From positions 20,378 to 84,377 of the forward strand of contig JAPOYA010000013.1 in NCBI GenBank assembly GCA_026706815.1: a DNA stretch of 64,000 nucleotides. Reading direction: 5' to 3'. Below, in pieces: positions 1-64,000 of this stretch. How positions within the stretch are numbered: position 1 is the first letter of the stretch; each line of letters starts with the position of its first letter. Source of the stretch: Acidimicrobiaceae bacterium. Lineage in GTDB: Bacteria; Actinomycetota; Acidimicrobiia; Acidimicrobiales; Aldehydirespiratoraceae. A program made the translations under genes and the position numbers. The notes below the pieces were generated by a model. That model was not told the DNA's origin and did not search any database. It was given only the letters and a program-made list of their open reading frames with translations.

Positions 1-408
1 GTGCCTCGCGTCTGGGCGGTGCAGGCCCAACAATGTGCTCCTTTCGATACCGCATGGTCGCAGATACCGGCCGCAACCAGCGTGGACGAACGCCTGCGAC
101 TCGCTGAACAACAAGCCGACCGGTTGATGACCCCGTGGCCGGATCCGTCGTCTGCTGCAACTGGCATCCTCGACGATGTCACCTACGACTGGCTCGGCGT
201 GGCCCGTGCGCTGCTGCTGACCGGCGGTTCGTCGCTGGCGGCGGGCGAAGACGACATCCAGTCCGCCAACGAAGGCGTCCGCACGGCAGGCTACAACGCC
301 GACCACACCGGCAGTGCCGGCTACGCAGGCCTGCTGGCCGCGGTCCGCGAAGGCGCCATCCCCCCCACCGACACCAATGCCGTCCTGATCACGGGCACTC
401 TCCGCTAA
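1..408 (+). CDS. C-terminal fragment of a PLP-dependent threonine-synthase-like enzyme (gene starts upstream of the window)
   Basis: The frame is open from base 1 to TAA at 406-408, with GC-rich third codon positions. The C-terminal pattern (GGSSLAAGEDDI...TGSAGYAGLLAAV) only weakly recalls threonine-synthase-like enzymes. Confidence 0.4.
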   Translation: MPRVWAVQAQQCAPFDTAWSQIPAATSVDERLRLAEQQADRLMTPWPDPSSAATGILDDVTYDWLGVARALLLTGGSSLAAGEDDIQSANEGVRTAGYNADHTGSAGYAGLLAAVREGAIPPTDTNAVLITGTLR

Positions 409-544
409 CCCACCAAAACCCTTTCACCCATCCTTCACACTCCAACCAATGGCGCTGGAGCGCGATGACTGTCACAGCGACGTAACATAATGGGACAACA
501 TTACAGAAAGGCCGAGCCGCAAGGAACTAGGAGGACGTGAGGAC

Positions 545-751
545 ATGACCGAGCAGGATGATCGCTATCGCGATATTGAGGTCGACGTCTTGGACGACGC
601 CGGCGTGCTCGCTGTCATCGACAACGCGCTCGTCCAAGCCGATTGCACCTGGGAGGAACTCCAACAACAGGCCAAGGATGGACGCTTCTCCAGCGAGATC
701 GCTCGGCGAGCCTGGTTCGTCGTGTCTACCTTTGAGCCGTCGCCCGCCTGA
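545..751 (+). CDS. small acidic hypothetical protein (68 aa)
   Basis: The ATG is preceded by GGAGGA about 10 nt upstream (aggaactaggaggacgtgaggacATG). Codon bias looks coding. I do not recognise a family. Confidence 0.45.
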   Translation: MTEQDDRYRDIEVDVLDDAGVLAVIDNALVQADCTWEELQQQAKDGRFSSEIARRAWFVVSTFEPSPA

Positions 752-951
752 CCTGAAGTCACATCGTCGAGTTCTGCATTCTCGAACGACTCGTCACACC
801 CCGAGAAAACTGGAAAGAGGCACTCAACCGCTCCCGCAAAAAATACTACGACCGGCAGTTGAGGTCAGCCGTACGGCGCAACCCATCCGCAGCCGCCGAA
901 GTCCTTGAGCGCGACGACTGACAGTCGGTGACGACCTCACACGAACTGAGC

Positions 952-1959
952 TCAGCCGGGCCAGTCGGCGAAGGTGTCGATCATCAGGTTCACGTCGGGG
1001 CCCAGGGGGTAGAGGATCGGGGTGGTGCAGCCCCGCTCGATGTACTCCGACACCTTGGCCGCAGCCTCTTCGGGAGTGCCGGAGGCCGTGCAGCGCTGAA
1101 CCACGTCGTCGGGCACGAGCTTGGAGGCCGCCACCACCTGTTCATGCGTGGCGGGCCAGGTGAGAACCTGATGAATGTCGTTGAGAAGCTCATCGGACAC
1201 GCCGCTGGCAGCCATGATGTGAGGCTGCTGCCCCAAGTACTGGGTGAGCAGCAGACGCGCTCCGTCCAAGGCGACCTGGCGGTCCTCGTCGACAGAGCAG
1301 ACAATCAACTGAGGACGGTCGATGTCGTCCAGATCACGGCCCGCCGCCGCTGCGCCTGCCTTGAGCGCGTCCATGGCCCGGTCGTTGTAAGCAGGCTCGA
1401 CCATGTAGTTCAGGACCACACCGTCGGCGATCTTGCCCGCCAGTTCCATCATCTTCATGCCGGTCGCGCCGATATAGATCGGCACGTCCTTGGCGCGGCG
1501 CTCCTGATGCACATAGTCGAGCTCGACCCCGTCTAGGTGCACAAAGTAGCCGTCGTAGTCGACCGGCCCGTCGCACGCCAGCAGGGCACGGCACGACTCG
1601 ACCACCTCTCGCATCACCCTCAGCGGGCGGGACCGCTCAATTCCGACTTTGGCGGCAAGAGGGTCCCACCAAGCGCCGAGGCCCAGAATGATGCGCCCCG
1701 GGGCGAGATCGTCGAGAGTTGAGAAGGTCGATGCCAGACGGGCGGGGTTGCGGGTCCAGCAGTCGACCACACCGCTGCCGATCTTGATGGTGTCGGTTGT
1801 CGACGCAAAGGCGGCCATCGGCACGCAGACTTCGCGCACAAGCCGTGAGTCGGCCTGCCAGACAGCGTCGAATCCTCTCTCCTCGGCGTATTGGACATGG
1901 GCCATCGCGTCACGGATGCTGCGAGCATCCTGCATATAAAGGGCTACAGGCTGGGTCAT
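952..1959 (-). CDS. luciferase-like (LLM class) flavin/F420-dependent oxidoreductase
   Basis: 335 aa with LLM-family patterns ([23 protein letters not shown]). An ATGA overlap with the upstream ssnA-like gene (1956-1959) suggests co-translation. Confidence 0.8.
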
Positions 1960-3068
1960 GACAGGTTCTCCAGTTTCTTGAAAAGGCGTAGCGCGGCCTC
2001 GGCGGCTTTGGCCCGGATCTCAGTCGCATCGACTCTAGTCAGGCGACCGTCTTCCATCACTGTCTCTCCGTCGACGGTGATGTGGCGTGGCGACACACCG
2101 GTCGTGAAGGCCAGCCGCCATGGATCCATGTCGTCGTAGTTCCAGGTCACGACATCGTTGCGGCTCTCGGGGAACAGATCACGGTTGACCTCCAGCATGT
2201 CCCAAGCGGCGTCGGGCCCGGCGGTCACGTCATCTTCACGCATACGCACATAGGCGACCCGGAACTCATCGAGCATGTCGGCGCCGATCCCGTCGGTTCC
2301 CAGTCCTGTGGCATTGGCGAAACGCGCCGGTCGTGCGTACCCGACTGCGTTGTTCATGTTGGAACGCGGATTGTGGATGAGAGTGCCGGCCAAGCCATGG
2401 TCGTCGGAGAGGTGGACTCCGTGGATGATGAGCCACTTGTCGTCGGCCAGCGGGGCGAGCCGAGCCGCCGCGCCGCGATCTGCTTCACCCTCGGCGACAT
2501 GAACGTGTACGCCGACATCGAATTCTGCGGCCAGTTCGGTCGCTGCAGTGAGTGTCTCATCGGTGCAGGTGAAAGCGGCGTGTACTCCGACCATCCCTGA
2601 CGCGCCACTCTCAAGATGCCGACGGTTCTCGGCCAGCCCGCGGCGTGCGCCTTCGGTCATCGGGCCGTCCGGGTCGAAGCGGGCCGGGTTGAAACGAGCC
2701 GGGTCCGTGCCGTCCGGATGGCGGTCGGTGACCCCGAAGCAGGTGTTGACCCGCACACCGATTTCGGCGCAACCGGCGGCGATCACTTCGAGAGAGCCTT
2801 CGATGGCCCAAGGCGACTCGTGGTGGTCGATGATGCAGGTGGTACCGCGTTCCAAAGCTTCGAGCGCGCCGAGTTTCGCCGACCATTCGACGGTGTCGAG
2901 GTCGAGTGCTCGGTCAAGACGCCACCAGACCAGTTCCAGAATATCGACGAACGATCCTGGTGTACGAGGAGGTGCAGGCATCCCGCGGGCGAGAGCCGAA
3001 TACAGGTGATGGTGCGCGCAGACCAACCCGTGCGTCTGATCGGGTCTGAGATCGGCGGCTACTGCCAC
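1956..3068 (-). CDS. ssnA: SsnA-type aminohydrolase (amidohydrolase superfamily)
   Basis: Motifs [45 protein letters not shown] and GTDG match my memory of E. coli SsnA. The ~55-aa N-terminal segment of E. coli SsnA is absent. The gene overlaps the xdhD-like gene by 10 nt. Confidence 0.7.
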
Positions 3069-5635
3069 GCCAGTGCGCGCTCGCGGTTGGATTCAGCCTG
3101 CATCGGCAATTCGCTGCGCCACTCCCCGTCGAAGTTGCGCAGGGCCGTGGCCACCGCTCCCGCGGTGGGAACCAGCCCGATCTCGCCGACGCCCTTGATC
3201 CCGTATGGAGAGTTGGGCTCAGCCGACTCAACAAGGATCACGTCAACCGGCGGCATGTCCTTGGGGCGGATGATCCCCAAGCTTCGCAAAGTCGTATTGT
3301 CGGGCCTGCCGACCTCATCGCAGGGGAACCCCTCGGTCAGCGCATAGCCCAAGCCCATATGGACCGACCCTTCGATCTGGCCTTCACACAGCAACGGGTT
3401 GACGGCCCGGCCCACGTCGTGGGCAGCGACAACGTTCTCAATCAGGCCAGTCTCCGGGTCAAGCACAACGAGTTGGGCAGCGTAGCCGAAAGTGGAGTGA
3501 ATGATCGGGTTCTCAACACCGTCGGACAGCGAGTTGGTCCAATCGACGCGGTACTCGCCCTCGTAGTCGACGCCCGTTCTGCAACCGTCCGCCAGCGCGT
3601 TGCGGCAGGCCTCCTGCACCGAGCCGGCGCCCATGAGAGTGCCCCTCGAGCCAGTGGTCTGGCCCGCTCCCAGCTCGCGGGTGGTGTCGACGATCACCTC
3701 GATGCGCTCAGGGTCGATGCCGAGTTCTTCCACCGCCACCTGCAGGGCAACCGTGTGTACTCCCTGGCCCATCTCGGTCCAGCAGTGCCTGACTTCCACC
3801 TGGCCGTCCTCACGGAAATGAACCACCGCCCTGGCGATCTCCTTGAAGCCGTTGCCGAGACCGGAGTTCTTGAGGCCGAGGCCGAGCCCGACTGGCTTGC
3901 CCTCGGCAACAGCCGCGTCGTAGGCAGGCTTGACCGCGTCGAGACAGGCTCGGGCGCCGAGACACCCGTCGTCCATAATCTGCCCCGGGCCCCATATGCG
4001 ACCCGGCTCGACCACGTTGCGGTTCCGCATCTCCCAACCGCTGATCCCGACCGCGTCGGCAAGGCGGTCCATGACCCCCTCCATGGCGAACTGGGCCTGG
4101 TTGGCGCCGAAACCGCGGAACGCGCCGCCTATAGAGTTGTTGGTCCGCGCTGCTATCGCCTCGACATCGATGTTGGGGACGACGTAGGGGCCGCTGGCAT
4201 GGCCCGCAGCCCGCTCAAGCACCTTCATCCCCACCGAGGCGTATGGACCCGAGTCGCCCAGCATCCGCGCGTGCAGGGCTGTGAGTTTGCCGTCGGCATC
4301 ACATCCGGCTTGGTACTCCATGCGGATCGGATGCCGTTTGGTATGCACGAGCAGCGATTCCTCGCGTGAGAATGTGGTCTTGACGGGACGACCCAGCAAC
4401 CAAGCCGCCAGCGCCGTCTGGCCCTGGTTCGACATGTCCTCCTTGCCGCCGAAAGCACCGCCGTTCGACACGAGTTCGACAGTGATCCGCTCGGGGTCGA
4501 TGTCGAGGACAGCCGCTATGTCGTTGCGGTCGTCCCAGATTCCCTGCCCCCCGCTGTAGACCATCAAATCGCCGTTGTCCTCGGGCACTGCCAGGGTGGA
4601 TTCGGGTTCTACGAAAGCGTGGTCGATGCGCTGTGTCTGGAAGGTCTCACGCACTACATGGGCTGCGCTTGCCAGAGCAGCCTCAGCATCGCCGCGCGAA
4701 TAGACGGATCTCGACAGGATGTTGCCTTCCAACCCCCAGACGGCGTCCTCGTCGGAGGCGACCGCTTCAGCAGGGTGAACCATCGGCGGCAACACGTCGT
4801 AGGCGATGTCGACGAGGTCCGCTGCGGCCCGGGCGGTCTCACGGTCGCCGGCCACCACCATTGCCAGCACATCGCCGAGATAGCTGGTGCGACCCCCGAC
4901 CGGGATGAAGATGGGCCAGTCCTTGTGAATCAGACCCACGCGTAGCTTGCCCGGGACGTCGGCAGCGGTAAGCACCCGCTCAACTCCCTCGACTGCTTCG
5001 GCTCTGCTCGTGTCGATGGCGATGATGTCGGCGCGGGCGTGATCGGCAAGCTTGAACGCTCCGTGCAGCAGACCCTCGGGTCGCATGTCGTCGATGAAGG
5101 GACGCAGTCCGACTGCCAGTTCGAGGCCTTCGTATTTGACGCCGCGGCTGCCGATGCCGCCGGGTGTGACAGGTTCGGGGATGTCGCCCGAAGTCAGCGC
5201 TTCAACTGCGTCGAGAACTTTGATGTAGCCGGTGCAGCGGCACAAGTGCCCACCAAGGTGGCGGGACGCTTCTTCACGGGTGAGCGCCGATCCCTTGCGA
5301 TCAAGCAGGGCTTTGGTGCGGACCACGATCCCCGGGGTGCAGAACCCGCACTGCAGCGCGCCGCATGCCGCGAACGCGCGGGCCATGCGGTCAACCTCTT
5401 CAGGATCGAAACCCTCGAGCGTGGTGATCGCGGTTCCCTCAGCGCGGTCAAGACCGACCTGGCACGCAACCCGAGCTCTGCCGTCGATCAATACGGCGCA
5501 GCAGCCGCATTGTCCGGTGGGCGAACAACCGTCCTTGGGTGAGGTGATATCCAACTCTTCGCGCAGCGCGCTCAGGAGATGTGGATGGTTCCCGCGGATG
5601 GTTACCGGAGTTCCGTTGAGTTCAAATGTGGTCAT
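3059..5635 (-). CDS. XdhD-like molybdenum hydroxylase: fused [2Fe-2S] + molybdopterin-binding subunit, no FAD domain
   Basis: 858 aa. The N-terminus has CSPTGQCGCCAV and CGFCTPG...CRCTGY iron-sulfur motifs. These are followed by the aldehyde oxidase/xanthine dehydrogenase hammerhead and MoCo domains (GGAFGGKEDMS). Confidence 0.85.
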   Translation of the reverse strand: MTTFELNGTPVTIRGNHPHLLSALREELDITSPKDGCSPTGQCGCCAVLIDGRARVACQVGLDRAEGTAITTLEGFDPEEVDRMARAFAACGALQCGFCTPGIVVRTKALLDRKGSALTREEASRHLGGHLCRCTGYIKVLDAVEALTSGDIPEPVTPGGIGSRGVKYEGLELAVGLRPFIDDMRPEGLLHGAFKLADHARADIIAIDTSRAEAVEGVERVLTAADVPGKLRVGLIHKDWPIFIPVGGRTSYLGDVLAMVVAGDRETARAAADLVDIAYDVLPPMVHPAEAVASDEDAVWGLEGNILSRSVYSRGDAEAALASAAHVVRETFQTQRIDHAFVEPESTLAVPEDNGDLMVYSGGQGIWDDRNDIAAVLDIDPERITVELVSNGGAFGGKEDMSNQGQTALAAWLLGRPVKTTFSREESLLVHTKRHPIRMEYQAGCDADGKLTALHARMLGDSGPYASVGMKVLERAAGHASGPYVVPNIDVEAIAARTNNSIGGAFRGFGANQAQFAMEGVMDRLADAVGISGWEMRNRNVVEPGRIWGPGQIMDDGCLGARACLDAVKPAYDAAVAEGKPVGLGLGLKNSGLGNGFKEIARAVVHFREDGQVEVRHCWTEMGQGVHTVALQVAVEELGIDPERIEVIVDTTRELGAGQTTGSRGTLMGAGSVQEACRNALADGCRTGVDYEGEYRVDWTNSLSDGVENPIIHSTFGYAAQLVVLDPETGLIENVVAAHDVGRAVNPLLCEGQIEGSVHMGLGYALTEGFPCDEVGRPDNTTLRSLGIIRPKDMPPVDVILVESAEPNSPYGIKGVGEIGLVPTAGAVATALRNFDGEWRSELPMQAESNRERALAWQ

Positions 5636-5658
5636 AGCTTCTCTTCTCTGACAAAGGT

Positions 5659-6906
5659 CTACCCGTCTTCATCGGCCAAGCCTCGCAGAACGTGCAACAA
5701 CACGTTGGCTCCGGCGGCGATGTCGTCTGGTTCGGTGTACTCGAAGGGGTTGTGCGAAAGGCCCATCCAGCTGGGGGTGAAGATCATGGCGGTTGGACAG
5801 ACTCGGGCGAGCATCTGCGCGTCGTGCCCGGCGCCCGAAGGCATCCGCTTGAACGAATGACCCAGTGCTTCGGCGGTGGCGGCAACCCGGTCGACAACCT
5901 CAGGGTCGAAGACAACCGGCTCGAAACGGGCCAGCGACCTGGAGGTGATCGTCACGTTCTCGCTTTCGGCCAGTTCATCACAGAACACGGCGAGCTGTTT
6001 TTCTGCCTGCTGCAGCATCATCTCGTCGGTGTTGCGGAGGTCGACCGTGAGCGTGGCGTTGGCGGCCACGACGTTCACGAGGTTCGGGTGCAGCTTGATC
6101 TGCCCGACCGTCGCAACCTGCCGACCCCCGAGTTCCAAGGCGAGCTCGCGCACGAACACAGCGATGCGGGCCGCCGCATATCCGGGATCGCGTCTCAGGT
6201 TCATAGGCGTGGTGCCTGCATGGTTCGATTGGCCTTTGATGGTGATCTCGGTCCAGCTGATCCCTTGAACGCTCTCCACAGCCCCGATCGTGACGCCTTC
6301 AGCTTCCAGTACAGGCCCCTGTTCAATGTGCAGCTCCACGAACGCATGGGGCGCCGCGGCCGGGCAGGGAGCTCCGCCCCGGTAGCCGATGCGGTCCAGT
6401 TCCTCTCCGAGGACCGCTCCGTCGATTCCAACAGTGTCAAGTCCCTCTTCGAGGCTCATCCCGCCCACATAGACGAGGCTGCCCAGCATGTCGGGCGGGA
6501 ATCTCGATCCCTCTTCGTCGGTGAAGAACCCCACAGCAATCGGGCGGCGGGTCGACAGTCCGGCCTCGGAGATCGTCTCGACCACTTCGAGGCCGGCCAG
6601 CACACCGAGGTTGCCGTCGTATCGTCCACCGGTGCGGACGGTGTCGATGTGCGATCCCGTCATGACTGGATCAAGAGAGGCGTCGGTGTCCGGGCCCGCC
6701 CAAACCGCGGTCACATTGCCGATCCCGTCGATGGTGATCTCCGTCCCGAGGTCGCGCATCCAGGTAAGGACCAGATCCCGGCCCGCTTTGTCCTCGTCGG
6801 TCAATGCCAGACGCGCGCAGCCGTCGGTGTTCTCAATCGCGCCGATCCGGGCGAGTTCGTCGATCCGCCCCATAAGCCGGTCAACGTTGATCCTAAGGTC
6901 CTCCAC
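5659..6906 (-). CDS. M20-family Zn-dependent amidohydrolase (allantoate amidohydrolase / N-carbamoyl-amino-acid hydrolase type)
   Basis: 415 aa. The N-terminal pattern RLMGRIDELARIG...GCARLALTDEDKAGRDLV, SHIDTV and GRYDGNLGV are typical of this family. Confidence 0.8.
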   Translation of the reverse strand: MEDLRINVDRLMGRIDELARIGAIENTDGCARLALTDEDKAGRDLVLTWMRDLGTEITIDGIGNVTAVWAGPDTDASLDPVMTGSHIDTVRTGGRYDGNLGVLAGLEVVETISEAGLSTRRPIAVGFFTDEEGSRFPPDMLGSLVYVGGMSLEEGLDTVGIDGAVLGEELDRIGYRGGAPCPAAAPHAFVELHIEQGPVLEAEGVTIGAVESVQGISWTEITIKGQSNHAGTTPMNLRRDPGYAAARIAVFVRELALELGGRQVATVGQIKLHPNLVNVVAANATLTVDLRNTDEMMLQQAEKQLAVFCDELAESENVTITSRSLARFEPVVFDPEVVDRVAATAEALGHSFKRMPSGAGHDAQMLARVCPTAMIFTPSWMGLSHNPFEYTEPDDIAAGANVLLHVLRGLADEDG

Positions 6907-6967
6907 GGCCGTATTCTTACACCAAAATGGGCAATTCTCTAGGAAAACTGTCCGAGCATGTTCCAGG

Positions 6968-8464
6968 TCAGGGTTGGGCGCCGGCCATCAAGAGGCCCAA
7001 GTCTTCGACGGTGCAGTCAGAGCGGTCGATGACCGCAACGATCCGACCCTCAAACATGACCGCCACGCGATCGGCGAGTGCCAGGACCTCGTCGAGGTCT
7101 TCGGACACGACAAGCACGGCCGTTCCCTGCTCGCGTTGGGCGATCAGGCGCTCGTGAATGTACTCGGCCGCACCGATGTCGACCCCGCGGGTCGGTTGCG
7201 CCGCGATCAGCACCGCCGGTTCAGCAGACAACTCTCTGGCCATGATCAGCTTTTGGATGTTGCCTCCCGACAGAGCACTGGTGGCAGTGTCGATCGACGG
7301 AGTTTTGACGTCGTAGTGCTCGACGAGCCGACCGGCTCGCTCCCGCAGAGCGGGCAGCTTCAAGAATCCCCAACGCGAGTACTCCTGCGAATCGTGGTTG
7401 AGCAGCATCAGGTTCTCGTTGACACTGAACTGAGCTACGGCACCGTGAAGCATGCGCTCCTCAGGAACAAAAGCGAGACCGGACGCGCGGCAGCGTCTTG
7501 GTGAGGCGCCTGTGGTGTCCTGACCGTCGAGCAGAACGGTGCCGTCGGTGACCGGGCGCAACCCGGCCACTGCTTCACAGAGCTCACGCTGACCGTTGCC
7601 GGAAACGCCTGCGACACCGACGATCTCACCGGCGGCGACAGAGAGGTCAACCCCATGAACCGCCAAAGCGTCGCGATCACCCATGACACTGAGGTTTTTG
7701 AGTTCCAGCCTGGACTCACCCGCCGTCACTGGTGGTTTGTCGGGAGCGAGTTTCACGGGTCGGCCCACCATCATCTGGGCGAGTTGTTGTCGAGACGTCT
7801 CACCGGGGGTCGTCGACCCCGAAACCCTGCCGTCACGCAGCACGGTGATCCGGTCCGACAAGGCCATCACCTCATGGAGCTTGTGAGAAATGAAGATGAG
7901 GCCGCGCCCGTCGTCGGCGATCTGCCTGAGGGTCACAAAGAAGTCGTTGACCTCCTGGGGGGTCAACACCGCGGTCGGCTCGTCTAGGACAAGCAGTCGA
8001 GCATCCCGGTAGAGCGCCTTGAGGATTTCAACTCGTTGACGTTCCCCCACCGCGAGCTGCCAGATCAAGGCATCTGGATCCACGTCGAGGCTGTAGGTTT
8101 CTGACAGTCCAGTGAGGCGTTCGCGGACTTGATCCATGTCAGCGGTGCCCAGCCCCAAGGCCACGTTCTCGGTGACCGTGAAGGTGGGGACCAGCATGAA
8201 GTGCTGGTGGATCATCCCGATGCCGGCTTCGATCGCGGCAGCGGGAGAATCGACCTGAAGCGGCTCTCCCTCGAAGTCAATGGTCCCCTCATCGGCGGCA
8301 TAGAGGCCGAAGAGGATCTTCATCAATGTGCTTTTACCTGCCCCATTCTCGCCGAGGAGCGTATGCACCTCGCCGCGACGCACATCAAAATCAACACTGT
8401 CGTTGGCGAGCACTCCGGGAAATCGCTTGGTGATTCCCCTCATCTCGAGCATCAAGTCAGTCAT
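6968..8464 (-). CDS. ABC transporter ATP-binding protein, duplicated cassette (BMP/nucleoside-type importer 1)
   Basis: Contains Walker [10 protein letters not shown], signatures [15 protein letters not shown] and [15 protein letters not shown], and Walker B LLVLDEPT. Confidence 0.9.
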
Positions 8465-8544
8465 GACCTTCCCAAGCTGGACTTGGTTGACAGAGAAGTG
8501 TCGGGGGCGCGCCGCTGTTGGCGCGCCCCCGAACGGACAAAGGA

Positions 8545-9789
8545 TCAGCCGACCCTGGTGGTTACGTCACCTGCGATAACCGCTTCGATGGTGGAGTCCA
8601 CCAAATCGGTGATGCTGTCGGGCACGTCCCAGTTGCCGTACTCGATTTGGAGACCGCCATTCTCAAGGTTGATCTCATAGCTGGAGCCGCCGAGATCGCC
8701 GTTGTTGATGTCATCGACGAGCTGTTGGAGGGCGACTTCCCAGCGGTACACCTGGCTTGCCGCTACCACTCCGTCTTCTGCTGCGCCGGTCTGGTTCGAC
8801 TGCGTCCCGAACCACAAGACGCCTTCATTCTCGGCGACGCTGATCGCCCCCACGGTCATCTGAGCCGTGCCAGTGAGGATGTCGGCGCCGTTGGACACGA
8901 ACCCTGTGGCAGTCTCAGACGCAAGCTGCACATCGGCGAAAGACTCTGTGTAGACGACGTTCACTTCCGCTCCGCCCGCTTCTGCGCCTAGGCGGAAGCC
9001 GTCCACGTACAGCTTGGCATCGCCGACCTCGATCGGACCGACAATGCCGACGTTGCTGCCGAGTTCGGCGGCAGCAGCGCCGAGGACGTATCCGCCCTGG
9101 TCTGATGCAGCCGTGTAGGCGGACACGTTTGGCAGACCGAACGTGTCGACCGCGGTGCCCCAGGCGAATGCGGTGTCGGGGAAGTCGGGAGCGATCTCCT
9201 GGATCAAGCCGCCGTACTGCGAGCCGTGCCCGATGATCAGGTCGATGCCGCTCTCGGCGTACTGGCGCAACGCCACACCGGCATCTTCAACGATGAAAGT
9301 TCCCGGCGTTATAACATGCGACGAAATTCCATCAAGACGTTCGACGCTGTCGACGATGCTCTGAGTGAACGCCAAGTCGTTCTCGGCGCTCGGAGCGACG
9401 ATGGCCACACTGATTCCCTCATGGTCGCCGCTGTCGTCGGCCATGTCCGAGCCGTCGTCAGCCATGTCCGAGCCGTCTTCGTCAGCCATGTCCGAATCGT
9501 CTTCGTCAGCCATGTCCGAGCCGTCGTCAGCCATGTCCGAGCCGTCTTCGTCAGCCATGTCCGAATCGTCTTCGTCAGCCATGTCCGAGCCGTCGTCAGC
9601 CATGTCCGAGCCGTCTTCGTCAGCCATGTCCGAATCGTCTTCGTCAGCCATGTCCGAGCCGTCGTCAGCCATGTCCGAGCCGTCGTCGCCCGAATCCACT
9701 TCCTCGGCGTCGTCATCATCTCCACACGATGCGGCTACGAGGCTGAACGCAGCGAGCAACGCCACAAGAAACAACATTGTCTTTTTCAT
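8545..9789 (-). CDS. BMP-family (PnrA/Med-like) substrate-binding lipoprotein 1 with Asp/Met repeat tether
   Basis: Has a signal peptide and lipobox (LVAASCG), then about 90 aa of DDGSDMA/DEDDSDMA/DEDGSDMA repeats, then a BMP-like periplasmic binding domain. Confidence 0.85.
   Translation of the reverse strand: MKKTMLFLVALLAAFSLVAASCGDDDDAEEVDSGDDGSDMADDGSDMADEDDSDMADEDGSDMADDGSDMADEDDSDMADEDGSDMADDGSDMADEDDSDMADEDGSDMADDGSDMADDSGDHEGISVAIVAPSAENDLAFTQSIVDSVERLDGISSHVITPGTFIVEDAGVALRQYAESGIDLIIGHGSQYGGLIQEIAPDFPDTAFAWGTAVDTFGLPNVSAYTAASDQGGYVLGAAAAELGSNVGIVGPIEVGDAKLYVDGFRLGAEAGGAEVNVVYTESFADVQLASETATGFVSNGADILTGTAQMTVGAISVAENEGVLWFGTQSNQTGAAEDGVVAASQVYRWEVALQQLVDDINNGDLGGSSYEINLENGGLQIEYGNWDVPDSITDLVDSTIEAVIAGDVTTRVG
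9440..9688. repeat. 69-bp tandem repeat, three identical copies plus a partial fourth, inside the SBP1 coding sequence
   Basis: The unit gccatgtccgagccgtcgtcagccatgtccgagccgtcttcgtcagccatgtccgaatcgtcttcgtca occurs identically at 9440-9508, 9509-9577 and 9578-9646, with a partial copy running to 9688. Confidence 0.95.
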
Positions 9790-9823
9790 TTTTCCCTCCT
9801 GGGTACTCGTGACTGAGTGGAAA

Positions 9824-10759
9824 TCACCCGTCGCGACTGAATGGAACTGTGAGCGCTGCGGGTTGATCAGCGGCCCGGCGGGCGATGATCGCTAATGCGA
9901 TCACAGTAAGGACAGCGGGTGCCATGGTGGTGAGACTCGCTGTCGCTCCCGTGACAATACCCAGTGTTTTCCACTGTGTCACGGTCGCCGTTATCAACCC
10001 GTAGAGCAGAGACCCCGCCAGCACGCCTACCGGACGCCAAGCTCCGAAGTAGACGAGCGCTACAGCTATGAAGCCGATCCCGTTGGTCAGATTGTTCTGG
10101 AATGTGCCGAGTTCGATTGTCAGCGCCGCGCCGGCGAGTCCCGCCAGCCCGTTCCCGACGAGGATCGCAACGGCCCTGGTTCGGAAAACGCTGACACCCA
10201 GAGAATCGGCTGCCTCGGGGCTTTCGCCTACTGCCCGAATATTGAGTCCTAGGGTGGTGCGATTGACGACGAGTGTCAGCACCGGAACCATCAGCACGGC
10301 CAGATAGACCAGCATGCTGTGATTGAAGAACATGTTGCCGATGTGCGGTATGTCGCCCAGCAGCGGAATCTTGAGATCATCGAATGAAGGAATGCCGCGG
10401 GGTATGCCGACCTGCTTGAGGAACAGCAGTTCGCTTATCCCCAAACCGAACAGGTAGATGCCGATGCCGCTGATGCCCTGTTCGGCCTTGAACACCAGCG
10501 TCACAATCGCGTAGGCGATCCCCATTGTCAGACCCACCCCAAGGCCCACCGCGACTCCGAGCAGACGCGAGTCGGTTTCCAAGACCGTCCAGTAGGCGAA
10601 GAAGGCTCCCAACAGCATTACGCCGTCCACGCCCAGATTCAGCACGCCGCTGCGTTGGCCGATCGTCTCGCCGAGCGCGGCAAGCAAGTAGGGGGTGGCG
10701 AGGCGCATGCCGGAAGCAAACGTGGCCACCAGAACCGACAGTGTGAAGAAGTCACTCAT
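9824..10759 (-). CDS. ABC transporter permease (importer 1)
   Basis: 311 aa polytopic membrane protein. It overlaps the upstream permease gene by 8 nt. Confidence 0.85.
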   Translation of the reverse strand: MSDFFTLSVLVATFASGMRLATPYLLAALGETIGQRSGVLNLGVDGVMLLGAFFAYWTVLETDSRLLGVAVGLGVGLTMGIAYAIVTLVFKAEQGISGIGIYLFGLGISELLFLKQVGIPRGIPSFDDLKIPLLGDIPHIGNMFFNHSMLVYLAVLMVPVLTLVVNRTTLGLNIRAVGESPEAADSLGVSVFRTRAVAILVGNGLAGLAGAALTIELGTFQNNLTNGIGFIAVALVYFGAWRPVGVLAGSLLYGLITATVTQWKTLGIVTGATASLTTMAPAVLTVIALAIIARRAADQPAALTVPFSRDG

Positions 10760-11876
10760 CGGTCGGCTGTGTTTTTGCTGCGACGCTCTGGGTTCGCATG
10801 CGGGAGATGTCCATCGCTTGGCGGAGACGATCCCGCACGCTGGTACTGCTCACAACGAACACCACGATCAGACCGTTGAGGCCGATCACCAATGCCGAAG
10901 GAATCTGGATGGCCCGCTGCATGGCGTTTGCGCCTACGAGCAATCCTCCGAACAGGAACGACGACGGGATGGTCCACAGCGGGTGAAGCCCCCCGAACAG
11001 CGCTGCCACGATGCCGTTGAATCCAGACGATCCCGTGAACCCCAGCGATGATCCGTCGGTGATCAGTCGATGTGACTGGCTCCCGAACACCAGCACAGCG
11101 CCGGCCAGTCCGCACATCGCCCCGGAGTAGGTGAGCGCCAGCATGGTCATGCGCTTGAAAGGCATGCCCGCGTAGTTGGCAGCAGCGGAGTTGTGCCCCA
11201 CCGCACGGGTCTTGAACCCGACCGTCGTGCGCCACAGGAAAACCCACGCAATGACCGAGGCGACCAGGGCGATCACCACGCCGAGGTGCAGGCGGGTGCC
11301 CTCGATCAGGATGGGCAGGTCGGCATTCTCCGACAGTCGCTCAGTCTGCGGGATGCGTGTTCCGCGTTGGATTTCGAGGGGGTCGATCAGCGGATCGCGC
11401 AGCAGATAGTTCATCACCTGAATGGCGACGATGTTCAACATGATCGTGGAGAGGATTTCGTTGACGCCGAGATAGGCCTTCAAGGCTCCCGGGATTGCTC
11501 CCCAAATGCCTCCACCGATGATCCCGGCCAGCATGACAGTCGGTATGAGAACGATTGGGGGAAGATCGGGGACGGCCAACGCGGTGACCGTTGAAAGCAG
11601 TGCTCCCACAACGATCTGTCCCTCGCCGCCGATGTTTATGACCTTGGCCCGAAAAGCAATGCAGATGCCGGTGCCCACCAACAACAGCGGCATGGCCCGA
11701 ACCGAGGTGTCGGCGAGGGCGTCACCGCTGCCGAACGCACCCTTGATGAGTTCGCCGTATCCGACAAGGGGATTGGCGCCGAGCACGATGATCACGACCG
11801 CGCCGACAGCGAGCGCTGCCAACGCCGCCACAAGAGGGACGAGGCTCCCGCTGAACCGATGGAGAAGGCTCATCAT
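10752..11876 (-). CDS. ABC transporter permease (importer 1)
   Basis: 374 aa polytopic membrane protein, first gene of the transporter block. Confidence 0.85.
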   Translation of the reverse strand: MMSLLHRFSGSLVPLVAALAALAVGAVVIIVLGANPLVGYGELIKGAFGSGDALADTSVRAMPLLLVGTGICIAFRAKVINIGGEGQIVVGALLSTVTALAVPDLPPIVLIPTVMLAGIIGGGIWGAIPGALKAYLGVNEILSTIMLNIVAIQVMNYLLRDPLIDPLEIQRGTRIPQTERLSENADLPILIEGTRLHLGVVIALVASVIAWVFLWRTTVGFKTRAVGHNSAAANYAGMPFKRMTMLALTYSGAMCGLAGAVLVFGSQSHRLITDGSSLGFTGSSGFNGIVAALFGGLHPLWTIPSSFLFGGLLVGANAMQRAIQIPSALVIGLNGLIVVFVVSSTSVRDRLRQAMDISRMRTQSVAAKTQPTDE

Positions 11877-11963
11877 CGAACGATGATGATTATGGGTGCT
11901 CGCACAGGCATCGGATAATAGCTCACACAGACATCGGGCGCACAGGCATCGGGTCCACAGATA

Positions 11964-14252
11964 TCAGATCATCGAAGGCTGTGCAGTTTCGGGCTCGGCG
12001 GACGTCAGACCTTCCAGGACGCGGGTGGGCGTCAGGGGGAAGGAGTCGAACCACACGCCTGTGGCGTCGTGCAGCGCTGCGGCAATCGCGGGCGCATAGG
12101 GGATGAACGGCATCTCAGCCATGCCCCGGACGCCGAACGGACCGCGGGGGTCGGGGATCTCGAGGAGCACAGATCGCACCTGCTCTGGAATGTCCGATAT
12201 CCCGGGTATCAGGTAACCGCTGAATCTCGGGTTGAGCACTCGCCCATCGACGACCTGAAGGTCTTCTGACAATGCGTAGCCGTGAGCCTGGATGACAGCG
12301 CCCTCGACTTGCCCGACTACCAGAGCACGGTTGACGATACAACCCACATCGACGGCGCACACGACATCGTGGACCACGATGTGACCGGTTTCGACGTCGA
12401 CCGACAAGTCTACTGCTTCGGCCACGTAGCCATATGCGAAGTTCGGCGTCGTGGGCAGCAGGCCCTCGGGGTCGAGAGCCTCGGTCGGAGGAGGAACGTA
12501 GCGAAACTCTCCCATCGCGGGGCGGTCCCCGTTGAGCCACGATTTCGCCGCCTCCTCCGCGGCGCCCAAGATGGCATTGCCGGTCATCCAGGTAAGTCGA
12601 GACGCCGAGGCCGAGCCTGAGTCTCCGCTGCTCGCGGTGTCGGAGAATCTCGCCTCGATCGCTTCAAACGGCACTCCCGTCGCCTCTGCGGCCATCTGCA
12701 AGAAAGCGGTGTGAGCGCCCTGCCCGACATCGGCGCCGGCCAGATACAACTCCGCAGACATGGGCTCATCGACCCCGCCGTCCAACGAATCGTCCTCTCC
12801 TCGCAGGACGATCATTGCCTCGCTCCGTTCTGGGAAACCGAACGAGAAACCGACATTCTTATAGGCGCAGGCAAAACCGCGGCCGCGCCTGACCGCTTTC
12901 GTCGAAGGCGCCAATGAGGCGAACGCCGACACGGCCCGAGGTTCCGGCAGCGGCTCGGACCAGTCGGCCTCAGTCGCACAGGCCTCAACGACTTCTCCGA
13001 GGCTCACTCCAGCGGGCATCTCGGATCCGGTTATCCCGAGCGATCCATCCGCCAAAATGTTGCGACGCCGGATCTCGACGGGATCAATGCCGGTCAGCGC
13101 AGCAAGCTTGTTCATCTGCATCTCGGCCACGAACGTGCCCTGCGGCCCGCCGAATCCCCTGAACGCTCCGCCCGGCGGCGCGTTCGTGTAAACGGCCCTT
13201 GAGTCAATACGAGCGTTCGGGATCACATAAGCGCCCGACACGCTGAGATGGAGGTTTCCGAGCACCTTGTTGGAGGTGTAGTTGTAGGCCCCCGCATCGA
13301 GATAGGCCTCTGCTTCCACTCCTAGAATCCGACCGTCGGCATCCGCCGCCCAGCGGGTGTGGACCCTGCCCCGATGGCGTTTGTGATGCCCGACAATCGA
13401 CTCCTCCCGGCTCCATTCGCAGCGCACAGGCCGAGTTGTTCCGGCTTCCTGCAACCGCAGCGCAACCAGCCCCATCACCACTTGCAGGCTCATGTCCTCT
13501 TTGCCGCCGAAAGCCCCTCCGATGGCCCTGTAGACGATGCGCACCTGTTCAACCGGGAGATCGAGCGCGTGAGCCACTTGTTCTCGATCTTCGTGGGTCC
13601 ACTGCCCCGCGGTCTCCACGGTGATCCTGCCTTCGGCGTCAATGTAGGAAACAGCCGCCTCGGTCTGAAGATAGGCGTGCTCCTGGTACGGGTACTCGTA
13701 GGTGTGTTCGACAATATGAGCGGCGTCAGCGAAAGCTGCAACGGTGTCACCCTTGCGCACCTTCAGATGGGTGTAGGAATTGGTGTCGGCGCCGTCTTCG
13801 GGGTGTACCAGAGTCGCGTCCGGTTCCAGCGCAGCGTCGAGGTCGGCTATCACATCCAGGGGTTCCCACTCGGTGACAATGAGTTGGGCCGCAGCCAGCG
13901 CAATTTCGGCTGTGTCCGCCACAACCACCGCCAAATGGTCGGCTTCCCAGCGAGAGACGTCGGATGCCACGGCTGCGCGGCCCGAGCTGCGCGGCCCAAC
14001 CAGCACAGGCTGATCAAACTTGGTCAGCCCGTACTCGTTCACTGGTACGTCCGCTGCGGTCAATACCAGATGCACACCGGGCATCGCCACAGCAGCGCCA
14101 GTGTCGAGAGAAGTGATGCGCGCATGGACTTCGTCTGTGAACACAACCTTGGCGTGCAACATCTCAGCATCCGCGATGTCGCCCGCGTAGATCGCCTCTC
14201 CGGTGACCTTCCCGTAGGCGTCGGGTTTTGCAGCCGGTTCACCGAAACTCAC
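11964..14252 (-). CDS. xanthine dehydrogenase/aldehyde oxidase family molybdopterin-binding large subunit
   Basis: 762 aa with hammerhead and MoCo-binding domains (GGAFGGKEDMS, GFGGPQG). A 4-nt overlap joins it to the FAD/FeS subunit gene. Confidence 0.85.
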   Translation of the reverse strand: MSFGEPAAKPDAYGKVTGEAIYAGDIADAEMLHAKVVFTDEVHARITSLDTGAAVAMPGVHLVLTAADVPVNEYGLTKFDQPVLVGPRSSGRAAVASDVSRWEADHLAVVVADTAEIALAAAQLIVTEWEPLDVIADLDAALEPDATLVHPEDGADTNSYTHLKVRKGDTVAAFADAAHIVEHTYEYPYQEHAYLQTEAAVSYIDAEGRITVETAGQWTHEDREQVAHALDLPVEQVRIVYRAIGGAFGGKEDMSLQVVMGLVALRLQEAGTTRPVRCEWSREESIVGHHKRHRGRVHTRWAADADGRILGVEAEAYLDAGAYNYTSNKVLGNLHLSVSGAYVIPNARIDSRAVYTNAPPGGAFRGFGGPQGTFVAEMQMNKLAALTGIDPVEIRRRNILADGSLGITGSEMPAGVSLGEVVEACATEADWSEPLPEPRAVSAFASLAPSTKAVRRGRGFACAYKNVGFSFGFPERSEAMIVLRGEDDSLDGGVDEPMSAELYLAGADVGQGAHTAFLQMAAEATGVPFEAIEARFSDTASSGDSGSASASRLTWMTGNAILGAAEEAAKSWLNGDRPAMGEFRYVPPPTEALDPEGLLPTTPNFAYGYVAEAVDLSVDVETGHIVVHDVVCAVDVGCIVNRALVVGQVEGAVIQAHGYALSEDLQVVDGRVLNPRFSGYLIPGISDIPEQVRSVLLEIPDPRGPFGVRGMAEMPFIPYAPAIAAALHDATGVWFDSFPLTPTRVLEGLTSAEPETAQPSMI

Positions 14253-15685
14253 GAATCGGCCCCCGCGCCGGTTGTTGCGTCAAACGCAGCCTCTATGGCG
14301 TAGTAGCCGGTGCAGCGGCAGAGATTGCCCGAGAGTCCGTGCTTGAGCGTCTCTTCGTCGGCTTCGGGGTCACTGGCCTGCAATGCAGCTCCTGCCATCA
14401 AAAACCCCGGGATGCAATAGCCGCACTGCACTGCGGCACAATCAATGAAGCGCTGTTGAAGTGGGTGGAGGACTCCGTCGCGGGCAAGTCCCTCGATTGT
14501 CGTAATCCGCGACTTGTGCGCTCTGCCCGCCGGCACCAGACAACTGAGAACTGCCGCGCCGTCCAGGTGGATGGTGCAGGCACCGCATTCTCCTTCTGCG
14601 CAACCTTCTTTGGTGCCAGTCAACTCGGTCGCTTCACGAATCCAGTCGAGCAGCGGTGCTGCGGTCCAAGGCGCGTCGACCGCCATGCCGTTGATCGTTG
14701 TGGAGATCATGTCACCCGGACCGAACTCGGCGACCACGGCGTCCGGGGCAACGCATGGGCCTCCCAATGTCGGCACAGACTCCGGCCATGCGGCTTGATG
14801 CTCACCCGCTGCTATCGCTTCAAGACATCGGCGCACCATCACCGCGACAACCCGGCTGCGGTAAGCGGCGGGGGCTCGCAGGTCGTCGATCGGCGCAACG
14901 CCGGCTCTGGCAAGCTCACCTGCCGCTTCAATGCTGGTTTCGTCCAGGCACCCCCCGATCAGCAGCTCTTCGGCTTCGGCGGCTCGCACGATGACGGGTG
15001 CCACGCTGCCCAAGGCGATCGCGATGTCGGAAACGGCCCCGTGATCGTCGAAGTCGCAGCGAACCGCGAGATGCACCACCGAGATGGCTTGAGCCCCCCG
15101 CAGGCCCAACTTCAAGAACATCGAGCGGCTGTCGGCGGCGCGGACCGGGAACGAAATGTCAGTCACGAGCTCGTCCGGCTCGAGGACAGTCTCGCGCACG
15201 CCCACGAAAAAGTCCGAGAGATCGACGGTGCGGTTGCCCGCCGCGGAGGTGAGCGTTATGTCTGCCTCCAGTGCCCTCAATGCGCTGATCGTGTCGTTTG
15301 CCGGGCTGGCGGTGACCACATTCCCGGCCACCGTCGCACGGTTCCGCAACGCCGGAGCGCCCACTTCTAGACACGCCTGCGCCAGCGCTAGGCCGTGTTC
15401 AACAACGGTCGGGCTGTCGGTGCACTGACTATGCGTCACCAATGGCCCGATGTGTACTCGGCCGTCGCTCACTGAAATCTCGTCGAGTCCGGCGATTCGG
15501 GTGATATCGATCAGCCGCTTTACCTCCCCGCTGATCCGCCGATCCATCTCGATCATGAGATCAGTGCCGCCCGCCACAACCCGTCCGCCGTCGGCGAGCA
15601 GCGCCACTGCTTCTGCAACAGTGCCGGGCGCGGCGTATGCGGTTGGCCTGATTGCCGGGAGTTGGACATCATGCACGTCGGGCAA
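14249..15685 (-). CDS. fused FAD-binding (CoxM-like) + [2Fe-2S] (CoxS-like) subunit of a molybdenum hydroxylase
   Basis: The N-terminal FAD domain carries VVAGGTDLM. The C-terminal part carries CAEGECGACT, CGYCIPG and CRCTGY. Domain order is FAD then FeS. Confidence 0.85.
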   Translation of the reverse strand: MPDVHDVQLPAIRPTAYAAPGTVAEAVALLADGGRVVAGGTDLMIEMDRRISGEVKRLIDITRIAGLDEISVSDGRVHIGPLVTHSQCTDSPTVVEHGLALAQACLEVGAPALRNRATVAGNVVTASPANDTISALRALEADITLTSAAGNRTVDLSDFFVGVRETVLEPDELVTDISFPVRAADSRSMFLKLGLRGAQAISVVHLAVRCDFDDHGAVSDIAIALGSVAPVIVRAAEAEELLIGGCLDETSIEAAGELARAGVAPIDDLRAPAAYRSRVVAVMVRRCLEAIAAGEHQAAWPESVPTLGGPCVAPDAVVAEFGPGDMISTTINGMAVDAPWTAAPLLDWIREATELTGTKEGCAEGECGACTIHLDGAAVLSCLVPAGRAHKSRITTIEGLARDGVLHPLQQRFIDCAAVQCGYCIPGFLMAGAALQASDPEADEETLKHGLSGNLCRCTGYYAIEAAFDATTGAGADS

Positions 15686-15876
15686 CCTCCGAGATGCGGG
15701 AGTGCCAGACTAGATTATCCCTCTCATGACAACGCACACCGATAGCGCTAATGTCGTGACGCTCAAGAGAATCGCCAACGGTTCTCAGCAGGGTGCGCCT
15801 CTTGAGGAGCGCCTTTGGAAACAGACCGTCCATGAGGGTCGAACAGACTTTCAGGATCAACCCTTGGAGGGGAAAC

Positions 15877-17172
15877 GTGAAATCTGCAGAAGGAAACAAA
15901 GGCACGAAGGCGCTGTGGCGTGTTCTGGCTCTACTCCTGGTTTTCGTCATGATCGCTGCTGCTTGCGGCGACGATGACGGTGACGATGGAGAAGCCGACG
16001 ACGGCTCGACCGCAAGCGACGACATGGACGACGGCGACATGGACGACATGGACGACGACGGCCATGACCACGACGACGACATGGACGACGACGGCCATGA
16101 CCACGACGACGACATGGATGACATGGACGACGGCGACATGGACGACATGGATGACATGGGCGACATGGACGGCGACTTCTCTGCGGCATTCCTGTACATC
16201 AGTCCCGTGGGCGAAGCCGGCTGGACATGGGCTCACGACCAGGGCCGTCTGTACGCTGAAGAGGCAACAGGCATCCCAACCGTCTTCGTCGACAGTATTG
16301 ACGACACGTCAGCAGCCGACACCGAAGCGGCGATACGCACACTCGTCGCCGACGGTCACGACGTGATCATCGGAACGTCCTTCGGCTATATGGACACCAT
16401 GGAGGCAATGGCCGACGAGTTCCCCGACGTCGTCTTCGAGCATGTCTCGGGCTACAAGGCCAACGAGACCAACTTCGGCAACACCTTCGGCAAGATCTAC
16501 CAGCCCCGTTATCTGACGGGCATGATCGCCGGCGCAGCCACCGAGACCAACCAGATCGGCTACGTTGCGGCATTCCCGATTCCTGAGGTTGCTCGCGGGA
16601 TCAACGCCTTCACGCTCGGAGCCCAGCGGGTCAATCCTGACGTTGAAGTCGTGGTCCAGTGGACCAGCACCTGGTTCGACCCGGCGATCGAGGGCGATGC
16701 GGCCGACGCGCTCCTCGAAGGTGGGGCAGACGTCATTGCGATGCATCAGGACACCACCTCCGCGGGTCTCGCCGCCGAAGCCGCAGGTGCTCGCTGGGTG
16801 TCCTACAACTCCGACATGAGCGAATTCGCTCCGGACGCCTACCTTGCCTCGGCCATTTGGAACTGGGGTCCGCGGTATGCGGAGATCATCTCGTCCGCTG
16901 CCGACGGCAGCTACGCGCCCGGGTTCTACTGGGGCGGCTATGCCGATGGAATCGTCGACATCGGCTCTATTGCCGACGACGTCGACTCTGACATAGTCGC
17001 TCAGGTGCAGGACATCCGCCAGCAGATGATCGACGGCACCTTCGCAGTGTTCTCAGGTCCCCTGTTCGCCCAGGACGGCACGCAACTGCTGGCCGAAGGC
17101 GAAGTCATGGATCCAGGAATGCTGCTGGGCGAAGCGTTCTTCGTCCAGGGCGTCGTCGGCGACATCGGCTAG
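15877..17172 (+). CDS. BMP-family substrate-binding lipoprotein 2 with Asp/Met/His-rich tether
   Basis: I place the start at GTG 15877, which lies 7 nt after GGAGGGG. The ORF-track ATG at 15793 would add an implausible leader. The lipobox is IAAACG, followed by an acidic linker and a BMP-like domain. Confidence 0.8.
   Translation: MKSAEGNKGTKALWRVLALLLVFVMIAAACGDDDGDDGEADDGSTASDDMDDGDMDDMDDDGHDHDDDMDDDGHDHDDDMDDMDDGDMDDMDDMGDMDGDFSAAFLYISPVGEAGWTWAHDQGRLYAEEATGIPTVFVDSIDDTSAADTEAAIRTLVADGHDVIIGTSFGYMDTMEAMADEFPDVVFEHVSGYKANETNFGNTFGKIYQPRYLTGMIAGAATETNQIGYVAAFPIPEVARGINAFTLGAQRVNPDVEVVVQWTSTWFDPAIEGDAADALLEGGADVIAMHQDTTSAGLAAEAAGARWVSYNSDMSEFAPDAYLASAIWNWGPRYAEIISSAADGSYAPGFYWGGYADGIVDIGSIADDVDSDIVAQVQDIRQQMIDGTFAVFSGPLFAQDGTQLLAEGEVMDPGMLLGEAFFVQGVVGDIG
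16018..16176. repeat. GAC/ATG-rich coding low-complexity repeat containing a perfect 33-bp unit x2 (16051-16116)
   Basis: The unit gacgacgacggccatgaccacgacgacgacatg occurs twice in tandem. The region encodes DDMDDGDMDDMDDDGHDHDDDMDDDGHDHDDDMDDMDDGDMDDMDDMGDMDGD. Confidence 0.9.
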
Positions 17173-17240
17173 GGCGCACAACCTCCCCCGCTCCACCAAC
17201 CAACACACTCAGCCAATTTACGACAGGCCAACACACAACA

Positions 17241-18746
17241 GTGGATGCTGCCCCGCTTGCTGTAGAACTCAAAGGAATCTGGAAACGGTTCCCCGGTGTT
17301 GTCGCCAATGCCGGTACGGAGCTCACGGTCAAGCGGGGCAGCATCCATGCTGTCCTCGGTGAGAACGGCGCCGGCAAATCGACGTTGATGAACGTCCTTG
17401 CCGGCGTCTATCGCCCCGAGGAGGGCGAAGTACGTCTGTTCGGCGAACGTGTGGTGTTCGCCAATCCCGCCGATGCACTCGCCGCAGGCGTGGGAATGGT
17501 GCATCAAGAGTTCCGACTGGTTCCGACCTTCACGGTGGCCGAGAACGTGGTGCTCGGCGCTGCGGACCGGGTCTTGAACATGGGCGCCGTCGAACGCCGA
17601 GTCGCTGAGCTTGCCGGGCAATTCTCCCTCGACGTCGATCCGCAACGCCACATTTGGCAATTGTCGATGGGCGAGCGGCAGCGGGTTGAGATCCTCAAGG
17701 CGCTGTGGCGCGACGCGGAGATACTCATTCTCGATGAGCCGACCGCGGTTCTCACCCCGAACGAGGCCGATGAGCTCGGTCTGGTGATCAGGCGCATGGC
17801 GAACGACGGTCGATCGGTCATCTTCATCAGCCACAAGCTGCATGAGGTCAAGCAGTACTGCGACGAGGCCACGGTGCTGCGAGGCGGCAAGACAGTGGCC
17901 GCTTCAATGCCGGTTGCCGACCTCACGCCTCAACAACTCGCGGAGCTGATGGTCGGTGAGGCCACCGAAGCAGCGCTACGACCCGAGCCGAGACAAGCCG
18001 GCGAGCAGCTTTTATCGGTGCAGAATCTGTGCGCCCTCAACAACCGGAGTCTGGAAGCGCTCAGCAATATCTCTCTGTCGGTTCACGCCGGTGAGATCGT
18101 GGGGATAGCCGGTGTGGCCGGCAACGGTCAACGAGAGCTCTCAGACGTGATTGCCGGACTGCGCGAATCCACGTCGGGGACCGTCACGCTGTTCGGCGAG
18201 GACATCACTACCGCTACCCCGCGACAGCGATTTCGCGCCGGGTTGTCGTACATTCCCGAAGACCGTGTGGGGGTCGGACTCGCTCCACAGCTCAGCGTCA
18301 CCGACAACGCCATCCTGCGCTCCTACCGGGAACACACCCGCGGTCCGCTGATCGCGGTCGATCGGGCGAAGGCCTTCTGCGCCGACGTCGTCGACTCGTT
18401 CAAGGTGAGGACGGGCTCGTTGGATCAACGGATCGCGGGGCTCTCGGGCGGCAATCTTCAACGGCTGCTCGTGGGCCGTGAGTTGACCGCCGAGCCGTCG
18501 GTGATCGTCGCGTCACAGCCGACGCGCGGCCTCGACGTGCAGGGAGTGAAGGCAATCCAGGAATTGCTGATCGACGCCCGTAACGAGGGTCTGGGCGTGT
18601 TGATGATCTCTGAGGATCTCGACGAGCTTCTGGCGATCTCTGACCGAATCATCGTGATGCACGAGGGACAGATCGCGGCGGAATATGAAGGTGCTGACGC
18701 GGACCGCAGTGCGATCGGTTTGGCCATGGCAGGCGAGTCGCCATGA
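17241..18746 (+). CDS. ABC transporter ATP-binding protein, duplicated cassette (importer 2)
   Basis: Contains Walker [10 protein letters not shown], signatures [15 protein letters not shown] and LSGGNLQRLLVGREL, and Walker B ILILDEPT. Confidence 0.9.
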   Translation: MDAAPLAVELKGIWKRFPGVVANAGTELTVKRGSIHAVLGENGAGKSTLMNVLAGVYRPEEGEVRLFGERVVFANPADALAAGVGMVHQEFRLVPTFTVAENVVLGAADRVLNMGAVERRVAELAGQFSLDVDPQRHIWQLSMGERQRVEILKALWRDAEILILDEPTAVLTPNEADELGLVIRRMANDGRSVIFISHKLHEVKQYCDEATVLRGGKTVAASMPVADLTPQQLAELMVGEATEAALRPEPRQAGEQLLSVQNLCALNNRSLEALSNISLSVHAGEIVGIAGVAGNGQRELSDVIAGLRESTSGTVTLFGEDITTATPRQRFRAGLSYIPEDRVGVGLAPQLSVTDNAILRSYREHTRGPLIAVDRAKAFCADVVDSFKVRTGSLDQRIAGLSGGNLQRLLVGRELTAEPSVIVASQPTRGLDVQGVKAIQELLIDARNEGLGVLMISEDLDELLAISDRIIVMHEGQIAAEYEGADADRSAIGLAMAGESP

Positions 18747-19813
18747 TCCGCCCGGTCTTGGTGCGCAGGGAAGTGCCTGTTCGCGGCGGGCAGCCGTTGG
18801 CGTTCGCTGTGGGCTTGTTGGTGGCGCTGCTGCTCGGCGCAGTTCTTCTTCTTGTCGCCGGCGACAGCCCGATGGAGGTCTACCGACGGATGCTGTCAGC
18901 CTCGTTCGGCGACTTGGAGGCTTTCTCAGTCACCCTCAACCGGGCAATTCCACTGGCACTCGCCGGTTTGGCTGTGGCCATCGCGGCAACAATGGGCCTT
19001 TGGAACATCGGCGCGGAAGGACAAATCCTCTTCGGAGCGACGACTGCCGCGGGGATAGCACAGATCGGCGAGGGTTGGTCGGGGCCTGTGCTGATCCTGG
19101 CGATGATCGTCGGAGGGTCCATAGGCGGAGCGCTTTGGGCGCTCGGGCCTGCCGCGGCCAAGGCTTACATCGGCGTGAACGAGATAATCACGACGTTGAT
19201 GCTCAACGAGATCGCCGTTCGATTGATCCGGTACTTGATCAACGGCCCATGGAAAGACCCGGAGGGCTACGGATTCGTGCAAGCCCCGGCGCTGCCCGAA
19301 CAGTCGTTCCTTCCGAACTTGTTTCAGCGAACCCACATCGGGTTGCTTATCGCGATTGCAGTGTTGGCGGTGATCGGTTTGATGGTGTCGCGGAGTTCGT
19401 GGGGTTATGAGCTCCGGGTCGCCGGCTCTTCAGGTGCGACCGCTGCCTACGCCGGTATTTCGCTGAAAAGGAAAATCCTCACGGTGCTGGTGCTGTCCGG
19501 CGCTGTTGCGGGACTCGCCGGCGGCATCGAACTGACCGGGAACGCAACCCGACTCACCGAGACGGTCTCCAACGGCTACGGCTTCGCGGGGATCATCGTG
19601 GCGGCGCTGGCTTTGATGCGTCCGAGCGGAGTGGCGGCAGTCGCGGTGCTGTTCGGAGCGGTCCAGGTTGGCGGACAGTCGATCAAGGCGATCGGCGTCT
19701 CCGACGCTGTCTCGACAGTGCTGCAGGCGCTGATCCTCTTCGGAGTGATCGCTGCGGGGGTGTTGATCGTGTACCGCATTGAAATGGCCGAACCGAAGGT
19801 GAGAAGCACATGA
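18743..19813 (+). CDS. ABC transporter permease (importer 2)
   Basis: 356 aa polytopic protein. An ATGA overlap joins it to the ATPase gene. Confidence 0.85.
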   Translation: MIRPVLVRREVPVRGGQPLAFAVGLLVALLLGAVLLLVAGDSPMEVYRRMLSASFGDLEAFSVTLNRAIPLALAGLAVAIAATMGLWNIGAEGQILFGATTAAGIAQIGEGWSGPVLILAMIVGGSIGGALWALGPAAAKAYIGVNEIITTLMLNEIAVRLIRYLINGPWKDPEGYGFVQAPALPEQSFLPNLFQRTHIGLLIAIAVLAVIGLMVSRSSWGYELRVAGSSGATAAYAGISLKRKILTVLVLSGAVAGLAGGIELTGNATRLTETVSNGYGFAGIIVAALALMRPSGVAAVAVLFGAVQVGGQSIKAIGVSDAVSTVLQALILFGVIAAGVLIVYRIEMAEPKVRST

Positions 19814-20760
19814 TCTTCGGCCTTACCTTCCCTGAAGCCGCTGTGATCGGTCTGCTCTTCGCCGCCATCCAATTCGGCGCAATGATCTATCTGGCGAGCC
19901 TCGGCGAGATGATCGCGGAGCGCGCCGGAGTGCTCAACCTCGGCGTCGAAGGCATGATGGCCATGGGCGCGGTCGGTGGTTTCGTGTTCGCGATCGAGAC
20001 TGGCAATCCCTGGCTAGGGTTGCTCGCCGCGGCTGTCATCGGTGGCGCGGTGGCGATGATTCACGGGCTGTTTGCGGTGGTACTCGGCGCCAACCAGGTT
20101 GTGAGCGGGCTGGCGCTGACGATCTTCGGGGTCGGTCTGGCCAACTTCTGGGGCACCGATTACGAAGGGCTCCGTCCCGAAGTCCAGTTCGTGGACGTGG
20201 ACTGGGGTCCGCTCAGCGACATTTCCTGGATCGGCCGGATCTTGTTCCAGCAGTCTCCGCTGGCATATTCGGCCGTCTTGTTGGGTTGTCTAACCTGGTT
20301 CGTGTTGAACCGCACGCGCGGGGGTCTGGCGTTGCGGGCCGCCGGCGAGTCGGCCGCAACTGCGGACGCGGCCGGCCACTCGGTTCTTGGTTTGAGGTTG
20401 TTCGCGGTGGCAATCGGAGGAGCGTTCGCGGGAATTGGCGGTGCTTATCTGTCGTTGTCGATCAGCCCGGGGTGGACGGTCGGGGTCGTGGCCGGCAGGG
20501 GTTGGATCGCGGTTGCTCTGGTGATCTTCGGCGCTTGGAAGGTGCGGCGGGTAGCGCTCGGAGCGTTCCTGTTCGGGCTTGCGATGGCATTGCCGAACCG
20601 CACCGAGAGCTTCGACCTGCCCTGGGACCCGATCCTGTGGTCGATGTTGCCGTACATCCTCACAATCGCGGTGATGATCGCCGGTGCGTTGGTGCTGCGC
20701 AACCGCCCGCCGCCGGCGCCGGCCGCTCTCGGTCTGCCGTTCCGGCGAGAAGAGCGCTAG
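19810..20760 (+). CDS. ABC transporter permease (importer 2)
   Basis: 316 aa polytopic protein. A 4-nt overlap joins it to the preceding permease gene. Confidence 0.85.
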   Translation: MIFGLTFPEAAVIGLLFAAIQFGAMIYLASLGEMIAERAGVLNLGVEGMMAMGAVGGFVFAIETGNPWLGLLAAAVIGGAVAMIHGLFAVVLGANQVVSGLALTIFGVGLANFWGTDYEGLRPEVQFVDVDWGPLSDISWIGRILFQQSPLAYSAVLLGCLTWFVLNRTRGGLALRAAGESAATADAAGHSVLGLRLFAVAIGGAFAGIGGAYLSLSISPGWTVGVVAGRGWIAVALVIFGAWKVRRVALGAFLFGLAMALPNRTESFDLPWDPILWSMLPYILTIAVMIAGALVLRNRPPPAPAALGLPFRREER

Positions 20761-20763
20761 GTC

Positions 20764-22137
20764 ATGCCCGCCGACCTGCTCATCGTTGACGCTTCGCTTG
20801 TGGCCACCGCGGATACGCGGCGGCGCGAGATCCCCGGGGGTTGGATTGCCTGCACCGACGGCAAGATCTCTGGGGTCGGTGGGCAAAACGAACCGCAACC
20901 GACGGCCCAGCGAACGATCTCTGCCGACGGGTGTCTGGTCACACCTGGTCTCATCAACACCCACCATCACCTGTTCCAGAATCTGACGCGGGCGTACACG
21001 CCGATGACTTCTGCGCCCCTGTTCGGCTGGCTGCAGACTCTGTATCCGCTGTGGACGGCCGCTCTGGACGAACAAGCTGCCCATGTTTCGACCTGGGTGG
21101 GGCTGGCCGAGCTGGCTTTGAGCGGTTGCACCACTTCGACCGATCACCACTATCTGCATCCGCAGGGCGCTGGCGATCTTCTCAGTGCCCAAGTCGCCGC
21201 AGCGCGTGACATCGGCATGCGCTTTCACCCCACCTACGGCTCAATGAGCCTGTCGGTGAAGGACGGGGGTCTTCCTCCCGACGACGCAGTGCGAGACGAA
21301 GAGTTCATTCTCGCCGAAAGTGAGCGCGCAGTAGCACGGCACCACGACCGCAGCCACGGGGCCATGACCCGAGTCGCTTTGGCTCCCTGTTCTCCTTTCA
21401 CCGTGACCACGGGCCTCATGCAACAGACCGCTGCTCTGGCCGAGGAACTGGATGTGCGCTTGCACACGCATCTGGCCGAGAACGTCGAGGACGACGACTT
21501 CTCTATGGCGACTTACGGGATGCGCTGTGTCGAGCATTTCGAGCATTGCGGCTGGCTCAGCGATCGAAGCTGGGTGGCTCACTGCGTCCGGCCGAACCCC
21601 GACGAAGTCGTCAGGCTTGGAACCGCGGGCGTGGGGATTGCACACTGTCCGAGCTCCAATCTGATTCTCAGTTCTGGTATCGCACCTGTTGCCGAGTTTC
21701 GGGCTGCTGGTTCTCCGGTCGGGTTGGGATGTGACGGTTCCTCCTCGGCTGACTGCGCTTCGCTGTGGCAAGAGGCGCGTCAGGCGATGCTGCTGGGGAA
21801 GCTCCGCAACGGCGCCGATTCGATGCCCGCCCGTTCCGTGCTGGAGATAGCCACCCGCGGCGGGGCTGCGTGTCTCGGTCGTTCCGGTGAACTCGGGGAG
21901 CTGTCACCGGGTGCGGTCGCCGACATCGCGGTTTGGAAACTCGACGGTCCGGCCTTTGCCGGCGTGCTCGACGATCTCATTGAAGGCTGGCTCCGTTGCG
22001 GCCCAGTCGGTGCTCACCACACGATCGTCAACGGCGAATTTGTCGTCCACAACGGCGAGCTCACCTCACCGCGCCTGGAGGAAATGCTGACCACCCACCG
22101 AGCGGTCGCTCGGCGCTTCCAACCCGCTCCAAACTAG
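20764..22137 (+). CDS. amidohydrolase of the ATZ/TRZ - 8-oxoguanine/guanine deaminase-like group
   Basis: 457 aa. The N-terminal LIVDASLV...GLINTHHHLFQNLTRAY and later metal-ligand pattern are typical of this deaminase group. It starts 3 nt after the permease stop. Confidence 0.75.
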   Translation: MPADLLIVDASLVATADTRRREIPGGWIACTDGKISGVGGQNEPQPTAQRTISADGCLVTPGLINTHHHLFQNLTRAYTPMTSAPLFGWLQTLYPLWTAALDEQAAHVSTWVGLAELALSGCTTSTDHHYLHPQGAGDLLSAQVAAARDIGMRFHPTYGSMSLSVKDGGLPPDDAVRDEEFILAESERAVARHHDRSHGAMTRVALAPCSPFTVTTGLMQQTAALAEELDVRLHTHLAENVEDDDFSMATYGMRCVEHFEHCGWLSDRSWVAHCVRPNPDEVVRLGTAGVGIAHCPSSNLILSSGIAPVAEFRAAGSPVGLGCDGSSSADCASLWQEARQAMLLGKLRNGADSMPARSVLEIATRGGAACLGRSGELGELSPGAVADIAVWKLDGPAFAGVLDDLIEGWLRCGPVGAHHTIVNGEFVVHNGELTSPRLEEMLTTHRAVARRFQPAPN

Positions 22138-22163
22138 CTCCGAGTTTGGGGGTGTTGGGCGGT

Positions 22164-23432
22164 TCATATGGGGGGTTTGTGGTGGCGGTGGTGGTAGGAG
22201 CAGCGGGTGGCGGCGTTGGTGTGGGTGGTGGTGCCGCCGTGTTGCCATTCTGTGATGTGGTCGATTTCGCATAATCGGGCGGGCAGGTCGCAGCCGGTGT
22301 GGCTGCAGGTGCGGTCTCGGGCCTGGATTGCTTGGCGCAGGGCTCCGGTGAAGAGCCGGGTGGCGCGTCCGTAGTCCAAGATCACGCCGGGTGATTCATA
22401 GACAAGGCGTCGAATGTGGCCTCTGAGGGCTTGTTCAACAGCTTGTGTCGGTGTGATAACAGCACCGCTGTCGGTTTCACAGAGCCGGCCCTCGGCTTTC
22501 GCGTCGGTGTTGTCAGCACTGGGCGGCGTGTTGTTGAACAGAGTCAGGCCGAGGGTTCCGTTGAGTCCTTGTTCGAAGGCTGGTTTGTCCATGTGGATGA
22601 TCACCAACGGTTCGGGGGTCTTTGCTCCTTCGGGCACTGCGGTGGCGCGCCACGCCATCTCGATGAGCGCATCGGCTCGTCTTTGTGCGGGAGTGCGCCA
22701 TAGCTCAGCGGTGTGTCTGTCGATGTGTTCGCCTTGTGCGTCTTTGAGGTCGTTGTTGAACAGTTCGGCTTCGATGCGGTCCAACGCATTGCGGAACTCC
22801 TCGAAACCGATGGGGTCGAGCCATCCATCGAGGCGGCCCATTCCGTCGAACGTCAGCGACGCATGGAACTCGCGGCGCTGCTCTTTGAACGTTGCGTCTT
22901 GTTGGGCTGCATCAGTGTCGGCGAGGTGTTCCCAATATGACACGGCCTTGTCGAAAGCCGTGTAGGTGAGTGTGCGGGCATGGCCGCACAACAACGCTTC
23001 TGCATCGGCGAAACCCTCGCGCGCGGCTGCTTTGGCCAGCCGACGCGCATGACAGAGACTGATCTCGCCGCCGCTCAAAGCCTCAGACACCACAGGCATG
23101 GTGTTGAGCGAACGTGCCAGATGAACCGTCTGGTTGGTTTCAGCGCGCCGCACCCGGGTGCGGTGCGACAACGCTGCGCCAACGGTTCGGTGACCCGAAA
23201 CCGCCCAGTCTCCCGAGGCGTCATAAGCGGCAACGATCTCAGCTTCCAGCGCTGCCAGCTGTGCTTTCAGTTGCGCGACGCGCACTGCCGAATCAGCCAA
23301 CACAGCACCAGGCAGACCGCCGTATTCGAGCTTGGCCGCCAGTTGCAGCGCGTCAGCAACATCGTCGAGTTCGACAACATGAAACGAGTCTTCGCTGCTC
23401 GGTGTTGGTTGGGCTACCACTGCTGATTTCAT
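22164..23432 (-). CDS. DUF222-type HNH endonuclease (13E12-repeat-like selfish gene)
   Basis: 422 aa. The C-terminus CSHTGCDLPARLCEIDHITEWQHGGTTTHTNAATRCSYHHRHH is an HNH signature, and the long alpha-helical N-terminal region is typical of actinobacterial DUF222 proteins. Confidence 0.8.
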   Translation of the reverse strand: MKSAVVAQPTPSSEDSFHVVELDDVADALQLAAKLEYGGLPGAVLADSAVRVAQLKAQLAALEAEIVAAYDASGDWAVSGHRTVGAALSHRTRVRRAETNQTVHLARSLNTMPVVSEALSGGEISLCHARRLAKAAAREGFADAEALLCGHARTLTYTAFDKAVSYWEHLADTDAAQQDATFKEQRREFHASLTFDGMGRLDGWLDPIGFEEFRNALDRIEAELFNNDLKDAQGEHIDRHTAELWRTPAQRRADALIEMAWRATAVPEGAKTPEPLVIIHMDKPAFEQGLNGTLGLTLFNNTPPSADNTDAKAEGRLCETDSGAVITPTQAVEQALRGHIRRLVYESPGVILDYGRATRLFTGALRQAIQARDRTCSHTGCDLPARLCEIDHITEWQHGGTTTHTNAATRCSYHHRHHKPPI

Positions 23433-23547
23433 TAGTTTTCAGTGTATCAGACTACTATGACAATGTAGTTGAAACACTGGAAGTTATTGAAAATCCTCAC
23501 CGCAAAATCATCAACCAAGCAGAAAAATCGCGCCGGTGGATCCGGGC

Positions 23548-26031
23548 TTAGTTGCTCGGGCATCCCGTGTATTCGGTTCGGTAGTGATACCACGGCATTT
23601 CTATCTGGAACATTTGCCGGCCGAATCCTATGGTGCTCGCAAATTGGAGCAGTTCGTCTGGTATCGGCTCCAACTGCTCGTTGCCATAAAGCGTCAGCAC
23701 GGCAGACTCCCTGAGATAAGGCTCGAATTTGTCCAAGTCGAACCCCGAAGGCAGCGGTCCAGTCAATTCGTTGTCGTGAAGTTGCAGTATCAGAATCGGA
23801 GTGTCGTCGGCGAGTTCGGGCGGTATCGGTCCGGAAAGTTGATTTCCCCCGAGATCCAGGATTGTCAGCCACATGAGGTTTCCCAGTTCAGGGGGGATCG
23901 GGCCCGCAAGGGAATTGTCGCCTAAGTCAAGGTCGTAGAGATAAATCAGGTTTCCCAGCTCGGCAGGTATCGACCCAAACAGATCGTTACCGCCAAGCAA
24001 CAGAGCGTTCAACTCGGTGAGTTCTCCGAGTTCTGGGGGGATCGACCCTGTCAAGTTGTTATCGCCGAGGTCCAGATGGCGCAGGTTGATGAGAGTCGCG
24101 AGTTCTGCCGAAATGGTTCCAGATAGGTCGTTCATGCCTATGGCCAGATGGTCGAGATTGACGAGGTCCAGCAGCTCTAGGGGCATAGAACCAGACAGGT
24201 TGTTGCGACTGAGACCCAGATACCTGAGGTTCGCAAGTCCTGCCAGTTCAGCGGGAACCGGACCTGTGAGGCTGTTGCAGGAGAGATCCAGGGTCGTGAG
24301 GTTGACCAGATTGCCCAATTCTCTAGGGATGGCTCCGCTGAGACCGGAGTTGTTGTCGAGGCGCAACTCCTTGAGGTTGGTGAGGTTGCCAAGCTCGGGC
24401 GGTATCGGTCCTGTAAGGAAAGTGTCGCTGATTTCCAGAACCTCGAGGTTCGAGAGGTTTCCCAACTCAGCAGGGATCGGACCCTCCAAAAAGTTCTGGC
24501 ATTCAACCATCGCGCCACCAGCCCAGAATTTGATCCGAATTCTCTTGAGGTTTGTAAGCTTGCCCAACTCGGCCGGTATAGGACCGTGGAGGCCGCAAGC
24601 AGACAGCGCCTCAAGACCACTGAGGTTGCCAAGATCGGCCGTCAATCTTACCTCTGGATCGATAAAGTCTGGGATGCTGAGCACGTTGACTCGTCCCTCC
24701 TCAACGAACACCCAGTCCCAGTCTTCCAGGGGATTCTCGTCACTCCATATGTTCGAGCGCTGGCTGCCTATCGGCCTCTGGGACTCTTGGCCCTTGAAGA
24801 AACCCCAGAGAGCTTCGCAATCGGCAACTAGCAGATCCAAGGCCTGATCAACCACGACCGACGAGGTGCAGGGTGAGACTTCGCGGTTAAAAGGCGAAAA
24901 ATCCGAGTATTCGATCTCGCGGAGTTCGGACGGAAGAGATCCCGATACCCAGGTGTCGCTGAGGTCTAGATGTTCGAGGTTCGTCAGATTGGCTAGCTCA
25001 GGTGGAAACGCGCCATACAGGATGTTATGGCTGAGATCGAGATGTTTGAGTTTGCTGGCGTCGCCGAGCGTGGAGGGAATCTCGCTGAAGAGATCATTAG
25101 AAGCCAGATTCAAGGTCACCAGGTCATCGAACGGTCCCCTGATTGACCCTTTCAATCGGTTGTTGCTCAAGTTTCCATATTCGAGTTTCGGCAATCCAAC
25201 AAAGGAGGGAAGGAAACCGCCAAGATAGTTGTGGCTCAGGTCGAGATACTTGAGTCTGGTGAACTCTCCAAAAGAGGAGAGATTGTCCCAATATTCGCCC
25301 GACAACAGGTTGTGGCTGAGGTCAAGGTGTTCAAGTCTGGTGAATTCGCCGAGTCCGTGCGGGACCGGTCCTGTGAGTTGATTGTTGCTGAGATCGAGAA
25401 ATTCAAGTTTCGTGAGGTCGGCGAACTCGTTGGGAATGTCCCCCGTCAACCCGTTGTTGCTGAGATCAAGATGTATCAGACTTGTGAGGTTGAGAAAGGG
25501 GAGTCGACCGAATCGGCCACCCAGTTGAAGATTGGAGAGTCGCAACCCGACGACGCGACCGTCAGCGACATCGACTCCCTTCCAGTTCTCCAACGGATTG
25601 GTTGCGCTCCAAGCCGTCGCAGGGTCGGAGAACAGCTGCTGAGCATCCTCAAGCAGATAGAACGCGAACAGCACCTCGCAGTCCTCAACCAAGCCCTCCA
25701 ACGCCTGGTCAACGACGGTAGGAGAAGAGCATGGTGTCGTCGGCGGTTCTAACCCGACGTGCGATGGAACCGGAGATTCAGTCGTCGTGGTGGACTCAAC
25801 CTCGACCGGCGACTCAGTAGTTGTCGACTCAACCTCGGTCGATGACTCAATCGTGCTGGGAGGCGCAACAGTAGGGTCGGGTGCCGCCGTGGTCGGAGCG
25901 GGTGCTGTCGTTTCGTTGTTGTCGGATCGATTCAGGAGCAGCACCGTGCCGATTGCCACCGCTGCGACCACCAGAGCAGACACGAGAGCGAATCGACCGG
26001 CGGTGCTGGGAAAACCCGACGTCCTGCTCAT
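23548..26031 (-). CDS. membrane-anchored surface protein with two plant-type leucine-rich-repeat arrays
   Basis: 827 aa. Order of elements: N-terminal TM helix, Thr/Glu/Pro-rich stalk, then two Cys-containing cap modules (C..VVDQAL..LV.DCE.L...NPLE.W...GRV). Each cap is followed by about 24-aa repeats of form LxxLxxLxLxxNxLxGxIPxELGxL. Confidence 0.85.
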   Translation of the reverse strand: MSRTSGFPSTAGRFALVSALVVAAVAIGTVLLLNRSDNNETTAPAPTTAAPDPTVAPPSTIESSTEVESTTTESPVEVESTTTTESPVPSHVGLEPPTTPCSSPTVVDQALEGLVEDCEVLFAFYLLEDAQQLFSDPATAWSATNPLENWKGVDVADGRVVGLRLSNLQLGGRFGRLPFLNLTSLIHLDLSNNGLTGDIPNEFADLTKLEFLDLSNNQLTGPVPHGLGEFTRLEHLDLSHNLLSGEYWDNLSSFGEFTRLKYLDLSHNYLGGFLPSFVGLPKLEYGNLSNNRLKGSIRGPFDDLVTLNLASNDLFSEIPSTLGDASKLKHLDLSHNILYGAFPPELANLTNLEHLDLSDTWVSGSLPSELREIEYSDFSPFNREVSPCTSSVVVDQALDLLVADCEALWGFFKGQESQRPIGSQRSNIWSDENPLEDWDWVFVEEGRVNVLSIPDFIDPEVRLTADLGNLSGLEALSACGLHGPIPAELGKLTNLKRIRIKFWAGGAMVECQNFLEGPIPAELGNLSNLEVLEISDTFLTGPIPPELGNLTNLKELRLDNNSGLSGAIPRELGNLVNLTTLDLSCNSLTGPVPAELAGLANLRYLGLSRNNLSGSMPLELLDLVNLDHLAIGMNDLSGTISAELATLINLRHLDLGDNNLTGSIPPELGELTELNALLLGGNDLFGSIPAELGNLIYLYDLDLGDNSLAGPIPPELGNLMWLTILDLGGNQLSGPIPPELADDTPILILQLHDNELTGPLPSGFDLDKFEPYLRESAVLTLYGNEQLEPIPDELLQFASTIGFGRQMFQIEMPWYHYRTEYTGCPSN

Positions 26032-26582
26032 TGGTTGGGGCGTTCGCCGTTGATGTGAAATCTCGCCGATGAGGGGGTACCGCGACGAGCTGCGAGCGCT
26101 TCGGGCACGGCGGTGAACGCGACCAGCGCCAGACCTGCGATCATTCCGGACCCGAGCACAAATACAACGCCCCCCGCAGGCCCCTCAGCCATGACCTGTG
26201 TCGGCGTCTGCCCGGCAACTGCGACAAATGACACCGCGGCAAACCCGGCGTTGCCGACGATATGAAGCCACGATGGCGGCGCGTTGACCCGACCGAAACA
26301 GCCACAGGTCGTGGCACCGGTGACGAGGGCTCGCCAAACCACTGCCAAGAACCCGAGGTAGAGAACACCCGTCGCCGCGGCCAACAACGGACCCCCGACC
26401 ACCAGCGCCAAGACGCCGACCGCAGATTCAACCAGCCCGATCACCACTACCACCGCAGGCACCTCGGGCATACCAAAGGAGACCAGAAGATCCGTCGTCG
26501 GTACGGGCCGAATGATCTTCGCGACGCCCGCCAGAATCAAGAGCAGCGCTGCGGCTACGTGCAACGCAACGACGACATCCAT
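26028..26582 (-). CDS. MauE/DoxX-family integral membrane protein
   Basis: 184 aa with multiple TM helices and the TTCGCFG motif I associate with MauE-like proteins. An ATGA overlap joins it to the LRR gene. Confidence 0.6.
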   Translation of the reverse strand: MDVVVALHVAAALLLILAGVAKIIRPVPTTDLLVSFGMPEVPAVVVVIGLVESAVGVLALVVGGPLLAAATGVLYLGFLAVVWRALVTGATTCGCFGRVNAPPSWLHIVGNAGFAAVSFVAVAGQTPTQVMAEGPAGGVVFVLGSGMIAGLALVAFTAVPEALAARRGTPSSARFHINGERPNQ

Positions 26583-26671
26583 CGCCCTGATCGTACCGGT
26601 TCCCCGACTATCGACTCAAAGAAGCAGGCAGCCTTGGATACCCACGGAGTGCTGCACCAATAGAGAGATGA

Positions 26672-28165
26672 TCAGGACTTGGCGCGGCGACGAAGGCCGA
26701 CCACGCCTGCGCCGACGGCGATCGCTGCGGCCGCGCCGATTCCGATGGCGATACCAGTACCCGAACCACCGTCGCCGCCCGATTCCTCGGAGATCTGGGC
26801 AATCGTAGAAGTGGGTGACGGCACCGTTGTGGTGGGTGCCGCTGCGGAGCTCGGCGTTTGTGTCGTCGCCGGTGCCTCCGTAGTTGTGGGTGCCGCTGTG
26901 GCCGCGGTGGTTGTCGTCACCTCGGGTTCCTCGACAACCTCTTCCACGATTCCTCGGAACGGTCCGGAGACCTCATAGGTCCTACCACCGAAGCGGTCCT
27001 CGGTGACCACCATCGGATTGATTTCACCAATGGGACGCGGTGACGGCGCGCGCTGGCTCGAGAAGTAGAGGCGATCGCGACGCGGGTTGAACACCGGTCC
27101 TGTGATCTCAGAGTTGTCCTGATCGACAAGTCGGGCGAACGGCGCGACGACCCCTTCGGGCGTGATGATGACAAGCTCCATGTTTCCGCCGTCCTCGGCC
27201 ACGAAGATGTCGCCGGTTCCGGCGTCGACCGTGAGGTTGTCAACCCCCGACAACACCGCTGTGCCCGCCGCGACATCATCGGGGTTCGGGTCGTAGAGCA
27301 GAGTGTAGACCGAGTTCGCGACATTGATCCCATGGATCTTGTTGTCGAACTTCGTCGCGAAGAAGATCCAATCGTCGAAGTACCAGATGCCCTCACCACC
27401 GAGGAACACGGTCGATTCCGGGACCTGGTGGCGCGGCGGCATTTCCGCTCCCGACGGATCGGGCACCTCGATCCACGACACCGAACCGTTGGCTGCGACC
27501 GCGGCGACCTCCAGCAATCCGCTGCTCAAGTCGGGATAGTTGTCGGGGGTATAGCGGTAGAGGCGCCCGTCGGGCATGTCCTCGGTCTGATAAACCTGCT
27601 CGCGCACAGGATCGACGGCTGCTGCCTCGTGGACGAAAATGCCCATGGCTGCATGGGCTTTCGGCTCGGTGGCGCCGGTCGGGTCGCATTCCCACAGATA
27701 CCCGCCCGAGGCAAACACCTCTTCGCCCGACAGGAACGTCCCCCAGGGAGTCGGCCCGCCACCACAGTTGGAGTTGCTGTTTCGGAGCAGCGGGTACGCA
27801 TCGATGATGTTGCCGTCTGCGTCGTAGTGGATTGCGCTCACACCTGCGGCGCCGGCGAGGAACACCTCACTGTTGACGGTATGAATCCAGCCACCGCTGC
27901 CGTCGTCGAACGTGGCCGCGCCGTCGGGGAAGATGTGCCATTCGAAGTCGGTGTCGCCCACCGGTTCACCGGCGACGGCCACAACACGCGACGTGAAGCC
28001 AGGTGGAAGGATCATCCCGTTGGCATCGGGCGCGATGCCTTCCAAAGAGCCGTAGGGGCTCTCGCCCGATGCTTGGGCCCCGGCGTTAGCCGTTGCCAAA
28101 AGCGGGAAAGCAGTAGCGCCTCCCGCCGCAAAAACACCCGATTGCAAGAATTGACGACGGTCCAT
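26672..28165 (-). CDS. Tat-exported PhoX/DUF839-like beta-propeller protein with C-terminal Thr/Pro stalk and TM anchor
   Basis: Has a twin-arginine motif (MDRRQFLQSG) and the DUF839-like NCGGGPTPWGTFLSGEE. The C-terminus reads TTTAATAAPTTTEAP...GGDGGSGTGIAIGIGAAAAIAVGAGVVGLRRRAKS. Confidence 0.7.
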   Translation of the reverse strand: MDRRQFLQSGVFAAGGATAFPLLATANAGAQASGESPYGSLEGIAPDANGMILPPGFTSRVVAVAGEPVGDTDFEWHIFPDGAATFDDGSGGWIHTVNSEVFLAGAAGVSAIHYDADGNIIDAYPLLRNSNSNCGGGPTPWGTFLSGEEVFASGGYLWECDPTGATEPKAHAAMGIFVHEAAAVDPVREQVYQTEDMPDGRLYRYTPDNYPDLSSGLLEVAAVAANGSVSWIEVPDPSGAEMPPRHQVPESTVFLGGEGIWYFDDWIFFATKFDNKIHGINVANSVYTLLYDPNPDDVAAGTAVLSGVDNLTVDAGTGDIFVAEDGGNMELVIITPEGVVAPFARLVDQDNSEITGPVFNPRRDRLYFSSQRAPSPRPIGEINPMVVTEDRFGGRTYEVSGPFRGIVEEVVEEPEVTTTTAATAAPTTTEAPATTQTPSSAAAPTTTVPSPTSTIAQISEESGGDGGSGTGIAIGIGAAAAIAVGAGVVGLRRRAKS

Positions 28166-28191
28166 GGGTGCGACCGTAGCTGAGATTCCCG

Positions 28192-28974
28192 TTAGTTTCC
28201 CAAGAGACGCTCCCTCAGAAAGGCCACGACCTGATCGAACGACTCCTTGGTGGGGTGACCGGGCGTATCGGAGCGCTCCTCGGTCAGAACGCTGTGGGCG
28301 TTCTTGCTGATCCCATGATCCGTGTCCGGACTCTGAATCTCGATGCCGATGAAGTTCTCCCCCAACGCCTCCCGCAGCGTGGCGAAACGCTCGGCCGGAA
28401 CCATCGGGTCACCCGTGAAGCGCAGCCCCAGGACCGCGCAGCCCTCGGCGGCACGCTCGGCCACCGCCGTCAGCTGCTGCTCATCGAGTCCTGTGTTGGC
28501 GCGTCGTTTCGCGCCGATGGGGAACGGCAGCGTTGGTTGCGAAAGGACCGGGGCGATCACGGCGTCGTCGAGCAGCATCGCCAGCCCGAATCCGCCGGTG
28601 AAACACATTCCCACAAAACCGATGCCGGGCCCGCCGCGGTCGGTGTGAAGCTTGCGGGCTAGGCCGCGGAGCCATTCGGTGGCCTTGGAGCTGTCACGGG
28701 TCGCCATCGCGCGGAACTCGGCGCTGATGCAGGCGCGTGCGAGAGTCCTAGTTATCCGTCCAGTTGTAGGGTCCTTGCCGGGAGTCCCGAACATCGACGG
28801 CATCGCCACCGAAAAACCGGCAGCCAACAGGTCTTCGGCGAAGCGGATTACCTCGGGAGTGATTCCCGGGATTTCCGAGGCCACCAGAACGCCGGGGCCG
28901 TCACCGGCGAGGTAGACGTCGTGAGTGATGCCTGCGTGAGAGAACGGTTCGATACGGAAGTCAGCCAGAGCCAT
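28192..28974 (-). CDS. dienelactone hydrolase family protein
   Basis: Alpha/beta hydrolase with a Cys nucleophile elbow (GFVGMCFTGG). I prefer the ATG at 28974, 15 nt after the mgsC-like stop. The alternative ATG at 29010 would overlap that gene by 22 nt. Confidence 0.7.
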   Translation of the reverse strand: MALADFRIEPFSHAGITHDVYLAGDGPGVLVASEIPGITPEVIRFAEDLLAAGFSVAMPSMFGTPGKDPTTGRITRTLARACISAEFRAMATRDSSKATEWLRGLARKLHTDRGGPGIGFVGMCFTGGFGLAMLLDDAVIAPVLSQPTLPFPIGAKRRANTGLDEQQLTAVAERAAEGCAVLGLRFTGDPMVPAERFATLREALGENFIGIEIQSPDTDHGISKNAHSVLTEERSDTPGHPTKESFDQVVAFLRERLLGN

Positions 28975-28988
28975 CGGAGTATTCTCGG

Positions 28989-30305
28989 TCAAGGACTGCC
29001 GGGAATCCATTCCGTGCCAGCGAGGGGCACTCTGGCCATCGCTGCCGCCTCCACGGTGAGGGCGGCCAGATCCTCAGGTTCAAGGTTGTGGACATGGGAT
29101 TTTCCGTTGGCCCGTGCCAGCGTCTGGAGTTCCAGGGTCAAAACCTGCAGATAGTTGGCCAGGCGACGACCGGCCAGTTCGGGATCGAGGCGGCTCGCCA
29201 ACTCGGGTTCCTGCGTGGTGATCCCAGCCGGATCGTTGCCCGCTTGGAAGTCCTCCCAGAAGCCGGCCGCCGAACCCAATTCCCGATACTGCTCGTCCAA
29301 GGCCGGATCGTTGTCTCCGATGGCGATCAGCGCGGCAGTGCCGAGCGAGACCGCGTCGGCCCCCAACGCTATTGCCTTGGCGACATCAGCACCTGAACGA
29401 ATCCCACCCGCAGCGATCAGTTTCACCTCACGATGCACTCCGAGTTCCTTGAGCGCCCGCACCGACTCCGGAACAGCGGCGATCGTGGGGATTCCGACAT
29501 GTTCGATGAAGACGTCCTGAGTGGCAGCCGTGCCCCCCTGCATGCCGTCGACGACTATCGCGTCTGCGCCCGCCTTTATCGCCAAGCAGGCGTCGTAGTA
29601 CGGGCGAGCAGCACCGACCTTGACATAGATGGGAACCTGCCAATCGACTATCTCGCGCAGTTCGATGATCTTGATCATCAGGTCGTCAGGACCCGTCCAG
29701 TCTGGATGACGACACGCCGACCGCTGATCGATCCCCTCGGGGAGGGTGCGCATCTCCGCCACGCGTTCATTGATCTTCTGCCCCATCAGCATCCCGCCGC
29801 CGCCCGGTTTGGCACCTTGCCCAACGACCACCTCGATAGCGTCGGCGCGGCGGAGATCATCTGGATTCATGCCGTAACGCGACGGCAAATACTGGCAAAC
29901 GAGCGTCTCGGAGTGGCCGCGCTCCTCAGCGGTCATACCCCCATCCCCGGTGGTCGTAGAGGTGCCCGCGGCGGTAGCACCCCGACCGAGGGCTTCTTTC
30001 GCCTGCGCCGACAACGATCCGAAACTCATGCCTGCAATGGTGATCGGAATGGCGAGGCGAACGGGTCGCTCCGCTCGCCCCTCACCGATAACAAGATCAG
30101 TCGCACAGGCCTCGCGATAGCCCTCCAACGGATAGCGAGACATCGAAGCACCGAGGAACACGAGATCGTCGAAGGTCGGCAGCTCGCGCTTCGCTCCCCA
30201 ACCTCGAATGCGATAGATCCCGGTGTTGGCCGCCCGCCTGATCTCCGCGATCACATTGCGGTCGAACGTGTAGGACTCACGGTGATGCCAAGCTTGCGGG
30301 CTCAT
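28989..30305 (-). CDS. glutamate-synthase-like FMN-binding subunit (MgsC/GltB domain-2 type)
   Basis: 438 aa with GQGAKPGGGGML and a TIM-barrel FMN pattern. An ATGA overlap joins it to the upstream gene. Confidence 0.75.
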   Translation of the reverse strand: MSPQAWHHRESYTFDRNVIAEIRRAANTGIYRIRGWGAKRELPTFDDLVFLGASMSRYPLEGYREACATDLVIGEGRAERPVRLAIPITIAGMSFGSLSAQAKEALGRGATAAGTSTTTGDGGMTAEERGHSETLVCQYLPSRYGMNPDDLRRADAIEVVVGQGAKPGGGGMLMGQKINERVAEMRTLPEGIDQRSACRHPDWTGPDDLMIKIIELREIVDWQVPIYVKVGAARPYYDACLAIKAGADAIVVDGMQGGTAATQDVFIEHVGIPTIAAVPESVRALKELGVHREVKLIAAGGIRSGADVAKAIALGADAVSLGTAALIAIGDNDPALDEQYRELGSAAGFWEDFQAGNDPAGITTQEPELASRLDPELAGRRLANYLQVLTLELQTLARANGKSHVHNLEPEDLAALTVEAAAMARVPLAGTEWIPGSP

Positions 30306-31012
30306 GGCCTGCCTTTCGCTGCGGCGGCCGCGTCGACGTCGTCGACATGGAAGTTGTAGAGCTCTCGGGCTGAGCCGTAGAGACGAAAGTCGCTCGGTTC
30401 GGCTGACATTGTTCCGGCCGGCAACGCGGCCGCTTCGAGCAGTCGGCTGAGCGTGTCGAGGTGCGGCGGGGTCATTTCCTTCTCAACGCAATCCGACCCC
30501 AACGATGCGACCTTGCCCCGCACGAACACCTCAGCTTCATATATCGAATCGCCGAGGTCGCGGTCGGCGTCGCCGAGCACCACCAGATTGCCGGCTTGAG
30601 CCATGAACGCGCTCATATGTCCGACACTGCCGCCGACCACAATGTCGACGCCTTTCATGGAAATGCCGCAGCGAGCCCCCGCGTTGCCTTCAATGACCAC
30701 CAAACCGCCGTGCCCGGTCGCTCCCGCAGACATCGTGGCGTTGCCGGTTATCCGCACGAGACCCGACATGATGTTCTCAGCGAGTCCGGTGCCGGCGTTG
30801 CCGTCGACGCGGACCGTTCCCGCCATGTTCATCCCCGCGCAGAAGTAACCGACGGATCCTTCAACATCGACGGTGACCGGTGTGGTCATGCCGACAGCTA
30901 TGGCGTGGGCCCCCCTTGGGTTGCGCACGACAAAATGACCTTCTTCGGTTTCGTGCAGGCGCTTGTTCAGTTCACGAAGCGTTGCCTGCGAAAGGTCGAT
31001 GGAGGTGGTCAT
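30302..31012 (-). CDS. GXGXG-motif protein (glutamate synthase C-terminal-domain type, MgsB-like)
   Basis: I set the start at ATG 31012 (MTTSIDLSQATLRELN), which overlaps the upstream stop as ATGA. The protein has repeated GNAG/GNAT beta-helix motifs. Confidence 0.75.
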   Translation of the reverse strand: MTTSIDLSQATLRELNKRLHETEEGHFVVRNPRGAHAIAVGMTTPVTVDVEGSVGYFCAGMNMAGTVRVDGNAGTGLAENIMSGLVRITGNATMSAGATGHGGLVVIEGNAGARCGISMKGVDIVVGGSVGHMSAFMAQAGNLVVLGDADRDLGDSIYEAEVFVRGKVASLGSDCVEKEMTPPHLDTLSRLLEAAALPAGTMSAEPSDFRLYGSARELYNFHVDDVDAAAAAKGRP

Positions 31013-31908
31013 GAGGCCAGGCTCCACGAGTAGACGCGGGAGGGTTCGGGTTCGAAGATCTCTGCATGGCTCACGTCGGGGAGTTGGGCTATGGCCCGGA
31101 ACTCCGACGACATCGCAACCCAATCGTCGGTTTCGGCGACGACGGCTGGCTTGCACGCAATCGGATCCCGGAGGATCGCAAAGCCGTTCTTCACGCCGAT
31201 CGCGAACGTGTAGAAGCCGTCGAGGTCGGTCAGGGCGCTGGTGAGGGCTCCGTCGATGGTGTCGCCGGTTCGCAGTTTCCAGGCGAGGTAGCCCGCAGCG
31301 ACTTCGGAATCGTTCTCCGTCTGGAACGACTCGCCTCGCTGAGCCAACCGTTCTCGAAGTTGGTTGTGATTCGACAGCGAGCCGTTGTGGACCAGGCAGG
31401 TGTCGGCCCCGGTCACGAAGGGGTGCGATCCGTTGGTGGTCACGGCGGATTCGGTCGCCATGCGAGTGTGCGCCATGGCGTGTGTGCCTCGTCGTGACGC
31501 AAGGTCGTAGCGACTCGCGACCAGATCGGGGTCACCGACCGATTTGTAGAGCTCGATCTGTTGTCCATAGCTCAACACGTCGATTCCTGTGACGTTGTCG
31601 ATGAGCCATTGGCGTGCAGCACGGCCATCGCCGGTTGTCTCGAACACGGCGTGGTCGTGGATCTCCCGCAGAGTGACTTCAGCTCCGAGTTCGGCTTCTA
31701 ACTCGTCGGCTGTCTGGCGACGGTTGATCGAATCGTCGGTCACCAGCACTGTGATCCTGGTTCGTTCGCTGTCGCCCTGGTCGTAGACGGCGAACCCGGC
31801 GCTGTCGGGGCCCCGCTCGCGCATCTCATGCAGCATGACCGCGGTGAGCCTCCCCAGTTCCTCGTGGTAGATGGGAGTTTTCAGGAACAAACCGACGATC
31901 CCGCACAT
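31009..31908 (-). CDS. class II (Ntn) glutamine amidotransferase (MgsA/GltB domain-1 type)
   Basis: I set the start at ATG 31908 so that the protein begins MCGIVGLF, giving the obligatory N-terminal Cys. The ORF-track start at 31956 adds 16 implausible residues. Confidence 0.8.
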   Translation of the reverse strand: MCGIVGLFLKTPIYHEELGRLTAVMLHEMRERGPDSAGFAVYDQGDSERTRITVLVTDDSINRRQTADELEAELGAEVTLREIHDHAVFETTGDGRAARQWLIDNVTGIDVLSYGQQIELYKSVGDPDLVASRYDLASRRGTHAMAHTRMATESAVTTNGSHPFVTGADTCLVHNGSLSNHNQLRERLAQRGESFQTENDSEVAAGYLAWKLRTGDTIDGALTSALTDLDGFYTFAIGVKNGFAILRDPIACKPAVVAETDDWVAMSSEFRAIAQLPDVSHAEIFEPEPSRVYSWSLAS

Positions 31909-31927
31909 GCTTGAGAACCTTAGCCGC

Positions 31928-31982
31928 ATCTCTTGACAACGGTGAAGAGATTTCACCTACAGTAGAGGTTTCCTCAGGTGAA
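31928..31982. promoter_or_regulatory. candidate divergent promoter/operator: overlapping inverted repeats around a TTGACA box
   Basis: ATCTCTT-N10-AAGAGAT spans 31928-31951 and encloses TTGACA at 31933-31938. GGTGAA-N5-TTCACC spans 31941-31957, and a third GGTGAA lies at 31977-31982. All sit in the 110-bp gap between the mgsA-like and gmaS-like starts. Confidence 0.4.
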
Positions 31983-32018
31983 TCGCGTGCAGGTTCAGAT
32001 CAGACGAAGGAGTTGCCG

Positions 32019-33374
32019 ATGGGCGCATACGAAGAGATCAAAGCACGGGTCGAAAACGACGGTGTCGAGTTCGTTTACGCAATGTTCGTGGAGATGCACG
32101 GCAAGCCGTGCGCCAAACTCGTCCCGGTTGAAGCGCTCGAGACGGTGATGAACGAGGGAGCCGGATTCGCAGGTTTTGCAGCTGGTCCTATCGGCCAGGA
32201 CCCCTCCAGCCCCGACATCCTGGCTATTCCCGATCCCGCGTCGTACACGCAGCTGCCATGGCAACCCAATGTCGCCGCCTTGCAATGCGACCCGACTGTT
32301 GAAGGGGAACTCTGGCCCTACGCACCACGCGTGATCCTTCGACGAGCCCTCGACGATCTCGCGTCGCGCGGTCTGGTGTTGAACGTCGGGGTCGAAGCGG
32401 AGTATTCGTTGGTCAACAAGAACCCGGACGGGTCGATCGTGGTCGCGGACGAGCGTGACGTGGACGAACAGCCCTGCTACGACGCCAAGGGTCTCACCCG
32501 CATGCTCCCCCATCTCACCGAGGTCTCACACAACCTCAACGCCATGGGCTGGGGCAACTACGCCAACGACCACGAGGACGCCAACGGCCAGTTCGAACAG
32601 AACTGGCAGTATTCCGACGCCCTCACCACCGCTGATCGGCTGGTGCTGTTCCGGTTGATGATCCACACAATGGCCGCGCGCGACGGCCGCTATGCAACTT
32701 TCATGCCCAAGCCCTTCGCCGACAAGACCGGCAACGGGCTCCACGCTCATTCCAGCCTCTGGTCACTCGAGGGCGAACCGCTCTTCGTCGGAGGAGACGA
32801 CGACCCCAAGGGCTTGGGGTTGAGCGAGCTGGCATATCAGTTCGCGGCCGGATTGATCGAGCATGCCCCCTCACTAGTCGCGATTCTTTGCCCCATTGTC
32901 AACTCTTACAAGCGCATGGGGGTTGGTGCTCCGACGTCGGGCGCGACCTGGGCGCCCGCCTATGCGGCGTATGGGGGCAACAACCGCACACAGATGATCC
33001 GCGTACCCGAGCCGGACCGGCTGGAGCTCCGTCTCGCCGATGGAGCAGCGAACCCGTATCTCATGTTCGCAGCGATGCTCGCCTGCGGGCTCGACGGCAT
33101 CGACCGAGGCCTCGACCCCGGTCAACCGAACGAGGACAACCTGTTCAAGCTGTCCGCTGAGGAAATCGCCGAACGAGGGATCGTCACCCTGCCGCCGACT
33201 CTGCTGCACGCCGCAGAGAACCTGGCAGCCTGCGATGTGCTTGAGAAGGGTCTCGGGATGACCCCCGACGGCTCCTATCGGGACTATTTTGCGAAGACCA
33301 AAAGGGCCGAGTTCATGGCCCACCATCATCAGGTCACCCAAGCTGAGATCGACCAATATCTCACCCTGTTCTGA
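32019..33374 (+). CDS. type III glutamine-synthetase-family ligase (GmaS / gamma-glutamyl-amine synthetase type)
   Basis: I set the start at ATG 32019, 7 nt after GAAGGAG (MGAYEEIKARVENDGVEFVYAMF...). The protein has a GS catalytic-domain pattern and sits divergent from the mgsABC-like genes, as in N-methylglutamate-pathway clusters. Confidence 0.75.
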   Translation: MGAYEEIKARVENDGVEFVYAMFVEMHGKPCAKLVPVEALETVMNEGAGFAGFAAGPIGQDPSSPDILAIPDPASYTQLPWQPNVAALQCDPTVEGELWPYAPRVILRRALDDLASRGLVLNVGVEAEYSLVNKNPDGSIVVADERDVDEQPCYDAKGLTRMLPHLTEVSHNLNAMGWGNYANDHEDANGQFEQNWQYSDALTTADRLVLFRLMIHTMAARDGRYATFMPKPFADKTGNGLHAHSSLWSLEGEPLFVGGDDDPKGLGLSELAYQFAAGLIEHAPSLVAILCPIVNSYKRMGVGAPTSGATWAPAYAAYGGNNRTQMIRVPEPDRLELRLADGAANPYLMFAAMLACGLDGIDRGLDPGQPNEDNLFKLSAEEIAERGIVTLPPTLLHAAENLAACDVLEKGLGMTPDGSYRDYFAKTKRAEFMAHHHQVTQAEIDQYLTLF

Positions 33375-33407
33375 GAATCGACCCCACCACAGAGCCATCT
33401 GAAAACA

Positions 33408-34070
33408 ATGCCGAACGACCGAAGCGAATCAGAAGCGCCGCGGACCGTCAACGACAGCCGGACAGGCCGATTGACAACCGATGAGGTCTGCGAGAGCGTT
33501 GGTCGGCGAGTACGTGAACTCCGGGTAGGCATGGGGTTGACCATGGAGCAGTTCGCGGACGCTGCCGGGCTGTCGATCGGGATGCTCTCCAAGGTCGAGC
33601 ATGGGCAGACCTCGCCCAGTTTCAGCACACTCATCAGCCTGGCCGACGCCGCCGAGGTTCCCTTCACAGCCTTCTTCCGAGGACTGGACGAGGAACGCGA
33701 CGCCGTGGTCGTCCCTGCGGGACAGGGAATGGAGATCATCCACGAAGGCGCCGGCCCGGGCAGGGTGTACCGCGACCTCGGATCGCTGCGAGGTCCTACC
33801 CGTGAGATCGAGTCGCTGTACGTCACGATCACCGAACCCGACGAGGTCTTCCCGTTGTTCCAACACGGCGGCGTCGAGTTCATATACATCCTTGAAGGCT
33901 GCGTCGAATACGGCTACGGCACCAAGCGGTATGTGCTCAACACGGGCGACTCGATGCAGTTCCGGGGCGAGGTAACACACGGCCCCACCGCGCTGATCAA
34001 ACTCCCGTTGCGCTTCCTGTCGTTGAAAGTCACCTATCCCCCCGACTCGAACTCCGGCTCCAACGGTTGA
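33408..34070 (+). CDS. XRE-family HTH regulator with C-terminal cupin domain
   Basis: The HTH is LTMEQFADAAGLSIGMLSKVEHGQTSPS, followed by a cupin-like C-terminal half. The gene starts 33 nt after the gmaS-like stop. Confidence 0.8.
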   Translation: MPNDRSESEAPRTVNDSRTGRLTTDEVCESVGRRVRELRVGMGLTMEQFADAAGLSIGMLSKVEHGQTSPSFSTLISLADAAEVPFTAFFRGLDEERDAVVVPAGQGMEIIHEGAGPGRVYRDLGSLRGPTREIESLYVTITEPDEVFPLFQHGGVEFIYILEGCVEYGYGTKRYVLNTGDSMQFRGEVTHGPTALIKLPLRFLSLKVTYPPDSNSGSNG

Positions 34071-34110
34071 ATCCACACTCTGTCAACTCTGGTGCCCCTA
34101 GGGTTGAAGG

Positions 34111-35220
34111 GTGGATCTGCGGCTGAGCAAAATCCTGAGTCGGGTGGGACTCGTCACAGACGGTTGGGCGGTGAGCCAGCCTCAACACAATCGGTGGCTC
34201 ACCGCCGATATCTGGGAACTGATCCAAGATGATCACCATCTCGTCGTGAAGCGATTCGCCCGCCGACGTGACGGGGGCACCACAGCGTTCACCCAGCACT
34301 GGTCACATAGCTGCGAGTCTCCCGATCACTGGAATTACTGGCTTCGGGAGGCTCTGGCCTACCAATCCGGTGTCGTTGGGTGCTTCGCCGAAGAAGGCTT
34401 ACGGGCACCGATTTGCATCGGTGTAGACATCGCCGACGAGGACGCGGTTGTCGCAATGGAATTCGTGGACGGTACACCGGCGGAGCGCTGGGACATCGAC
34501 ACCTATGCCGATGCAGCAAGGCGCCTGGGGGCAGCACAAGGCAAACTTGCTCCCGGCGGGGGGCTCCCAGACATTGAGTGGTTGTCTCAAGGTTTCTTGC
34601 GCGACTACAGCACCGAAAAACCTGTGATTTGGGATTTGCTCGACGACGATCACTCATGGAACCAAGCACTCGTCGCAGAGAACTTCCCGCCGACTTTGAG
34701 GTCGGCCGCCAATGAGTTGCACGCACACCGCCATCGCCTCTGCTCGTTGCTTGAGTCGCTTCCACGCACCCTGTGTCACCTTGACTTCTGGACCAAGAAC
34801 CTGATCCAGGCTGACGACGGGAGCTTTGTTCTGCTGGATTGGGGTTTCGTCGGCATCGGAGCACTCGGCGAGGACGTCGGGAACCTCGTACCTGACGCAG
34901 CATTCGACCTTTTCATCGAACCACATCAACTTCGGGAACTTCGCCGGACCGTGCTTTCGTCGTATGTCGACGGTCTCAATGATTCCGGTTGGAGCGGTGA
35001 TCCAAGAGTCGTCGAGTTGGCGATGGCCGCCTCGGCGGTCAAATACGACTGGCTCACACCATTGATGCTCGAACGGGCCTCAGCTGGCCAGCACCGACGT
35101 TACGGCGGGTTGGAAACGGTCAACTCGGCAGAGTTGTACGCGAAGCGAGGCGCCGCGCTGCTCGACAATGCCCAACAAGGTCTCCACGCCCTTCAACTTG
35201 CCGAAGAACTAGCACTCTGA
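34111..35220 (+). CDS. aminoglycoside-phosphotransferase-fold (APH/choline-kinase-like) kinase
   Basis: Has the catalytic loop CHLDFWTKNLI (HxDxxxxN) and metal-binding LLDWGF. Confidence 0.65.
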   Translation: MDLRLSKILSRVGLVTDGWAVSQPQHNRWLTADIWELIQDDHHLVVKRFARRRDGGTTAFTQHWSHSCESPDHWNYWLREALAYQSGVVGCFAEEGLRAPICIGVDIADEDAVVAMEFVDGTPAERWDIDTYADAARRLGAAQGKLAPGGGLPDIEWLSQGFLRDYSTEKPVIWDLLDDDHSWNQALVAENFPPTLRSAANELHAHRHRLCSLLESLPRTLCHLDFWTKNLIQADDGSFVLLDWGFVGIGALGEDVGNLVPDAAFDLFIEPHQLRELRRTVLSSYVDGLNDSGWSGDPRVVELAMAASAVKYDWLTPLMLERASAGQHRRYGGLETVNSAELYAKRGAALLDNAQQGLHALQLAEELAL

Positions 35221-35233
35221 ACACCTGGCGGGG

Positions 35234-35605
35234 CTAGTGAAGCAGTCTGTCTATGGCCTCGATCAGGGGTTCGTTTCTGGCGGGTTTGCGGAGTACTTCG
35301 TCGGCTCCTGCGGTGCTGGCGAGCCCGGTGGCGAACTCTGGACTCTGGTGCATGCCACCCGCGGACAGGGCCACGATCCCGGCACGAGGGCAGGCCCAGC
35401 GCAACGCCTTTATGTACTCGATCGCGGTCATTTTAGGCATCACGGCCTCGGTCACAACCACGTCCGGTTTCCGAGAAGCTGCAAGCTCCAGGGCCGTTTC
35501 GCAGCCGTCGGCTTCAATCACCTCATAGTCCCCAGAAGCATCCAACAAACGCTTCAACGCGTACCGCACTCCCGGGTCGTCGTCAGCCACCAACACGGTC
35601 GCCAC
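35234..35605 (-). CDS. stand-alone receiver-domain protein with Glu at the phospho-acceptor position
   Basis: CheY-like: DDD at residues 8-10, LSAGG and RKP are present. The conserved phospho-Asp position reads PDVVVT-E-AVMP (Glu53, GAG at 35447-35449). Confidence 0.8.
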   Translation of the reverse strand: MATVLVADDDPGVRYALKRLLDASGDYEVIEADGCETALELAASRKPDVVVTEAVMPKMTAIEYIKALRWACPRAGIVALSAGGMHQSPEFATGLASTAGADEVLRKPARNEPLIEAIDRLLH

Positions 35606-35608
35606 TAT

Positions 35609-36625
35609 TCAGCCTCCTAGGGCTTCGTCTGCTTGGTGTCGGGGGATCAGGACTTGGAACGTTGAACCCTCACCATAAGACGACTCCGCGGTGATCCTGC
35701 CCGACCATCCGTGAACTTGGTCGTAAGCGATGGTCAGGCCCAGACCGGCGCATCCGTCGGCCGATTTGGTGGTGAAGAACGGGTCAAATACTTGGGCGAG
35801 CACATCATCGGTCATGCCGATGCCCTGGTCGGCCACAGTGACACTGAAGTAGCTGCCAGCTGAAACTCCCTGCACCCGCGCCTGGGCCTCATCCAATGTT
35901 TGGGCTGAGAGTCCCACCGTGATCTCGCCCCCACGTTTCATGGCCTGCGCTGCATTGGTGAGCAAACTCGTGAACACCGAGTCGAACTCTTCACGGTTCA
36001 CCGAGATCACACCGGACGCGTCGTTGAAGCGGGGCACTATCGTCACATCGTTTCCGACCGACTTTGCTACCTCAGCGATCACACCGGACAACCCCCGCGA
36101 TGGCACAATCTCTTCTGCCTCGCCGAATCCGCCAGCGGGATCTGCCAATGAACTCTCGAGAATCTTGCACCCCCGCTCTGCCGCCAAGAGGATGCGGCCC
36201 ATATTCTCCTTCTGCGGTTCACTATCGGTTTGGTCGACTCCCAATTGCGCCAACGTGACGATCGGCTGCATCACATTGTTGAGCTCCCGGGTGAGTCCAC
36301 CGGCCAGTTGGCCCATCGCGGCCATCTTGTATGCCTCGCCGATCTGTTCCTCCATCGCCTGACGTTCTTGAATCGCTTCTTTGAGCTGTCCGACGGTATG
36401 GGCAAGCCGGTCGTTGAGGTGAGCTACTTCCAGCCAGCGCCGCACCGCGAACCAGGAGGTGACCAGAGCGAGCGTTGGCACAGCGGCAAGAAGCTCGACG
36501 AGCAGCCATCCTTCCTGGTCACGCGTGAAGTCCGAGACCGTCTCGTACAAGTCGATACTGACAAAGAAGAAGAAGATGACAATGCAGGCAATGGCACCGA
36601 TGATCATGTCTCTTCGCGGGTTCAT
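35609..36625 (-). CDS. membrane histidine-kinase-like protein with Arg at the H-box histidine position
   Basis: Has two N-terminal TM helices and a coiled coil. The H-box region reads KMAAMGQLAGGLT-R-ELNNVMQPI (Arg113, CGG at 36287-36289). The N (LLTNAAQAM), G1 (DQGIGM), F (FDPFFTTK) and G2 (GLGLTI) boxes are intact. Confidence 0.8.
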   Translation of the reverse strand: MNPRRDMIIGAIACIVIFFFFVSIDLYETVSDFTRDQEGWLLVELLAAVPTLALVTSWFAVRRWLEVAHLNDRLAHTVGQLKEAIQERQAMEEQIGEAYKMAAMGQLAGGLTRELNNVMQPIVTLAQLGVDQTDSEPQKENMGRILLAAERGCKILESSLADPAGGFGEAEEIVPSRGLSGVIAEVAKSVGNDVTIVPRFNDASGVISVNREEFDSVFTSLLTNAAQAMKRGGEITVGLSAQTLDEAQARVQGVSAGSYFSVTVADQGIGMTDDVLAQVFDPFFTTKSADGCAGLGLTIAYDQVHGWSGRITAESSYGEGSTFQVLIPRHQADEALGG

Positions 36626-36715
36626 GCGACCTCCCGGCCTGTGTTACGTCCCGGCCGCCCTCATGCTAGAGCCTTGGGCCAAACGTGCCAGTGACGAATC
36701 GATCAATAGGTGTGT

Positions 36716-37558
36716 TCAAGTTGAGGGGCAGGTGGCGACTACTTCGCCGCACAGATAGGCCCAGAAACCGTCGGCTTGGGTCGACCAACGGCGGAACGCG
36801 TCGGAGATCTCCTGCAGTTCTGCTCGGGTGGAGAGTCCGTGGTCAACGGCGTGGCGCGCGAAATCGCTGTCGATGACTCGTACTGCCCACATCTCACCCC
36901 AGAACGCCCGCCCTTGTGCGTCGGCATGGCTGACGCTGCTGGTGGTGACTTCAGGGTCGGCAAAGCCAGCTGCTGTCACCCAGGACAACAAATTCCTACC
37001 CGCGTCGGGTTCCCCGCCGTTGGCCCTGGCCACCTGGTGATAGAGCTGTCGCCAGCGAACGATGGCCTCGGTCACCGGAGCGTGGACCATCGTCTCATAA
37101 TCGGAGTCGCGCACCGCCACGATACCCCCGGGTTTCAGCACCCTGCGGGCTTCCCGCAGGGCCCGGACAGGCTCTGACAGATGTTGGAGTACTTGATGGG
37201 CGTACACCACGTCGAAGCTGTCGTCGCTCCACGGCAGGTCGTAGGCCGAACCGACTTCGAACGTCGCATTGCCGATACCGCGGTCTGCAGCGTGATTTCG
37301 AGCAGCGTCGGTCATCTCCGCGGATGCGTCCAGTCCAACCACTCGTCCGACCCGTCGAGCCAAACCGCTTGTGATAGTGCCGGGGCCGCAACCCAAATCG
37401 AGCAGAACCATGTCCGGTCGCAGGCGGGGCAGCAGAAAACCCGCGCACGCCTCAGCGGTACGCCGCATGTATGACCCCACGATCACCTCGTGGTACCCGT
37501 GCGTGTAGCGCTCGCCGCTCGGTTGGTGCTCGGTTGATGAGATCGGATCGTCAGTCAA
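36716..37558 (-). CDS. class I SAM-dependent methyltransferase
   Basis: Has motif I VLLDLGCGPGT and the later Rossmann-fold motifs. Confidence 0.8.
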   Translation of the reverse strand: MTDDPISSTEHQPSGERYTHGYHEVIVGSYMRRTAEACAGFLLPRLRPDMVLLDLGCGPGTITSGLARRVGRVVGLDASAEMTDAARNHAADRGIGNATFEVGSAYDLPWSDDSFDVVYAHQVLQHLSEPVRALREARRVLKPGGIVAVRDSDYETMVHAPVTEAIVRWRQLYHQVARANGGEPDAGRNLLSWVTAAGFADPEVTTSSVSHADAQGRAFWGEMWAVRVIDSDFARHAVDHGLSTRAELQEISDAFRRWSTQADGFWAYLCGEVVATCPST

Positions 37559-37572
37559 GGTATTCGTGCGTC

Positions 37573-38361
37573 TCAGGAACCCGTGAAGTCGGGGCGGCGT
37601 TTCTCAACAAAAGCGGCGATTCCTTCCCTGCCGTCGTTGGTTGCGGCCGCGCCGGTGATCATCACTCCTTCAATCTCACCAGCTTCTTCGAGGGACCGCT
37701 CGTATCCCTCATAGATGACACGCTTGGCGTTGCCTGTCGCATACAGGGCGCCGTCGGCTAGTTGTTGCGCGAGCTGCTGAGTTGCCTCGTCCACCTCATC
37801 ATCGGGCACCACTCGGTTCACCAACCCCCAGGCCTCCGCTTCAACTGCCGACAACGTCCGGTTGGTGAGCGTGAGGTCGAGCATCCGACGCAAGCCGATG
37901 TGGCGGGCAACGAAGAAGCTGGAAGTCCCGTCGGGTGTCATCCCCGCTCGGGTGTAGGCCATCGTGTACTTGGCCGACTCGCCTGATACCACCAGGTCAA
38001 AAGCCCCCACCAGCGAGAGTCCTGCTCCACCCACTCCACCACGGACCCCGGCCACGAACGGTTTGGTGATGCGGTTCATCTTGTAAATGGACGTGTGGAA
38101 GTCTGCGAGCAGATCCGCGACATGTTTGGGAAGGTCCGCGCCTTTGGAATGGAACTCTTTGAGGTCGCCACCAGCGCTGAACAGCTTGCCTTCAGCAGTC
38201 ACCGACACGGCGCGCACTTCGTCATCCCACTCGATTTCGAGCATCACCTTTCGCAAGTCCGCAGCGAATATCCGATTGACGACATTGGCGGCATCGCCTT
38301 GGGTGAACCTCACGTGGGCCACATGGTCACGCACTTCGTAGCTGATGGTGGCCAGATCCAT
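37573..38361 (-). CDS. enoyl-CoA hydratase/isomerase (crotonase) family protein
   Basis: FSAGGDLKEF and the GGAGLSLVGAFDLVV oxyanion-hole patterns are present. Confidence 0.85.
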   Translation of the reverse strand: MDLATISYEVRDHVAHVRFTQGDAANVVNRIFAADLRKVMLEIEWDDEVRAVSVTAEGKLFSAGGDLKEFHSKGADLPKHVADLLADFHTSIYKMNRITKPFVAGVRGGVGGAGLSLVGAFDLVVSGESAKYTMAYTRAGMTPDGTSSFFVARHIGLRRMLDLTLTNRTLSAVEAEAWGLVNRVVPDDEVDEATQQLAQQLADGALYATGNAKRVIYEGYERSLEEAGEIEGVMITGAAATNDGREGIAAFVEKRRPDFTGS

Positions 38362-38483
38362 GCTTCCTCCTACCCGATTCAGTTGTCGGCGGCCAAACTC
38401 AAGTCGCAGTCCCCCGAAAGGCTCCAGTCACGACAGGCTAGGGGGTTCAGACGAGTGTCCGGTGTGCCCAACCGGGCTGAGTA

Positions 38484-39371
38484 TTACCGACGCGCGCCGA
38501 CTGCATCCAACACCGACTTCGACGCGAGCACGGCGAGAAAGACGACGACTGTGGCAAGTGCCATCGTCGCTCCCGCAGCCGTGTTGTGGTGGTAGCTGAT
38601 GAGCAGCCCGACCACGGTCGATCCCGCGCCGATCAGCACCGCAGCCACCATGATGCGCGGCACGCCCTTGACCAGCAGCACCGCAGTTGCCGGCGGGGCG
38701 ATCAGGAAGGCAAAAACCAACAGATTGCCGACCGCTTCGAAAGAAGCAACGATCGCGATCACCAGGAACACCAGCAGAATCGCGTGCGCCAATCGAGGTC
38801 TCAGACCCAGTACCTGTGCTTGGGCTCTATCGAAGGTCATCACCAGGAAAGCCCGATAAAACACAACCATACCGACCAGCACGACAGCAGCCGCGATCGC
38901 TTGTCGCCTTAGATCATCCTGGTCAACCCCTGTGATGGAGCCGAACAGGAAGCGACTCAAGTCGCCCGTGTAGGATCCCGACGCACTCGACAGAATCACC
39001 ACGGCCAGAGCCAGAAAGCCCACAAAAAGCAAACCGATCGAGGTGTCATCAGGGAGCGGCGAATAGCTGCGGATCAGGTTGATCCCCCACACCATTGCCA
39101 ATGCCGCGACAAACGCGCCAATGGTCGTGTGTACACCGACAATGAAAGCGATCGCGATGCCGGGCAGAACACCGTGTGCTAACGCGTCACCCAAGAAACT
39201 CATGCCGCGCAACACCACCCAGGTTCCCACCACCGAGGTGGTCAGCGCCGCCAGCAGGCCGGCTTGGAGCGCCTGGCGCATGAAGGAGTTCGACGTGAAG
39301 GGATCAATCCACCACGCAACAGGATCGGTTAGGAGTTCCACACAGTAGGTTCTAGCTGAGCGCGTCCACAA
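38484..39371 (-). CDS. znuB: metal (Zn/Mn) ABC transporter permease
   Basis: ABC-3 family polytopic protein (FLGDALAHGVLPG). It overlaps the znuA-like 3' end by 20 nt. Confidence 0.85.
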   Translation of the reverse strand: MWTRSARTYCVELLTDPVAWWIDPFTSNSFMRQALQAGLLAALTTSVVGTWVVLRGMSFLGDALAHGVLPGIAIAFIVGVHTTIGAFVAALAMVWGINLIRSYSPLPDDTSIGLLFVGFLALAVVILSSASGSYTGDLSRFLFGSITGVDQDDLRRQAIAAAVVLVGMVVFYRAFLVMTFDRAQAQVLGLRPRLAHAILLVFLVIAIVASFEAVGNLLVFAFLIAPPATAVLLVKGVPRIMVAAVLIGAGSTVVGLLISYHHNTAAGATMALATVVVFLAVLASKSVLDAVGARR

Positions 39372-40431
39372 TCAGACGGGCATTCGTTCGCATGAAGCCG
39401 ATGTAGTCTTCCGCGCCGCTGTCCGGTGGGCCGAGGCTTCCCGTGTGGAGGGTGACGACCTCAACCTCGCCGATTCTCGCTGCGAGGGCTTCGATGTCGT
39501 CGCTGGAATGCACCGTCTCGCCGAATATCGCGTTGACCCCTTCATGCTCGATAGCCTGCGCCAATTCCTCAAGTTGAGCCGGGTTGGTCTCTGCCAAGGT
39601 TGAGAACGATGGGAGTGCCGTCCCGATGATCTCGAACCCGTAGCGGTCGGCAAAATAACCCAGAGCGTCGTGGTTTGTCACAAGCTTGCGTTTTTCTGTC
39701 GGCAACCGCTCGATCAAATCTTCAAGTTCATGGTCCAGCGCTTCCAACTCCGCTTGGTAGTCACTCCGACATGTGGCAATCGAATCAGCATCGAGACCTG
39801 CATCGTCAATCAAGTGTTGAGCTAGTTCACCAAGCACAGCGGCGACGCGCACAGGATCAAACCAGACGTGAGGGTCGTCGCTGCCGTGGGCGTGGTCATG
39901 GCCGTCATCTTCGCCGTGATCCTCATGGCCATCCTCGTCGTGGCCATCCTCGTCGTGCTCCTCATGGCCCTCATCGTCATGATCGTCATGACCAGAAGAG
40001 AACGGGATCGACTCAACATGCTCCGCAACCGCAAACACCGGTGTTCCGGAGTTCTTTACAGCTTCCAGGGTGTCCAGAAGTCGAGTCTCAAGTTGCAAGC
40101 CGTTGGCCACGACAAGATCCGCATTCTCCATGCGTTCCCTGTCCTGCAGCGACGGCTCAAATCCGTGGGGGTCACCGCCGACCGGAATAATCGCCTCAAC
40201 ATCGGCAATGCCATCACAAGCCAGATTGGCTACAACATCTGCCCAGATCCCCGTTGTCGCCAACACCACCGGGGGGTTGGCTTCTGCGTCGGGCGTCGAA
40301 TCCGCCGAGTCCGAAGAGTCTCCACATCCAGCGGCCACCAACGCCAAAACCATGATCGTCAAGGTCGTTCGCAGGAGGCGCCGATTCGTTCGGGGCGATC
40401 GGGGTTCGTGAGCTACCCGTCTTATGTGCAC
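39352..40431 (-). CDS. znuA: metal ABC transporter substrate-binding lipoprotein with His/Asp/Glu-rich loop (ZnuA type)
   Basis: The lipobox is LVAAGCG. The loop HDDHDDEGHEEHDEDGHDEDGHEDHGEDDGHDHAHGSDDPH is typical of ZnuA. I prefer GTG 40431, 8 nt after AAGGGA. The ORF-track start at 40461 is a TTG that nearly abuts the Zur box. Confidence 0.8.
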   Translation of the reverse strand: MHIRRVAHEPRSPRTNRRLLRTTLTIMVLALVAAGCGDSSDSADSTPDAEANPPVVLATTGIWADVVANLACDGIADVEAIIPVGGDPHGFEPSLQDRERMENADLVVANGLQLETRLLDTLEAVKNSGTPVFAVAEHVESIPFSSGHDDHDDEGHEEHDEDGHDEDGHEDHGEDDGHDHAHGSDDPHVWFDPVRVAAVLGELAQHLIDDAGLDADSIATCRSDYQAELEALDHELEDLIERLPTEKRKLVTNHDALGYFADRYGFEIIGTALPSFSTLAETNPAQLEELAQAIEHEGVNAIFGETVHSSDDIEALAARIGEVEVVTLHTGSLGPPDSGAEDYIGFMRTNARLIVDALS

Positions 40432-40460
40432 GCCTATGATCCCTTCTAGAGTTGACCGCA

Positions 40461-40490
40461 ATAATGATAATGAGTCTCATTTACAATTGA
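40461..40490. promoter_or_regulatory. candidate Zur box in the znuA/zur divergent promoter region
   Basis: An AT-rich stretch ataatgatAATGAGtCTCATTtacaattga carries a perfect 6-1-6 palindrome at 40469-40481, immediately upstream of TACAAT (40482-40487). The zur ATG lies 10 nt further on. Confidence 0.6.
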
Positions 40491-40497
40491 AACCCGC

Positions 40498-40974
40498 ATG
40501 GAAAACCCAACCACATCCCCACCCGACGAGAAGTCTCTCGACCGCCATGCTTTTGTGCTCAAGCGACTCTCGAACAAAAACCACCGATATACAACTGGGC
40601 GCCATCGGCTTGTCGACGCGTTGGCAGGGTCCGACAAACCGCTCACGCTGCCCGACATCGTCGCAATCGCGCCCGACCTCGCCGCCAGTTCCGTCTACCG
40701 CAACCTCGAAGTCCTAGAACAATGCGGCGTTGTCAAACGCATAGCCAGCGGCCGTGACCACGCCCACTTCGAGTTGGCCGAGCCGTTGCTGTCGCACCAC
40801 CACCACCTCGTATGCACCGAATGCGGTGCGATCGAAGATGTTCGTCTCGACGATGAAGTCGAGGAATTGCTGGATCAACGCCTAAACCTGGTTGCTGCTC
40901 GCGCCAGTTTCAAGCCTCTTCATCACAGCCTTGACCTGCACGGTCACTGCGCAAATTGTGAGGGTCTCCTTTGA
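40498..40974 (+). CDS. zur: Fur-family metalloregulator (Zur-like)
   Basis: 158 aa with a winged-helix N-terminal half and HHHLVCTECG...HGHCANCE metal sites. It sits inside the zinc-uptake locus. Confidence 0.8.
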   Translation: MENPTTSPPDEKSLDRHAFVLKRLSNKNHRYTTGRHRLVDALAGSDKPLTLPDIVAIAPDLAASSVYRNLEVLEQCGVVKRIASGRDHAHFELAEPLLSHHHHLVCTECGAIEDVRLDDEVEELLDQRLNLVAARASFKPLHHSLDLHGHCANCEGLL

Positions 40975-41040
40975 TCTGCCACCGAGCAGGACGAACCGGA
41001 CCCGTCGGTTTTCTCTACACAGCCCCACTAGTCTGACGGC

Positions 41041-41865
41041 GTGAGCATGGCCTTGAGAATCGAGGGCTTGACCGTCAGGTACGACGACTTCAACGCTCTC
41101 GACAACATCACACACAGCTTCGAACCCGGTACTTCCACAGCTGTAATGGGAGTCAACGGCTCAGGCAAGACGACATTGTTGGAGAGCATCGCCGGACTGG
41201 TGAATCCTGCCTCGGGGCAGATCAGCGGCTGTTGCGAAAGACTCGGCTACGTGTGCCAGTGCCCCCCCGCGAGTTGGATGCCGCTCACCTCGAACGAAGT
41301 CCTCGCGATGGGTCGCTACCGCGAGCGAGGCCTAATGGGCCCGCTCAGAGCAAACGATCGAGCGGCCATGCGTTTCGCCGGCGAACGTCTCCACATCAAC
41401 GATCTCTTGAATCACAGTTTCGGAGAGCTCAGCGGTGGGCAACAGCAGCGGGTCCGGATCGCCCAAGTACTAGCTTCTGAACCGGAACTGTTGCTCTTGG
41501 ATGAGCCGATAACCGGTCTTGACATCCCAAGCCAGGAGCGAATCCTTGCGATGATCGAGGACTATTCCCGCCGGGGCGCGACCGTGATCCTCACCACCCA
41601 CCACCTTGACGAGGCCCGACACTGTGATTGCGTGATGCTGCTCGCCAACAGGCTCATCGGGGCCGGCAGCCCCCAGGAAATGCTCACCGAGGAGCGGCTC
41701 AGGGAGGCGTTCGGGGAACGCCTCTTGGGAGACCACCGAGATCACAAGCACGACCACGACATGATCTTGCTAGACGACCACGGACACCACGGCCCGCAAG
41801 CACACGATCATAATGAAGCAGGCCCTACTCGGGATTTTCGCGGGACTCAGAGAGGGCAGCATTAG
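41041..41865 (+). CDS. znuC: metal ABC transporter ATP-binding protein with His-rich C-terminal tail
   Basis: Contains Walker A GVNGSGKTT, signature LSGGQQQRVRIAQ and Walker B LLLLDEP. The tail reads GDHRDHKHDHDMILLDDHGHHGPQAHDH. Confidence 0.85.
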   Translation: MSMALRIEGLTVRYDDFNALDNITHSFEPGTSTAVMGVNGSGKTTLLESIAGLVNPASGQISGCCERLGYVCQCPPASWMPLTSNEVLAMGRYRERGLMGPLRANDRAAMRFAGERLHINDLLNHSFGELSGGQQQRVRIAQVLASEPELLLLDEPITGLDIPSQERILAMIEDYSRRGATVILTTHHLDEARHCDCVMLLANRLIGAGSPQEMLTEERLREAFGERLLGDHRDHKHDHDMILLDDHGHHGPQAHDHNEAGPTRDFRGTQRGQH

Positions 41866-42064
41866 CTTCGTTGGCGACGCCCAGCAACGCCTCCGCAACG
41901 GATTCACGCACCAGCGCGGTCGGGACACTGCCTCGCGGGAACTCCGGCGGGACAAAATTGACGGCAGCTTGCCCCAGCGAACGGAGACATGCCTGGCAGT
42001 CATTCCAGGACTCCCGCAAGATTACTGCTCCATCAGCAGATCCAATCCGGGCAGATGAACCTGA

Positions 42065-42592
42065 TCACGGCGCTTCCCACGGGCGGTCCGTGAGGCCGAC
42101 GACATCGCTGGGATCGCGATCTGATGACCCGAGGCATCTCATCCGCGCCACAAAAAAGGCGTAGTCCCACATCAGATGTTCACCCTCGCGCCAGCGCCGA
42201 ACCTCGATGTCCATCCCCTCAGGTCGCAGCACATGCACACCGTTCTCGTAGCTCGCGGCGACATTGATCTCGGTTGCCTTGTCGAACTCGGCCACATCAC
42301 GGACGCCGTGTTCGAGCGTGCCGTCGCAACGCATGTCGTGGACCACGCCCCCGCCGACCACGACCACTCGATCTCCGGCCTGCTCGATCCGAGTGACGAT
42401 TCCCAAACCGGGATGGTCACCGACGAGCTGATCGTCGACCTTCACCTCGATCGTCTGCCAGTAACCATCGAGGTCCGGCGCACCCTCCGGACGGGGTTCG
42501 CTGCAACCAACGAGTATCGGCGCGGGCCAATCGGTCCAGCCACCGGGGGGAGTCTTGGCTACGGGTATCGAATCAACGGTGGGACTGTTCAT
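42065..42592 (-). CDS. hypothetical protein (175 aa)
   Basis: Coding-like codon bias, lying 67 nt downstream of the TetR gene on the same strand. I do not recognise a family. Confidence 0.5.
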   Translation of the reverse strand: MNSPTVDSIPVAKTPPGGWTDWPAPILVGCSEPRPEGAPDLDGYWQTIEVKVDDQLVGDHPGLGIVTRIEQAGDRVVVVGGGVVHDMRCDGTLEHGVRDVAEFDKATEINVAASYENGVHVLRPEGMDIEVRRWREGEHLMWDYAFFVARMRCLGSSDRDPSDVVGLTDRPWEAP

Positions 42593-42659
42593 AGGCGGGG
42601 CACTTTCCGGACTATAGCCTGAGGCTCAGACAGGCGACCTTATGCTGGTTCCACTGGCA

Positions 42660-43265
42660 CTACCCGAGGACTGCCAGCAGCACCGTGCGCAGCGTGTTCT
42701 CGGTCTCCGCGACGGTCAGTTGACGGTGACGGCGGAGAAAATCGATCGAGTCGAGCTGAGTGATCACATCGCCGGCGGACAGCACCGCCGCTCGATCGGA
42801 CCTCTTGCGTTCATCGAGTTCGGGGGCGAACTGCCGCTCGAACTGATCACGGAAATCGTTGCGGGTTGTCGCCAGCTCGTCGCGGATGCGTGAATTGAGC
42901 GCGGCGTTGGCAACCGTCGCTCGATACACCGGGCCGATCCTGTCGTAGAGTCGCATCCGCATTGCAACGAAGTCTTCGACCCGGGTGAGAAGCGGTCCCC
43001 TGCCGATCGACGAAAGATGGGCGTCATCTGCGGCTACCTCACGGTTGCGTTTGATTGCAGCTTCCAGCAGCTCACCTGGATCAGCGAAGTACCGGTACAG
43101 CGAGCGCACCGACAGGCCCGACCGTTTCGACGCTTGTTCGATGGTTGGAAACAGCGACTCTTCGGCGAACAATTCCAAAACCACGTCGAGCACATTGTTG
43201 ATGTTGCGTTCCCGTCGGGCGACACGTCCGTCGATCAGGGGCTCGACTTCGCCGATGTCGGTCAT
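42660..43265 (-). CDS. TetR/AcrR-family transcriptional regulator
   Basis: The HTH is ASKRSGLSVRSLYRYF. I prefer ATG 43265, which forms an ATGA overlap with the dehalogenase stop. The alternative ATG is at 43292. Confidence 0.85.
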   Translation of the reverse strand: MTDIGEVEPLIDGRVARRERNINNVLDVVLELFAEESLFPTIEQASKRSGLSVRSLYRYFADPGELLEAAIKRNREVAADDAHLSSIGRGPLLTRVEDFVAMRMRLYDRIGPVYRATVANAALNSRIRDELATTRNDFRDQFERQFAPELDERKRSDRAAVLSAGDVITQLDSIDFLRRHRQLTVAETENTLRTVLLAVLG

Positions 43266-44227
43266 TGTGATCCGACCGTAGCAAGCGGGCACTCACCTGG
43301 CGTACCCAGCCAGTCCATCAGCGTTTCTGTGTACTGCTCAGGCAGGTCTTCCTGCACGAAGTGGCCGCCTCCCCCAAGGATCGCATGGGGTTGGCCGCTG
43401 GCCCCGGGGATGCGCTTGACGATCGGTCTCCACCCGTCGGGTGCTACCGAGTCCCTGTCGCTGAAGATGGTGAGCACCGGCTTGGTGAAGGCGTCGAGAG
43501 CCTTCCAGGCCTCATAGTTGTCGGGATACATCGGATTGTCTGGACGGGTCGGCAACAGCTGTGTGAAGGCACGGCTGCCAACCGTGAGATTCTCGGTGGG
43601 GTACGGTGCCCGGTAGGCCATTTCGAGTTCCGACGTGGGCACAGAGTGCATGACCATTCCAAGCAGGGTCCAAGGCTCCCACTTCGGGACCGCCGCCGCG
43701 AATGCCTGGAAATCAGCGAGCGGACCCGAAGGCCTAATGACCTCAGGCAACGGTTCGGTGATGTCCCGCCACGGCAGCCCGGTGTTGGAGACGACCATGC
43801 GCCCGACCCGTTCGGGCTGCTCAGCAGTCAGGCGCATCCCGACTATCCCGCCCCAATCGTGCAATACGAATGAGATGTCGGTGAGGTCGAGTTGCTCGAA
43901 CAGCAGAGCGCGCATCCATCCCACGTGGCGTGCGACGCTGTAGTCGGCCATCTCCGACGGTTTGTCGGACAGACCCATGCCGACTAGGTCAGGAGCGAGC
44001 GCGCGGTAACCGGCATCGACGGCGGCTCGGATCTGGCGCCGCCACAGGTACGACCACGAAGGGTTGCCATGTAGAAACACCACGGGCGGAGCAGCGCGGT
44101 CGCCGTCGTCGACAAGATGGACCCTGAGATCCTGTCCGTCTCCGGACGGAACCGTCACATAGCGGCGAGTCTTCGGGTAAGCGACTAGGTGGTCGGCTGC
44201 GTCGTCTGGCGTTCGGAGAATGCGCAT
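43262..44227 (-). CDS. haloalkane dehalogenase, DhlA-like (HLD-I) alpha/beta hydrolase
   Basis: The N-terminus MRILRTPDD resembles DhlA MINAIRTPDQ (from memory). VVFLHGNPSWSYLWRRQI and the nucleophile elbow VLHDWGG are present. I place the start at ATG 44227. The ORF-track start at 44467 would add 80 low-quality residues. Confidence 0.8.
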   Translation of the reverse strand: MRILRTPDDAADHLVAYPKTRRYVTVPSGDGQDLRVHLVDDGDRAAPPVVFLHGNPSWSYLWRRQIRAAVDAGYRALAPDLVGMGLSDKPSEMADYSVARHVGWMRALLFEQLDLTDISFVLHDWGGIVGMRLTAEQPERVGRMVVSNTGLPWRDITEPLPEVIRPSGPLADFQAFAAAVPKWEPWTLLGMVMHSVPTSELEMAYRAPYPTENLTVGSRAFTQLLPTRPDNPMYPDNYEAWKALDAFTKPVLTIFSDRDSVAPDGWRPIVKRIPGASGQPHAILGGGGHFVQEDLPEQYTETLMDWLGTPGECPLATVGSQ

Positions 44228-44287
44228 TGCCGCCTGTTGGGCCTTTCGGTCTGCTTCTTTGCGTTCCGTCTCGGAGGAACCGTCGTA

Positions 44288-44320
44288 ATCTATAGTAGTG
44301 CGCCTTTGACTGGCAATAGT
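44288..44320. promoter_or_regulatory. 33-nt conserved motif, copy 1, in the dehalogenase/DUF2855 divergent promoter region
   Basis: atctatagtagtgcgcctttgactggcaatagt matches 50034-50066 at 27/33 positions. In both copies it is followed after exactly 12 nt by TAGGNT (here TAGGAT, 44333-44338, 7 nt before the ATG at 44346). Confidence 0.55.
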
Positions 44321-44345
44321 TAGCCCAAGTGCTAGGATCCGACCC

Positions 44346-45479
44346 ATGGACTTCGAGGTGAACCGCCAAGACTTCAGGGACACCCGGATCGTCGACCCGG
44401 CCCCGGCCGAACTAGCGCAAGGCCAGATCCGGATCGCCGTCGAACGGTTCGCTCTGACAACCAACAATGTGACCTATGCGGTGGCCGGCGACATGCTCGA
44501 CTACTGGGGGTTCTTCCCTGCCGAGACTCCCTGGGGGCGGCTCCCGGCCATGGGACTCGGCTCGGTGGTCGAGACAGCCAACCCGCAAGTCCCCGTCGGC
44601 GGGCGGTTCTTCGGCTTCTACCCGATGTCCGGCCAACTGGTCATCGCAGCCGAGCCTCGCCGAAACGGGTTCCGTGACGTCGGCTCACACCGCGCCAACC
44701 ACGCTGACGCCTACACCAGTTTCATCGATGTGGGCAGTGATCAGATGTTCCGGGATCACCGCGCAGACGAATACCTGCTACTGCGCGGCCTGTTCATGAC
44801 ATCGTTCCTCGCAGACGACTACCTCGACGGCAACGGATTCGCCGGGGCCTCCCAGACCCTGGTCACCAGCGCCTCATCCAAGACATCGATCTGCCTCGCG
44901 GCCTGCCTGGCCCGACGCGGTCACCCGAGCATCGGACTCACCTCAGCACGGAACCGTGCGTTCGTGGAGAGCCTCGACATGTACCAGCAAGTGATCGCCT
45001 ACGACGAGATCGACCAGCTCGATTCCAACACTGCTTCGGGCATGGTCGACATGGCCGGCAACGGCAGCGTTCGCTCCGCGGTACACACACATTTCGGGGA
45101 CAAACTTGCCTTCTCACTGACGGTCGGGGCAACACACTGGGAGGAGCGAGCCGGTTCATCCCACGATCTGCCTGGACCCAAACCCGAGTTCTTCTTCGCT
45201 CCCGGACAGATCGCCAAACGCACCCAAGAATGGGGTGAAGCCGAATTGACCGCAAGGATCGCCCGCTCGTGGCACTACCTGCTCGAAGGCAGCGACCGCT
45301 GGATGACCGTGGTCCACCGCCGCGGACCTGCTGAAATCAGCGCGGTCTACCGGGAACTGTTGGAGGGGCAGGCCGACCCCTCAATCGGTTACGTCGTCTC
45401 GATGTCACCCGACTTCGACAACCGGGCCGGGCTGGTGACAAACACCGACGGGTTCGACGACGGCCTTGTCCACAGTTGA
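44346..45479 (+). CDS. DUF2855-family (MDR-like) protein
   Basis: The N-terminus MDFEVNRQDFRDTRIVDPAPAELAQGQIRIAVERFALTTNNVTYA...YWGFFP matches my memory of DUF2855 proteins. The gene may be leaderless. Confidence 0.6.
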   Translation: MDFEVNRQDFRDTRIVDPAPAELAQGQIRIAVERFALTTNNVTYAVAGDMLDYWGFFPAETPWGRLPAMGLGSVVETANPQVPVGGRFFGFYPMSGQLVIAAEPRRNGFRDVGSHRANHADAYTSFIDVGSDQMFRDHRADEYLLLRGLFMTSFLADDYLDGNGFAGASQTLVTSASSKTSICLAACLARRGHPSIGLTSARNRAFVESLDMYQQVIAYDEIDQLDSNTASGMVDMAGNGSVRSAVHTHFGDKLAFSLTVGATHWEERAGSSHDLPGPKPEFFFAPGQIAKRTQEWGEAELTARIARSWHYLLEGSDRWMTVVHRRGPAEISAVYRELLEGQADPSIGYVVSMSPDFDNRAGLVTNTDGFDDGLVHS

Positions 45480-45488
45480 CATGGCCGA

Positions 45489-46457
45489 CTAGTCGACCTC
45501 GAGGACGACTTTGCCGAACGTTTCGTTGGATTCGATCAGTTCGTGGGCCCGGTCGGCTTCAGCGATGGGGATCACTTCGTCGATGACGGGACCGATACCA
45601 CCCGATTCGATGAGCGGCCAAACCCGTTCACGAAGCGCCGACATGACGACCCTCTTCTCATGCACCGGGCGGGCTCGCAACGTGGAGCCGATCACCCGCA
45701 GTCGTTTCATCATCAACAACCCGAGCGAGATTTCTGCCGTGGCGCCACTCATCAAGCCGATCAGCACGAGCCGACCTCCTATGGCGAGACTTCCGATGTT
45801 CTCGTTGAGATAGCCGGCGCCCACCGGATCGAGGATTACGTCGAAGCCATTGCCCTCGGTCCAGCTCTCGACGTGATCGACGAAGCTTCCTGAATGGCGA
45901 TTGCTGCCTCCGGACGCTCCCAGAGTCACACACCGCTCGACCTTGTCATCGGCGCCGGCCGTTACGAAAACAGGGTTGCCGAAAGCTCGGCACAACTGAA
46001 TGGCGGCGGTGCCCACACCACTGGCGCCGGCATGCAACAGGACACGTTCCCCGGGAGCCAGAGCCGCTTCAATATGGAGATTGAGATAGGCGGTGGCAAA
46101 GACTTCGGGAAGCGCGGCGGCCTCAACAAACGACAGACCCGCGGGGACCGGGACAACCTGCGGTGCCGGGACCGCGACTTCCTCGGCGTAACCTCCTCCG
46201 GCAAGCAGGGCACAAACTTCATCCCCTGTCTCAAAGCCAGTCACATCTTCGGCGATTTCGGACACCACGCCCGCACACTCCAAGCCCATGATCGGACTGG
46301 CGCCGGGCGGCGGTGGATAAAACCCCGCTCGCTGTGCCAAATCAGCCCGATTCACCGCGCTGGCCCTGACCTCGATGCGGATCTCCCCGTCCCCCAAAGA
46401 CGGACTCGGGGTGTCGCTCCACACCAGTTGGCCACCTCGGACCTCAATCGCCTTCAT
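45489..46457 (-). CDS. NAD(P)H:quinone oxidoreductase (zeta-crystallin/PIG3-type MDR)
   Basis: 322 aa with GASGVGTAAIQL nucleotide-binding and MDR-family N-terminal patterns. Confidence 0.85.
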   Translation of the reverse strand: MKAIEVRGGQLVWSDTPSPSLGDGEIRIEVRASAVNRADLAQRAGFYPPPPGASPIMGLECAGVVSEIAEDVTGFETGDEVCALLAGGGYAEEVAVPAPQVVPVPAGLSFVEAAALPEVFATAYLNLHIEAALAPGERVLLHAGASGVGTAAIQLCRAFGNPVFVTAGADDKVERCVTLGASGGSNRHSGSFVDHVESWTEGNGFDVILDPVGAGYLNENIGSLAIGGRLVLIGLMSGATAEISLGLLMMKRLRVIGSTLRARPVHEKRVVMSALRERVWPLIESGGIGPVIDEVIPIAEADRAHELIESNETFGKVVLEVD

Positions 46458-46761
46458 GCGGTTGCACTCTATTCGGTCGGTGAAGCTTCGGGTGGGGCGG
46501 AAAGCGCTGAGACCGGCTCAGGCCTACGTCGAGGCGTCCACACAGCCCAGCCAGCTCAAACCTCCGCGTTTCAGCGTCCTGCTATGCTGAGCGTCCAGAG
46601 CCAGAAGATGATTGGTCCCTGAATCCAACGGCAAGTCATGGTGAAAGCTGCCGCGGCGAACAGTAGAAGTGTCGCTGCCAACGGCATGATCTCACCGACG
46701 GAGCGCATCTATCAGCAGTTGCAGTGAGAAGATCCGCGAACACGGCTATGCGTCGGCCCGC

Positions 46762-47919
46762 TCAGCGGTGGGCGGGGGCCATGTAGAACCAGAACGGGAA
46801 CGGCGCGTCCTGCTCCTTGAGCTGCGCGCGGGCCGCCATCATGGTCTTGCCGGCTTCGGTCTCGGTATAGAACCAAGACTCGACCGCACGCCCGCCAGGC
46901 GCCGGACCGGTCGCCAACTCGAGAGCTGCTTCGGTGTAGTAGGCCCGGATGTCGTGACAGACCGCGATCGTGATCTTGCCCGGGAGCGGAGTTTCTTCCC
47001 ATGACGCACCTTCGGCCCATTTATGCAGGACGTCGAGCGCGTCTGCAACGGTGTCGGCGTCGATGGCTCGGCCCACCGAGGTGACGCCCCGAGCCTCTAC
47101 CGCTCGGTCATAGGCCGCTCGCAGACCCTGTGCTTCATCGACCGCTGGGGGAAGCGCAGCATCGAAGCGCGGTGGAATCGAGCAGGCCAAGGGTGTTTCC
47201 TCGGACTCGATGACCAGCGGATAAGTCTCAAATGCGGGTTCGTTCGAATCGAGCAGAGCCAGAGCGCGGTTCAAGACGTCGAGTTGCAACTCAACGTCGT
47301 CAGGACGACCCAGCGGACGACCCAGCGGGAACTCGCAGTACAGCGTGCGCGGGGGCATCATCCGTTCCGCGACCTCTTTCATCGAGGCGAGCACGATCGT
47401 CGACAGACCTTCAGCTTCAAAGACGTGGGCGAGCGCACTCACGGTGCGCGTGCACTCCGGTCAAACCGGTGTCAGCACCACCACGTCGACCGCATCGGCC
47501 AGCATCTCCCTCGCGCATGCCGGGCCGGTGTCGAGACGCAGCTCGCTGACCGTCTCGGGCTGGTTGCCGGCGAAGGCGAAATGGCGGGGGGCGACGTCAC
47601 CGATCACACCCTGAGCGGCCAGTTCCTCCAGTCGGTCGATCGGGTACACGACGTTGATGTCGATCTGGAAGCCCGAGTGGTCGAAGTTGGGACTCCAGTG
47701 GCCCAGCACGATGTTGCGGTCAGCACGGTCAAGCGACCGGAACCCGGTGTCAGCCGGGGCGAAGCGATCCTGGTCGGGCCGGTGCAGCGCTGCCGAAGTC
47801 ACAATCGCAACACGAGCCTCGGCAAGTGGCTTGTCGAGTGGGGTGAACGCCGGAGCGTCGAACGTCGGCACTGGTTTCTGCGCCGCGTAGGAGCGCATTA
47901 CAGCATCTCCATCAGTCAT
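46762..47919 (-). CDS. PrdB/GrdB-family selenoprotein (in-frame UGA = Sec at 47461-47463)
   Basis: ORF-track entries 47461..47955(-) and 46762..47442(-) share one frame. Only a TGA and six sense codons separate them. Read-through gives ...DVVVLTPV-U-PECTRTVSALAHVFEAEGLSTIVL, which matches the Sec region of PrdB/GrdB (..AVLLT..UGTC.R....E..GIPT..). I place the start at ATG 47919, 9 nt after GGAGAGGAGG. Confidence 0.75.
47427..47458 (-). promoter_or_regulatory. SECIS-like hairpin immediately 3' of the in-frame UGA
   Basis: The mRNA after UGA reads CCGGAGUGCACGCGCACCGUGAGUGCGCUCGCCC. A 6-bp upper stem pairs GCGCAC (+12..+17) with GUGCGC (+23..+28) around the apical loop CGUGA. An interrupted lower stem spans +3..+11 and +29..+34. 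Confidence 0.55.
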
Positions 47920-48252
47920 GATGTCAATCCTCCTCTCCGACCGGCTCGTACCCAAGCCCCGGTCGGATCATTAGCCAGTTGAACACGCACAACGTAGTTT
48001 GAGATCTTCAGCCAAACAACGCACGGCGAGCTCGCCTCAACCCGCCTAGACGAAATGCTCGCCACCCAGCGAGCCATATCCCGCCGCTTCCAGCTTTCTC
48101 ACTGACTCGAGCCGGCGATGCTGATACCTGTCAGCGTACGGTTCACTTCCCTCGCTCCCCTCGCCGCCCGCGCGCCACGAACCGCACGACGATCCCAGTC
48201 CGGCCACTCGTGGGCCAAGCAAGGCGAAACTTGCGCGGGGGTAGGATGAAGC

Positions 48253-49617
48253 ATGTCGCTACACCCCAAGCCCCGTGATTCGGCGGTTTCCCGCACTGCT
48301 GATCCGCTTGAGCTTTCTGCGCGTGTGATCGCGTCCGGGGTGGCTGACGAGCCGACGAACCGGGTGACCAACACGCTCACCGAGATCGATGACCGAATCG
48401 CGATCGTGGAGTCTTTCTCGCACATGGTTGCCTTCTCGACCGACGCCGGTCTGGTGTGTTTCGACGCGAGCGGTGCTATGAGCGGTGCGGCTGTCGCTGA
48501 AGCTTTGCGTGGCTGGTCCAAAGAGCCAGTCGATTCGCTCGTCTACACGCATGGGCACATGGATCACGTCGGCGGCAGCGGGGCCGTCGCCGCCGATGCC
48601 GAGACTCACGGGCATCGTCCGCCACGCGTCGTCGGCCACGCCAACGTTCCTGTCCGTCTGCAGCGCTACCAAGACACGAACGGCTACAACGTGGCGATCA
48701 ACGCCCGGCAGTTCGGCGGTGTGTCGAGACGACTGAACCTGGGAAGTCTGGGAGCGGGTGTTGACCGCTTCGTGGCGCCCGACACTCTTTGGCCCGACAT
48801 CACCTACGACGACCATCTCACCGTGTCCGTCGCCGGAACGGACTTTGTTCTGCACCACGACAAGGGTGAGACCGACGATCACACCTGGGCGTGGGTGCCG
48901 GAGCACCGTGCTCTGTGCGTCGGCGATTTCGTGACCTGGGTCTTCCCCAACGCGGGAAACCCGCAGAAGGTCCAGAGATACCCGCTGGAGTGGGCCAGAG
49001 CACTCCGGCGCATGCAGGCATACGAGGCCGAACTCCTGCTTCCTGCGCATGGTCTCCCGGTCCGAGGGCAAGCAGAAGTCAACCTGATCCTAGGCGACCT
49101 CGCCGCCGCACTCGAGGGTCTGGTCGACGCCACGCTTGAGTTGATGAACGCCGGGGAATCGCTCGACACCATCCTCGGAACCGTCAAGGCATCCGAAGAC
49201 CTGCTGTCCAAAGCGTGGCTCCAACCCGTCTACGACGAACCCGAGTTCGTTGTCCGCAACATCTGGCGCCTCTACGGCGGATGGTGGGACCAGAACCCCG
49301 CGAAGCTCAAGGCGGCGAGCGAGGCCGCGTACGCAGCCGAGATCGTTGGGCTTGTGGGTGGCGAAGAACAGGTCGTCAGCCGTGCCCAGGAACTCGCCGA
49401 TGCAGGGGACTTCCGCTTGGCGTGCGAACTCATTGAACTGGCCACGAACGCCGCACCGGAGTCCATAGCGGCACACGGCGCCCGAGCGGAGATCTACATG
49501 GCCCGCCGACACGCCGAGCGATCTCTGATGGCCAAGGGCATCTACGCGGCCGCCTCCCGAGAGTCCACCGCCATCATCGACAGCGCGCTCGCCGACAAGC
49601 CCGACCAAACACTATGA
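48253..49617 (+). CDS. MBL-fold hydrolase of the alkyl/aryl-sulfatase type (MBL + dimerisation domain, no SCP2 tail)
   Basis: Has THGHMDHVGG (HxHxDH). The C-terminal helical region (NIWRLYGGWWDQNPAKL...) resembles the alkyl-sulfatase dimerisation domain. TAGGAT lies 5 nt upstream of the ATG. Confidence 0.7.
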   Translation: MSLHPKPRDSAVSRTADPLELSARVIASGVADEPTNRVTNTLTEIDDRIAIVESFSHMVAFSTDAGLVCFDASGAMSGAAVAEALRGWSKEPVDSLVYTHGHMDHVGGSGAVAADAETHGHRPPRVVGHANVPVRLQRYQDTNGYNVAINARQFGGVSRRLNLGSLGAGVDRFVAPDTLWPDITYDDHLTVSVAGTDFVLHHDKGETDDHTWAWVPEHRALCVGDFVTWVFPNAGNPQKVQRYPLEWARALRRMQAYEAELLLPAHGLPVRGQAEVNLILGDLAAALEGLVDATLELMNAGESLDTILGTVKASEDLLSKAWLQPVYDEPEFVVRNIWRLYGGWWDQNPAKLKAASEAAYAAEIVGLVGGEEQVVSRAQELADAGDFRLACELIELATNAAPESIAAHGARAEIYMARRHAERSLMAKGIYAAASRESTAIIDSALADKPDQTL

Positions 49618-50033
49618 AACCAACCAACTCAGCCTGATTCGGGGCTCCCGACCGCACTGAGCACGTCAACTATTGTCTTGCAGGTGAACGAAGACTCCGA
49701 GAGCGGATCTTGGGCTTCGTCGCCTGGCAACCGCAAGTCGATGCAACGAAGCGAGTTGAGATGACGACATCCAGTGCTCTCCGACACACGGCCCCGAGCG
49801 GTGGCGCGTCATCGCAGCGCAAAATTGCGAAGCAATGAAACACCCGTTAAAACCCGCGACGTGGCGCGACCGGACTCCATGAGAACCAATAGGACGAGCT
49901 CGAGAGGTTCCCGTAAACGGCCGACACAAGACTTCGCTGACGACCCGGTAGCACCGATGTCCTCTAATCGGCGACCGCCTGGCGAACAGACTATGTCTCC
50001 TGCCACCGAACTGAGGACCCTCATAACCTCCTG

Positions 50034-50066
50034 ATCTTAACTAGTGCGCTTTTGACTGGCAATGGT
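50034..50066. promoter_or_regulatory. 33-nt conserved motif, copy 2, upstream of the GST-like gene
   Basis: atcttaactagtgcgcttttgactggcaatggt is followed after 12 nt by TAGGCT (50079-50084). The GST-like GTG start is at 50158. Confidence 0.55.
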
Positions 50067-50157
50067 CGGCTGCATCGTTAGGCTTCGCTCGTTCAGCCTC
50101 AAGCTGATCGAACGGGTTCGCTGAGCGAAGGGACGCTATGAGCGAAAGGCGTCTGTC

Positions 50158-51204
50158 GTGACCGACCAACCGATAGTGCTAGCCGGCCAGTACGGATCGC
50201 CGTACACACGCAAAATGCGAGCGGTCCTGCGTTACCGTCGCATCCCTTTCCGCTGGATGCTGCGCGGCTCCCGCTGGGACGACCTGCCAGAGGTCCCCGT
50301 GCGGATCATTCCGGTCATTGCCTTTCCCGGTTCCGACGGCAACACCGACGGCCCCGACGCCGAGGTCATGGTCGACTCCTCGCCCCAGATAATGCGGCTC
50401 GAAACTGAGTACGCCGGCCGCAGCGTCGTCCCGGCCGATCCCGCACTGGCGTTCATCGACGCGCTGATCGAGGACTTCGCAGACGAATGGTTCACAAAGG
50501 CCATGTACCACTACCGCTGGGCGTATGAACCCGACATCGACAAGGCCGGGAAGATCCTGCCCCTCTCGCAGGATCTGCAGATGAACACTGCCGACACAGC
50601 CGCAGCTTACGACATGTTCACCTCGCGCCAGATCAAGCGAAGGGCGCTTGTGGGATCGACCGACTCCAACCAGCCCATCATCGAAGGCTCCTACCGGCGA
50701 GTGCTCGACGTCCTGCAAGCCGTGTTCGACCAACGGGACTTCCTGCTCGGGGACCGGCCGGGACGCGGCGACTTCGGACTGTTCGGACAATTGACGCAAC
50801 TTGTCGGGTTCGACCCGACATCGACGGCTGTGGCCGTTGACCGGGCACCGAAGGTCATCGCCTGGGTGGACCGGGTCGACGACCTGTCCTGGCTCCCCGT
50901 CGTTGAGGGCGCCGACGACGGTTGGCTCCCGCTCGAAGACACTGGCGCGGCCCTACGAGAAATGCTCACTGAGGCCGGACGCACCTACGCGCCGTTCATG
51001 TTGGCCAACGCAATCGCTCTGGAGTCCGGCGCAGACGAGGTCGTGTGCGAGATCGACGGCCGCGAATATCGCCAGGGCCCGTTCAAATATCAGGGCAAGT
51101 GCCTGAGGTGGCTGCGGGCCGACTACGCAGCGCTGTCCAGCGGCGACCGCGGCCGTGTCGACACAGTCCTCGAGGGGACTGGATGCAACTCCCTCTTCAG
51201 GTGA
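50158..51204 (+). CDS. glutathione S-transferase-like protein
   Basis: 348 aa with an N-terminal thioredoxin-like pattern (GSPYTRKMRAVLRYRRIPF). The RBS GAAAGG lies 8 nt before the GTG. The family call is tentative. Confidence 0.55.
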   Translation: MTDQPIVLAGQYGSPYTRKMRAVLRYRRIPFRWMLRGSRWDDLPEVPVRIIPVIAFPGSDGNTDGPDAEVMVDSSPQIMRLETEYAGRSVVPADPALAFIDALIEDFADEWFTKAMYHYRWAYEPDIDKAGKILPLSQDLQMNTADTAAAYDMFTSRQIKRRALVGSTDSNQPIIEGSYRRVLDVLQAVFDQRDFLLGDRPGRGDFGLFGQLTQLVGFDPTSTAVAVDRAPKVIAWVDRVDDLSWLPVVEGADDGWLPLEDTGAALREMLTEAGRTYAPFMLANAIALESGADEVVCEIDGREYRQGPFKYQGKCLRWLRADYAALSSGDRGRVDTVLEGTGCNSLFR

Positions 51205-51249
51205 CCCGCAGCGCTGTCCCCGCACTGAGGGCAGCGACTATGCCGTTCT

Positions 51250-51894
51250 TCATCTGTTCGGAGGCGTTCCGAGCGCGGCAATCGCACCGTAACTGATCAA
51301 GGGAACTACCAGCGATGCCTCGTTCAGCTGTTCAACGCCGAACGCACCACGGTCGACCGCCAGCACCGGCAGACCCGCGGCAACCGCCGACGCAATACCT
51401 GCAGGGGAATCCTCAACGGCGACCACCGTCTCACAATTCAGCGCCGCCGCCGCATGGCGATAGATGCCTGGAGCAGGTTTTGGCGCATCCACTTGATCAA
51501 CACCTGCGACGAAGTCGACCAGGTCGCTGAGCCCGGCCCGACCAAGCGACGAATGGACCTGAGCGATCGTCGAGTTCGACGCAACCGCAACCGGCACACC
51601 TCGCTCGCGGAGCTCGACGATCGACTCCAGCGCGTCCGCGTAGGGCTCGGTCCGATCACGCAGCGCGGCTGAAAAAGACGCTTCAAACTGCGACCCGAGC
51701 TTGGCGAGTTGATCCGGTTCCAACCACCTCGAGAAGTACGCAACGCTCTCTGAATCGGTACAGCCGGTTACCGCTCGGAGGTCTTCGAGCGTCAGCTCTA
51801 TGCCGTAGTTCGACGCCAGCGATCGCCACACTTCCCAGCCCAGTTCCTCGGTGTTCACCAGCACTCCGTCACAGTCGAACACCACGCCCATCAT
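51250..51894 (-). CDS. HAD-superfamily hydrolase (beta-phosphoglucomutase-like subfamily)
   Basis: Motif I is FDCDGVLVNTE, right after the ATG at 51894. The ORF-track start at 51963 would overlap prmA. Confidence 0.8.
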   Translation of the reverse strand: MMGVVFDCDGVLVNTEELGWEVWRSLASNYGIELTLEDLRAVTGCTDSESVAYFSRWLEPDQLAKLGSQFEASFSAALRDRTEPYADALESIVELRERGVPVAVASNSTIAQVHSSLGRAGLSDLVDFVAGVDQVDAPKPAPGIYRHAAAALNCETVVAVEDSPAGIASAVAAGLPVLAVDRGAFGVEQLNEASLVVPLISYGAIAALGTPPNR

Positions 51895-51917
51895 CGGTTC
51901 GAGTCTACGGGTTGTGG

Positions 51918-52787
51918 TCACGGGGCCCAGGATTCTGCCTTGGCAAGGATCAGAGACGACCACTCTCCAGATGTCCTGCGTTCGATCTCTTCAAGGGGGC
52001 GGAGAAAGTCGACGATCTGGGAACATTGCGAAGGCGAGATTCCAGCCACGCCGAGCCATCCCCCCGGTGACACGCGGGACACCAACTCCGGGGCGAGTTC
52101 GACGATCCCCGCTCGGGCGATGTTCGCAAGCACGACATCGAAAGTGGCGTCGATGTCGCCTAGATCAGCGGCTGTCGCCTGCAACCGATCGCTCATGGCG
52201 TTTATCTGTGCGTTGCGTTGTGCCGCTTGGATCGCTTCGGGTTTGACGTCTACCGCCACTACGCCCGCCGCACCGATCTTGAGGGCGCAGAGCCCGAGGA
52301 TCCCGCTCCCGCAGCCGACGTCAAGGACCCGCTCCCCGCCCTCGATCCGCGTCAGCAGTGCTTGGATCAACTGCCGGGTCGTGGGATGGCGTCCGCTGCC
52401 GAACCCACCCGGTCCGAGTTCGATCAACCCCGAAAGACCGCTGCGGTCATGGGTTGACCAGGCCTGGCAGACGCTGAGTCGCCCGCCGAACACGACCGGA
52501 CGGGTGTCACGAAACCACGCTTGCAGGGCAGCACCGCTGTCCGGCCTCGTCACCGCCATCGCACCCTCAGCCTGCAGCATCACCACCAAGTCCACCTCGT
52601 TGCGCCCGTCGTCTGGCGTGCCGAGCACCACCCGGCGGGTATCGCTGGGCTTGACAACCTCCAACGAACCAATACCGAGCGATCGAAGCCGGTCGCACAG
52701 TCCGGCAAGCTCGTCTTCGCTGGTCGCAACCGCGATCATCTCAACACGATGCCAGAACCGACCGGCTGAACCATCTGACCATGGCAA
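51918..52787 (-). CDS. prmA: ribosomal protein L11 methyltransferase-like SAM methyltransferase
   Basis: VLDVGCGSGILGLCA together with a PrmA-like N-terminal domain. Confidence 0.7.
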   Translation of the reverse strand: MPWSDGSAGRFWHRVEMIAVATSEDELAGLCDRLRSLGIGSLEVVKPSDTRRVVLGTPDDGRNEVDLVVMLQAEGAMAVTRPDSGAALQAWFRDTRPVVFGGRLSVCQAWSTHDRSGLSGLIELGPGGFGSGRHPTTRQLIQALLTRIEGGERVLDVGCGSGILGLCALKIGAAGVVAVDVKPEAIQAAQRNAQINAMSDRLQATAADLGDIDATFDVVLANIARAGIVELAPELVSRVSPGGWLGVAGISPSQCSQIVDFLRPLEEIERRTSGEWSSLILAKAESWAP

Positions 52788-52946
52788 CTACCGGCCGCGT
52801 TGGCGTTCCCTGAACTGCGTCAGCATCTTGCGTGCCTGCGCGATCTCTCGCTGTTGTCGTCTCCGGGTTGCCTGTCGACATGGCGACTCACAGTCTCCGA
52901 TGGATATAGTATGAATTAACGAGACAGAAATTCTGATGGAGAACTC

Positions 52947-53162
52947 ATGCGAATCTCTGAACGGGGCCAGATTACGATTCCCAAGGGCTTGCGTGATCGT
53001 TTCGGCCTCAATCACAACGTTGAGGTGGACCTCACCCCCACCGAGGGTGGGCTTCTCATCCATAAGCGGTCCGTTGCACAACATCCCATCGAAAGTGTGT
53101 ACGCGATCCTTGACAGCAGCGAGAGCACCGATGACTACATTGAGGAGATCCGGGGAAGGTGA
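52947..53162 (+). CDS. vapB: AbrB/SpoVT-type antitoxin (VapB)
   Basis: MRISERGQITIPKGLRDRFGL is a swapped-hairpin AbrB motif. A GTGA overlap joins it to the PIN gene. Confidence 0.75.
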   Translation: MRISERGQITIPKGLRDRFGLNHNVEVDLTPTEGGLLIHKRSVAQHPIESVYAILDSSESTDDYIEEIRGR

Positions 53163-53554
53163 TCACCGCAGTCGACACCAGTGTCCTCCTAGACGTCTTC
53201 TGCGGCGACGAACAGCACGGTCTTGGCTCTCGGGAACGCCTGGAAGAGGCATACGACGCGGGCGCGATTGTCATCTGCGATGTCGTGCTCGCCGAGCTCG
53301 TCCCCGCGTTCGACGACCGAACCCTCTTGGAGGAGGCGCTGCGGAAGATCAACGCGTCGCTGTCGCCCATCACCACAGACATCGCCCACGAGGCGGGCTT
53401 GCGCTGGCTGCGATACCGCCGAGCCGGTGGGCCGCGCACTCGAATCATCACCGATTTCCTGATCGGAGCCCATGCCCTCGGTGCCGCCGACGCCTTTCTG
53501 ACGCGCGACCGAGGTTTCTACCACACCTATTTCCCCGAACTCACCACCGCCTGA
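53159..53554 (+). CDS. vapC: PIN-domain ribonuclease toxin (VapC)
   Basis: Acidic PIN residues are present (AVDTSVLLD..., ...VLAEL..., ...TDFLIGAHA..., ...LTRD). Confidence 0.8.
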   Translation: MITAVDTSVLLDVFCGDEQHGLGSRERLEEAYDAGAIVICDVVLAELVPAFDDRTLLEEALRKINASLSPITTDIAHEAGLRWLRYRRAGGPRTRIITDFLIGAHALGAADAFLTRDRGFYHTYFPELTTA

Positions 53555-53734
53555 GCACCAAACGACAACAATTCACGATTGGCGTTAGGTCACAACCCAA
53601 TCAATGATGGCGCAATGACCGTCCTGAAATCCCTAGTGACAACTAACTGCGAACGGGCTTCGGTCAGCCACCATCACTCGCGGGCCGAAGTCGAGCGCGT
53701 GCTCACCACCGTCAACCGGCTCGCCGGTACCTAG

Positions 53735-55240
53735 ATGCGCCGGGGCGGCCGGGTCGCGAACCGGAACCACCAGCCGAGGCTCGCCACCACCCCAGCGCCG
53801 GTCGGCGGCGCGTTCCAACCTCTGCCGGACCGAGATCGCGACGCGCTCATCGACCACGCCTTCACCATCCTCGAGCAGGTCGGGATGGCGGGCGCGCCCT
53901 CCCGCTACGCGGCTCGTCTCAAGGATCTGGGAGCGATCGAGCGCGACGACGGTCGGCTGCTCCTACCGCGCCTGATGGTGGAAGCGGCGCTCGAGCGGGC
54001 GCCCTCCAGAGTGTCGCTGCCGGGCTTTTGTGAGGACCGCGGCATCACCATCGGCCGAGAGGGTGTTCACATCGGCACCGGAGGCGCAGCGGTGCTCACC
54101 CTCGAAGGCGCGACCGGCGCCTACCGCGACTCAACGCTCGCTGACCTCTGGACGATGATGCGAGTGCTCGACGAGTGCCCGAACATCCACTACGGTCTGC
54201 GTCCCCTCGTCGCCCGAGACGTGGTCGGCGAGCTCGCCCTAGACGTCAACACCGCGTTCGCGAACACTGCGGCCTCGTCCAAGCCGACCGGGATCAGCTT
54301 CACTTCGGCGGCCAGCGTCGGTCCGGTCGTCGACCTGTTCGACGTCGCGCTCGGCGGCGAGGGGCGATTTGCGCGCCAGCCCTTCTCGATGGCTGTCGTG
54401 GTCCACGTGGTCCCGCCTCTTCGCTTCTCGCCCGAGGGTTGCGAAATCATGGCTTCGGCCATCGAACGGGGCATGATCGTGCAAACCTGCTCGGCGGGCC
54501 AGGCCGGGGCCACCAGCCCTCCGTCGCTCGCGGGAAGCCTGGCCCAGGGAGTAGCCGAAGTCTTGGCCGGCGTCGTGTTGGCCGACTCGATCAAGCCCGG
54601 TCATCCCTGCATCCATGCGTTCATGCCGTTCATCTCCGATCTCCGCAGCGGTGCGATGACAGGCGGGAGCGGGGAGGCCGCCGTGGCCAGCGCTGCCGCG
54701 GCCCAGCTCATGGCGACCTTGGAGATCCCCCACGCCGTGTCGGCCGGGATTACCGAGTCGAAAACAGCCGACAGCCAGGCCGGATACGAGAAGGGTTACA
54801 CGGTGGCCCTCGCCGCCCACGCGGGAGCCGACATGGTGCAGCTATCGGTGGGGATGCTGGGCTCGATCATGGTCGCGAGCCCTGAGATCCTCGTCATCGA
54901 CAACGACATGTGCGGTGCCATCCTGCGATCCGTGCGAGGGGTGGAGGTCGAGCCTGACTACCTCAACATCGACATCATCAACGAAGCGGTAACCGGGGAG
55001 GGCCACTACCTGGGGCACACCCAGACCCTTGAACTGATGCGCAGCGAGTACGTCTACCCGCAACTGGGCGATCGGGCGTCGGTCGACGACTGGGTCGCAA
55101 AGGGAGCGCCCAGCCTCTGGAGTCGGGCCCGGGATCGGGTCGACGAGATCGCCGCCGCGGGCCGACCGGGCCATCTTTCTGTTGAGGCCGAATCGGCGAT
55201 CCGGTCGCGGTTCCCCATTCTTCTGCCGGAAATTAGATGA
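53735..55240 (+). CDS. MttB-superfamily methyltransferase, non-pyrrolysine type
   Basis: 501 aa with an RRGGR N-terminus and an MttB-like TIM-barrel pattern. There is no internal TAG. An ATGA overlap joins it to the downstream dehydrogenase. Confidence 0.75.
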   Translation: MRRGGRVANRNHQPRLATTPAPVGGAFQPLPDRDRDALIDHAFTILEQVGMAGAPSRYAARLKDLGAIERDDGRLLLPRLMVEAALERAPSRVSLPGFCEDRGITIGREGVHIGTGGAAVLTLEGATGAYRDSTLADLWTMMRVLDECPNIHYGLRPLVARDVVGELALDVNTAFANTAASSKPTGISFTSAASVGPVVDLFDVALGGEGRFARQPFSMAVVVHVVPPLRFSPEGCEIMASAIERGMIVQTCSAGQAGATSPPSLAGSLAQGVAEVLAGVVLADSIKPGHPCIHAFMPFISDLRSGAMTGGSGEAAVASAAAAQLMATLEIPHAVSAGITESKTADSQAGYEKGYTVALAAHAGADMVQLSVGMLGSIMVASPEILVIDNDMCGAILRSVRGVEVEPDYLNIDIINEAVTGEGHYLGHTQTLELMRSEYVYPQLGDRASVDDWVAKGAPSLWSRARDRVDEIAAAGRPGHLSVEAESAIRSRFPILLPEIR

Positions 55241-57717
55241 CAGATTCGGAATCGGACTGTGTTGAGATCGTGGTCATCGGCGGCGGCGCGGTCGGCGCCT
55301 CCATTCTGGCCCATCTCGCCGATGCCGGACGCACCGACGCGGTTCTGCTCGAAAAGCACGAGCTGACAGCCGGCTCGACTTGGCACGCAGCCGGAAACGT
55401 GCCGACATGCTCCAACAGTTGGCTCGGGCAGCGAGCCGGCAACTACGCGTGGCGTCTGTACTCCGAGCTCGCGGCTGATCCCGACAATCCGATCACCTAC
55501 CGCCACACCCGGGCTTTCTGGCCGGGCCATACCTCATCGCGAATCGACCACTTCCATCATCTCATGGGCATAGCCACCGGCCTCGGCTTCGACCTCCACT
55601 TGGTGTCGCCCGCCGAAATGGAAGAAATGCACCCCTTCTGGCACGACGACGGGACTGTGATCGCAGGCCTGCTCGATCCCTACGAGGGTGACATAGACCC
55701 GAGCGCACTCACCCAGAGCCTGGTCCGCAGGGCCAGAACCCTCGGGGCTCAAATCCACCGCAACTGCCGGGTGATCGACATCGAGGCCCTTGCCGGGCTC
55801 AGTGGTGCCGAGTGGCGGGTACACGTCGAGCGCAACGGAGACCGCGCCCGGATCGACTGCGACACAGTCGTCAACGCCGCAGGTTTCTATGGCGGACAGA
55901 TCAGTGCCATGGCCGGCGTTGACGCGCCTTTGGCGGTGGTTGAGCACCAGTACGTCGTGTCCGCGCCAGTGCCGCAACTGGAGTCCGTAACCGAGAGCTT
56001 CCCGTTGGTGCGCGACCCGGAGTTGATGTTCTACCTGCGCCGGGAGCAGAACCGCCTCCTGTTCGGGAACTACGGCCATGAGGGCCGTACCGTTTGGGAG
56101 GAGGGTCTGCCCGACGCGTTCGACTCCTCGCTGTTCCACAACTCGACCGAGGACGTTGCCGAGGCCGCGCAGCGGGCGATCGCCCACGTACCGATTCTGG
56201 GGGAGGTCGGTGTCGCCGAGTTCGTCAACGGCCCGATCGCCTACTCCCCCGACGCGAATCCGCTGGTCGGGCCCGCGCCCGGCGTACCGAACTTCTATCA
56301 GGCTGTCGGTGTGCAGATCGGCATCACCCACGCGGCAGCCGTGGGCAAGGTGCTGACCGAGATGATCACCGGCGGCGACACCGAGTGGGACGTGTGGCCC
56401 TGGGATCCTCGTCGGTTCGGCGACTGGGCCATGAATGGCAGCGGGCGTCACACCTACGCGAACACCCGGGTCCGCGAACTCTACGAGCTGCAGTACGCGG
56501 AGCCGTTCCCGCATCGGATGTGGACCTCGGCTCGTCCCGTCAACCAGAGTCCGCTCTACGGCACATTGGCCGCGAAGGGGGCTCGGTTCGGACAGGTCGC
56601 GGGCTGGGAGCGGGCCTTCTGGTTCGGCGCCGAACCATACGACCATGCCGCTCTCAGCTACCGCGACGAACAGTGGCACGAGGCCGTGGCCGACGAGTGC
56701 CTGGCCGTGCGCGACCATGTCGGCGTCATGGACCACTGCGGCTTCACACGGTTCGAGGTCAGCGGTCGAGGAGCCGTTGCTTTCTTGGACCGCATGTTCT
56801 GCACCAGACTTCCGGAAGTGGGCCGAGTACGACTCGCCTACATGCTGCGACCCAACGGCACCGTGTGGAGTGAGGCGACCATCGGCCGCTTCGCGGAGGA
56901 CCGCTTCATCCTGTTGGGGCCCACCGCAGCTCGTGAACGCGACTTCGATTGGCTCCAGAGCCATCTGCCCGCCGACGGCAGTGTTGCGTTCCGCCACGGC
57001 GCCGAACGGACATCCGCGTTGATGGTGATGGGGCCGCGATCCCGGGAGCTGTTGTCGCGCCTGTCCGACGCGGACGTGTCCCGCGAGGCCGCACCACCGA
57101 TGTCGCTGCGCGAGATCGACGTGGCCGGGGTCAACGCGACGGCGCTGCGGGTCAGTTTCGTGGGTGAACTGGGCTGGGAACTGCACGTAGACGACGCCGA
57201 CGTTGCCGACCTCTACACCGAGCTGCATTCCGCAGGCTCGGATCTAGGCATACGAGACTTCGGCTCCTACGCCCTCAACGCGATGCGAATCGAGAAGGCC
57301 TACCACGGCTGGGGCACCGAGTTCGGGGTGGAGTACACACCCTTCGAGGCTGGTTTGGAACGGTTCGTCGACTTGGACAAGCCTGACTTCGTCGGCAATG
57401 AAGCGGTGCGGGCAGCCTCCTGCGGGCCACACCATTGGTGCTATGGCATATGGACCATCGACCTCGACGGCCTCAACGACTTGCCGGGCGACCCCGCACC
57501 GTCAGCCCCGATCCGGGTCGATGGCAGGCTTGCCGGTTTCGTCACATCGGCGAGCATGGGCTTCCGCACCGGCCAGCGGGTCTGCCTCGGCTACATCGAA
57601 AGCCGTTTCGCCGCTACCAGTGTCAGCTTCACGGTCAACGTGTTCGGCACCGAATGCCCAGCGAAGCGCCACTTCGGCGCTGTGTACGATCCCGCCAGCG
57701 AACGGCCCCGGAGTTGA
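55237..57717 (+). CDS. dimethylglycine/sarcosine-dehydrogenase-type enzyme (FAD oxidoreductase fused to GcvT-like folate-binding domain)
   Basis: 826 aa with an N-terminal VVIGGGAVGASIL dinucleotide fold and C-terminal aminomethyltransferase-like domains. Confidence 0.85.
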   Translation: MTDSESDCVEIVVIGGGAVGASILAHLADAGRTDAVLLEKHELTAGSTWHAAGNVPTCSNSWLGQRAGNYAWRLYSELAADPDNPITYRHTRAFWPGHTSSRIDHFHHLMGIATGLGFDLHLVSPAEMEEMHPFWHDDGTVIAGLLDPYEGDIDPSALTQSLVRRARTLGAQIHRNCRVIDIEALAGLSGAEWRVHVERNGDRARIDCDTVVNAAGFYGGQISAMAGVDAPLAVVEHQYVVSAPVPQLESVTESFPLVRDPELMFYLRREQNRLLFGNYGHEGRTVWEEGLPDAFDSSLFHNSTEDVAEAAQRAIAHVPILGEVGVAEFVNGPIAYSPDANPLVGPAPGVPNFYQAVGVQIGITHAAAVGKVLTEMITGGDTEWDVWPWDPRRFGDWAMNGSGRHTYANTRVRELYELQYAEPFPHRMWTSARPVNQSPLYGTLAAKGARFGQVAGWERAFWFGAEPYDHAALSYRDEQWHEAVADECLAVRDHVGVMDHCGFTRFEVSGRGAVAFLDRMFCTRLPEVGRVRLAYMLRPNGTVWSEATIGRFAEDRFILLGPTAARERDFDWLQSHLPADGSVAFRHGAERTSALMVMGPRSRELLSRLSDADVSREAAPPMSLREIDVAGVNATALRVSFVGELGWELHVDDADVADLYTELHSAGSDLGIRDFGSYALNAMRIEKAYHGWGTEFGVEYTPFEAGLERFVDLDKPDFVGNEAVRAASCGPHHWCYGIWTIDLDGLNDLPGDPAPSAPIRVDGRLAGFVTSASMGFRTGQRVCLGYIESRFAATSVSFTVNVFGTECPAKRHFGAVYDPASERPRS

Positions 57718-57858
57718 CGAAAAGCAAGAACCAATGACCGGCACCGGCCGAAACATGCCGGATCTGCGGTCTGACTGGTAGGTCGTTAGCCACCTGCTCT
57801 GACCGGAACCCGCGCTCAAGGAATCCGTAAACCCCGGTGCCCATTCACCCGCGGACCT
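57678..57858. repeat. diverged copy A of the segment running from the dehydrogenase 3' end to tRNA-fMet
   Basis: Three blocks are shared with copy B in the same order: 41 nt (57678-57718, 36/41 identical), 19 nt (57761-57779, 17/19 identical), and tRNA-like remnants (gaacccgcg; cacccgcggacct). The tRNA-equivalent span is 78 nt, but its acceptor stem cannot pair. Confidence 0.7.
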
Positions 57859-57889
57859 AAAGGTCCTTGAGTTCATCAGCTCGAGGGCG

Positions 57890-58210
57890 TCAGGTGTCGA
57901 TCAGGACTCGACGGTCGTCGAACACCGCAGCGATCTCGACCTCGCCACCGAGTTGATGCACGATCGACCGGAGCACATCGAGTGACAGGCCGATCTCGCC
58001 TTGTTCGATCTGCGAGATGGCCGACTGCGACTTGCCGATCATCTCCGCTAGTTCGACCTGGGTCACACCGAGTGCTTTGCGAAGCTCAGCGAGGCGGTAG
58101 CTCACGATCTCGCCGACCGCTCGTTGCTTGGCCTCATCGATCCGACGAGCGCGTTCGGGGCTTTGGCGCGCTTCGTCTCGGAGCGTGCTGAAGTTCTTTG
58201 TGCTTGGCAT
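57890..58210 (-). CDS. XRE-family HTH antitoxin (HigA-like), apparently orphaned
   Basis: 106 aa starting at ATG 58210. LAELRKALGVTQVELAEMIGKSQSAISQIEQGE is a classic XRE HTH. The start A is shared with the TGA of an upstream toxin-like reading frame. Confidence 0.75.
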   Translation of the reverse strand: MPSTKNFSTLRDEARQSPERARRIDEAKQRAVGEIVSYRLAELRKALGVTQVELAEMIGKSQSAISQIEQGEIGLSLDVLRSIVHQLGGEVEIAAVFDDRRVLIDT

Positions 58211-58353
58211 CAGGTCAGTCCTTCCTGTCGAAGCTCGTCGAGGTGTGTGTCGTAGAGATCGTCGGCAATCGGTGTGTAGTGGTCGTACCACTTGTTCCAG
58301 TTCGCGGCGGTTGTCTTCTTTGCAGAGCATCTGGCAGTTCTCGTCGTCGGTCG
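58210..58353 (-). pseudogene. 3' remnant of a RelE/ParE-superfamily (Gp49/HigB-like) toxin gene
   Basis: The frame ending at TGA 58210-58212 encodes ...NWNKWYDHYTPIADDLYDTHLDELRQEGLT. This resembles the C-terminus (GDK..W..WY...IP.AE.LY..HL) of toxins paired with this antitoxin type. The upstream part is out of frame and is cut off by repeat copy B. Confidence 0.35.
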
Positions 58354-58609
<256 letters not shown>

Positions 58610-58756
58610 CAACGGTAGCGACACTGCTTGTCTGCAACAACCTTCAGTGTTGGGACTACGACTTCAGAGGCAAGCGACCCTGACGGCGTCCCACGCAGAA
58701 CTGAGCCGTGGGCTATCCTCAACGTAAACCTAGGCCAAAGCGAACAATGAGGACGC

Positions 58757-60376
58757 ATGGCCGGCTCTGCAGCAAAACAAAAAACCACTCTGATCGTTGT
58801 TGGCCTGGTACTGGCACTGATGACGGCTGCCTGCGCCGACAACAACGGCTCAACAGACCAGACCCCGTCGACCCCAACTACCACGACCACGATCGCCGCG
58901 ACAACCACAACGCGCGTGCAGGCACCTGAGACGACCGCACCACAGAGCACCACAACCACCGCAGCCGAACCAGCGTTGATCGATTGGGAAGATCTAGAGA
59001 ACCTCAGCTTCGAACTCGACGGTGACACCGTCGAGCTCGACGGCGGCGAGTCCGAGTTGTCCTACGGCGGAGAATCGGCATCGATGTTCCTGCTGCAGAA
59101 CCGGGTCACCCAAGGCGACCTCGACGACGATGGAGACGACGACCTTGTCGCGCACATCATTGAACGGTCCGCAGGAACCGGCGTCTTCCACCTGATCGTT
59201 CCGGTGATCAACAACGACGGGATACCGGCGCCGCAGACACCCGTGTACGTCGGCGACCGCGTCGTCATGGAAGAGATCTCAATCCGAAACGGCCTGATCG
59301 AAGTGACCCTGCTGGACCGCCAAGACGATGAGCCGTTCACCGTCGTCACCCGACGCAACACCCTCGAAATCGACTTGAGCGAGGCAGAACCTCAAGCACG
59401 AGTCGTCGACACAAGACCGCTCAAGGACCTCCCACTACCCGATCTGGACCTGCCCGACATCAGCATTCAGTTCGAGTCCGGGGCAATCTCCGCCACCGAA
59501 TCGGGGGCAATTGAGCCGAACCAGCGGCAAACCTACACTTTGCAGGCCGGCGAGGGGCAGGAACTGAGTGTTGAGCTGACGGCTCCGCTCGGAGTATGGC
59601 TCACCGTCGATCTCGGTTACTTCGTGCTCGTCCCAGCCGAAGACCGAGCCCAGGAAGCGACCGTCACCCTCCCAGTCAGCGGCCCGTGGAGAGTGACCGT
59701 AGTGTCCACCCACGGAGAGACGGCCGACTACGAGATGACGGCAACGGTGCTGCCTCTCGGTCCACCCTCAGAACCCAGTCTGACGCCGCCGCCGACGCTG
59801 CCCGCAGCACCAACCAGTGATTCCGGTGATGTCGTGTATCTCACGATCGACGACGGCCCGCACCCCGTATACACGCCGCAAATCCTCGACATCCTCGCCC
59901 GGCACAACGCCCGAGCCACCTTCTTCGTCGTCGGGTATCTGGTGGAGCGATACCCGGCCGTCATTGAGCGGATTGTGGCCGAGGGGCACCAAGTCGGAAA
60001 CCACACCTGGCGACACGAGGACCTGACCACGCTTTCGAGAGAATCCTTCGACGAAACGGTCGCCAGAACCCAGGAGATCCTCGGCGAACATGCGACGCCG
60101 TGTCTACGACCGCCTTATGGATCCAGAGACGCGTTCACCCGCGAATGGGCGGCTTCTCATGGGCTGGCTCTGGCTCTGTGGACGGTCGACACCTTTGACT
60201 GGCGCAACCCGGGCGCGGTGACGATCGCCGACCGAATCGTGGCCGGAGCGACCGACGGAGCGATCATTTCATTGCACGACGGCGGCGGCGACCGGTCCCA
60301 AACCGTGGAAGCCCTCGAAGATGCCCTCAGTCGCCTCTCCGACACCAGTATTCGCTTCGAACCGCTCTGTCTATGA
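58757..60376 (+). CDS. secreted lipoprotein with C-terminal polysaccharide deacetylase (NodB) domain
   Basis: The lipobox is LMTAACA, followed by a Thr-rich linker and a central domain of unknown function. The C-terminal part has YLTIDDGP...FFVVG...GNHTWRH. Confidence 0.8.
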   Translation: MAGSAAKQKTTLIVVGLVLALMTAACADNNGSTDQTPSTPTTTTTIAATTTTRVQAPETTAPQSTTTTAAEPALIDWEDLENLSFELDGDTVELDGGESELSYGGESASMFLLQNRVTQGDLDDDGDDDLVAHIIERSAGTGVFHLIVPVINNDGIPAPQTPVYVGDRVVMEEISIRNGLIEVTLLDRQDDEPFTVVTRRNTLEIDLSEAEPQARVVDTRPLKDLPLPDLDLPDISIQFESGAISATESGAIEPNQRQTYTLQAGEGQELSVELTAPLGVWLTVDLGYFVLVPAEDRAQEATVTLPVSGPWRVTVVSTHGETADYEMTATVLPLGPPSEPSLTPPPTLPAAPTSDSGDVVYLTIDDGPHPVYTPQILDILARHNARATFFVVGYLVERYPAVIERIVAEGHQVGNHTWRHEDLTTLSRESFDETVARTQEILGEHATPCLRPPYGSRDAFTREWAASHGLALALWTVDTFDWRNPGAVTIADRIVAGATDGAIISLHDGGGDRSQTVEALEDALSRLSDTSIRFEPLCL

Positions 60377-60403
60377 CAAGAGCGCCGCGAACAAGCGAAC
60401 AAG

Positions 60404-61222
60404 CTAGAACGGGCGGTCGCCGACAACCGTGACTCGCTCCATCAGTCGGTGCTCGGGCAGGAAATCAGCGGACGCTGCGTGCTGCACACACCGGTTGTCC
60501 CACATCACGAACGTGTCGACGTTCCAACGCACGCGGCACTGCACCGAGGGATTCCGGATCGCCCACTCAAGATGCCGCAGAATCTCACGGCTCTCCTCTT
60601 CAGAGAGCCCATCAATATGGGACGTGAAACCGATATTGGTGTAGATCCCTCGGGCGCCTGTGACCGGGTGCGTTCTTATGACCGGATGGCGTTGCGGCGG
60701 ATACTGTGTCCGGATCCTCTCGGTTTCAGAAGGCTCAACCCGATCCTCAAAAACCCGAGAGTAGTCGTGGATCGCATACAGGTCATCCACCCTTTGCCTC
60801 CAATCGTCGGAGAGACGCCGGTAAGCCGCCGTGGCATCGGCAAAACAGGTGTCCCCGCCAACCGGGGGAACAATCCGCCCGCGCAGGATCGAGCCCATCG
60901 ACGGCTCGGCCCGCCAAGTCACATCGCTGTGCCAACCCGCGGCAACAAAGGTCTTGCCGCTTGCTCCGCCGGCTTCCAGCACGACCACTTCGGGGTAGTC
61001 CTCGTCGTTGTCGGTGAACGGGTGGACCTCGAGGTCCCCGAACAACCGTCCGAAAGCAATGTGCTCCTCGGTGGTGATGTGCTGATCGCGCAGGACCAGC
61101 ACCTTGTAGTCGAGCCAGGCCTTCTTGAGCTTGTCGAGGGTGACGCCATCGACGTCGGCCATGTCTACTCCTGATATTTCAGCTCCCAGCGTTGCGGTGA
61201 TTGGCGAGACCTCCATTCCCAT
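60404..61222 (-). CDS. TauD/TfdA-family Fe(II)/2-oxoglutarate dioxygenase
   Basis: 272 aa with the HSD (WHSDVTW) facial-triad pattern and the family-typical N-terminus. Its start abuts the stop of the upstream lipoprotein gene. Confidence 0.8.
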   Translation of the reverse strand: MGMEVSPITATLGAEISGVDMADVDGVTLDKLKKAWLDYKVLVLRDQHITTEEHIAFGRLFGDLEVHPFTDNDEDYPEVVVLEAGGASGKTFVAAGWHSDVTWRAEPSMGSILRGRIVPPVGGDTCFADATAAYRRLSDDWRQRVDDLYAIHDYSRVFEDRVEPSETERIRTQYPPQRHPVIRTHPVTGARGIYTNIGFTSHIDGLSEEESREILRHLEWAIRNPSVQCRVRWNVDTFVMWDNRCVQHAASADFLPEHRLMERVTVVGDRPF

Positions 61223-61819
61223 TCAGCTCCAACTCTCCGGGTCCACTGGGTCACCTCCGAGCACGATGTCGTTATAGGCGGGATCGGGCGTGACCGAAAC
61301 ATCTGGCCCCGCCCAAATGTTCGCTGCGGTTGCCACCTCGGCTCGAGCGCCTCCTGTGCCCCACTGCACGTACGCCAGGATGTTGTCGGGCGACCCGAAG
61401 TCGCTGTTGTTCGCGTACAGCGCCGCTTCGCCGCCGGCCGAGTTCAGTCCTCCGACCGCCGAAGCAGGTATCTCAACTGTCGCCCCCGCGTCGATGACGG
61501 CACCGGTCACCTCCGTTCCGAGGTCGGTGTATTGCGGGAACTGGCAGATGTAGATGCCGTTGACATTGGCTTCGGTGTTGCCGCGGTTCTGAACCCGCAC
61601 GAAACCGCCGTCTCCGAACTGGACCCCGGTGATCACCAGATCGCCGAGGGCCACGGCGTCCTGGGGGATCGGCACAGTGGTCGACGTCGTGGATGTGGTC
61701 GGGGCGGTCTCTGTTGGCTGAGACTCAACGCTTTCGTCGGAGTCATCGCCACCGCAGCCCGCCAGCAACAGCGCAAAGGTCACCAGACACGTTGTCATCC
61801 CAAGGCGAATGGACCGCAT
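61223..61819 (-). CDS. lipoprotein with lamin-tail-domain-like beta-sandwich
   Basis: The ATG at 61819 lies 6 nt after GGGAGG. The lipobox is LLAGCG. The VITGVQFGDGGFVRVQNRGNTEANVNG pattern resembles LTD domains, but the assignment is tentative. Confidence 0.5.
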   Translation of the reverse strand: MRSIRLGMTTCLVTFALLLAGCGGDDSDESVESQPTETAPTTSTTSTTVPIPQDAVALGDLVITGVQFGDGGFVRVQNRGNTEANVNGIYICQFPQYTDLGTEVTGAVIDAGATVEIPASAVGGLNSAGGEAALYANNSDFGSPDNILAYVQWGTGGARAEVATAANIWAGPDVSVTPDPAYNDIVLGGDPVDPESWS

Positions 61820-61915
61820 GAGACCTCCCTCTTCGTCCTCGACACTAGAGACCGCGCGCACAAGCCCCAACAAGCTGAGACCTCAATCCACGCATGCTTG
61901 AGAATACACCACGCT

Positions 61916-61952
61916 CATGGGGGGAGTCCCTCCCGCTGAGGGACCCCCCATG
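61916..61952 (-). terminator. GC-rich hairpin (9 + 6 bp stem, 2-nt bulge, 5-nt loop), possible displaced terminator of the ABC-permease operon
   Basis: The sequence catggggggAGtccctc-ccgct-gagggaccccccatg has no U-tract. It lies 140 nt downstream (minus-strand sense) of the duplicated permease 3' end. Confidence 0.4.
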
Positions 61953-62091
61953 AAACGCGTCCCGATGTGTCCGCCGCTCACATCGAGTACGTCCGCCGAA
62001 CAGACATGTTGGCAGGACTCGAAGACAAACTGAGTCGGCAATCCGACACAAAGAGTGTCAGATATCCGACACAAGCCGCGACGCGGTTAAC

Positions 62092-62231
62092 TCAGTGCAC
62101 ATCGAAGCGGCGAAGCACGACCGCCCAAGTCAGCACGGAGCTGACCGCGACCAACGCCAGAGAGGCCACCGCGCCTTGAGCGAGGGCTCCACGTTCACCT
62201 GCGCCCCAGACCTCCGTCGCTAGCGTGTCGA
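62092..62231 (-). repeat. 140-bp direct repeat, copy 1: detached copy of the last 46 codons + stop of the ABC permease gene
   Basis: 137/140 nt are identical to 63266-63405. All three differences are synonymous third-codon positions in the permease frame. Confidence 0.9.
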
Positions 62232-63265
62232 CTTAGTCGGTACTATTGTCTGTTGTCGCCCGTGTTCACCGAATTATCGTGGTGTGTTCGGCATGCCTAA
62301 CCATCGCCTGAGGAGGTCTCAACGTGAACTCAGAGGGCGCATATTGCTGGATGTCTGCCTAGAGTCATGATTTTGCTCTGTGCGAGTCGTTTGGCGGCTG
62401 CCGGACTGATCGTCACCTTGATCACTAGTTGCGGGAACCGAAATCAGGATGCCGGGTTGGTCGACAGTGTTGAACCTGTCCACGGAGATGATGCGATTGA
62501 GGAGCCACTGAAACCCAGCGCTCCCAATCAAGACGAGTCTGTTGAGAACCTTCTTGACGATCCTGATGAGGACCTGCCGGAAGAAAATCTTCTTGAAGAG
62601 GCTGGAGCGTGGCTGGAAACACAAGAATTACCCGATGAAGGGGTACCACAGGGTTTCATCGCTATCGACCGTCTTCTCGGGGAATGCGTTCGAAGCTTTG
62701 GCATTGAAGTACTTGAACCCGAAGCTGCGTATCGTTCCGGGGTGTACTACTTTCGTTCCGGGGATCAACTCGAGCGAGTGACATTGATCAATGCGGCGTG
62801 CGAGAACGCGCTTTCTGACCGAGGAGTCATCCTCAACGCCGACTCTGCGGCCTTTACCATTGTGTATGAATCCTACGTTGAGGTACACAGCTGCCTCATT
62901 GAGAACGGATTCCCCACCACCTATCCTCCAACACTCGACGCTTTCATCGATTCTCCCCATGCCTGGACGCCTTGGAAGGAGATGATCGGCAATTCGAGTC
63001 CTATTTTCCTCGAATCGCCACCCGCTGATGGGCCACTGACGACATATTACGAGTCATTGCTCATCTGCCCTCGCCCGTGAAGTTGTACTCGGATGCAGTT
63101 GCCCTCTCCAGATGAAACAAAGCGCAGGTACTGCCTGTTGATACCGCGCGCGCGAAAAATCGGGCTCTTGGTGATAGGTTTCGCTACCGGTGTTGGCTTG
63201 ACGATTTGGGCTGGCGCGTTTATCTGGGCATCACCCCGACGAACACCCGCCTTGAACAGTCAAAA
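62232..63265. mobile_element. 1,034-bp lower-GC insert bounded by the 140-bp direct repeats (no recombinase gene)
   Basis: A hand count of 62581-62640 gives 27/60 G+C, against 40/60 for 63421-63480 in the flanking permease gene. The insert contains one lipoprotein ORF and one short TM ORF. Confidence 0.5.
62367..63080 (+). CDS. lipoprotein of unknown function carried on the insert
   Basis: 237 aa. The lipobox is LITSCG, followed by an acidic linker and a Cys-containing globular part. I do not recognise a family. Confidence 0.5.
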   Translation: MILLCASRLAAAGLIVTLITSCGNRNQDAGLVDSVEPVHGDDAIEEPLKPSAPNQDESVENLLDDPDEDLPEENLLEEAGAWLETQELPDEGVPQGFIAIDRLLGECVRSFGIEVLEPEAAYRSGVYYFRSGDQLERVTLINAACENALSDRGVILNADSAAFTIVYESYVEVHSCLIENGFPTTYPPTLDAFIDSPHAWTPWKEMIGNSSPIFLESPPADGPLTTYYESLLICPRP

Positions 63266-63405
63266 TCAGTGCACATCGAAGCGGCGAAGCACGACCGCCC
63301 AGGTCAGCACGGAGCTGACCGCGACCAACGCCAGAGAGGCCACCGCGCCTTGAGCGAGAGCTCCCCGTTCACCTGCGCCCCAGACCTCCGTCGCTAGCGT
63401 GTCGA
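63266..63405 (-). repeat. 140-bp direct repeat, copy 2 (functional 3' end of the permease gene)
   Basis: See copy 1. This copy is contiguous with the rest of the permease ORF. Confidence 0.9.
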
Positions 63406-64000
63406 ACCCGATCGGGGCCAACAGCAACGTGGCCGGGAGCTCCTTCATGGTGGAGAGCATCACCAGCCCGGCGCCGGCAAGAAGGCCTGGTGCCATGAGT
63501 GGCAGCTCGACGGTTAGGAATCGTCGGGAGCGGCTCGCTCCCAGGGTCGCCGCGGCATCGCTGTAGGCGTCCGGCACCGCCTCCACAGCAACGTGGGCCG
63601 CCCGACTCGCCTGGGCGCCGAAGTGCAGGATATAGGCGACGATCAACAACGGAAGGGTCTGATACCAGCGTCCGATGATTGGGGCGTCTATGGCCCAGAA
63701 AACCAACGAGAGAGCAATCACAACGCCGGGAAGAGCGAAGCCCGCAACGACCATGGAATTGGCAGCGCCCGCAACCCGACTTCGATAACGCCCGGTCAAC
63801 CAGGCAATCGGCAACACGACCGCAATGGCGGCCAACGCGGTGATCAGACCAACCTCGGCGGTGTGCAGCGCCGGTTCCACGAGAGCCCCGAAGTCGATTC
63901 CCAGACCCACCGAGTCGATGTCGGCGGTGAGACCTCGCCAAGCCCAGAAGCCGAGCACCGCCACTGGTCCGATCAGTGCATTGCCGATGAAGGCTGCAAC
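63266..64000 (-). CDS. ABC transporter permease, FbpB/ThiP-like (C-terminal part; gene continues beyond the window)
   Basis: Has the EAA-type loop DAAATLGASRSRRFLTVELPLMAPG. The frame stays open and hydrophobic from 63965 to base 64000. Confidence 0.8.
   Translation of the reverse strand, partial: VAAFIGNALIGPVAVLGFWAWRGLTADIDSVGLGIDFGALVEPALHTAEVGLITALAAIAVVLPIAWLTGRYRSRVAGAANSMVVAGFALPGVVIALSLVFWAIDAPIIGRWYQTLPLLIVAYILHFGAQASRAAHVAVEAVPDAYSDAAATLGASRSRRFLTVELPLMAPGLLAGAGLVMLSTMKELPATLLLAPIGFDTLATEVWGAGERGALAQGAVASLALVAVSSVLTWAVVLRRFDVH

Follow-up and report, generated by a model that had tools for sequence, protein, structure and literature searches.

A kinase-like protein and its translationally coupled receiver in marine Acidimicrobiia carry Arg and Glu in place of the phospho-accepting His and Asp

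The stretch of DNA analysed here (the window, 64,000 nucleotides long) carries on its minus strand two adjacent genes, coding for a kinase-like protein and for a single-domain receiver. A first-pass annotation had described them as a two-component pair in which both phosphotransfer residues are replaced (His to Arg in the kinase, Asp to Glu in the receiver), and had placed the receiver start 3 nt after the kinase stop. The open reading frames confirm this layout: the GTG start of the receiver lies 3 nt past the TGA of the kinase, and both genes share the same reading frame. The features of the locus are as follows, in window positions.

35609–36625, minus strand: kinase-like gene, 338 residues (open reading frame; two transmembrane helices, coiled-coil linker, DHp hairpin and HATPase_c domain).
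36548–36604, minus strand: first transmembrane helix (TM1), about residues 8–26 (hydropathy maximum 2.7; helix 3–35 in the AF2 model).
36449–36505, minus strand: second transmembrane helix (TM2), about residues 41–59 (hydropathy; helix 42–88 in the AF2 model).
36242–36337, minus strand: DHp helix α1, residues 97–128, with the H-box GGLT-R-ELNNVMQPI (AF2 helix 97–128; alignment to CckA and ZraS).
36287–36289, minus strand: Arg113 codon CGG, in the phospho-His column (sequence read and structure alignment).
35636–36010, minus strand: CA domain, residues 206–330, with N, G1, F and G2 boxes (HATPase_c match covers 214–329; pLDDT 80–88).
35234–35605, minus strand: single-domain receiver gene, 123 residues (open reading frame with GTG start; Response_reg match).
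35576–35584, minus strand: Asp8-Asp9-Asp10, acidic (metal-binding) pocket of the receiver (Asp9 and Asp10 in 38/38 Glu-type receivers).
35447–35449, minus strand: Glu53 codon GAG, in the phospho-Asp column at the end of β3 (sequence read and structure alignment).
35363–35365, minus strand: Ser81 (LSAGG), the conserved Thr/Ser position (38/38; β4 ends here in the model).
35285–35287, minus strand: Lys107, the conserved Lys after β5, followed by Pro108 (38/38; invariant in both clades).

TM1 is preceded by Arg4-Arg5 on the cytoplasmic side, and an acidic outside loop of about 14 residues leads to TM2, which continues directly into the signalling helix (RRW 62–64); a motif of this region, W..L.E.LAAVP, is kept in kinases bearing either Arg or His. 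The kinase matches Pfam HATPase_c with 63 bits (cut-off 26.4) and the receiver matches Response_reg with 62 bits (cut-off 30.2), while NCBIfam alignments to VirA/CckA/AtoS/ZraS-type kinases cover kinase residues 72–334. The Pfam HisKA model also gives no match in the His-bearing relatives, so its silence is a trait of the family and not an effect of the substitution. An AF2 model was built on a natural read-through fusion (kinase-W-I-receiver) with paired and unpaired alignments; with a pTM of 0.42, and with the DHp domain modelled as a monomer at a pLDDT below 50, it was taken to confirm secondary-structure positions only. In this model, Arg113 lies mid-helix in DHp α1, and Glu53, Ser81 and Lys107 lie at or just past the ends of β3, β4 and β5.

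The identity of the two substituted positions was established by alignment with solved structures. Arg113, whose codon stands between those of Thr112 (acc) and Glu114 (gag), falls in the column of the phospho-His of CckA (5idj, GGVAHDFNN) and of ZraS (9jfj, AAGVAHEIRN), the best structure matches of the kinase, whereas Glu53 aligns with the phospho-Asp of the CheY-type receivers 6er7 ('vtmDivMP') and 6swl ('lltDirMP'). Both replacements thus fall on the phospho-acceptor columns, at the codons where the first-pass annotation had read them. Across the family, column 113 holds Arg in 35/35 clade members and His in 15/15 relatives, and column 53 holds Glu in 38/38 clade members and Asp in 6/6 relatives. 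A different phospho-accepting His, which the annotation had named as the finding that would overturn its reading, was sought among the Arg kinases: H69 is present in 31/35, H76 in 29/35 and H305 in 33/35 (the last being the common 'HGG' position of the CA domain), and no other His is invariant. Thr112 was likewise rejected as a new acceptor, since several orthologues have Ile or Val there (L091, L101, L102 and L103).

Around these two positions, the catalytic machinery is preserved. N224, D266, G268, G270, F280, F283, G294 and G296 are invariant throughout the kinase family, which bears out the claim that the N, G1, F and G2 boxes are intact, and the E/DxxT/N kinase/phosphatase motif (as cited in PMC12963549) is present as R-E-L-N-N, with E114 invariant and N117 conserved in at least 90%. 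The acidic triplet at 8–10, the Ser and the Lys, which had also been read as retained in the receiver, are confirmed by D9, D10, S81 and K107, each present in 38/38 Glu-type receivers. The kinase therefore lacks the phospho-accepting His of a sensor histidine kinase but has a complete GHKL ATP-binding domain, and by its sequence it is a pseudo-histidine kinase in the sense of Collins and Childers (a histidine-kinase fold without one or more kinase functions; summarised in PMC12632262), the loss of autokinase activity being predicted. The receiver has the acidic pair, the Thr/Ser and the Lys of PF00072 and a (β/α)5 fold (five strand-helix units at pLDDT 80–90 in the model) but no phosphorylatable Asp, which makes it an aspartate-less receiver or pseudo-receiver. 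It is an atypical one in keeping all four other active-site residues: the second acidic residue alone is retained in only 29% of aspartate-less receivers (PMC4395418).

Orthologues were recovered at 26 loci, of which 19 are Arg/Glu, seven are His/Asp and none is mixed. In all 26, the receiver gene directly follows the kinase gene, with the translationally coupled 3-nt junction kept. No orthologue within the clade reverts to His or Asp, while the codons vary synonymously (CGG, CGA or CGC for Arg; GAG or GAA for Glu). In one orthologue, L097, the receiver is frameshifted by 1 nt in a homopolymer. The Arg kinases form a single clade that branches from within the His-bearing kinases (support 97/85 and 95/86). 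Both substitutions map to its stem, a branch of 0.041 substitutions per site in a family tree that totals 8.76 (0.47%); if a single Asp-to-Glu change were unlinked, it would be expected there about once in 200 cases. Since then, Arg and Glu have remained unchanged over 3.46 substitutions per site within the clade. The Arg/Glu pair thus arose once, from within a small family of His/Asp pairs, and, as all Arg/Glu loci descend from one event, the co-variation counts as a single evolutionary observation. DHp α1 is the same in both clades except for the Arg and a Leu/Met switch. In the Glu-type receivers, the clade-specific changes lie close together near the active site: Ala for Val at D+1, Val for Asn, Phe or Tyr at D+2, Ala for Gly at T+1 and Arg for Gln at K-1. 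The α4 face, GGMHQxPEFA, is conserved.

The pair is kept in 16 of the 18 species of the genus, and none was found outside it in searches of the class (400 genomes), the family (107) and the phylum (400). A metagenome scan with P0028 yielded just two loci of relevance, L105 with His/Asp and L106 with Arg/Glu. A scan of genome contigs with the family alignment relied on peptide patterns common to all CckA-like kinases, and none of the 80 loci that it gave was related (about 30% identity). The dN/dS ratios are 0.135 for the kinase and 0.143 for the receiver, comparable to those of a canonical PhoR-like pair in the same 18 genomes (0.127 and 0.085). Within the kinase, constraint is strongest in DHp α1 and the signalling helix (0.060); the TM region has 0.096 and the CA domain 0.120. 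The purifying selection for which the first-pass annotation had proposed to look is therefore present, and its argument against random decay holds: a clade of marine Acidimicrobiia keeps these genes, under normal purifying selection, as a working signalling pair. The whole signal path, comprising the transmembrane sensor, the signalling helix, the DHp helix and the ATP-binding domain, as well as the DD, Ser and Lys of the receiver, is held fixed together with the two replaced acceptors.

The same family includes a second, independent His-less lineage, with Gly or Ala at the site, an eroded H-box and no adjacent receiver, in which the ATP boxes are nevertheless kept. Retention of the ATP boxes consequently does not require a phospho-acceptor, and the two lineages represent different routes taken within one family after the loss of the His. 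No neighbour or downstream target of the pair is conserved across the family, and within the genus the neighbours are only partly shared. A class I methyltransferase adjoins the pair here; its resemblance to that at L005 is confined to the SAM-binding core (31% identity over 145 residues) and was judged a coincidence. The genome has only six receiver domains above the Pfam cut-off and no paralogue of the kinase family, the next HATPase matches (E = 1e-9 and 1e-6) covering the CA domain only.

The pair probably no longer passes phosphate in the usual way. At slightly better than even confidence, we propose that it constitutes a module working by regulated protein–protein binding, possibly through an Arg–Glu ion pair; that such a module would be phosphorylation-independent is what we infer from the sequences. 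In this model, both phospho-acceptors of an ordinary His-Asp two-component ancestor would have been replaced on one short branch, and the receiver would still dock on DHp α1, which is unchanged but for the two residues described above. In the docked complex, Arg113 would be directed into the acidic pocket of the receiver, where Arg and Glu, being longer than His and Asp, could form a direct ion pair in the space formerly filled by the phosphoryl group. The grip on the receiver would then depend on the signal coming through the membrane helices and on the nucleotide state of the CA domain. Once released, the receiver would have in Glu53 a built-in phosphomimic touching Ser81 and Lys107, and might act on some target through the conserved α4 face. 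A role based on binding has precedents in DivL, which uses the normal docking face to bind DivK~P and has Tyr550 at the phosphorylation site (PMC4211667), and in Osp, which binds the transmitter domain of CckA (PMC9430884). Likewise, Glu at the D position is a phosphomimic and renders CmrT constitutively active (PMC12632262, PMC12548384). Some facts sit less easily with this proposal. Binding alone would not obviously need the catalytic Glu114, the Mg-binding Asn224, the G1 and G2 boxes or the receiver metal site to be intact, and in characterised pseudo-kinases such as PsmA and DivL the ATP site is degraded or weak (PMC12963549, PMC4211667). Against the paired logic, Glu is found more often than any other residue in place of the receiver Asp (26% of aspartate-less receivers, PMC4395418), and an Arg partner is not necessary for it.

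In an alternative that we regard as possible, albeit not probable, the two proteins are no longer coupled: the Glu53 receiver would be constitutively 'on' and set by its expression level, as has been proposed for CmrT, the Arg kinase would have a separate job relying on the binding or hydrolysis of ATP, and their adjacency would be an inherited operon arrangement. Natural Glu receivers are indeed constitutively active, as in CmrT (PMC12548384; reviewed in PMC12632262), and the persistence of the Gly/Ala lineage without an adjacent receiver indicates that a receiver-independent role of the kinase body is possible in this family. However, uncoupled proteins would not be expected to acquire both substitutions in the same 0.5% of the tree, to hold Arg invariant and free of drift at the old donor site, to keep the docking helix α1 as the most constrained part of the kinase, or to preserve the coupled junction at every one of the 26 loci. 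Moreover, erosion of the H-box is seen in the lineage without an adjacent receiver and not in the Arg clade.

A second alternative, which we consider distinctly unlikely, is that the phosphorelay persists on new atoms. The CA domain would phosphorylate Arg113, with Glu114 as the base, and the phosphoryl group would then pass to Glu53 as a γ-glutamyl phosphate; phospho-Arg is a phosphoramidate like phospho-His, and the Mg/Ser/Lys pocket would hold the acyl phosphate. If true, this would account for the invariance, since the switch, of all the catalytic, nucleotide-binding and metal-binding residues apart from the acceptors (E114, N117, N224 and the G1, F and G2 residues; D9, D10, S81 and K107). 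It would also suit the joint exchange of both acceptors for their chemically nearest longer analogues and the remodelling, on the same branch, of the lining positions D+1, D+2, T+1 and K-1. The strict conservation of Arg differs from the drift of PsmA at the same site (PMC12963549), and the phosphorylation of Glu is chemically known (noted in PMC4395418). The Gly/Ala lineage, however, keeps the same boxes with neither a possible acceptor nor an adjacent receiver, so that box conservation is no evidence for an acceptor, and two longer side chains plus a phosphoryl group would probably not fit the unchanged docking geometry without rearrangement. We know of no precedent for the phosphorylation of Arg by a GHKL/HATPase_c fold, nor for a phospho-Glu receiver; Asp-to-Glu receivers serve instead as non-phosphorylatable phosphomimics (PMC12632262, PMC12548384).

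Equally improbable, in our estimation, is that the Arg kinase or the Glu receiver tunes a canonical partner encoded elsewhere, in the manner of DivL or RetS. DivL and Osp both act on CckA (PMC4211667, PMC9430884), and the small set of receivers in the genome would suit such cross-talk, but the genome offers no family paralogue for heterodimerisation, and the pair has no conserved linkage to another two-component gene. Finally, although the Glu codon is one base from an Asp codon and one receiver is frameshifted, sequencing or assembly errors or decaying remnants are scarcely credible and are refuted by the same residues appearing in 19 independent assemblies with differing synonymous codons, by CGG being two changes from any His codon (as had been pointed out), by dN/dS ratios of about 0.14 in both genes, level with the canonical system, and by the retention of the pair across the genus.

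No published description of an Arg/Glu kinase–receiver pair was found in the literature searched, and we rate it as a new variant of pseudo-kinase/pseudo-receiver signalling relative to that literature. To our knowledge, almost all characterised pseudo-kinases and pseudo-receivers are orphans, and this family offers a pseudo-receiver with an obvious co-evolved partner. The changes are minimal (one residue per protein, with the other catalytic machinery intact), and the close His/Asp relatives are natural wild-type controls. Therefore, two small proteins and two back-mutations make it possible to test docking-only signalling, the purpose of the ATP site in a pseudo-kinase, and whether an Arg–Glu pair can replace the contact made in phosphotransfer, or can even be a carrier of phosphate itself. 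Pseudo forms are common (about 0.9% of HisKA and about 2% of receiver domains), and a 2025 review states that the on/off switching of bacterial pseudo-receivers "remains a mystery" (PMC12632262).

Among proteins of known function, the closest sequence relatives of the kinase are those of the CckA/NtrB/AtoS/ZraS type (H-box A-H-E/D-x-N-N), with 30–34% identity over the DHp and CA domains. Those kinases have the phospho-His and larger sensory or receiver modules, whereas the family described here is minimal (about 335 residues, two TM helices) and has a translationally coupled single-domain receiver. The Caulobacter crescentus DivL–DivK system is similar in that DivL has its phospho-His replaced, lacks kinase and phosphatase activity and binds a single-domain receiver through the DHp docking face, with the replacement residue lying against the phosphorylation site of the receiver. 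In contrast, that residue is a Tyr, the affinity of DivL for ATP analogues is weak, the two proteins are not encoded as an operon pair, and DivK has no co-substitution: it keeps its Asp and must be phosphorylated by other kinases in order to bind (PMC4211667). Osp of Rhodobacter sphaeroides is a single-domain receiver-like protein that acts in its unphosphorylated form on a kinase, whose transmitter domain it binds, but it keeps the Asp, lacks the DD and the Lys, and its target is an active kinase encoded by an unlinked gene (PMC9430884).

With regard to the Glu itself, the parallel with plant pseudo-response regulators drawn in the first-pass annotation holds for the position, where Glu also replaces the receiver Asp in PRR/TOC1 proteins (PMC12632262), but it is an analogy limited to one residue: these are eukaryotic multi-domain clock proteins with no comparable kinase partner. 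Clostridioides difficile CmrT comes closer: its D position, again residue 53, is naturally a Glu and is interpreted as a built-in phosphomimic (PMC12548384), and it has a sensor kinase in its operon, which is rare among characterised atypical regulators (PMC12548384, PMC4395418, PMC12632262). However, CmrT belongs to the OmpR-type DNA-binding regulators, its pocket reads DGD, and its operon kinase, CmrS, is taken as ordinary and serves a second, canonical regulator; the receiver described here has no output domain, its DD, Ser and Lys are intact, and its sole kinase partner is without the His. As for the kinase, the Streptomyces hybrid histidine pseudokinase PsmA is likewise actinobacterial and lineage-conserved, has lost its H-box His and functions without a phosphorelay. 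In PsmA, the site drifts among Glu, Asp, Gln, Val and Tyr, the D/ExxT/N motif has disappeared and there is no conservation of the ATP-binding residues (PMC12963549), whereas the kinase of the present pair has an invariant Arg and keeps both its ExxN motif and all of its ATP boxes.

The pair consists of two genes on the minus strand, in which both acceptor codons were read directly:

35609-36625, minus strand: kinase-like gene, an ORF of 338 aa
36289-36287, minus strand: codon CGG of Arg113, in the context GGLT-R-ELNNVMQPI
35234-35605, minus strand: receiver gene, an ORF of 123 aa
35449-35447, minus strand: codon GAG of Glu53, in the context PDVVVT-E-AVMPKM

The kinase-like protein matched Pfam HATPase_c (63 bits) and the receiver matched Response_reg (62 bits). 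Pfam gave no HisKA match in the kinase and none in its His-bearing relatives, so that a divergent DHp (the dimerisation/H-box domain), and not the substitution, explains the missing match. NCBIfam kinase models (VirA-like, CckA, AtoS and ZraS) covered residues 72-334 with scores far under their cut-offs; the protein belongs to the transmitter superfamily but to no named equivalog. The two replacements reported by the first-pass annotation, kinase His to Arg and receiver Asp to Glu, were borne out by alignment to solved structures: Arg113 aligns with the phospho-His of CckA (5idj, GGVAHDFNN) and ZraS (9jfj, AAGVAHEIRN), and Glu53 with the phospho-Asp in receivers of the CheY type (6er7, 6swl). 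An AlphaFold2 model of a kinase-receiver fusion, with a pTM of 0.42 and an unreliable DHp part, placed Arg113 in the middle of helix 97-128 (DHp alpha1) and, in the receiver, Asp8-10 after beta1, Glu53 and Ser81 at the ends of beta3 and beta4, and Lys107 after beta5. N-terminally, the kinase forms a helical hairpin (TM1 ~8-26, acidic loop ~14 residues long, TM2 ~41-59), flanked by Arg residues at both cytoplasmic ends, and TM2 continues directly into the signalling helix.

A protein search recovered a compact family of kinases of ~335 aa, divided into an Arg group (100% down to 50% identity to the window protein) and a His group (39-52%), and every receiver orthologue recovered carried Glu. 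By their source names, these proteins come from uncultured Acidimicrobiaceae/Acidimicrobiia MAGs, and they carry no annotation more specific than "histidine kinase" or "ATP-binding protein". When 1.84 billion representatives were searched with a profile, ~16 full-length clusters came up, which shows the family to be small. The pair was present in 16 of the 18 species of the genus and absent from the family's other genera (107 species searched) and from even samples of the class and of the phylum (400 genomes each). Six receiver domains in the window's genome exceeded the Pfam cut-off, the Arg/Glu pair's among them; the two-component repertoire of this genome is very small and includes PhoR/PhoP-like (C37) and MtrB/MtrA-like (C65) pairs. 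When the DNA of nine family lineages, 16 genus orthologues and two metagenomic loci was examined, the receiver gene was found directly 3' of the kinase in 26 loci, 19 of them Arg/Glu and seven His/Asp, with no mixed pair. Arg was encoded by CGG, CGA or CGC and Glu by GAG or GAA, so the amino acids are what selection acts on.

The Arg-bearing proteins formed one clade (support 97/85; 95/86 in a second tree) when 45 kinases were placed in a maximum-likelihood tree, and this clade is nested among His-bearing relatives; on this topology, the switch to Arg/Glu is therefore single and the co-variation one event. The clade's stem branch accounts for 0.041 of the 8.76 substitutions per site in the family tree (0.47%), and is flanked by His/Asp sister lineages on one side and, on the other, by P0028, the kinase of Arg/Glu locus L002, an early branch of the Arg clade that retains ancestral flanking residues. 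Both substitutions thus fall on the stem; were the receiver change independent of the kinase change, the chance of its falling there would be ~1 in 200. Over the 3.46 substitutions per site accumulated since the switch, the orthologues have kept Arg in 35/35 and Glu in 38/38 sequences.

The profile search also revealed a second, independent His-less lineage in the same kinase family, with Gly or Ala at the site:

L141:3001-4014: P0172, Gly
L143:3001-4029: P0189, Gly
L142:585-1571: P0199, Ala

The three group together with 100/99 support, and well-supported branches divide them from the Arg clade; the lineage shows long branches (stem 0.58; P0199 1.06) and an eroded H-box (GELRR, KVAS). In the two longer contigs ssb flanks the kinase gene on one side and a gyrA/parC-like gene on the other, with no receiver gene or remnant after the kinase; the third contig spans only 1.9 kb. 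The family therefore lost the His by two routes, one with no adjacent receiver and a decaying H-box, the other with the receiver kept, an invariant Arg and the Asp to Glu change. The Gly/Ala lineage retains the N, G1, F and G2 boxes; since both routes keep them, their retention is no evidence for a phospho-acceptor.

Only two kinase positions split the Arg/Glu and His/Asp clades perfectly, namely 113 (His to Arg) and 156 (Val to Leu, in DHp alpha2), with 65, 95, 300 and 303 doing so nearly. The remainder of the H-box (Glu114 at H+1, Asn116/Asn117), the docking helix QPIVTLAQL, and the key residues of the N (Asn224), G1 (Asp266, Gly268, Gly270), F (FDPFFTTK) and G2 (Gly294, Gly296) boxes vary little or not at all in either clade. 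Among Glu-type receivers, D9, D10, S81 and K107 were each found in 38/38 sequences; the clade-specific changes are concentrated around the active site, at D+1 (Val to Ala), D+2 (Asn/Phe/Tyr to Val), T+1 (Gly to Ala) and K-1 (Gln to Arg). The first-pass annotation had described the ATP-binding boxes as intact, the receiver's acidic pocket, Ser and Lys as kept, and the receiver start as lying 3 nt past the kinase stop; its observation was confirmed in every detail. The start is a GTG, one codon after the TGA and in an unchanged frame. Receiver residues 83-92 (window ~35330-35359), after beta4, read GGMHQxPE(F/L)A, His86 included, almost without variation in both Asp and Glu clades. This alpha4 segment, which matched no curated family, is a mark of the small single-domain receiver family and may be the output face of the receiver.

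The junction and the neighbouring genes are as follows:

35603-35611, minus strand: kinase stop (mostly TGA), one sense codon, receiver start
36716-37558, minus strand: class I SAM methyltransferase, adjoining the pair upstream, as in about half of the genus
34111-35220, plus strand: APH-family phosphotransferase gene, converging on the receiver gene with 13 bp between stop codons

The 3-nt junction is conserved in L001-L008, in the genus orthologues L089-L104 and in the metagenomic loci L105 and L106, and looks like translational coupling. Stop-codon read-through would yield a hybrid kinase-receiver; however, the frame is not strictly conserved, as the receiver is in the kinase frame at most loci but not at L007, L093, L094, L097 and L099. 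In the L097 receiver, a 1-nt insertion in a C/G homopolymer at codons ~11-12 (GACCCCGGGGG versus GACCCGGGGG in L096) puts the N-terminus out of frame; since this genome is a 430-contig draft, the frameshift probably stems from an error in assembly rather than marking a pseudogene. A class I SAM methyltransferase also lies beside the pair, downstream, in the distant His/Asp locus L005 (5453-6196), but this linkage looks coincidental, because the two enzymes match in the SAM-binding core only (31% identity, 145 aa). The APH-family gene holds the same position in only 4 of 16 genus loci.

Selection was estimated by pairwise Nei-Gojobori dN/dS within the genus (pairs with 0.05 < dS < 1.5). The medians, 0.135 for the kinase and 0.143 for the receiver, lie in the purifying range, compared with 0.127 and 0.085 for the canonical PhoR-like pair of the same 18 genomes, in agreement with the earlier claim that the pair is not in random decay. 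Within the kinase:

DHp alpha1 (Arg-bearing): 0.060
signalling helix: 0.060
TM sensor: 0.096
CA (HATPase_c, ATP-binding) domain: 0.120
inter-domain linker: 0.258

These data show a selected, co-inherited and co-substituted sensor/receiver pair in which the input path, the docking helix, the ATP site and the pocket of the receiver are all intact. The best reading, held with moderate confidence, is that it signals by regulated binding and not by phosphotransfer. As neither docking surface has changed, the receiver is expected to dock on DHp alpha1 as in the His/Asp ancestors, with Arg113 opposite Glu53. Both residues are longer than those they replace and could pair as ions inside the D9/D10/E53 acidic pocket, occupying the space that Mg2+ and the phosphoryl group formerly filled. 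Input from the membrane, together with the CA domain's nucleotide state, would then tune how the receiver is captured and released. Docking-only signalling has precedents in DivL-DivK~P (PMC4211667) and Osp-CckA (PMC9430884). Once free, the receiver would carry an inbuilt phosphomimic in Glu53, since Glu is the residue usually used to mimic phosphorylation at the D position and is taken to make CmrT constitutively active (PMC12632262, PMC12548384). A constitutive receiver uncoupled from a kinase body with a separate ATP-dependent role is an unlikely but not negligible account, and it is distinctly improbable that the pair modulates another two-component pathway. We give equally little credence to a true relay on new atoms, from phospho-Arg to phospho-Glu: no other reading would account so well for catalytic residues being perfectly conserved, but it has no known precedent, fits the unchanged docking geometry poorly, and loses its main support to the Gly/Ala lineage. 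Sequencing error or decay as the source of the Arg and Glu residues is refuted.

Pseudo-histidine kinases and pseudo-receivers are established categories, and where the Asp of a receiver is replaced, Glu is found most often. The regulation of pseudo-receivers has been called a mystery (PMC12632262). In the literature searched, no description was found of a cognate pair combining His to Arg and Asp to Glu with otherwise intact catalytic machinery. The conservation pattern of the Arg/Glu pair is unlike that of characterised pseudo-enzymes. PsmA has a drifting residue in place of the His and has lost the E/DxxT/N motif and the ATP residues (PMC12963549), while the Arg-clade kinases have an invariant Arg and keep the motif and all ATP boxes; DivL binds ATP analogues weakly (PMC4211667); and only 29% of aspartate-less receivers retain the second acidic residue (PMC4395418), in contrast to the invariant D9/D10 of the Glu clade.

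Follow-up and report, generated by a model that had tools for sequence, protein, structure and literature searches.

Known proteins closest to the one described here are the Sec-bearing catalytic subunits PrdB (Clostridium sticklandii, C. difficile) and GrdB, GrdF and GrdH of the Stickland reductases. The founding members PrdB and GrdB are proven selenoproteins at the very U-x-x-C motif discussed below. PrdB occurs in Stickland-fermenting clostridia. The minimal SECIS of E. coli has a size of 17 nt, a spacing of 11 nt after the UGA and a GU in its loop; SECIS elements of the fdhF type are stem-loops within the coding sequence, directly 3′ of the UGA.

A marine group related to PrdB has also been published. 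The 2005 Sargasso Sea selenoproteome already lists the subfamily as a 'proline reductase PrdB' selenoprotein, with 42 genes (Zhang, Fomenko & Gladyshev 2005, PMC1088965). The GOS survey gives 235 Sec and 110 Cys forms for the 'PrdB' group (Zhang & Gladyshev 2008, PMC2398784), and the published surveys put 'proline reductase' at about 6% of marine selenoprotein genes. These entries share the UxxC motif and pfam07355 with the gene described here. They are short read-derived fragments classed as D-proline reductase, and the accessible portions of the papers carry no comment on an extra domain, a missing PrdA or aerobic hosts. Sargasso entry AACY01584242 (VVLLTPVuPLCTRTV...) showed 43% identity over 171 aa (E 9e-43, residues 146–314) and belongs to the same subfamily, C-terminal domain included. 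Another, AACY01802489 (LTGTuPMCPRTVC...), is a Sec form with the motif of the Pseudomonadota-type branch. With the subfamily in print as a selenoprotein group since 2005, this gene counts as a mis-annotated new member of a known group. Whereas the Sargasso and GOS entries are fragments, this copy is complete, and an Acidimicrobiia contig supplies its genomic context.

The stretch of this contig that was analysed (the window) is 64 kb long. On its minus strand, the ORFs 47461..47955 and 46762..47442 lie in one frame, and the sole interruption is a TGA (47461-47463). Only six sense codons (PECTRT) lie between this TGA and the GTG at 47442-47440. Translation from the ATG at 47919 gave 385 residues with the in-frame stop codon at position 153, and the motif of the read-through protein is LTPV-U-P-E-C-TRT (U153). 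ORF layout, translation and the upstream GGAGAGGAGGA all agree with the original prediction, which had read the two ORFs as one frame split by a TGA and six codons and had counted Sec as residue 153 of 385 from an RBS-supported ATG. The M1 start and the full-length collinearity with Cys homologues of 380–400 aa fit the same gene model. From these data and the comparisons below, the region 46762-47919 (minus strand) very probably forms one gene, whose product is a selenoprotein of 385 residues in which the UGA is read as Sec, and which is not a Stickland B subunit. The features of the gene are as follows.

46762..47919, minus strand: complete read-through coding sequence of 385 codons plus stop (stop at 46762-46764), with predicted Sec codon 153, from translation
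47928..47938, minus strand: purine-rich, Shine-Dalgarno-like GGAGAGGAGGA, 8 nt 5′ of the ATG at 47917-47919, read from the sequence
47461..47463, minus strand: in-frame UGA, predicted Sec codon U153, next base C (UGA-C context), from conservation and from Cys/Gly in homologues
47452..47454, minus strand: codon of Cys156, the U-x-x-C partner and putative resolving Cys, invariant in 59/59 sequences

TGA is an ordinary stop in the window. Most of the long ORFs terminate with it, so the genetic code is not reassigned. Three other same-frame TGA junctions (31848-34070, 60404-61882 and 10752-14279) and those from a de novo scan traced to neighbouring genes or to ORFs in another frame, and no further selenoproteins emerged in the window.

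The TGA was kept in 80 of 80 Acidimicrobiia species representatives examined (GTDB; 59–91% protein identity), and these loci had no frameshifts or extra stops. Carriers of orthologues with 89–91% identity include OZ242187.1, OZ240617.1, OZ243951.1 and CBDHCN010000002.1. The TGA was present in 72 of the 78 metagenomic relatives. Conservation at the protein level persisted across the 232 codons 3′ of the TGA. Whether Cys or Sec occupies this column in homologues had been left to alignment. In an alignment of 59 sequences, all but one of them uninterrupted homologues, 49 had Cys and 10 had Gly in the TGA column, which bears out Sec/Cys pairing, and C156 was invariant. The Gly came from a genuine GGG codon. 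The ten Gly-bearing homologues indicate that the fold can persist without the Sec/Cys nucleophile.

The sequence after the UGA contains a predicted stem-loop, made up of the following parts.

47429..47453, minus strand: SECIS-like hairpin inside the coding sequence, from pairing counts, covariation and frozen wobble positions
47452-47453 with 47429-47430, minus strand: lower 2 bp of the hairpin, from pair counts
47444-47449 with 47433-47438, minus strand: 6-bp core stem, from pair counts and covariation
47439-47443, minus strand: apical loop CGUGA, which holds the GTG at 47440-47442, from pair counts

The hairpin core spans 17 nt, with a spacing of 11 nt between it and the UGA. Numbered from the U of the UGA as 1, the stem is 15–20/26–31 and the loop (CGUGA) is 21–25. 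In 63 sequences, 99.8% of the cells were paired, and pair 18–28 was UA in 32, CG in 30 and UG in 1. The observed covariation score was reached by 0 of 500 shuffles, and slid registers collapsed. The 8-bp helix was then counted in 120 unique Sec-type sequences, where each pair was 98–100% paired. Pair 18–28 was UA in 68 and CG in 49, with one mismatch; further compensatory changes were GC to CG at 15–31 and AU to GC at 19–27. In the Cys/Gly-type sequences (n = 13), four of the eight pairs were just 23–38% paired, and judged by this alignment the predicted hairpin is missing from the Cys/Gly homologues. The wobble bases of codons +4, +6 and +7 had zero entropy. Elsewhere in the gene, 0 of 105 comparably conserved degenerate codons fell below 0.1 bit (mean 1.53).

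Like the fdhF-type SECIS of E. coli, the predicted, covariation-supported hairpin lies in the coding sequence directly 3′ of the UGA, with the same core size, the same spacing and G-U in the apical loop. It differs in that its sequence is unrelated and has no evident bulged U, and the CGUGA loop is replaced by GGUCG or similar in other branches. Folding energy gave a different picture. Against shuffled sequences, the 67-nt fold showed no excess stability (z = 0.62). The MFE fold of the window sequence favoured a register other than the conserved hairpin. Support for the hairpin consequently comes from the comparative data and not from thermodynamics. Of the hairpin first proposed, the loop at +18..+22 matches the conserved and covarying one, but the minimum-energy register and the stability do not back it. 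UGA conservation, Sec/Cys pairing and hairpin covariation together support a predicted selenocysteine at position 153.

A search for the Sec-insertion machinery across the 64-kb window and 1.68 Mb of related loci detected no selA, selB, selD or tRNA-Sec. ARAGORN detected no tRNA-Sec in the window and 88 loci, and the Rfam gathering scan of the window detected no tRNA-Sec and no relevant RNA family. With approximate E. coli SelA/SelB/SelD queries, tblastn against the window and the related loci returned CysN/CysC in one locus (L087) as the sole match, a weak negative result. Two cultured species, Ilumatobacter coccineus with 15 selenoproteins and I. nonamiensis with 10, are both SelD+/SelA+/SelB+ (PMC5029168, Tables S1/S2). 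These species belong to the same family-level lineage and give support for Sec decoding at the level of the lineage only.

The read-through protein was divided into two domains.

47245..47871, minus strand: PrdB/GrdB-like alpha/beta domain, residues 17–225, with the U-x-x-C motif (TIGR04483, PF07355, AF2)
46765..47223, minus strand: family-specific, all-helical C-terminal domain, residues 233–385 (AF2, cluster search)

Residues 17–225 matched positions 12–220 of the 238 positions of the NCBIfam PrdB model TIGR04483 (133.6 bits, E 7e-39), and U153-P-E-C156 falls within the aligned region. The likeness to the PrdB/GrdB family predicted for both sides of the TGA therefore holds for this model. 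The Pfam GRDB model (PF07355) passed its gathering threshold (29.7 vs 22 bits) over residues 10–150. A PF07355 match across both halves had been named as a check; the match was restricted to these residues because it ends at position 345 of the 347-position model, short of the Sec column, whereas TIGR04483 does cross the TGA. Most full-length homologues carry a precomputed PF07355 assignment. In the AF2 model of a Cys homologue (51–52% identical), strands and helices alternate to about residue 241, followed by helices at 264–389.

The C-terminal domain (residues 233–385) had no Pfam or NCBIfam match. An exhaustive search of 1.84 billion representatives found it in only 204 clusters, and the 150 matches listed were full-length or fragments of the expected family lengths, save P0252, P0309 and P0321. 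The C-terminal helical domain is essentially confined to this PrdB-like family, these aside. P0252, P0309 and P0321 are three long outliers with a match to the C-terminal domain. Sequence and fold searches of the PDB gave no meaningful match; the best fold match, photocobilin 8j2y (E 6e-3, TM 0.25), was regarded as noise. A literature search for a characterised function of PrdB-like or GrdB-like orphans returned nothing relevant.

Compared with PrdB, the alpha/beta domain is homologous over nearly the whole model and the UxxC motif is at the corresponding site, with a predicted UGA-encoded Sec. The protein differs in its length (385 aa vs the 238-position model), with a helical C-domain of about 160 residues added. 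Compared with GrdB, GrdF and GrdH, it aligns to the C-terminal half (about 200–425) of the GrdB-type models, including the Sec region, but lacks the N-terminal ~200 residues of GrdB and has UxxC instead of the GrdB-type UxxCxxC.

The genes on both sides agree in annotation with the quinone oxidoreductase and alkylsulfatase-like hydrolase named in the original prediction.

45489..46457: neighbouring gene of the Zn-ADH/quinone-oxidoreductase type
48253..49617: neighbouring MBL-fold alkylsulfatase-like gene

No prdA/prdC/prdD/prdE and no grdA/grdC/grdD/grdE is adjacent. The Pfam lists within ±10 kb of the window gene contained no PrdA/Grd families, and 11 other annotated loci contained no PrdA/GrdA/GrdC/GrdE families. 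As had been noted for the adjacent genes, prdA/grd genes were absent from the window, and none was a recurrent neighbour in 176 related loci. The highest frequency of any neighbour family was at most 17% of these loci, and none was obligate. A loose enrichment was seen for SDR (30), acyl-CoA ligase (29), enoyl-CoA hydratase (19), TetR (17), acyl-CoA dehydrogenase (14) and sulfatase (12). The gene is often placed among acyl-CoA-type catabolic genes. Co-occurrence with sulfatase or GcvH was not regarded as an established association.

Three other explanations were weighed. If the TGA were a real stop, the locus would encode two small proteins (152 aa and 226 aa), unless it were a pseudogene or the product of an assembly error. 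Two ORFs are indeed what all gene callers and RefSeq give, the second as a 'hypothetical protein'. This is nevertheless extremely unlikely. The identical ORF pair occurs in four independent assemblies (Logan SRR10996932; ENA ERZ23496111, ERZ23499944 and ERZ27276918), so the TGA, whose confirmation in raw reads had been advised, is not an assembly error. It is kept across species down to 59% identity with an intact frame, and uninterrupted single-chain homologues occur. The supposed GTG start codon of the second ORF lies in the hairpin loop, has no RBS and encodes the conserved internal Val of the TRTV motif. The predicted fold of the Cys homologue is one continuous alpha/beta domain through the junction. 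The UGA might instead be read through without Sec, for example by a near-cognate Cys-tRNA or Trp-tRNA, with the hairpin as a generic stimulator or in another RNA role. The UGA-C context is leaky, and the missing Sec machinery in the window and the 1.68 Mb of related loci also speaks for this explanation, which we consider very unlikely. The UGA aligns with the catalytic Cys of the family, at the motif where PrdB and GrdB carry Sec, and the hairpin has the E. coli minimal SECIS geometry. Relatives in the same family-level lineage have SelA/SelB/SelD and 10–15 selenoproteins (PMC5029168). Weak suppression also fails to explain a TGA fixed in at least 150 lineages, because TGC/TGT is one base change away.

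A different question is whether the selenoprotein serves as B subunit in an actual D-proline (or glycine/betaine) reductase, with a PrdA/GrdE-type pyruvoyl partner and the other components elsewhere in the genome. PrdB is the best curated model match, JGI pipelines name homologues 'D-proline reductase (dithiol) PrdB', and the published selenoproteome surveys class the family as proline reductase. But the score is far from the TIGR04483 equivalog cutoff (133.6 vs 300 bits), and the cutoff of TIGR01918, the glycine/betaine/sarcosine/D-proline reductase selenoprotein B subfamily, is missed too (45 vs 65.45 bits). The C-terminal domain extends beyond the PrdB model, and the partner genes are missing from the loci described above. 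The gene is carried by Acidimicrobiia and marine Gammaproteobacteria MAGs, which are not Stickland fermenters. We consider this explanation improbable, as did the original prediction, which had judged a Stickland reductase unlikely. The gene stands alone in Acidimicrobiia, with no PrdA/GrdE, GrdA or GrdC nearby, and we conclude that the protein very probably does not serve as B subunit in a Stickland D-proline/glycine reductase complex.

For the single selenoprotein gene, the comparative data suggest that the UGA at codon 153 would be decoded as Sec in translation. The 17-nt stem-loop, contained in the codons of C-T-R-T-V-S-A-L, presumably serves to bring SelB-GTP-Sec-tRNASec to the ribosome. 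We infer the catalytic mechanism wholly from the likeness to PrdB and GrdB, with which the N-terminal alpha/beta domain is homologous. Sec153, in a strand-loop-helix U-P-x-C motif, would most likely make a nucleophilic attack on an electrophilic centre in the substrate. The invariant Cys156 may then resolve the adduct by forming a selenenylsulfide with Sec153, and a cellular dithiol could re-reduce it.

We tentatively speculate that the protein might be a self-contained, PrdA-independent selenoenzyme with a non-amino-acid substrate, in which the C-domain takes over the substrate-binding or activating role of the pyruvoyl PrdA/GrdE. Such an enzyme of Acidimicrobiia and marine Gammaproteobacteria could carry out a Sec-dependent reductive bond cleavage, for example of a CoA-activated or sulfated catabolic intermediate. 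If true, the selenoprotein-B fold would gain a new class of reaction, one outside anaerobic fermentation. As relatives that decode Sec, the cultured Ilumatobacter strains offer a system for testing the function, provided that the gene is present in them.

Relatives are encoded by at least 586 GTDB species representatives. Considering the different architecture, the lack of PrdA nearby and the non-fermentative hosts, at least this subfamily of the abundant marine 'proline reductase' selenoproteins is not D-proline reductase. In hundreds of Acidimicrobiia genomes, the gene callers and RefSeq break the gene in two, giving a weak 'GRDB' fragment plus a 'hypothetical protein' of 226 aa, and the conserved UGA-plus-hairpin signature could serve to mend these split gene calls.

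The sequence data support reading the ORF pair as one putative PrdB/GrdB-superfamily selenoprotein gene that carries a SECIS-type element and is split by ORF callers. ORF layout and translation both place the minus-strand ORFs 47461..47955 and 46762..47442 in a single frame. The gap between them consists of just a TGA (47463-47461) plus six sense codons (P-E-C-T-R-T), and the downstream ORF simply starts at the first GTG beyond the stop. The start ATG at 47919 has GGAGAGGAGGA upstream, and translation from it gave 385 codons, codon 153 being the stop, and the junction ...DAVDVVVLTPV-*-PECTRTVSALAHVFEAEGL.... Coordinates and translation agree with the original prediction of two ORFs in one frame split by a TGA, with Sec as residue 153 of 385. 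Assembly error is ruled out as the origin of the TGA, since the pair of 152-aa and 226-aa ORFs recurs in four assemblies made independently from different samples. Among the window's long ORFs, TGA is the ordinary stop used most often, which argues that the genetic code is not reassigned.

Three other places in the window have two long ORFs abutting across a TGA in the same frame. Judged by eye from the translations only, these were rejected as recoding and are ordinary neighbours: a glutamine-synthetase-like gene and an HTH/cupin regulator (31848-34070, plus strand), a molybdopterin-oxidoreductase-like large subunit and an ABC permease (10752-14279, minus strand), and a secreted protein and a TauD-like dioxygenase (60404-61882, minus strand). 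From same-frame TGA junctions and a scan, no further selenoprotein gene was apparent in the window.

More than 100 close relatives (70–93% identity) came up in the first search, every one a 226-aa C-terminal fragment from the same split, and so did a few uninterrupted proteins (about 50% identical, 381–401 aa) with Cys at the TGA column. With a profile search, about 85 full-length homologues joined the set, from Woeseiaceae/Pseudomonadota, Acidimicrobiales, and Solirubrobacterales. The TGA column of a 59-sequence alignment held Cys (49) or Gly (10), and the downstream Cys156 was invariant. The GTDB scan, with one genome per species, gave at least 586 relatives, of which the top 80 were all Acidimicrobiia-type MAGs (59–91% identity), including Ca. 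Aldehydirespiratoraceae, Ilumatobacteraceae and others, and all 80 had TGA at the Sec column. When metagenomes were scanned with a Cys homologue as seed, 72 of 78 loci had TGA, across several subfamilies that include the LTGT-U-P[LM]CPRT branch. These counts bear out the expected Sec/Cys alternation at this column.

The Gly sequences have the motif LTPL-G-PMCTRTVC (homologous proteins P0161-P0166 and P0190-P0196; locus L093 5332-6510), and the catalytic-column codon in L093 is a genuine GGG. They retain Cys156 and another Cys five residues further, which suggests that this branch may work via a different Cys pair or may have lost activity. The metagenome contig Ga0115012_10016042 (L157, 4.6 kb) carries two Sec-type motif matches (LTPV-U-PACTRT and LTPV-U-PLCTRT) with one hairpin each, which suggests tandem paralogues. 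A Solirubrobacterales locus (L092) carries two Cys-type paralogues, P0175 and P0185, about 7 kb apart.

Conserved pairing was found 3' of the UGA, numbered with the U of UGA as position 1.

Elements of the SECIS-like hairpin
47429-47453, minus strand, SECIS-like element with conserved pairing 3' of the UGA
47433-47449, minus strand, hairpin core of 17 nt, beginning 11 nt past the UGA
47439-47443, minus strand, apical loop CGUGA (positions 21-25) in the conserved register

The helix pairs positions 15-20 with 26-31, and two more pairs are 11-35 and 12-34. The GUG of the apical loop is the GTG taken by gene callers as the second-ORF start. Across the 63 distinct genome sequences, pairing held in 99.8% of cells; pair 18-28 was UA in 32, CG in 30, and UG in 1, and GC and GU alternated at 17-29. 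The observed covariation score was reached by 0 of 500 column shuffles, and pairing collapsed when the partner was slid by 1–3 nt. Pair 18-28 ties an Arg-codon wobble base to the first position of an Ala/Thr/Val codon ten nt away, so that, judging from these alignments, its covariation cannot be explained by protein-level selection. Third-base entropy was zero at the conserved four-/six-fold degenerate codons +4, +6, and +7, compared with 0 of 105 such codons below 0.1 bit elsewhere in the gene (mean 1.53). Among 120 unique Sec-type sequences (genome and metagenome pooled), pairing was 98% or higher at every pair, and further compensatory changes occurred at 15-31 (GC to CG) and 19-27 (AU to GC). 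In 13 Cys-/Gly-type homologues, pairs 15-31, 16-30, 18-28, and 19-27 were merely 23–38% paired, and the fold energy of Cys forms of the same subfamily was just −2.7 to −6.3 kcal/mol. Taken singly, the window hairpin has no unusual stability, and its MFE fold takes a register other than the conserved one. The E. coli minimal SECIS has a 17-nt core starting 11 nt after the UGA, and the hairpin core is alike in size and spacing by this textbook geometry. The covariation, the frozen wobble bases, and the weak pairing in Cys/Gly forms uphold the predicted SECIS-like hairpin and support a bona fide SECIS-type element.

At codon 161 (47437-47439), 66 of 74 Acidimicrobiia Sec forms use AGT for the Ser following TRTV, which is a single base off the TGT (Cys) of many homologues (motif RTVC). 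The last two bases of this AGT are SECIS stem partners, so the protein sequence here appears to be constrained by RNA structure.

Neither the window nor 1.68 Mb of related loci yielded a tRNA-Sec, selA, selB, or selD. For the lineage more broadly, SelD, SelA, and SelB are all listed as present in Ilumatobacter coccineus (15 known selenoproteins) and I. nonamiensis (10 known selenoproteins) (Peng et al. 2016; PMC5029168 Tables S1/S2).

Profile libraries were searched with U replaced by C. TIGR04483 (NCBIfam PrdB) aligned across the TGA, with residues 17-225 matching model positions 12-220 of 238, as expected for a PrdB/GrdB-family protein. A PF07355 (Pfam GRDB) match over both halves had been proposed as a check; TIGR04483 spanned both halves, but PF07355 did not. 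The latter passed the gathering score (29.7 vs 22) over residues 10-150 only, because the match ends at model position 345 of 347, just short of the Sec column. Membership in D-proline reductase PrdB was rejected, since the TIGR04483 score of 133.6 bits is far under the 300-bit equivalog cutoff. The GrdF/GrdH/GrdB models and TIGR01918 matched with their C-terminal halves at about 45–50 bits, below cutoff, so the curated selenoprotein-B subfamily was rejected too. Residues 226-385 had no match in the Pfam or NCBIfam libraries. The gene product belongs to a distinct stand-alone two-domain clade. Sec153/Cys156 would, by analogy, most likely be used for reductive, thiol-dependent chemistry.

The AlphaFold2 model of the Cys homologue P0045 (51–52% identical) was confident (pLDDT 91.2, pTM 0.90). 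It comprises an alpha/beta domain to about residue 241, with the CxxC motif between strand 150-154 and helix 161-173, followed by an all-helical domain at 264-389. No significant match came from the PDB, whether by profile search of its sequences or by Foldseek (best Foldseek E 6e-3, TM 0.25), indicating a fold without a solved structure. When the C-domain (residues 233-385) was searched exhaustively with HMMER against 1.84 billion cluster representatives, only 204 clusters contained it. Among the 150 clusters listed, lengths fit full-length members or fragments, save the long outliers P0252, P0309, and P0321. P0252 was the sole outlier with a single long C-domain match, and it had no Pfam match.

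In the Sargasso Sea and GOS surveys, 'Proline reductase PrdB' with UxxC was the third most abundant Sargasso Sea selenoprotein family (42 genes; PMC1088965), and GOS held 235 Sec and 110 Cys members (PMC2398784). A later survey assigned 6.4% of marine selenoprotein genes to proline reductase (PMC9402790). The 2005 Sargasso supplement (PMC1088965) holds members of precisely the same subfamily, C-domain included: AACY01584242 is 43% identical to the window protein over 171 aa, and AACY01802489 is a Sec form whose motif fits the Pseudomonadota-type branch. Selenoproteome papers have covered the family since 2005, so novelty is confined to one more mis-annotated member. No paper was found on the function of PrdB-like/GrdB-like orphans. 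In public annotation, including RefSeq, the downstream 226-aa fragment is a 'hypothetical protein' (e.g. P0211, NZ_OZ244049.1, Ilumatobacter sp.), and the upstream 152-aa fragment has only a weak GRDB match. This selenoprotein is therefore systematically mis-annotated in the Acidimicrobiia lineage.

In the window, the gene is monocistronic. It is divergent from an MBL-fold alkylsulfatase-like gene, and a Zn-ADH-type oxidoreductase gene then follows, in line with the predicted neighbours (an alkylsulfatase-like hydrolase and a quinone oxidoreductase). Flanks were unlike even among 92%-identical orthologues. Across 176 loci, no neighbour family exceeded 17% occurrence; the most frequent were SDR (30), acyl-CoA ligase (29), enoyl-CoA hydratase (19), TetR (17), acyl-CoA dehydrogenase (14), and sulfatase (12), and Cys-type loci showed similar themes. 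PrdA, GrdA, GrdC, and GrdE were absent from all neighbourhoods looked at (the window locus, the 176 loci, and the Cys-type loci), as the original prediction had claimed for adjacent grd/prd partners.

Three Cys-type homologues lie in apparent operons: with EthD and a GcvH-like lipoyl protein (L094 6001-7628); with a glyoxalase, an unknown 453-aa protein, an esterase, and two sulfatases (L096 5447-12672); and with a PEP-utilising Rph-like protein, an acyl-CoA ligase, and a CaiB-type CoA-transferase (L089 5015-12288). These partners are possible functional leads, none kept family-wide. In the window, a non-Pyl MttB-family methyltransferase gene (53735-55240, plus strand; 451 or 501 aa depending on assembly) shares a 4-nt overlap with an 826-aa DAO/FAO_M/GCV_T dehydrogenase gene (55237-57717, plus strand). 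The pair looks like a glycine-betaine/dimethylglycine demethylation module, and its adjacency to the selenoprotein gene is not conserved among relatives. A PIN-domain toxin gene (53144-53554, plus strand) with a small ORF partner upstream is likely a toxin-antitoxin pair. PhdYeFM/PIN pairs and IS elements also lie close to the selenoprotein gene in related loci, which indicates that the region is variable.

Follow-up and report, generated by a model that had tools for sequence, protein, structure and literature searches.

Duplicated permease gene ends around the remains of an accessory operon in an uncultivated member of the Acidimicrobiales: a probable scar of recombinase-free gene transfer

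The locus described here belongs to a stretch of 64,000 nucleotides from an Acidimicrobiaceae bacterium, referred to as the window, and is built around the 3' end of a permease gene on the minus strand. This gene encodes a BPD_transp_1 protein of 519 aa, an ABC permease with two fused domains, for which the top NCBIfam match is PhnU2-like; an earlier note on this DNA had correctly named an ABC permease, but its narrower assignment to FbpB or ThiP did not hold. The stop and the last 46 codons of the functional gene, copy B, occupy 63266 to 63405, and the rest of the gene runs on the same strand from 63406 to the window end at 64000 and continues to the window-equivalent position 64825 in L001, by means of which all positions past 64000 were placed. 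The genes for the SBP and the ATPase of the importer lie upstream of the permease gene.

A second version of the same gene end, copy A, was found at 62092 to 62231 on the minus strand, comprising the stop and 46 codons. A repeat search of the window revealed the pair as a direct repeat of 143 nt with 97% identity (62089-62231 and 63263-63405), and the alignment of 62092-62231 with 63266-63405 showed 137 of 140 positions to be identical. Both copies translate on the minus strand into the same 45 residues and stop (DTLATEVW...RRFDVH*), and their three differences (CGT/CGG, GCC/GCT and ACT/ACC) are all third-position and synonymous, exactly as first described. Taken alone, the all-synonymous pattern of the three mismatches in the window is weak evidence (P about 0.03 under neutrality) and is uninformative on whether the copies represent different alleles; it is the relatives that make it strong. 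Copy A is now untranslated, with an in-frame TAA directly upstream of it. It is prolonged at 62232 to 62243 (minus strand) by a decayed continuation, which was recognised by alignment with L004/L005 and with upstream sequences: there the repeat extends about 12-15 nt further (codons A-P-I-G-F), and the window displays several substitutions and a 1-nt deletion relative to it. The illegitimate join with the island comes after this continuation. The repeat has a length of 155 nt with 87% identity in L010, compared with 140 nt and 98% in the window. Detached copies orthologous to copy A are also present in L004/L010 and L005-L007; no other gene-end duplication was found within the 64-kb window.

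On its other side, copy A is contiguous with DNA at 62025 to 62091 (minus strand) that is native to the region directly 3' of the permease stop, as revealed by flank comparison with L009, L011, L012, L013 and L017; the junction has the same contiguity as the intact gene in genomes with an empty site. A 23-nt operator-like repeat occurs in three copies, two in this segment and the third at 61870-61892, and each of them spans a TGTGTCGGATATCTGACAC-type palindrome. Folding and conservation place a GC-rich hairpin (61916 to 61952, minus strand) in the native downstream region of the permease gene as well. Its folding energy (dG -38.2 kcal/mol, z -4.1) bears out the strong hairpin noticed at this position before, and in empty-site relatives it stands about 125-135 nt past the permease stop, a position common to clade I and clade II. 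The hairpin lacks a U-tract, and the terminator scan did not call it; a role as terminator is a plausible prediction. No RNA family was credibly matched in an Rfam search of 61700-63500, and the hairpin corresponds to none of the known RNAs.

The empty site was encountered in 11 close relatives (L009, L011-L019 and L022), whose permease proteins are 91-97% identical to that of the window, and also in the more distant L023 and L025 (81% and 76%). In these genomes the permease gene and its stop codon are followed by the operator-like repeats, the hairpin and the lp198-TauD genes, with lp198 beginning within about 200-350 nt after the permease, and the post-stop sequence matches the window sequence after copy A. 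This arrangement is the ancestral state, kept in most relatives. Measured against it, the window locus is evidently a true insertion, and the detached copy proved to be the displaced end of the gene, which has kept its native downstream DNA and hairpin.

What was inserted is best seen in relatives that carry the intact form, an operon of about 4 kb encoding a small secreted protein, a lipoprotein, a PG_binding_1 protein, a LolD/MacB-type ABC ATPase and an FtsX permease. The complete operon lies between the same repeats, with the same join, in L004 (the same as L010, the long-read 3.5-Mb chromosome OZ220692.1) and in L005-L007; intact islands have a GC content of 0.58-0.59. In L008, L094 and L095 the operon sits directly 3' of the same permease stop without a second gene end, and a 9-nt flanking repeat in L094 could be due to chance. 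No alignment was obtained between the left arms of these three and the left arms of L005 or the window. The operon also occurs at two unrelated loci with differing flanks. One of them, in L089-L092, lies between glmS and acpS, where the operon is flanked by 95-nt direct repeats (94% identical) with an adjacent 167-nt duplication (96% identical) of local sequence, and a 21-nt fossil of the permease end, TCAGTGGGCGTCGAGCCGGCG (antisense RRLDAH*), is located 13 nt after the FtsX stop. The other, in L093, follows three tRNA-like sequences, read by eye as tRNA genes; the operon there has a GC content of 0.607 compared with 0.51 for the host, and its surroundings hold no repeat of at least 25 nt apart from one 26-nt pair of 81% identity that looks like chance. 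With regard to function, the small secreted ORF was considered as a bacteriocin of the Lactococcin_972 type; it matched no family, in Pfam not even at an E of 10 or less, and the ABC ATPase falls short of TIGR03608 (146 bits against a cut-off of 254.85), its best match being LolD-like. The likeness to the lactococcin-972 cluster concerns gene content only, and a bacteriocin reading is a guess. As a separate observation, L020 carries after its permease stop an insert encoding a GDSL lipase and a Na+/H+ exchanger, without a recombinase; ARAGORN made no call on a tRNA-like string after that stop.

In the window, the GC content drops to 0.536 in the insert, from 0.62-0.65 in the flanks and 0.621 overall. 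The dip reported from hand-counted samples (27/60 against 40/60) is real, but its size is smaller than that count suggested. The left arm of the island (62244 to 62366, plus strand), identified by alignment with L005 and L004, holds the RBS and the first two codons (GTG AAC, 62324-62329) of a secreted-protein gene of about 114 aa. About 0.33 kb of this gene, whose small ORF is conserved in L005, L008 and L093, has been deleted, with the joint at 62328/62329. The sole island gene left intact encodes a lipoprotein of 237 aa with the lipobox ITSC (62367 to 63080, plus strand). As previously noted, it has no assignable function: it showed no match in Pfam or NCBIfam, its homologues form eight clusters, all within island copies of Acidimicrobiia, and an AlphaFold2 model built from 8 sequences was poor (pLDDT 55, pTM 0.43) and found nothing below E = 1 in the PDB with Foldseek. 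Next to it, blastn and alignments revealed an N-terminal stub of the PG_binding_1 gene (63093 to 63265, plus strand), of about 57 codons including the membrane anchor. The short ORF with a transmembrane segment reported here is this stub running into the antisense of copy B. A deletion of about 2.7 kb took the rest of the PG_binding_1 gene together with the ABC ATPase and FtsX permease genes, and its joint, at about 63262-63265, abuts the permease stop codon. By these alignments with L005 and L004, the "1-kb insert" is evidently the leftover of an accessory operon of about 4 kb after two deletions, and the view of it as a 1-kb unit has to be given up.

The history of the two gene ends can be read from L005, whose copies A and B differ in 17 codons, 16 of them synonymously and one nonsynonymously. 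Twelve of the 17 are polymorphisms that also occur in functional permease genes of other lineages, and the private changes amount to two in copy A and three in copy B. These figures point to an origin of A and B from different functional alleles, and they agree with the proposal that both copies evolved under coding constraint and that the incoming DNA brought a gene end with it. A and B differ at three positions in the window but at 17-18 in relatives that share the join, and a comparison of copies A and B of L005 with those of the window revealed no single crossover point in the repeat, A-like and B-like states being interleaved. The join itself, with the island left arm set against permease codon -51/-46, is orthologous in the window, L004 and L005, and its identity in three lineages could reflect a single ancestral event or the repeated integration of one circular form. 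Since the closest relative of the window at this locus, L009, has an empty site, a single ancestral event would call for loss or horizontal spread. Between L004 and L005, both flanks including A and B are about 100% identical whereas the island is 10-25% diverged. This divergence sets in at the permease stop and, at the opposite end, about 45 nt into the left arm. Recombination acts on this unit.

Between permease codon -51/-46 and the original end of the gene, the window genome and two related lineages contain a block made up of a second gene end (about 50 codons and the stop), a short spacer and the operon. From this position it follows that copy A is the displaced gene end of the recipient and that copy B arrived with the operon. 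In our view an accessory operon probably came in by horizontal transfer, entered beside the permease 3' end without a recombinase and has since decayed, leaving the locus as its scar. The donor would have been a relative in which the operon already lay directly after the same permease stop, which is why the incoming DNA would have brought a gene end; such an arrangement is supported by its existence in three other lineages (L008, L094 and L095). Entry would have combined homologous recombination inside the permease at one boundary with a single illegitimate join at the other, this join pushing aside the gene end of the recipient. Such an entry would be homology-facilitated illegitimate recombination (HFIR) or, equivalently, Campbell-type insertion-duplication, in which a circularised fragment enters by one crossover, and no dedicated recombinase would be needed. 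What marks HFIR is seen at both boundaries: one lies in homology of donor and recipient, copy B being continuous with the permease, and the other is a novel non-homologous join. HFIR, a process expected to depend on RecA and on the uptake or transfer of DNA but on no recombinase, predicts an imported tract upstream of codon -51, and none was visible in the permease comparison, where L010 and the window diverge uniformly (by about 10%) up to and through copy B; because of this uniformity HFIR and Campbell-type entry are not separable, and a crossover inside the repeat, whether Campbell-type or site-specific, fits equally well. In the lineage of the window, two later deletions took the small-protein gene and the PG-binding, ABC and FtsX genes, and the near-identity of A and B would stem from later gene conversion or from recombination with empty-site strains.

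Several other explanations have to be set against this one. That the arrangement is an assembly artefact, a repeat-induced mis-join or a strain-variant chimera, might be suspected from contigs L002 and L003, which end inside the repeats as collapsed repeats in short-read graphs would. The chance of this is negligible, since a 2,713-bp contig from another sample (SAMEA7723698), 100% identical over the window-equivalent positions 62130-64842, contains copy B in full and reproduces the junction of insert and copy A, including two of the three copy-A-specific SNPs, and since the same architecture stands on the long-read chromosome OZ220692.1 of a relative. A separate Logan contig covers the whole insert. 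A degenerate-pattern scan of metagenome contigs for the join of island and copy A gave 29 matches, all by chance, none of them with a permease end, lipoprotein or locus-like DNA. An in-situ tandem duplication of gene end and operon, followed by deletions and involving no foreign gene end, would explain why the window copies are almost identical, and a tandem-type join (D3a abutting D2b) exists at the glmS-acpS copy of the operon. Copy A, however, runs into the native post-stop flank and not into spacer and FtsX, for which an extra precise deletion would be needed, and the copies of L005 and L010 differ at 17-18 sites that are mostly polymorphisms of other lineages, unlike neutral decay; we consider this origin very improbable. 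None of the three outcomes that the earlier note had named as speaking against its reading, namely a mis-join, the same arrangement at native GC in all relatives, or a longer paralogue containing the detached copy, was observed.

Site-specific integration, with the last ~50 codons of the permease as attP and an integrase acting in trans or since lost, accounts for direct repeats with a gene 3' end that leave the gene intact, for the existence of an empty site, for an island GC deviating downwards from that of the host, for the identical join in three lineages and for an allele swap bounded near the repeats. It was the attP-type restoration favoured at first, and it is now quite unlikely. No integrase, Resolvase, Recombinase or transposase family was recorded on called genes within 6-10 kb (or to the contig end) of the island-bearing loci, a check that covered L001, L004, L005, L008 and L089-L095, using the family records of called genes and scanning the island proteins directly. 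The insertion sites share no common att core: L008, L094 and L095 have the island after the same stop without a repeat, and the repeats around the glmS-acpS copy are unrelated local sequence, not the permease end. The 155-bp repeat, with its scattered differences, has no recognisable core either, and the presence of the operon at two unrelated loci argues in the same direction. Transposition finds no transposase and no inverted repeats at the island ends, the repeat being 140-155 nt long; the insert had been said to lack integrase, transposase and terminal inverted repeats, and this was confirmed. A recombinase-free cassette that cycles, its gene-end repeats of 140-155 bp serving as portable homology arms, is an unlikely reading too. 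RecA recombination of A with B would release a circle with one repeat and leave an intact permease, re-entry into another strain would occur by a single crossover in the same gene end, and copy A would stay coding-like because each copy would periodically stand in a working gene. Such cycling would suit the two private changes in copy A of L005/L010 despite a join common to a lineage about 10% diverged, the variable A-B distance (3 versus 17-18) at the same join, near-identical genomes with island alleles about 16% apart, and the empty sites of the closest relatives. However, gene conversion and ordinary recombination with many empty-site strains give the same patterns, the divergence of the island between window and L005 is not below that of the flanks, and the circle contains no junction absent from the integrated form and is hence invisible to short reads. 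Equally doubtful is the extension of this idea in which diverged alleles of the cassette are kept by frequency-dependent selection in the manner of toxins and immunity proteins, the window lipoprotein being an orphan immunity gene.

The scar of recombinase-free entry that we favour can be compared with several known systems. Integrative elements insert at the 3' ends of tRNA, tmRNA and protein genes and restore the gene from attP; the 2002 article by Williams in Nucleic Acids Res is said to be one source on them. They resemble our case in the direct repeats of a gene 3' end around foreign DNA, the intact gene and the empty sites in relatives, and differ from it in that here there is no integrase, the repeat is absent at other sites and the same cargo also sits without a repeat. 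In Campbell-type insertion-duplication a circular molecule enters by a single crossover, the repeat corresponds to the incoming homology and loss through recombination between the repeats is reversible. The geometry of repeat, insert and repeat is identical, but the window lacks plasmid or replicon functions and a circle would require end-joining of a chromosomal fragment. HFIR is defined in the abstract of PMC3240628, and "homologous recombination at the border" denotes the same process; PMC5361080 cites de Vries & Wackernagel 2002, Prudhomme et al. 2002 and Meier & Wackernagel 2003 for work on HFIR (its refs 41, 42 and 47). HFIR and displaced 3' ends of this kind are described in that abstract and in section 13 of PMC5361080. 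In common with HFIR, the window has one side shared with the recipient (the permease) and a novel join between 62231-62243 and the left arm, shows no recombinase, and would have had a relative as donor. It differs in that the case is drawn from comparative genomics in uncultivated Acidimicrobiales and not from experimental observation, and in that the join comes before the end of the shared sequence, with the result that 140-155 bp of the gene were duplicated and no recipient DNA was deleted.

Orphaned 3' ends, along with immunity genes that have been retained, are also found in T6SS effector-immunity, Rhs and CDI loci (Kirchberger et al. 2017, PMC5361080). As portrayed there, these loci share with ours an anchored module that shifts the resident 3' end downstream and leaves a fragment beside the cargo, without an integrase, and very different cargo alleles between conserved flanks in close strains. 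In contrast to those loci, the displaced end in the window encodes the same protein as the new end, with no swap of a toxin domain, the target is a housekeeping-type ABC importer permease, and the cargo is a lipoprotein/PG-binding/MacB-type exporter operon. To regard the operon as a toxin-immunity system would be a guess by analogy.

The locus is a new instance of a mechanism already described, and as a scar of gene transfer it is clear but ordinary. It is a clean natural case of bacterial chromosomes gaining and losing accessory genes with no mobile-element machinery involved, with the empty site, the donor-type arrangement, the displaced-end insertion, allele swap, decay by deletion and relocation with a 21-nt fossil all seen as stages in relatives. 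Long direct repeats of a gene end alone do not prove an integrase-driven element, which is relevant to the automated prediction of islands and att sites. Current understanding is otherwise unchanged, although the locus also documents active recombination in uncultivated Acidimicrobiales.

Alongside the functional permease gene end at 63266-63405 (minus strand; copy B), the window carries a detached duplicate of that end at 62092-62231 (minus strand; copy A). A repeat search of the window returned a 143-nt direct repeat of 97% identity (62089-62231 and 63263-63405), and alignment of the two copies gave the 137/140 identity that had been noted from the sequence alone. The minus-strand translations of both copies are identical (DTLATEVW...RRFDVH*), and the three mismatches are all third-position and synonymous, as claimed. 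Copy B forms the C-terminal end of a 519-aa fused BPD_transp_1 permease, the gene of which extends beyond the window; the FbpB/ThiP-like label given to it in the earlier note is approximate only, the best NCBIfam matches being of the PhnU2/ModB type. The 1,034 bp between the copies have a GC content of 0.536 versus 0.621 for the window, a genuine drop, if a shallower one than the hand count had implied.

With the full permease as query against species-representative genomes, 80 loci were returned. The nearest were found in Acidimicrobiales MAGs, many of them labelled Candidatus Aldehydirespiratoraceae and several being long-read chromosomes; from the isolate names, we presume that these relatives are sponge symbionts. 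An empty site was seen at loci L009, L011-L019, and L022, with permeases 91-97% identical, and at the more distant L023 and L025. There, the gene of the lipoprotein lp198 follows within about 200-350 nt of the permease, with TauD and deacetylase genes behind it in the first set of loci; in L023 and L025, neither of the latter two genes was detected. Past the stop codon, the empty sites read GTTGACC..CGTCGCGGCTTGTGTCGGATATCTGACAC, then a conserved hairpin. Copy A in the window is followed by this same sequence and is thus the permease's original end with its native downstream DNA still attached, which lends support to the insertion proposed earlier. The hairpin (61916-61952; dG -38 kcal/mol, z -4.1 on folding) is common to both clades and lies about 130 nt past the stop in the empty-site genomes. 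This position fits the earlier view of the hairpin as native to the gene's downstream region, where it was taken for the operon's original terminator. The hairpin has no U-tract, the terminator scan made no call, and an Rfam search gave no family match.

Several further features of the window and its relatives were recorded. The stretch from the native permease stop to the hairpin holds copies of a 23-nt repeat (62025-62072; also 61870-61892), each of which spans a palindrome of the TGTGTCGGATATCTGACAC type. They are kept in clade I and clade II relatives and are likely an operator for the downstream lp198-TauD genes. In the clade II empty-site loci L018, L019, and L022, short tandem repeats of the CGATCAGTGCATTGC / CGATCAGCGAAGTAT type, read in the first ~100 nt after the stop (11561-11660), directly follow the stop codon, and clade I has none at this position. 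On the far side of the deacetylase-TauD-lp198 block, every relative examined keeps a tRNA-Met gene (58528-58604 in the window) adjoining an HTH_3 regulator. The 244-aa ORF that overlaps this tRNA gene in the ORF list is largely spurious, the annotated HTH protein having 106 aa. A 59-nt direct repeat (44283-44341 and 50029-50087; 71% identical) with TTGACT...TAGGAT-like promoter elements might serve two operons, 5.7 kb from each other, as a common regulatory region. Two in-frame tandem-repeat arrays within ORFs (9365-9757 and 15971-16188) have units of 21/24 nt in one and of 9/15/24 nt in the other, the latter seeming to encode Asp/His/Met-rich, perhaps metal-binding, repeats.

In ENA, the window lies within scaffold ROBB21-1_SAMN13943208 scaffold_251. 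Another sample, SAMEA7723698, yielded a contig that is identical across the window-equivalent 62130-64842 (the window ends at 64000) and covers the junction of insert and copy A, two SNPs specific to copy A, and the whole of copy B; one Logan contig runs across the insert. A one-off mis-assembly, which the earlier note had allowed for, is therefore not the explanation of this arrangement. At the orthologous position, a detached copy with the same join to the left arm (the island side adjoining copy A) is present in L004 (identical to L010; OZ220692.1, a 3.5-Mb chromosome) and in L005-L007 (GCA_044628435.1 and two Logan contigs). In these genomes, the repeat measures 155 nt, about 12-15 nt more than in the window, and about 4 kb between the gene-end copies encode a secreted protein (~114 aa), the lipoprotein also encoded in the window's insert, a PG_binding_1 protein (343 aa), a LolD/MacB-type ABC ATPase (221 aa), and an FtsX permease (351 aa). 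The second-best match of the ATPase, under the cut-off, is the lactococcin-972 export family, a hint that the cargo may export a secreted peptide or confer immunity; neither family searches nor a structure model brought confirmation of this function.

In alignments with L005 and L004, two stretches are missing from the window. One, of about 0.33 kb, comprises the small ORF starting at its third codon (joint 62328/62329); the other, of about 2.7 kb, begins near codon 57 of the PG-binding gene and ends on the base preceding the permease stop (joint about 63262-63265). By this comparison, the window's insert is a decayed form of the ~4-kb island. The short TM ORF of the earlier note (63093-63353) is the membrane-anchor stub of the PG-binding gene running into copy B antisense.

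Copies A and B differ at three sites in the window and at 17-18 of 141 in L005 and L010, where 16-17 of the differences are synonymous and the sole nonsynonymous one, A37V, lies in copy A. Random changes in this segment would, by computation, be nonsynonymous in about 70% of cases; neutral drift of copy A in L005 and L010 therefore does not explain most of the divergence. Of the 17 differing sites of L005, 12 carry states seen in functional permease genes of other lineages; copy A has two private changes, one synonymous and one nonsynonymous, and copy B has three. The two copies are thus the ends of different functional alleles, or have been refreshed from such alleles. That both had evolved as coding sequence was a weak claim on the window alone (P ~0.03) and is well supported by the copies in relatives. 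In the window, the 12 nt beside the join (62232-62243), which retain their match to the gene in L004 and L005, are heavily altered, and the adjoining 140 nt are 98% identical to B; we infer that these 140 nt were homogenised by gene conversion or by recombination with empty-site strains. Between L004 (5645-9557) and L005 (4823-8852), the flanks, copies A and B included, show 0-2 differences per 100 nt versus 10-25 across the island, and divergence sets in exactly at the permease stop codon at one end and ~45 nt into the left arm at the other. Cargo alleles far apart in sequence thus sit in genomes that are otherwise nearly identical, a pattern suggesting cassette replacement by homologous recombination, a long-lived polymorphism, or balancing selection.

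In three other loci (L008, L094, and L095), the operon directly follows the permease stop, with a single gene end at the locus. Both island boundaries of L094 show the 9-nt direct repeat CCGCGACCG (230-238 and 4161-4169), ~38 nt past the permease stop, which could be microhomology, a target duplication, or chance. Loci L089-L092 have a degraded island copy at an unrelated place, between glmS and acpS. There, TCAGTGGGCGTCGAGCCGGCG (L089 9889-9909), 13 nt past the FtsX stop, matches the clade-II permease end (antisense RRLDAH*) at 20/21 positions, a fossil from which it follows that the glmS-acpS copy derives from a permease-adjacent one. This island is bracketed by 95-nt repeats of local sequence (94% identical; L089 7568-7662 and 9909-10003), which a 167-nt local duplication adjoins (96%; 6813-6979 and 7659-7825); through one of the duplications in L089, the lipoprotein gene is joined to the beginning of a local 130-aa ORF. 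L093 carries an intact operon (7779-11559; GC 0.607 versus 0.51 for the genome region) before a malic-enzyme gene, preceded by three putative tRNA genes (6980-7420; read by eye), and shows no flanking repeats except a 26-nt pair of 81% identity, apparently fortuitous.

For the called genes up to 6-10 kb from each island locus, or as far as the contig end, no integrase, resolvase, or transposase family is recorded, and none turned up among the island proteins scanned directly. The spot after the permease appears to be a hot spot of variable DNA: L020 has a different 4.3-kb insert after the stop (11561-16170) with a GDSL lipase, an uncharacterised protein, and a Na+/H+ exchanger, L021 a small low-GC insert (11561-12186), and L024 an HTH protein and an SLH/beta-lactamase-like protein (11561 onward), all without a recombinase.

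The simplest single event yielding the observed structure would be homology-facilitated illegitimate recombination (HFIR), as defined in a passage of PMC3240628. A recipient with an empty site at the permease gene end would have taken up DNA of a relative in which the operon already stood after the same permease gene. Homologous exchange within the permease on one side, with the donor's other end joined illegitimately to codon -51 of the recipient, would then have stranded the recipient's last ~50 codons and their flank behind the cargo. A circularised donor fragment entering by one crossover would give an identical product just as well. No imported tract is visible in the permease divergence, nor a switch point between A and B within the repeat. 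For T6SS, Rhs, and CDI arrays, PMC5361080 proposes HFIR as the process behind displaced gene 3' ends and orphan immunity genes.

Incoming DNA with its own gene end, as the earlier note had it, is supported by these data; the attP/integrase mechanism offered with it is not. Such site-specific integration is disfavoured because no recombinase family is recorded on the called genes near the island loci, some insertions have no repeat, and the repeats at the second site are different sequences. Duplication of the gene end in situ is disfavoured because native flank follows copy A and because of the allele pattern of A and B. A cassette cycling without a recombinase, the circle of which would have no unique junction, we consider improbable. 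As a whole, the locus offers a new and well-documented example of a known process and is by now a remnant in decay.
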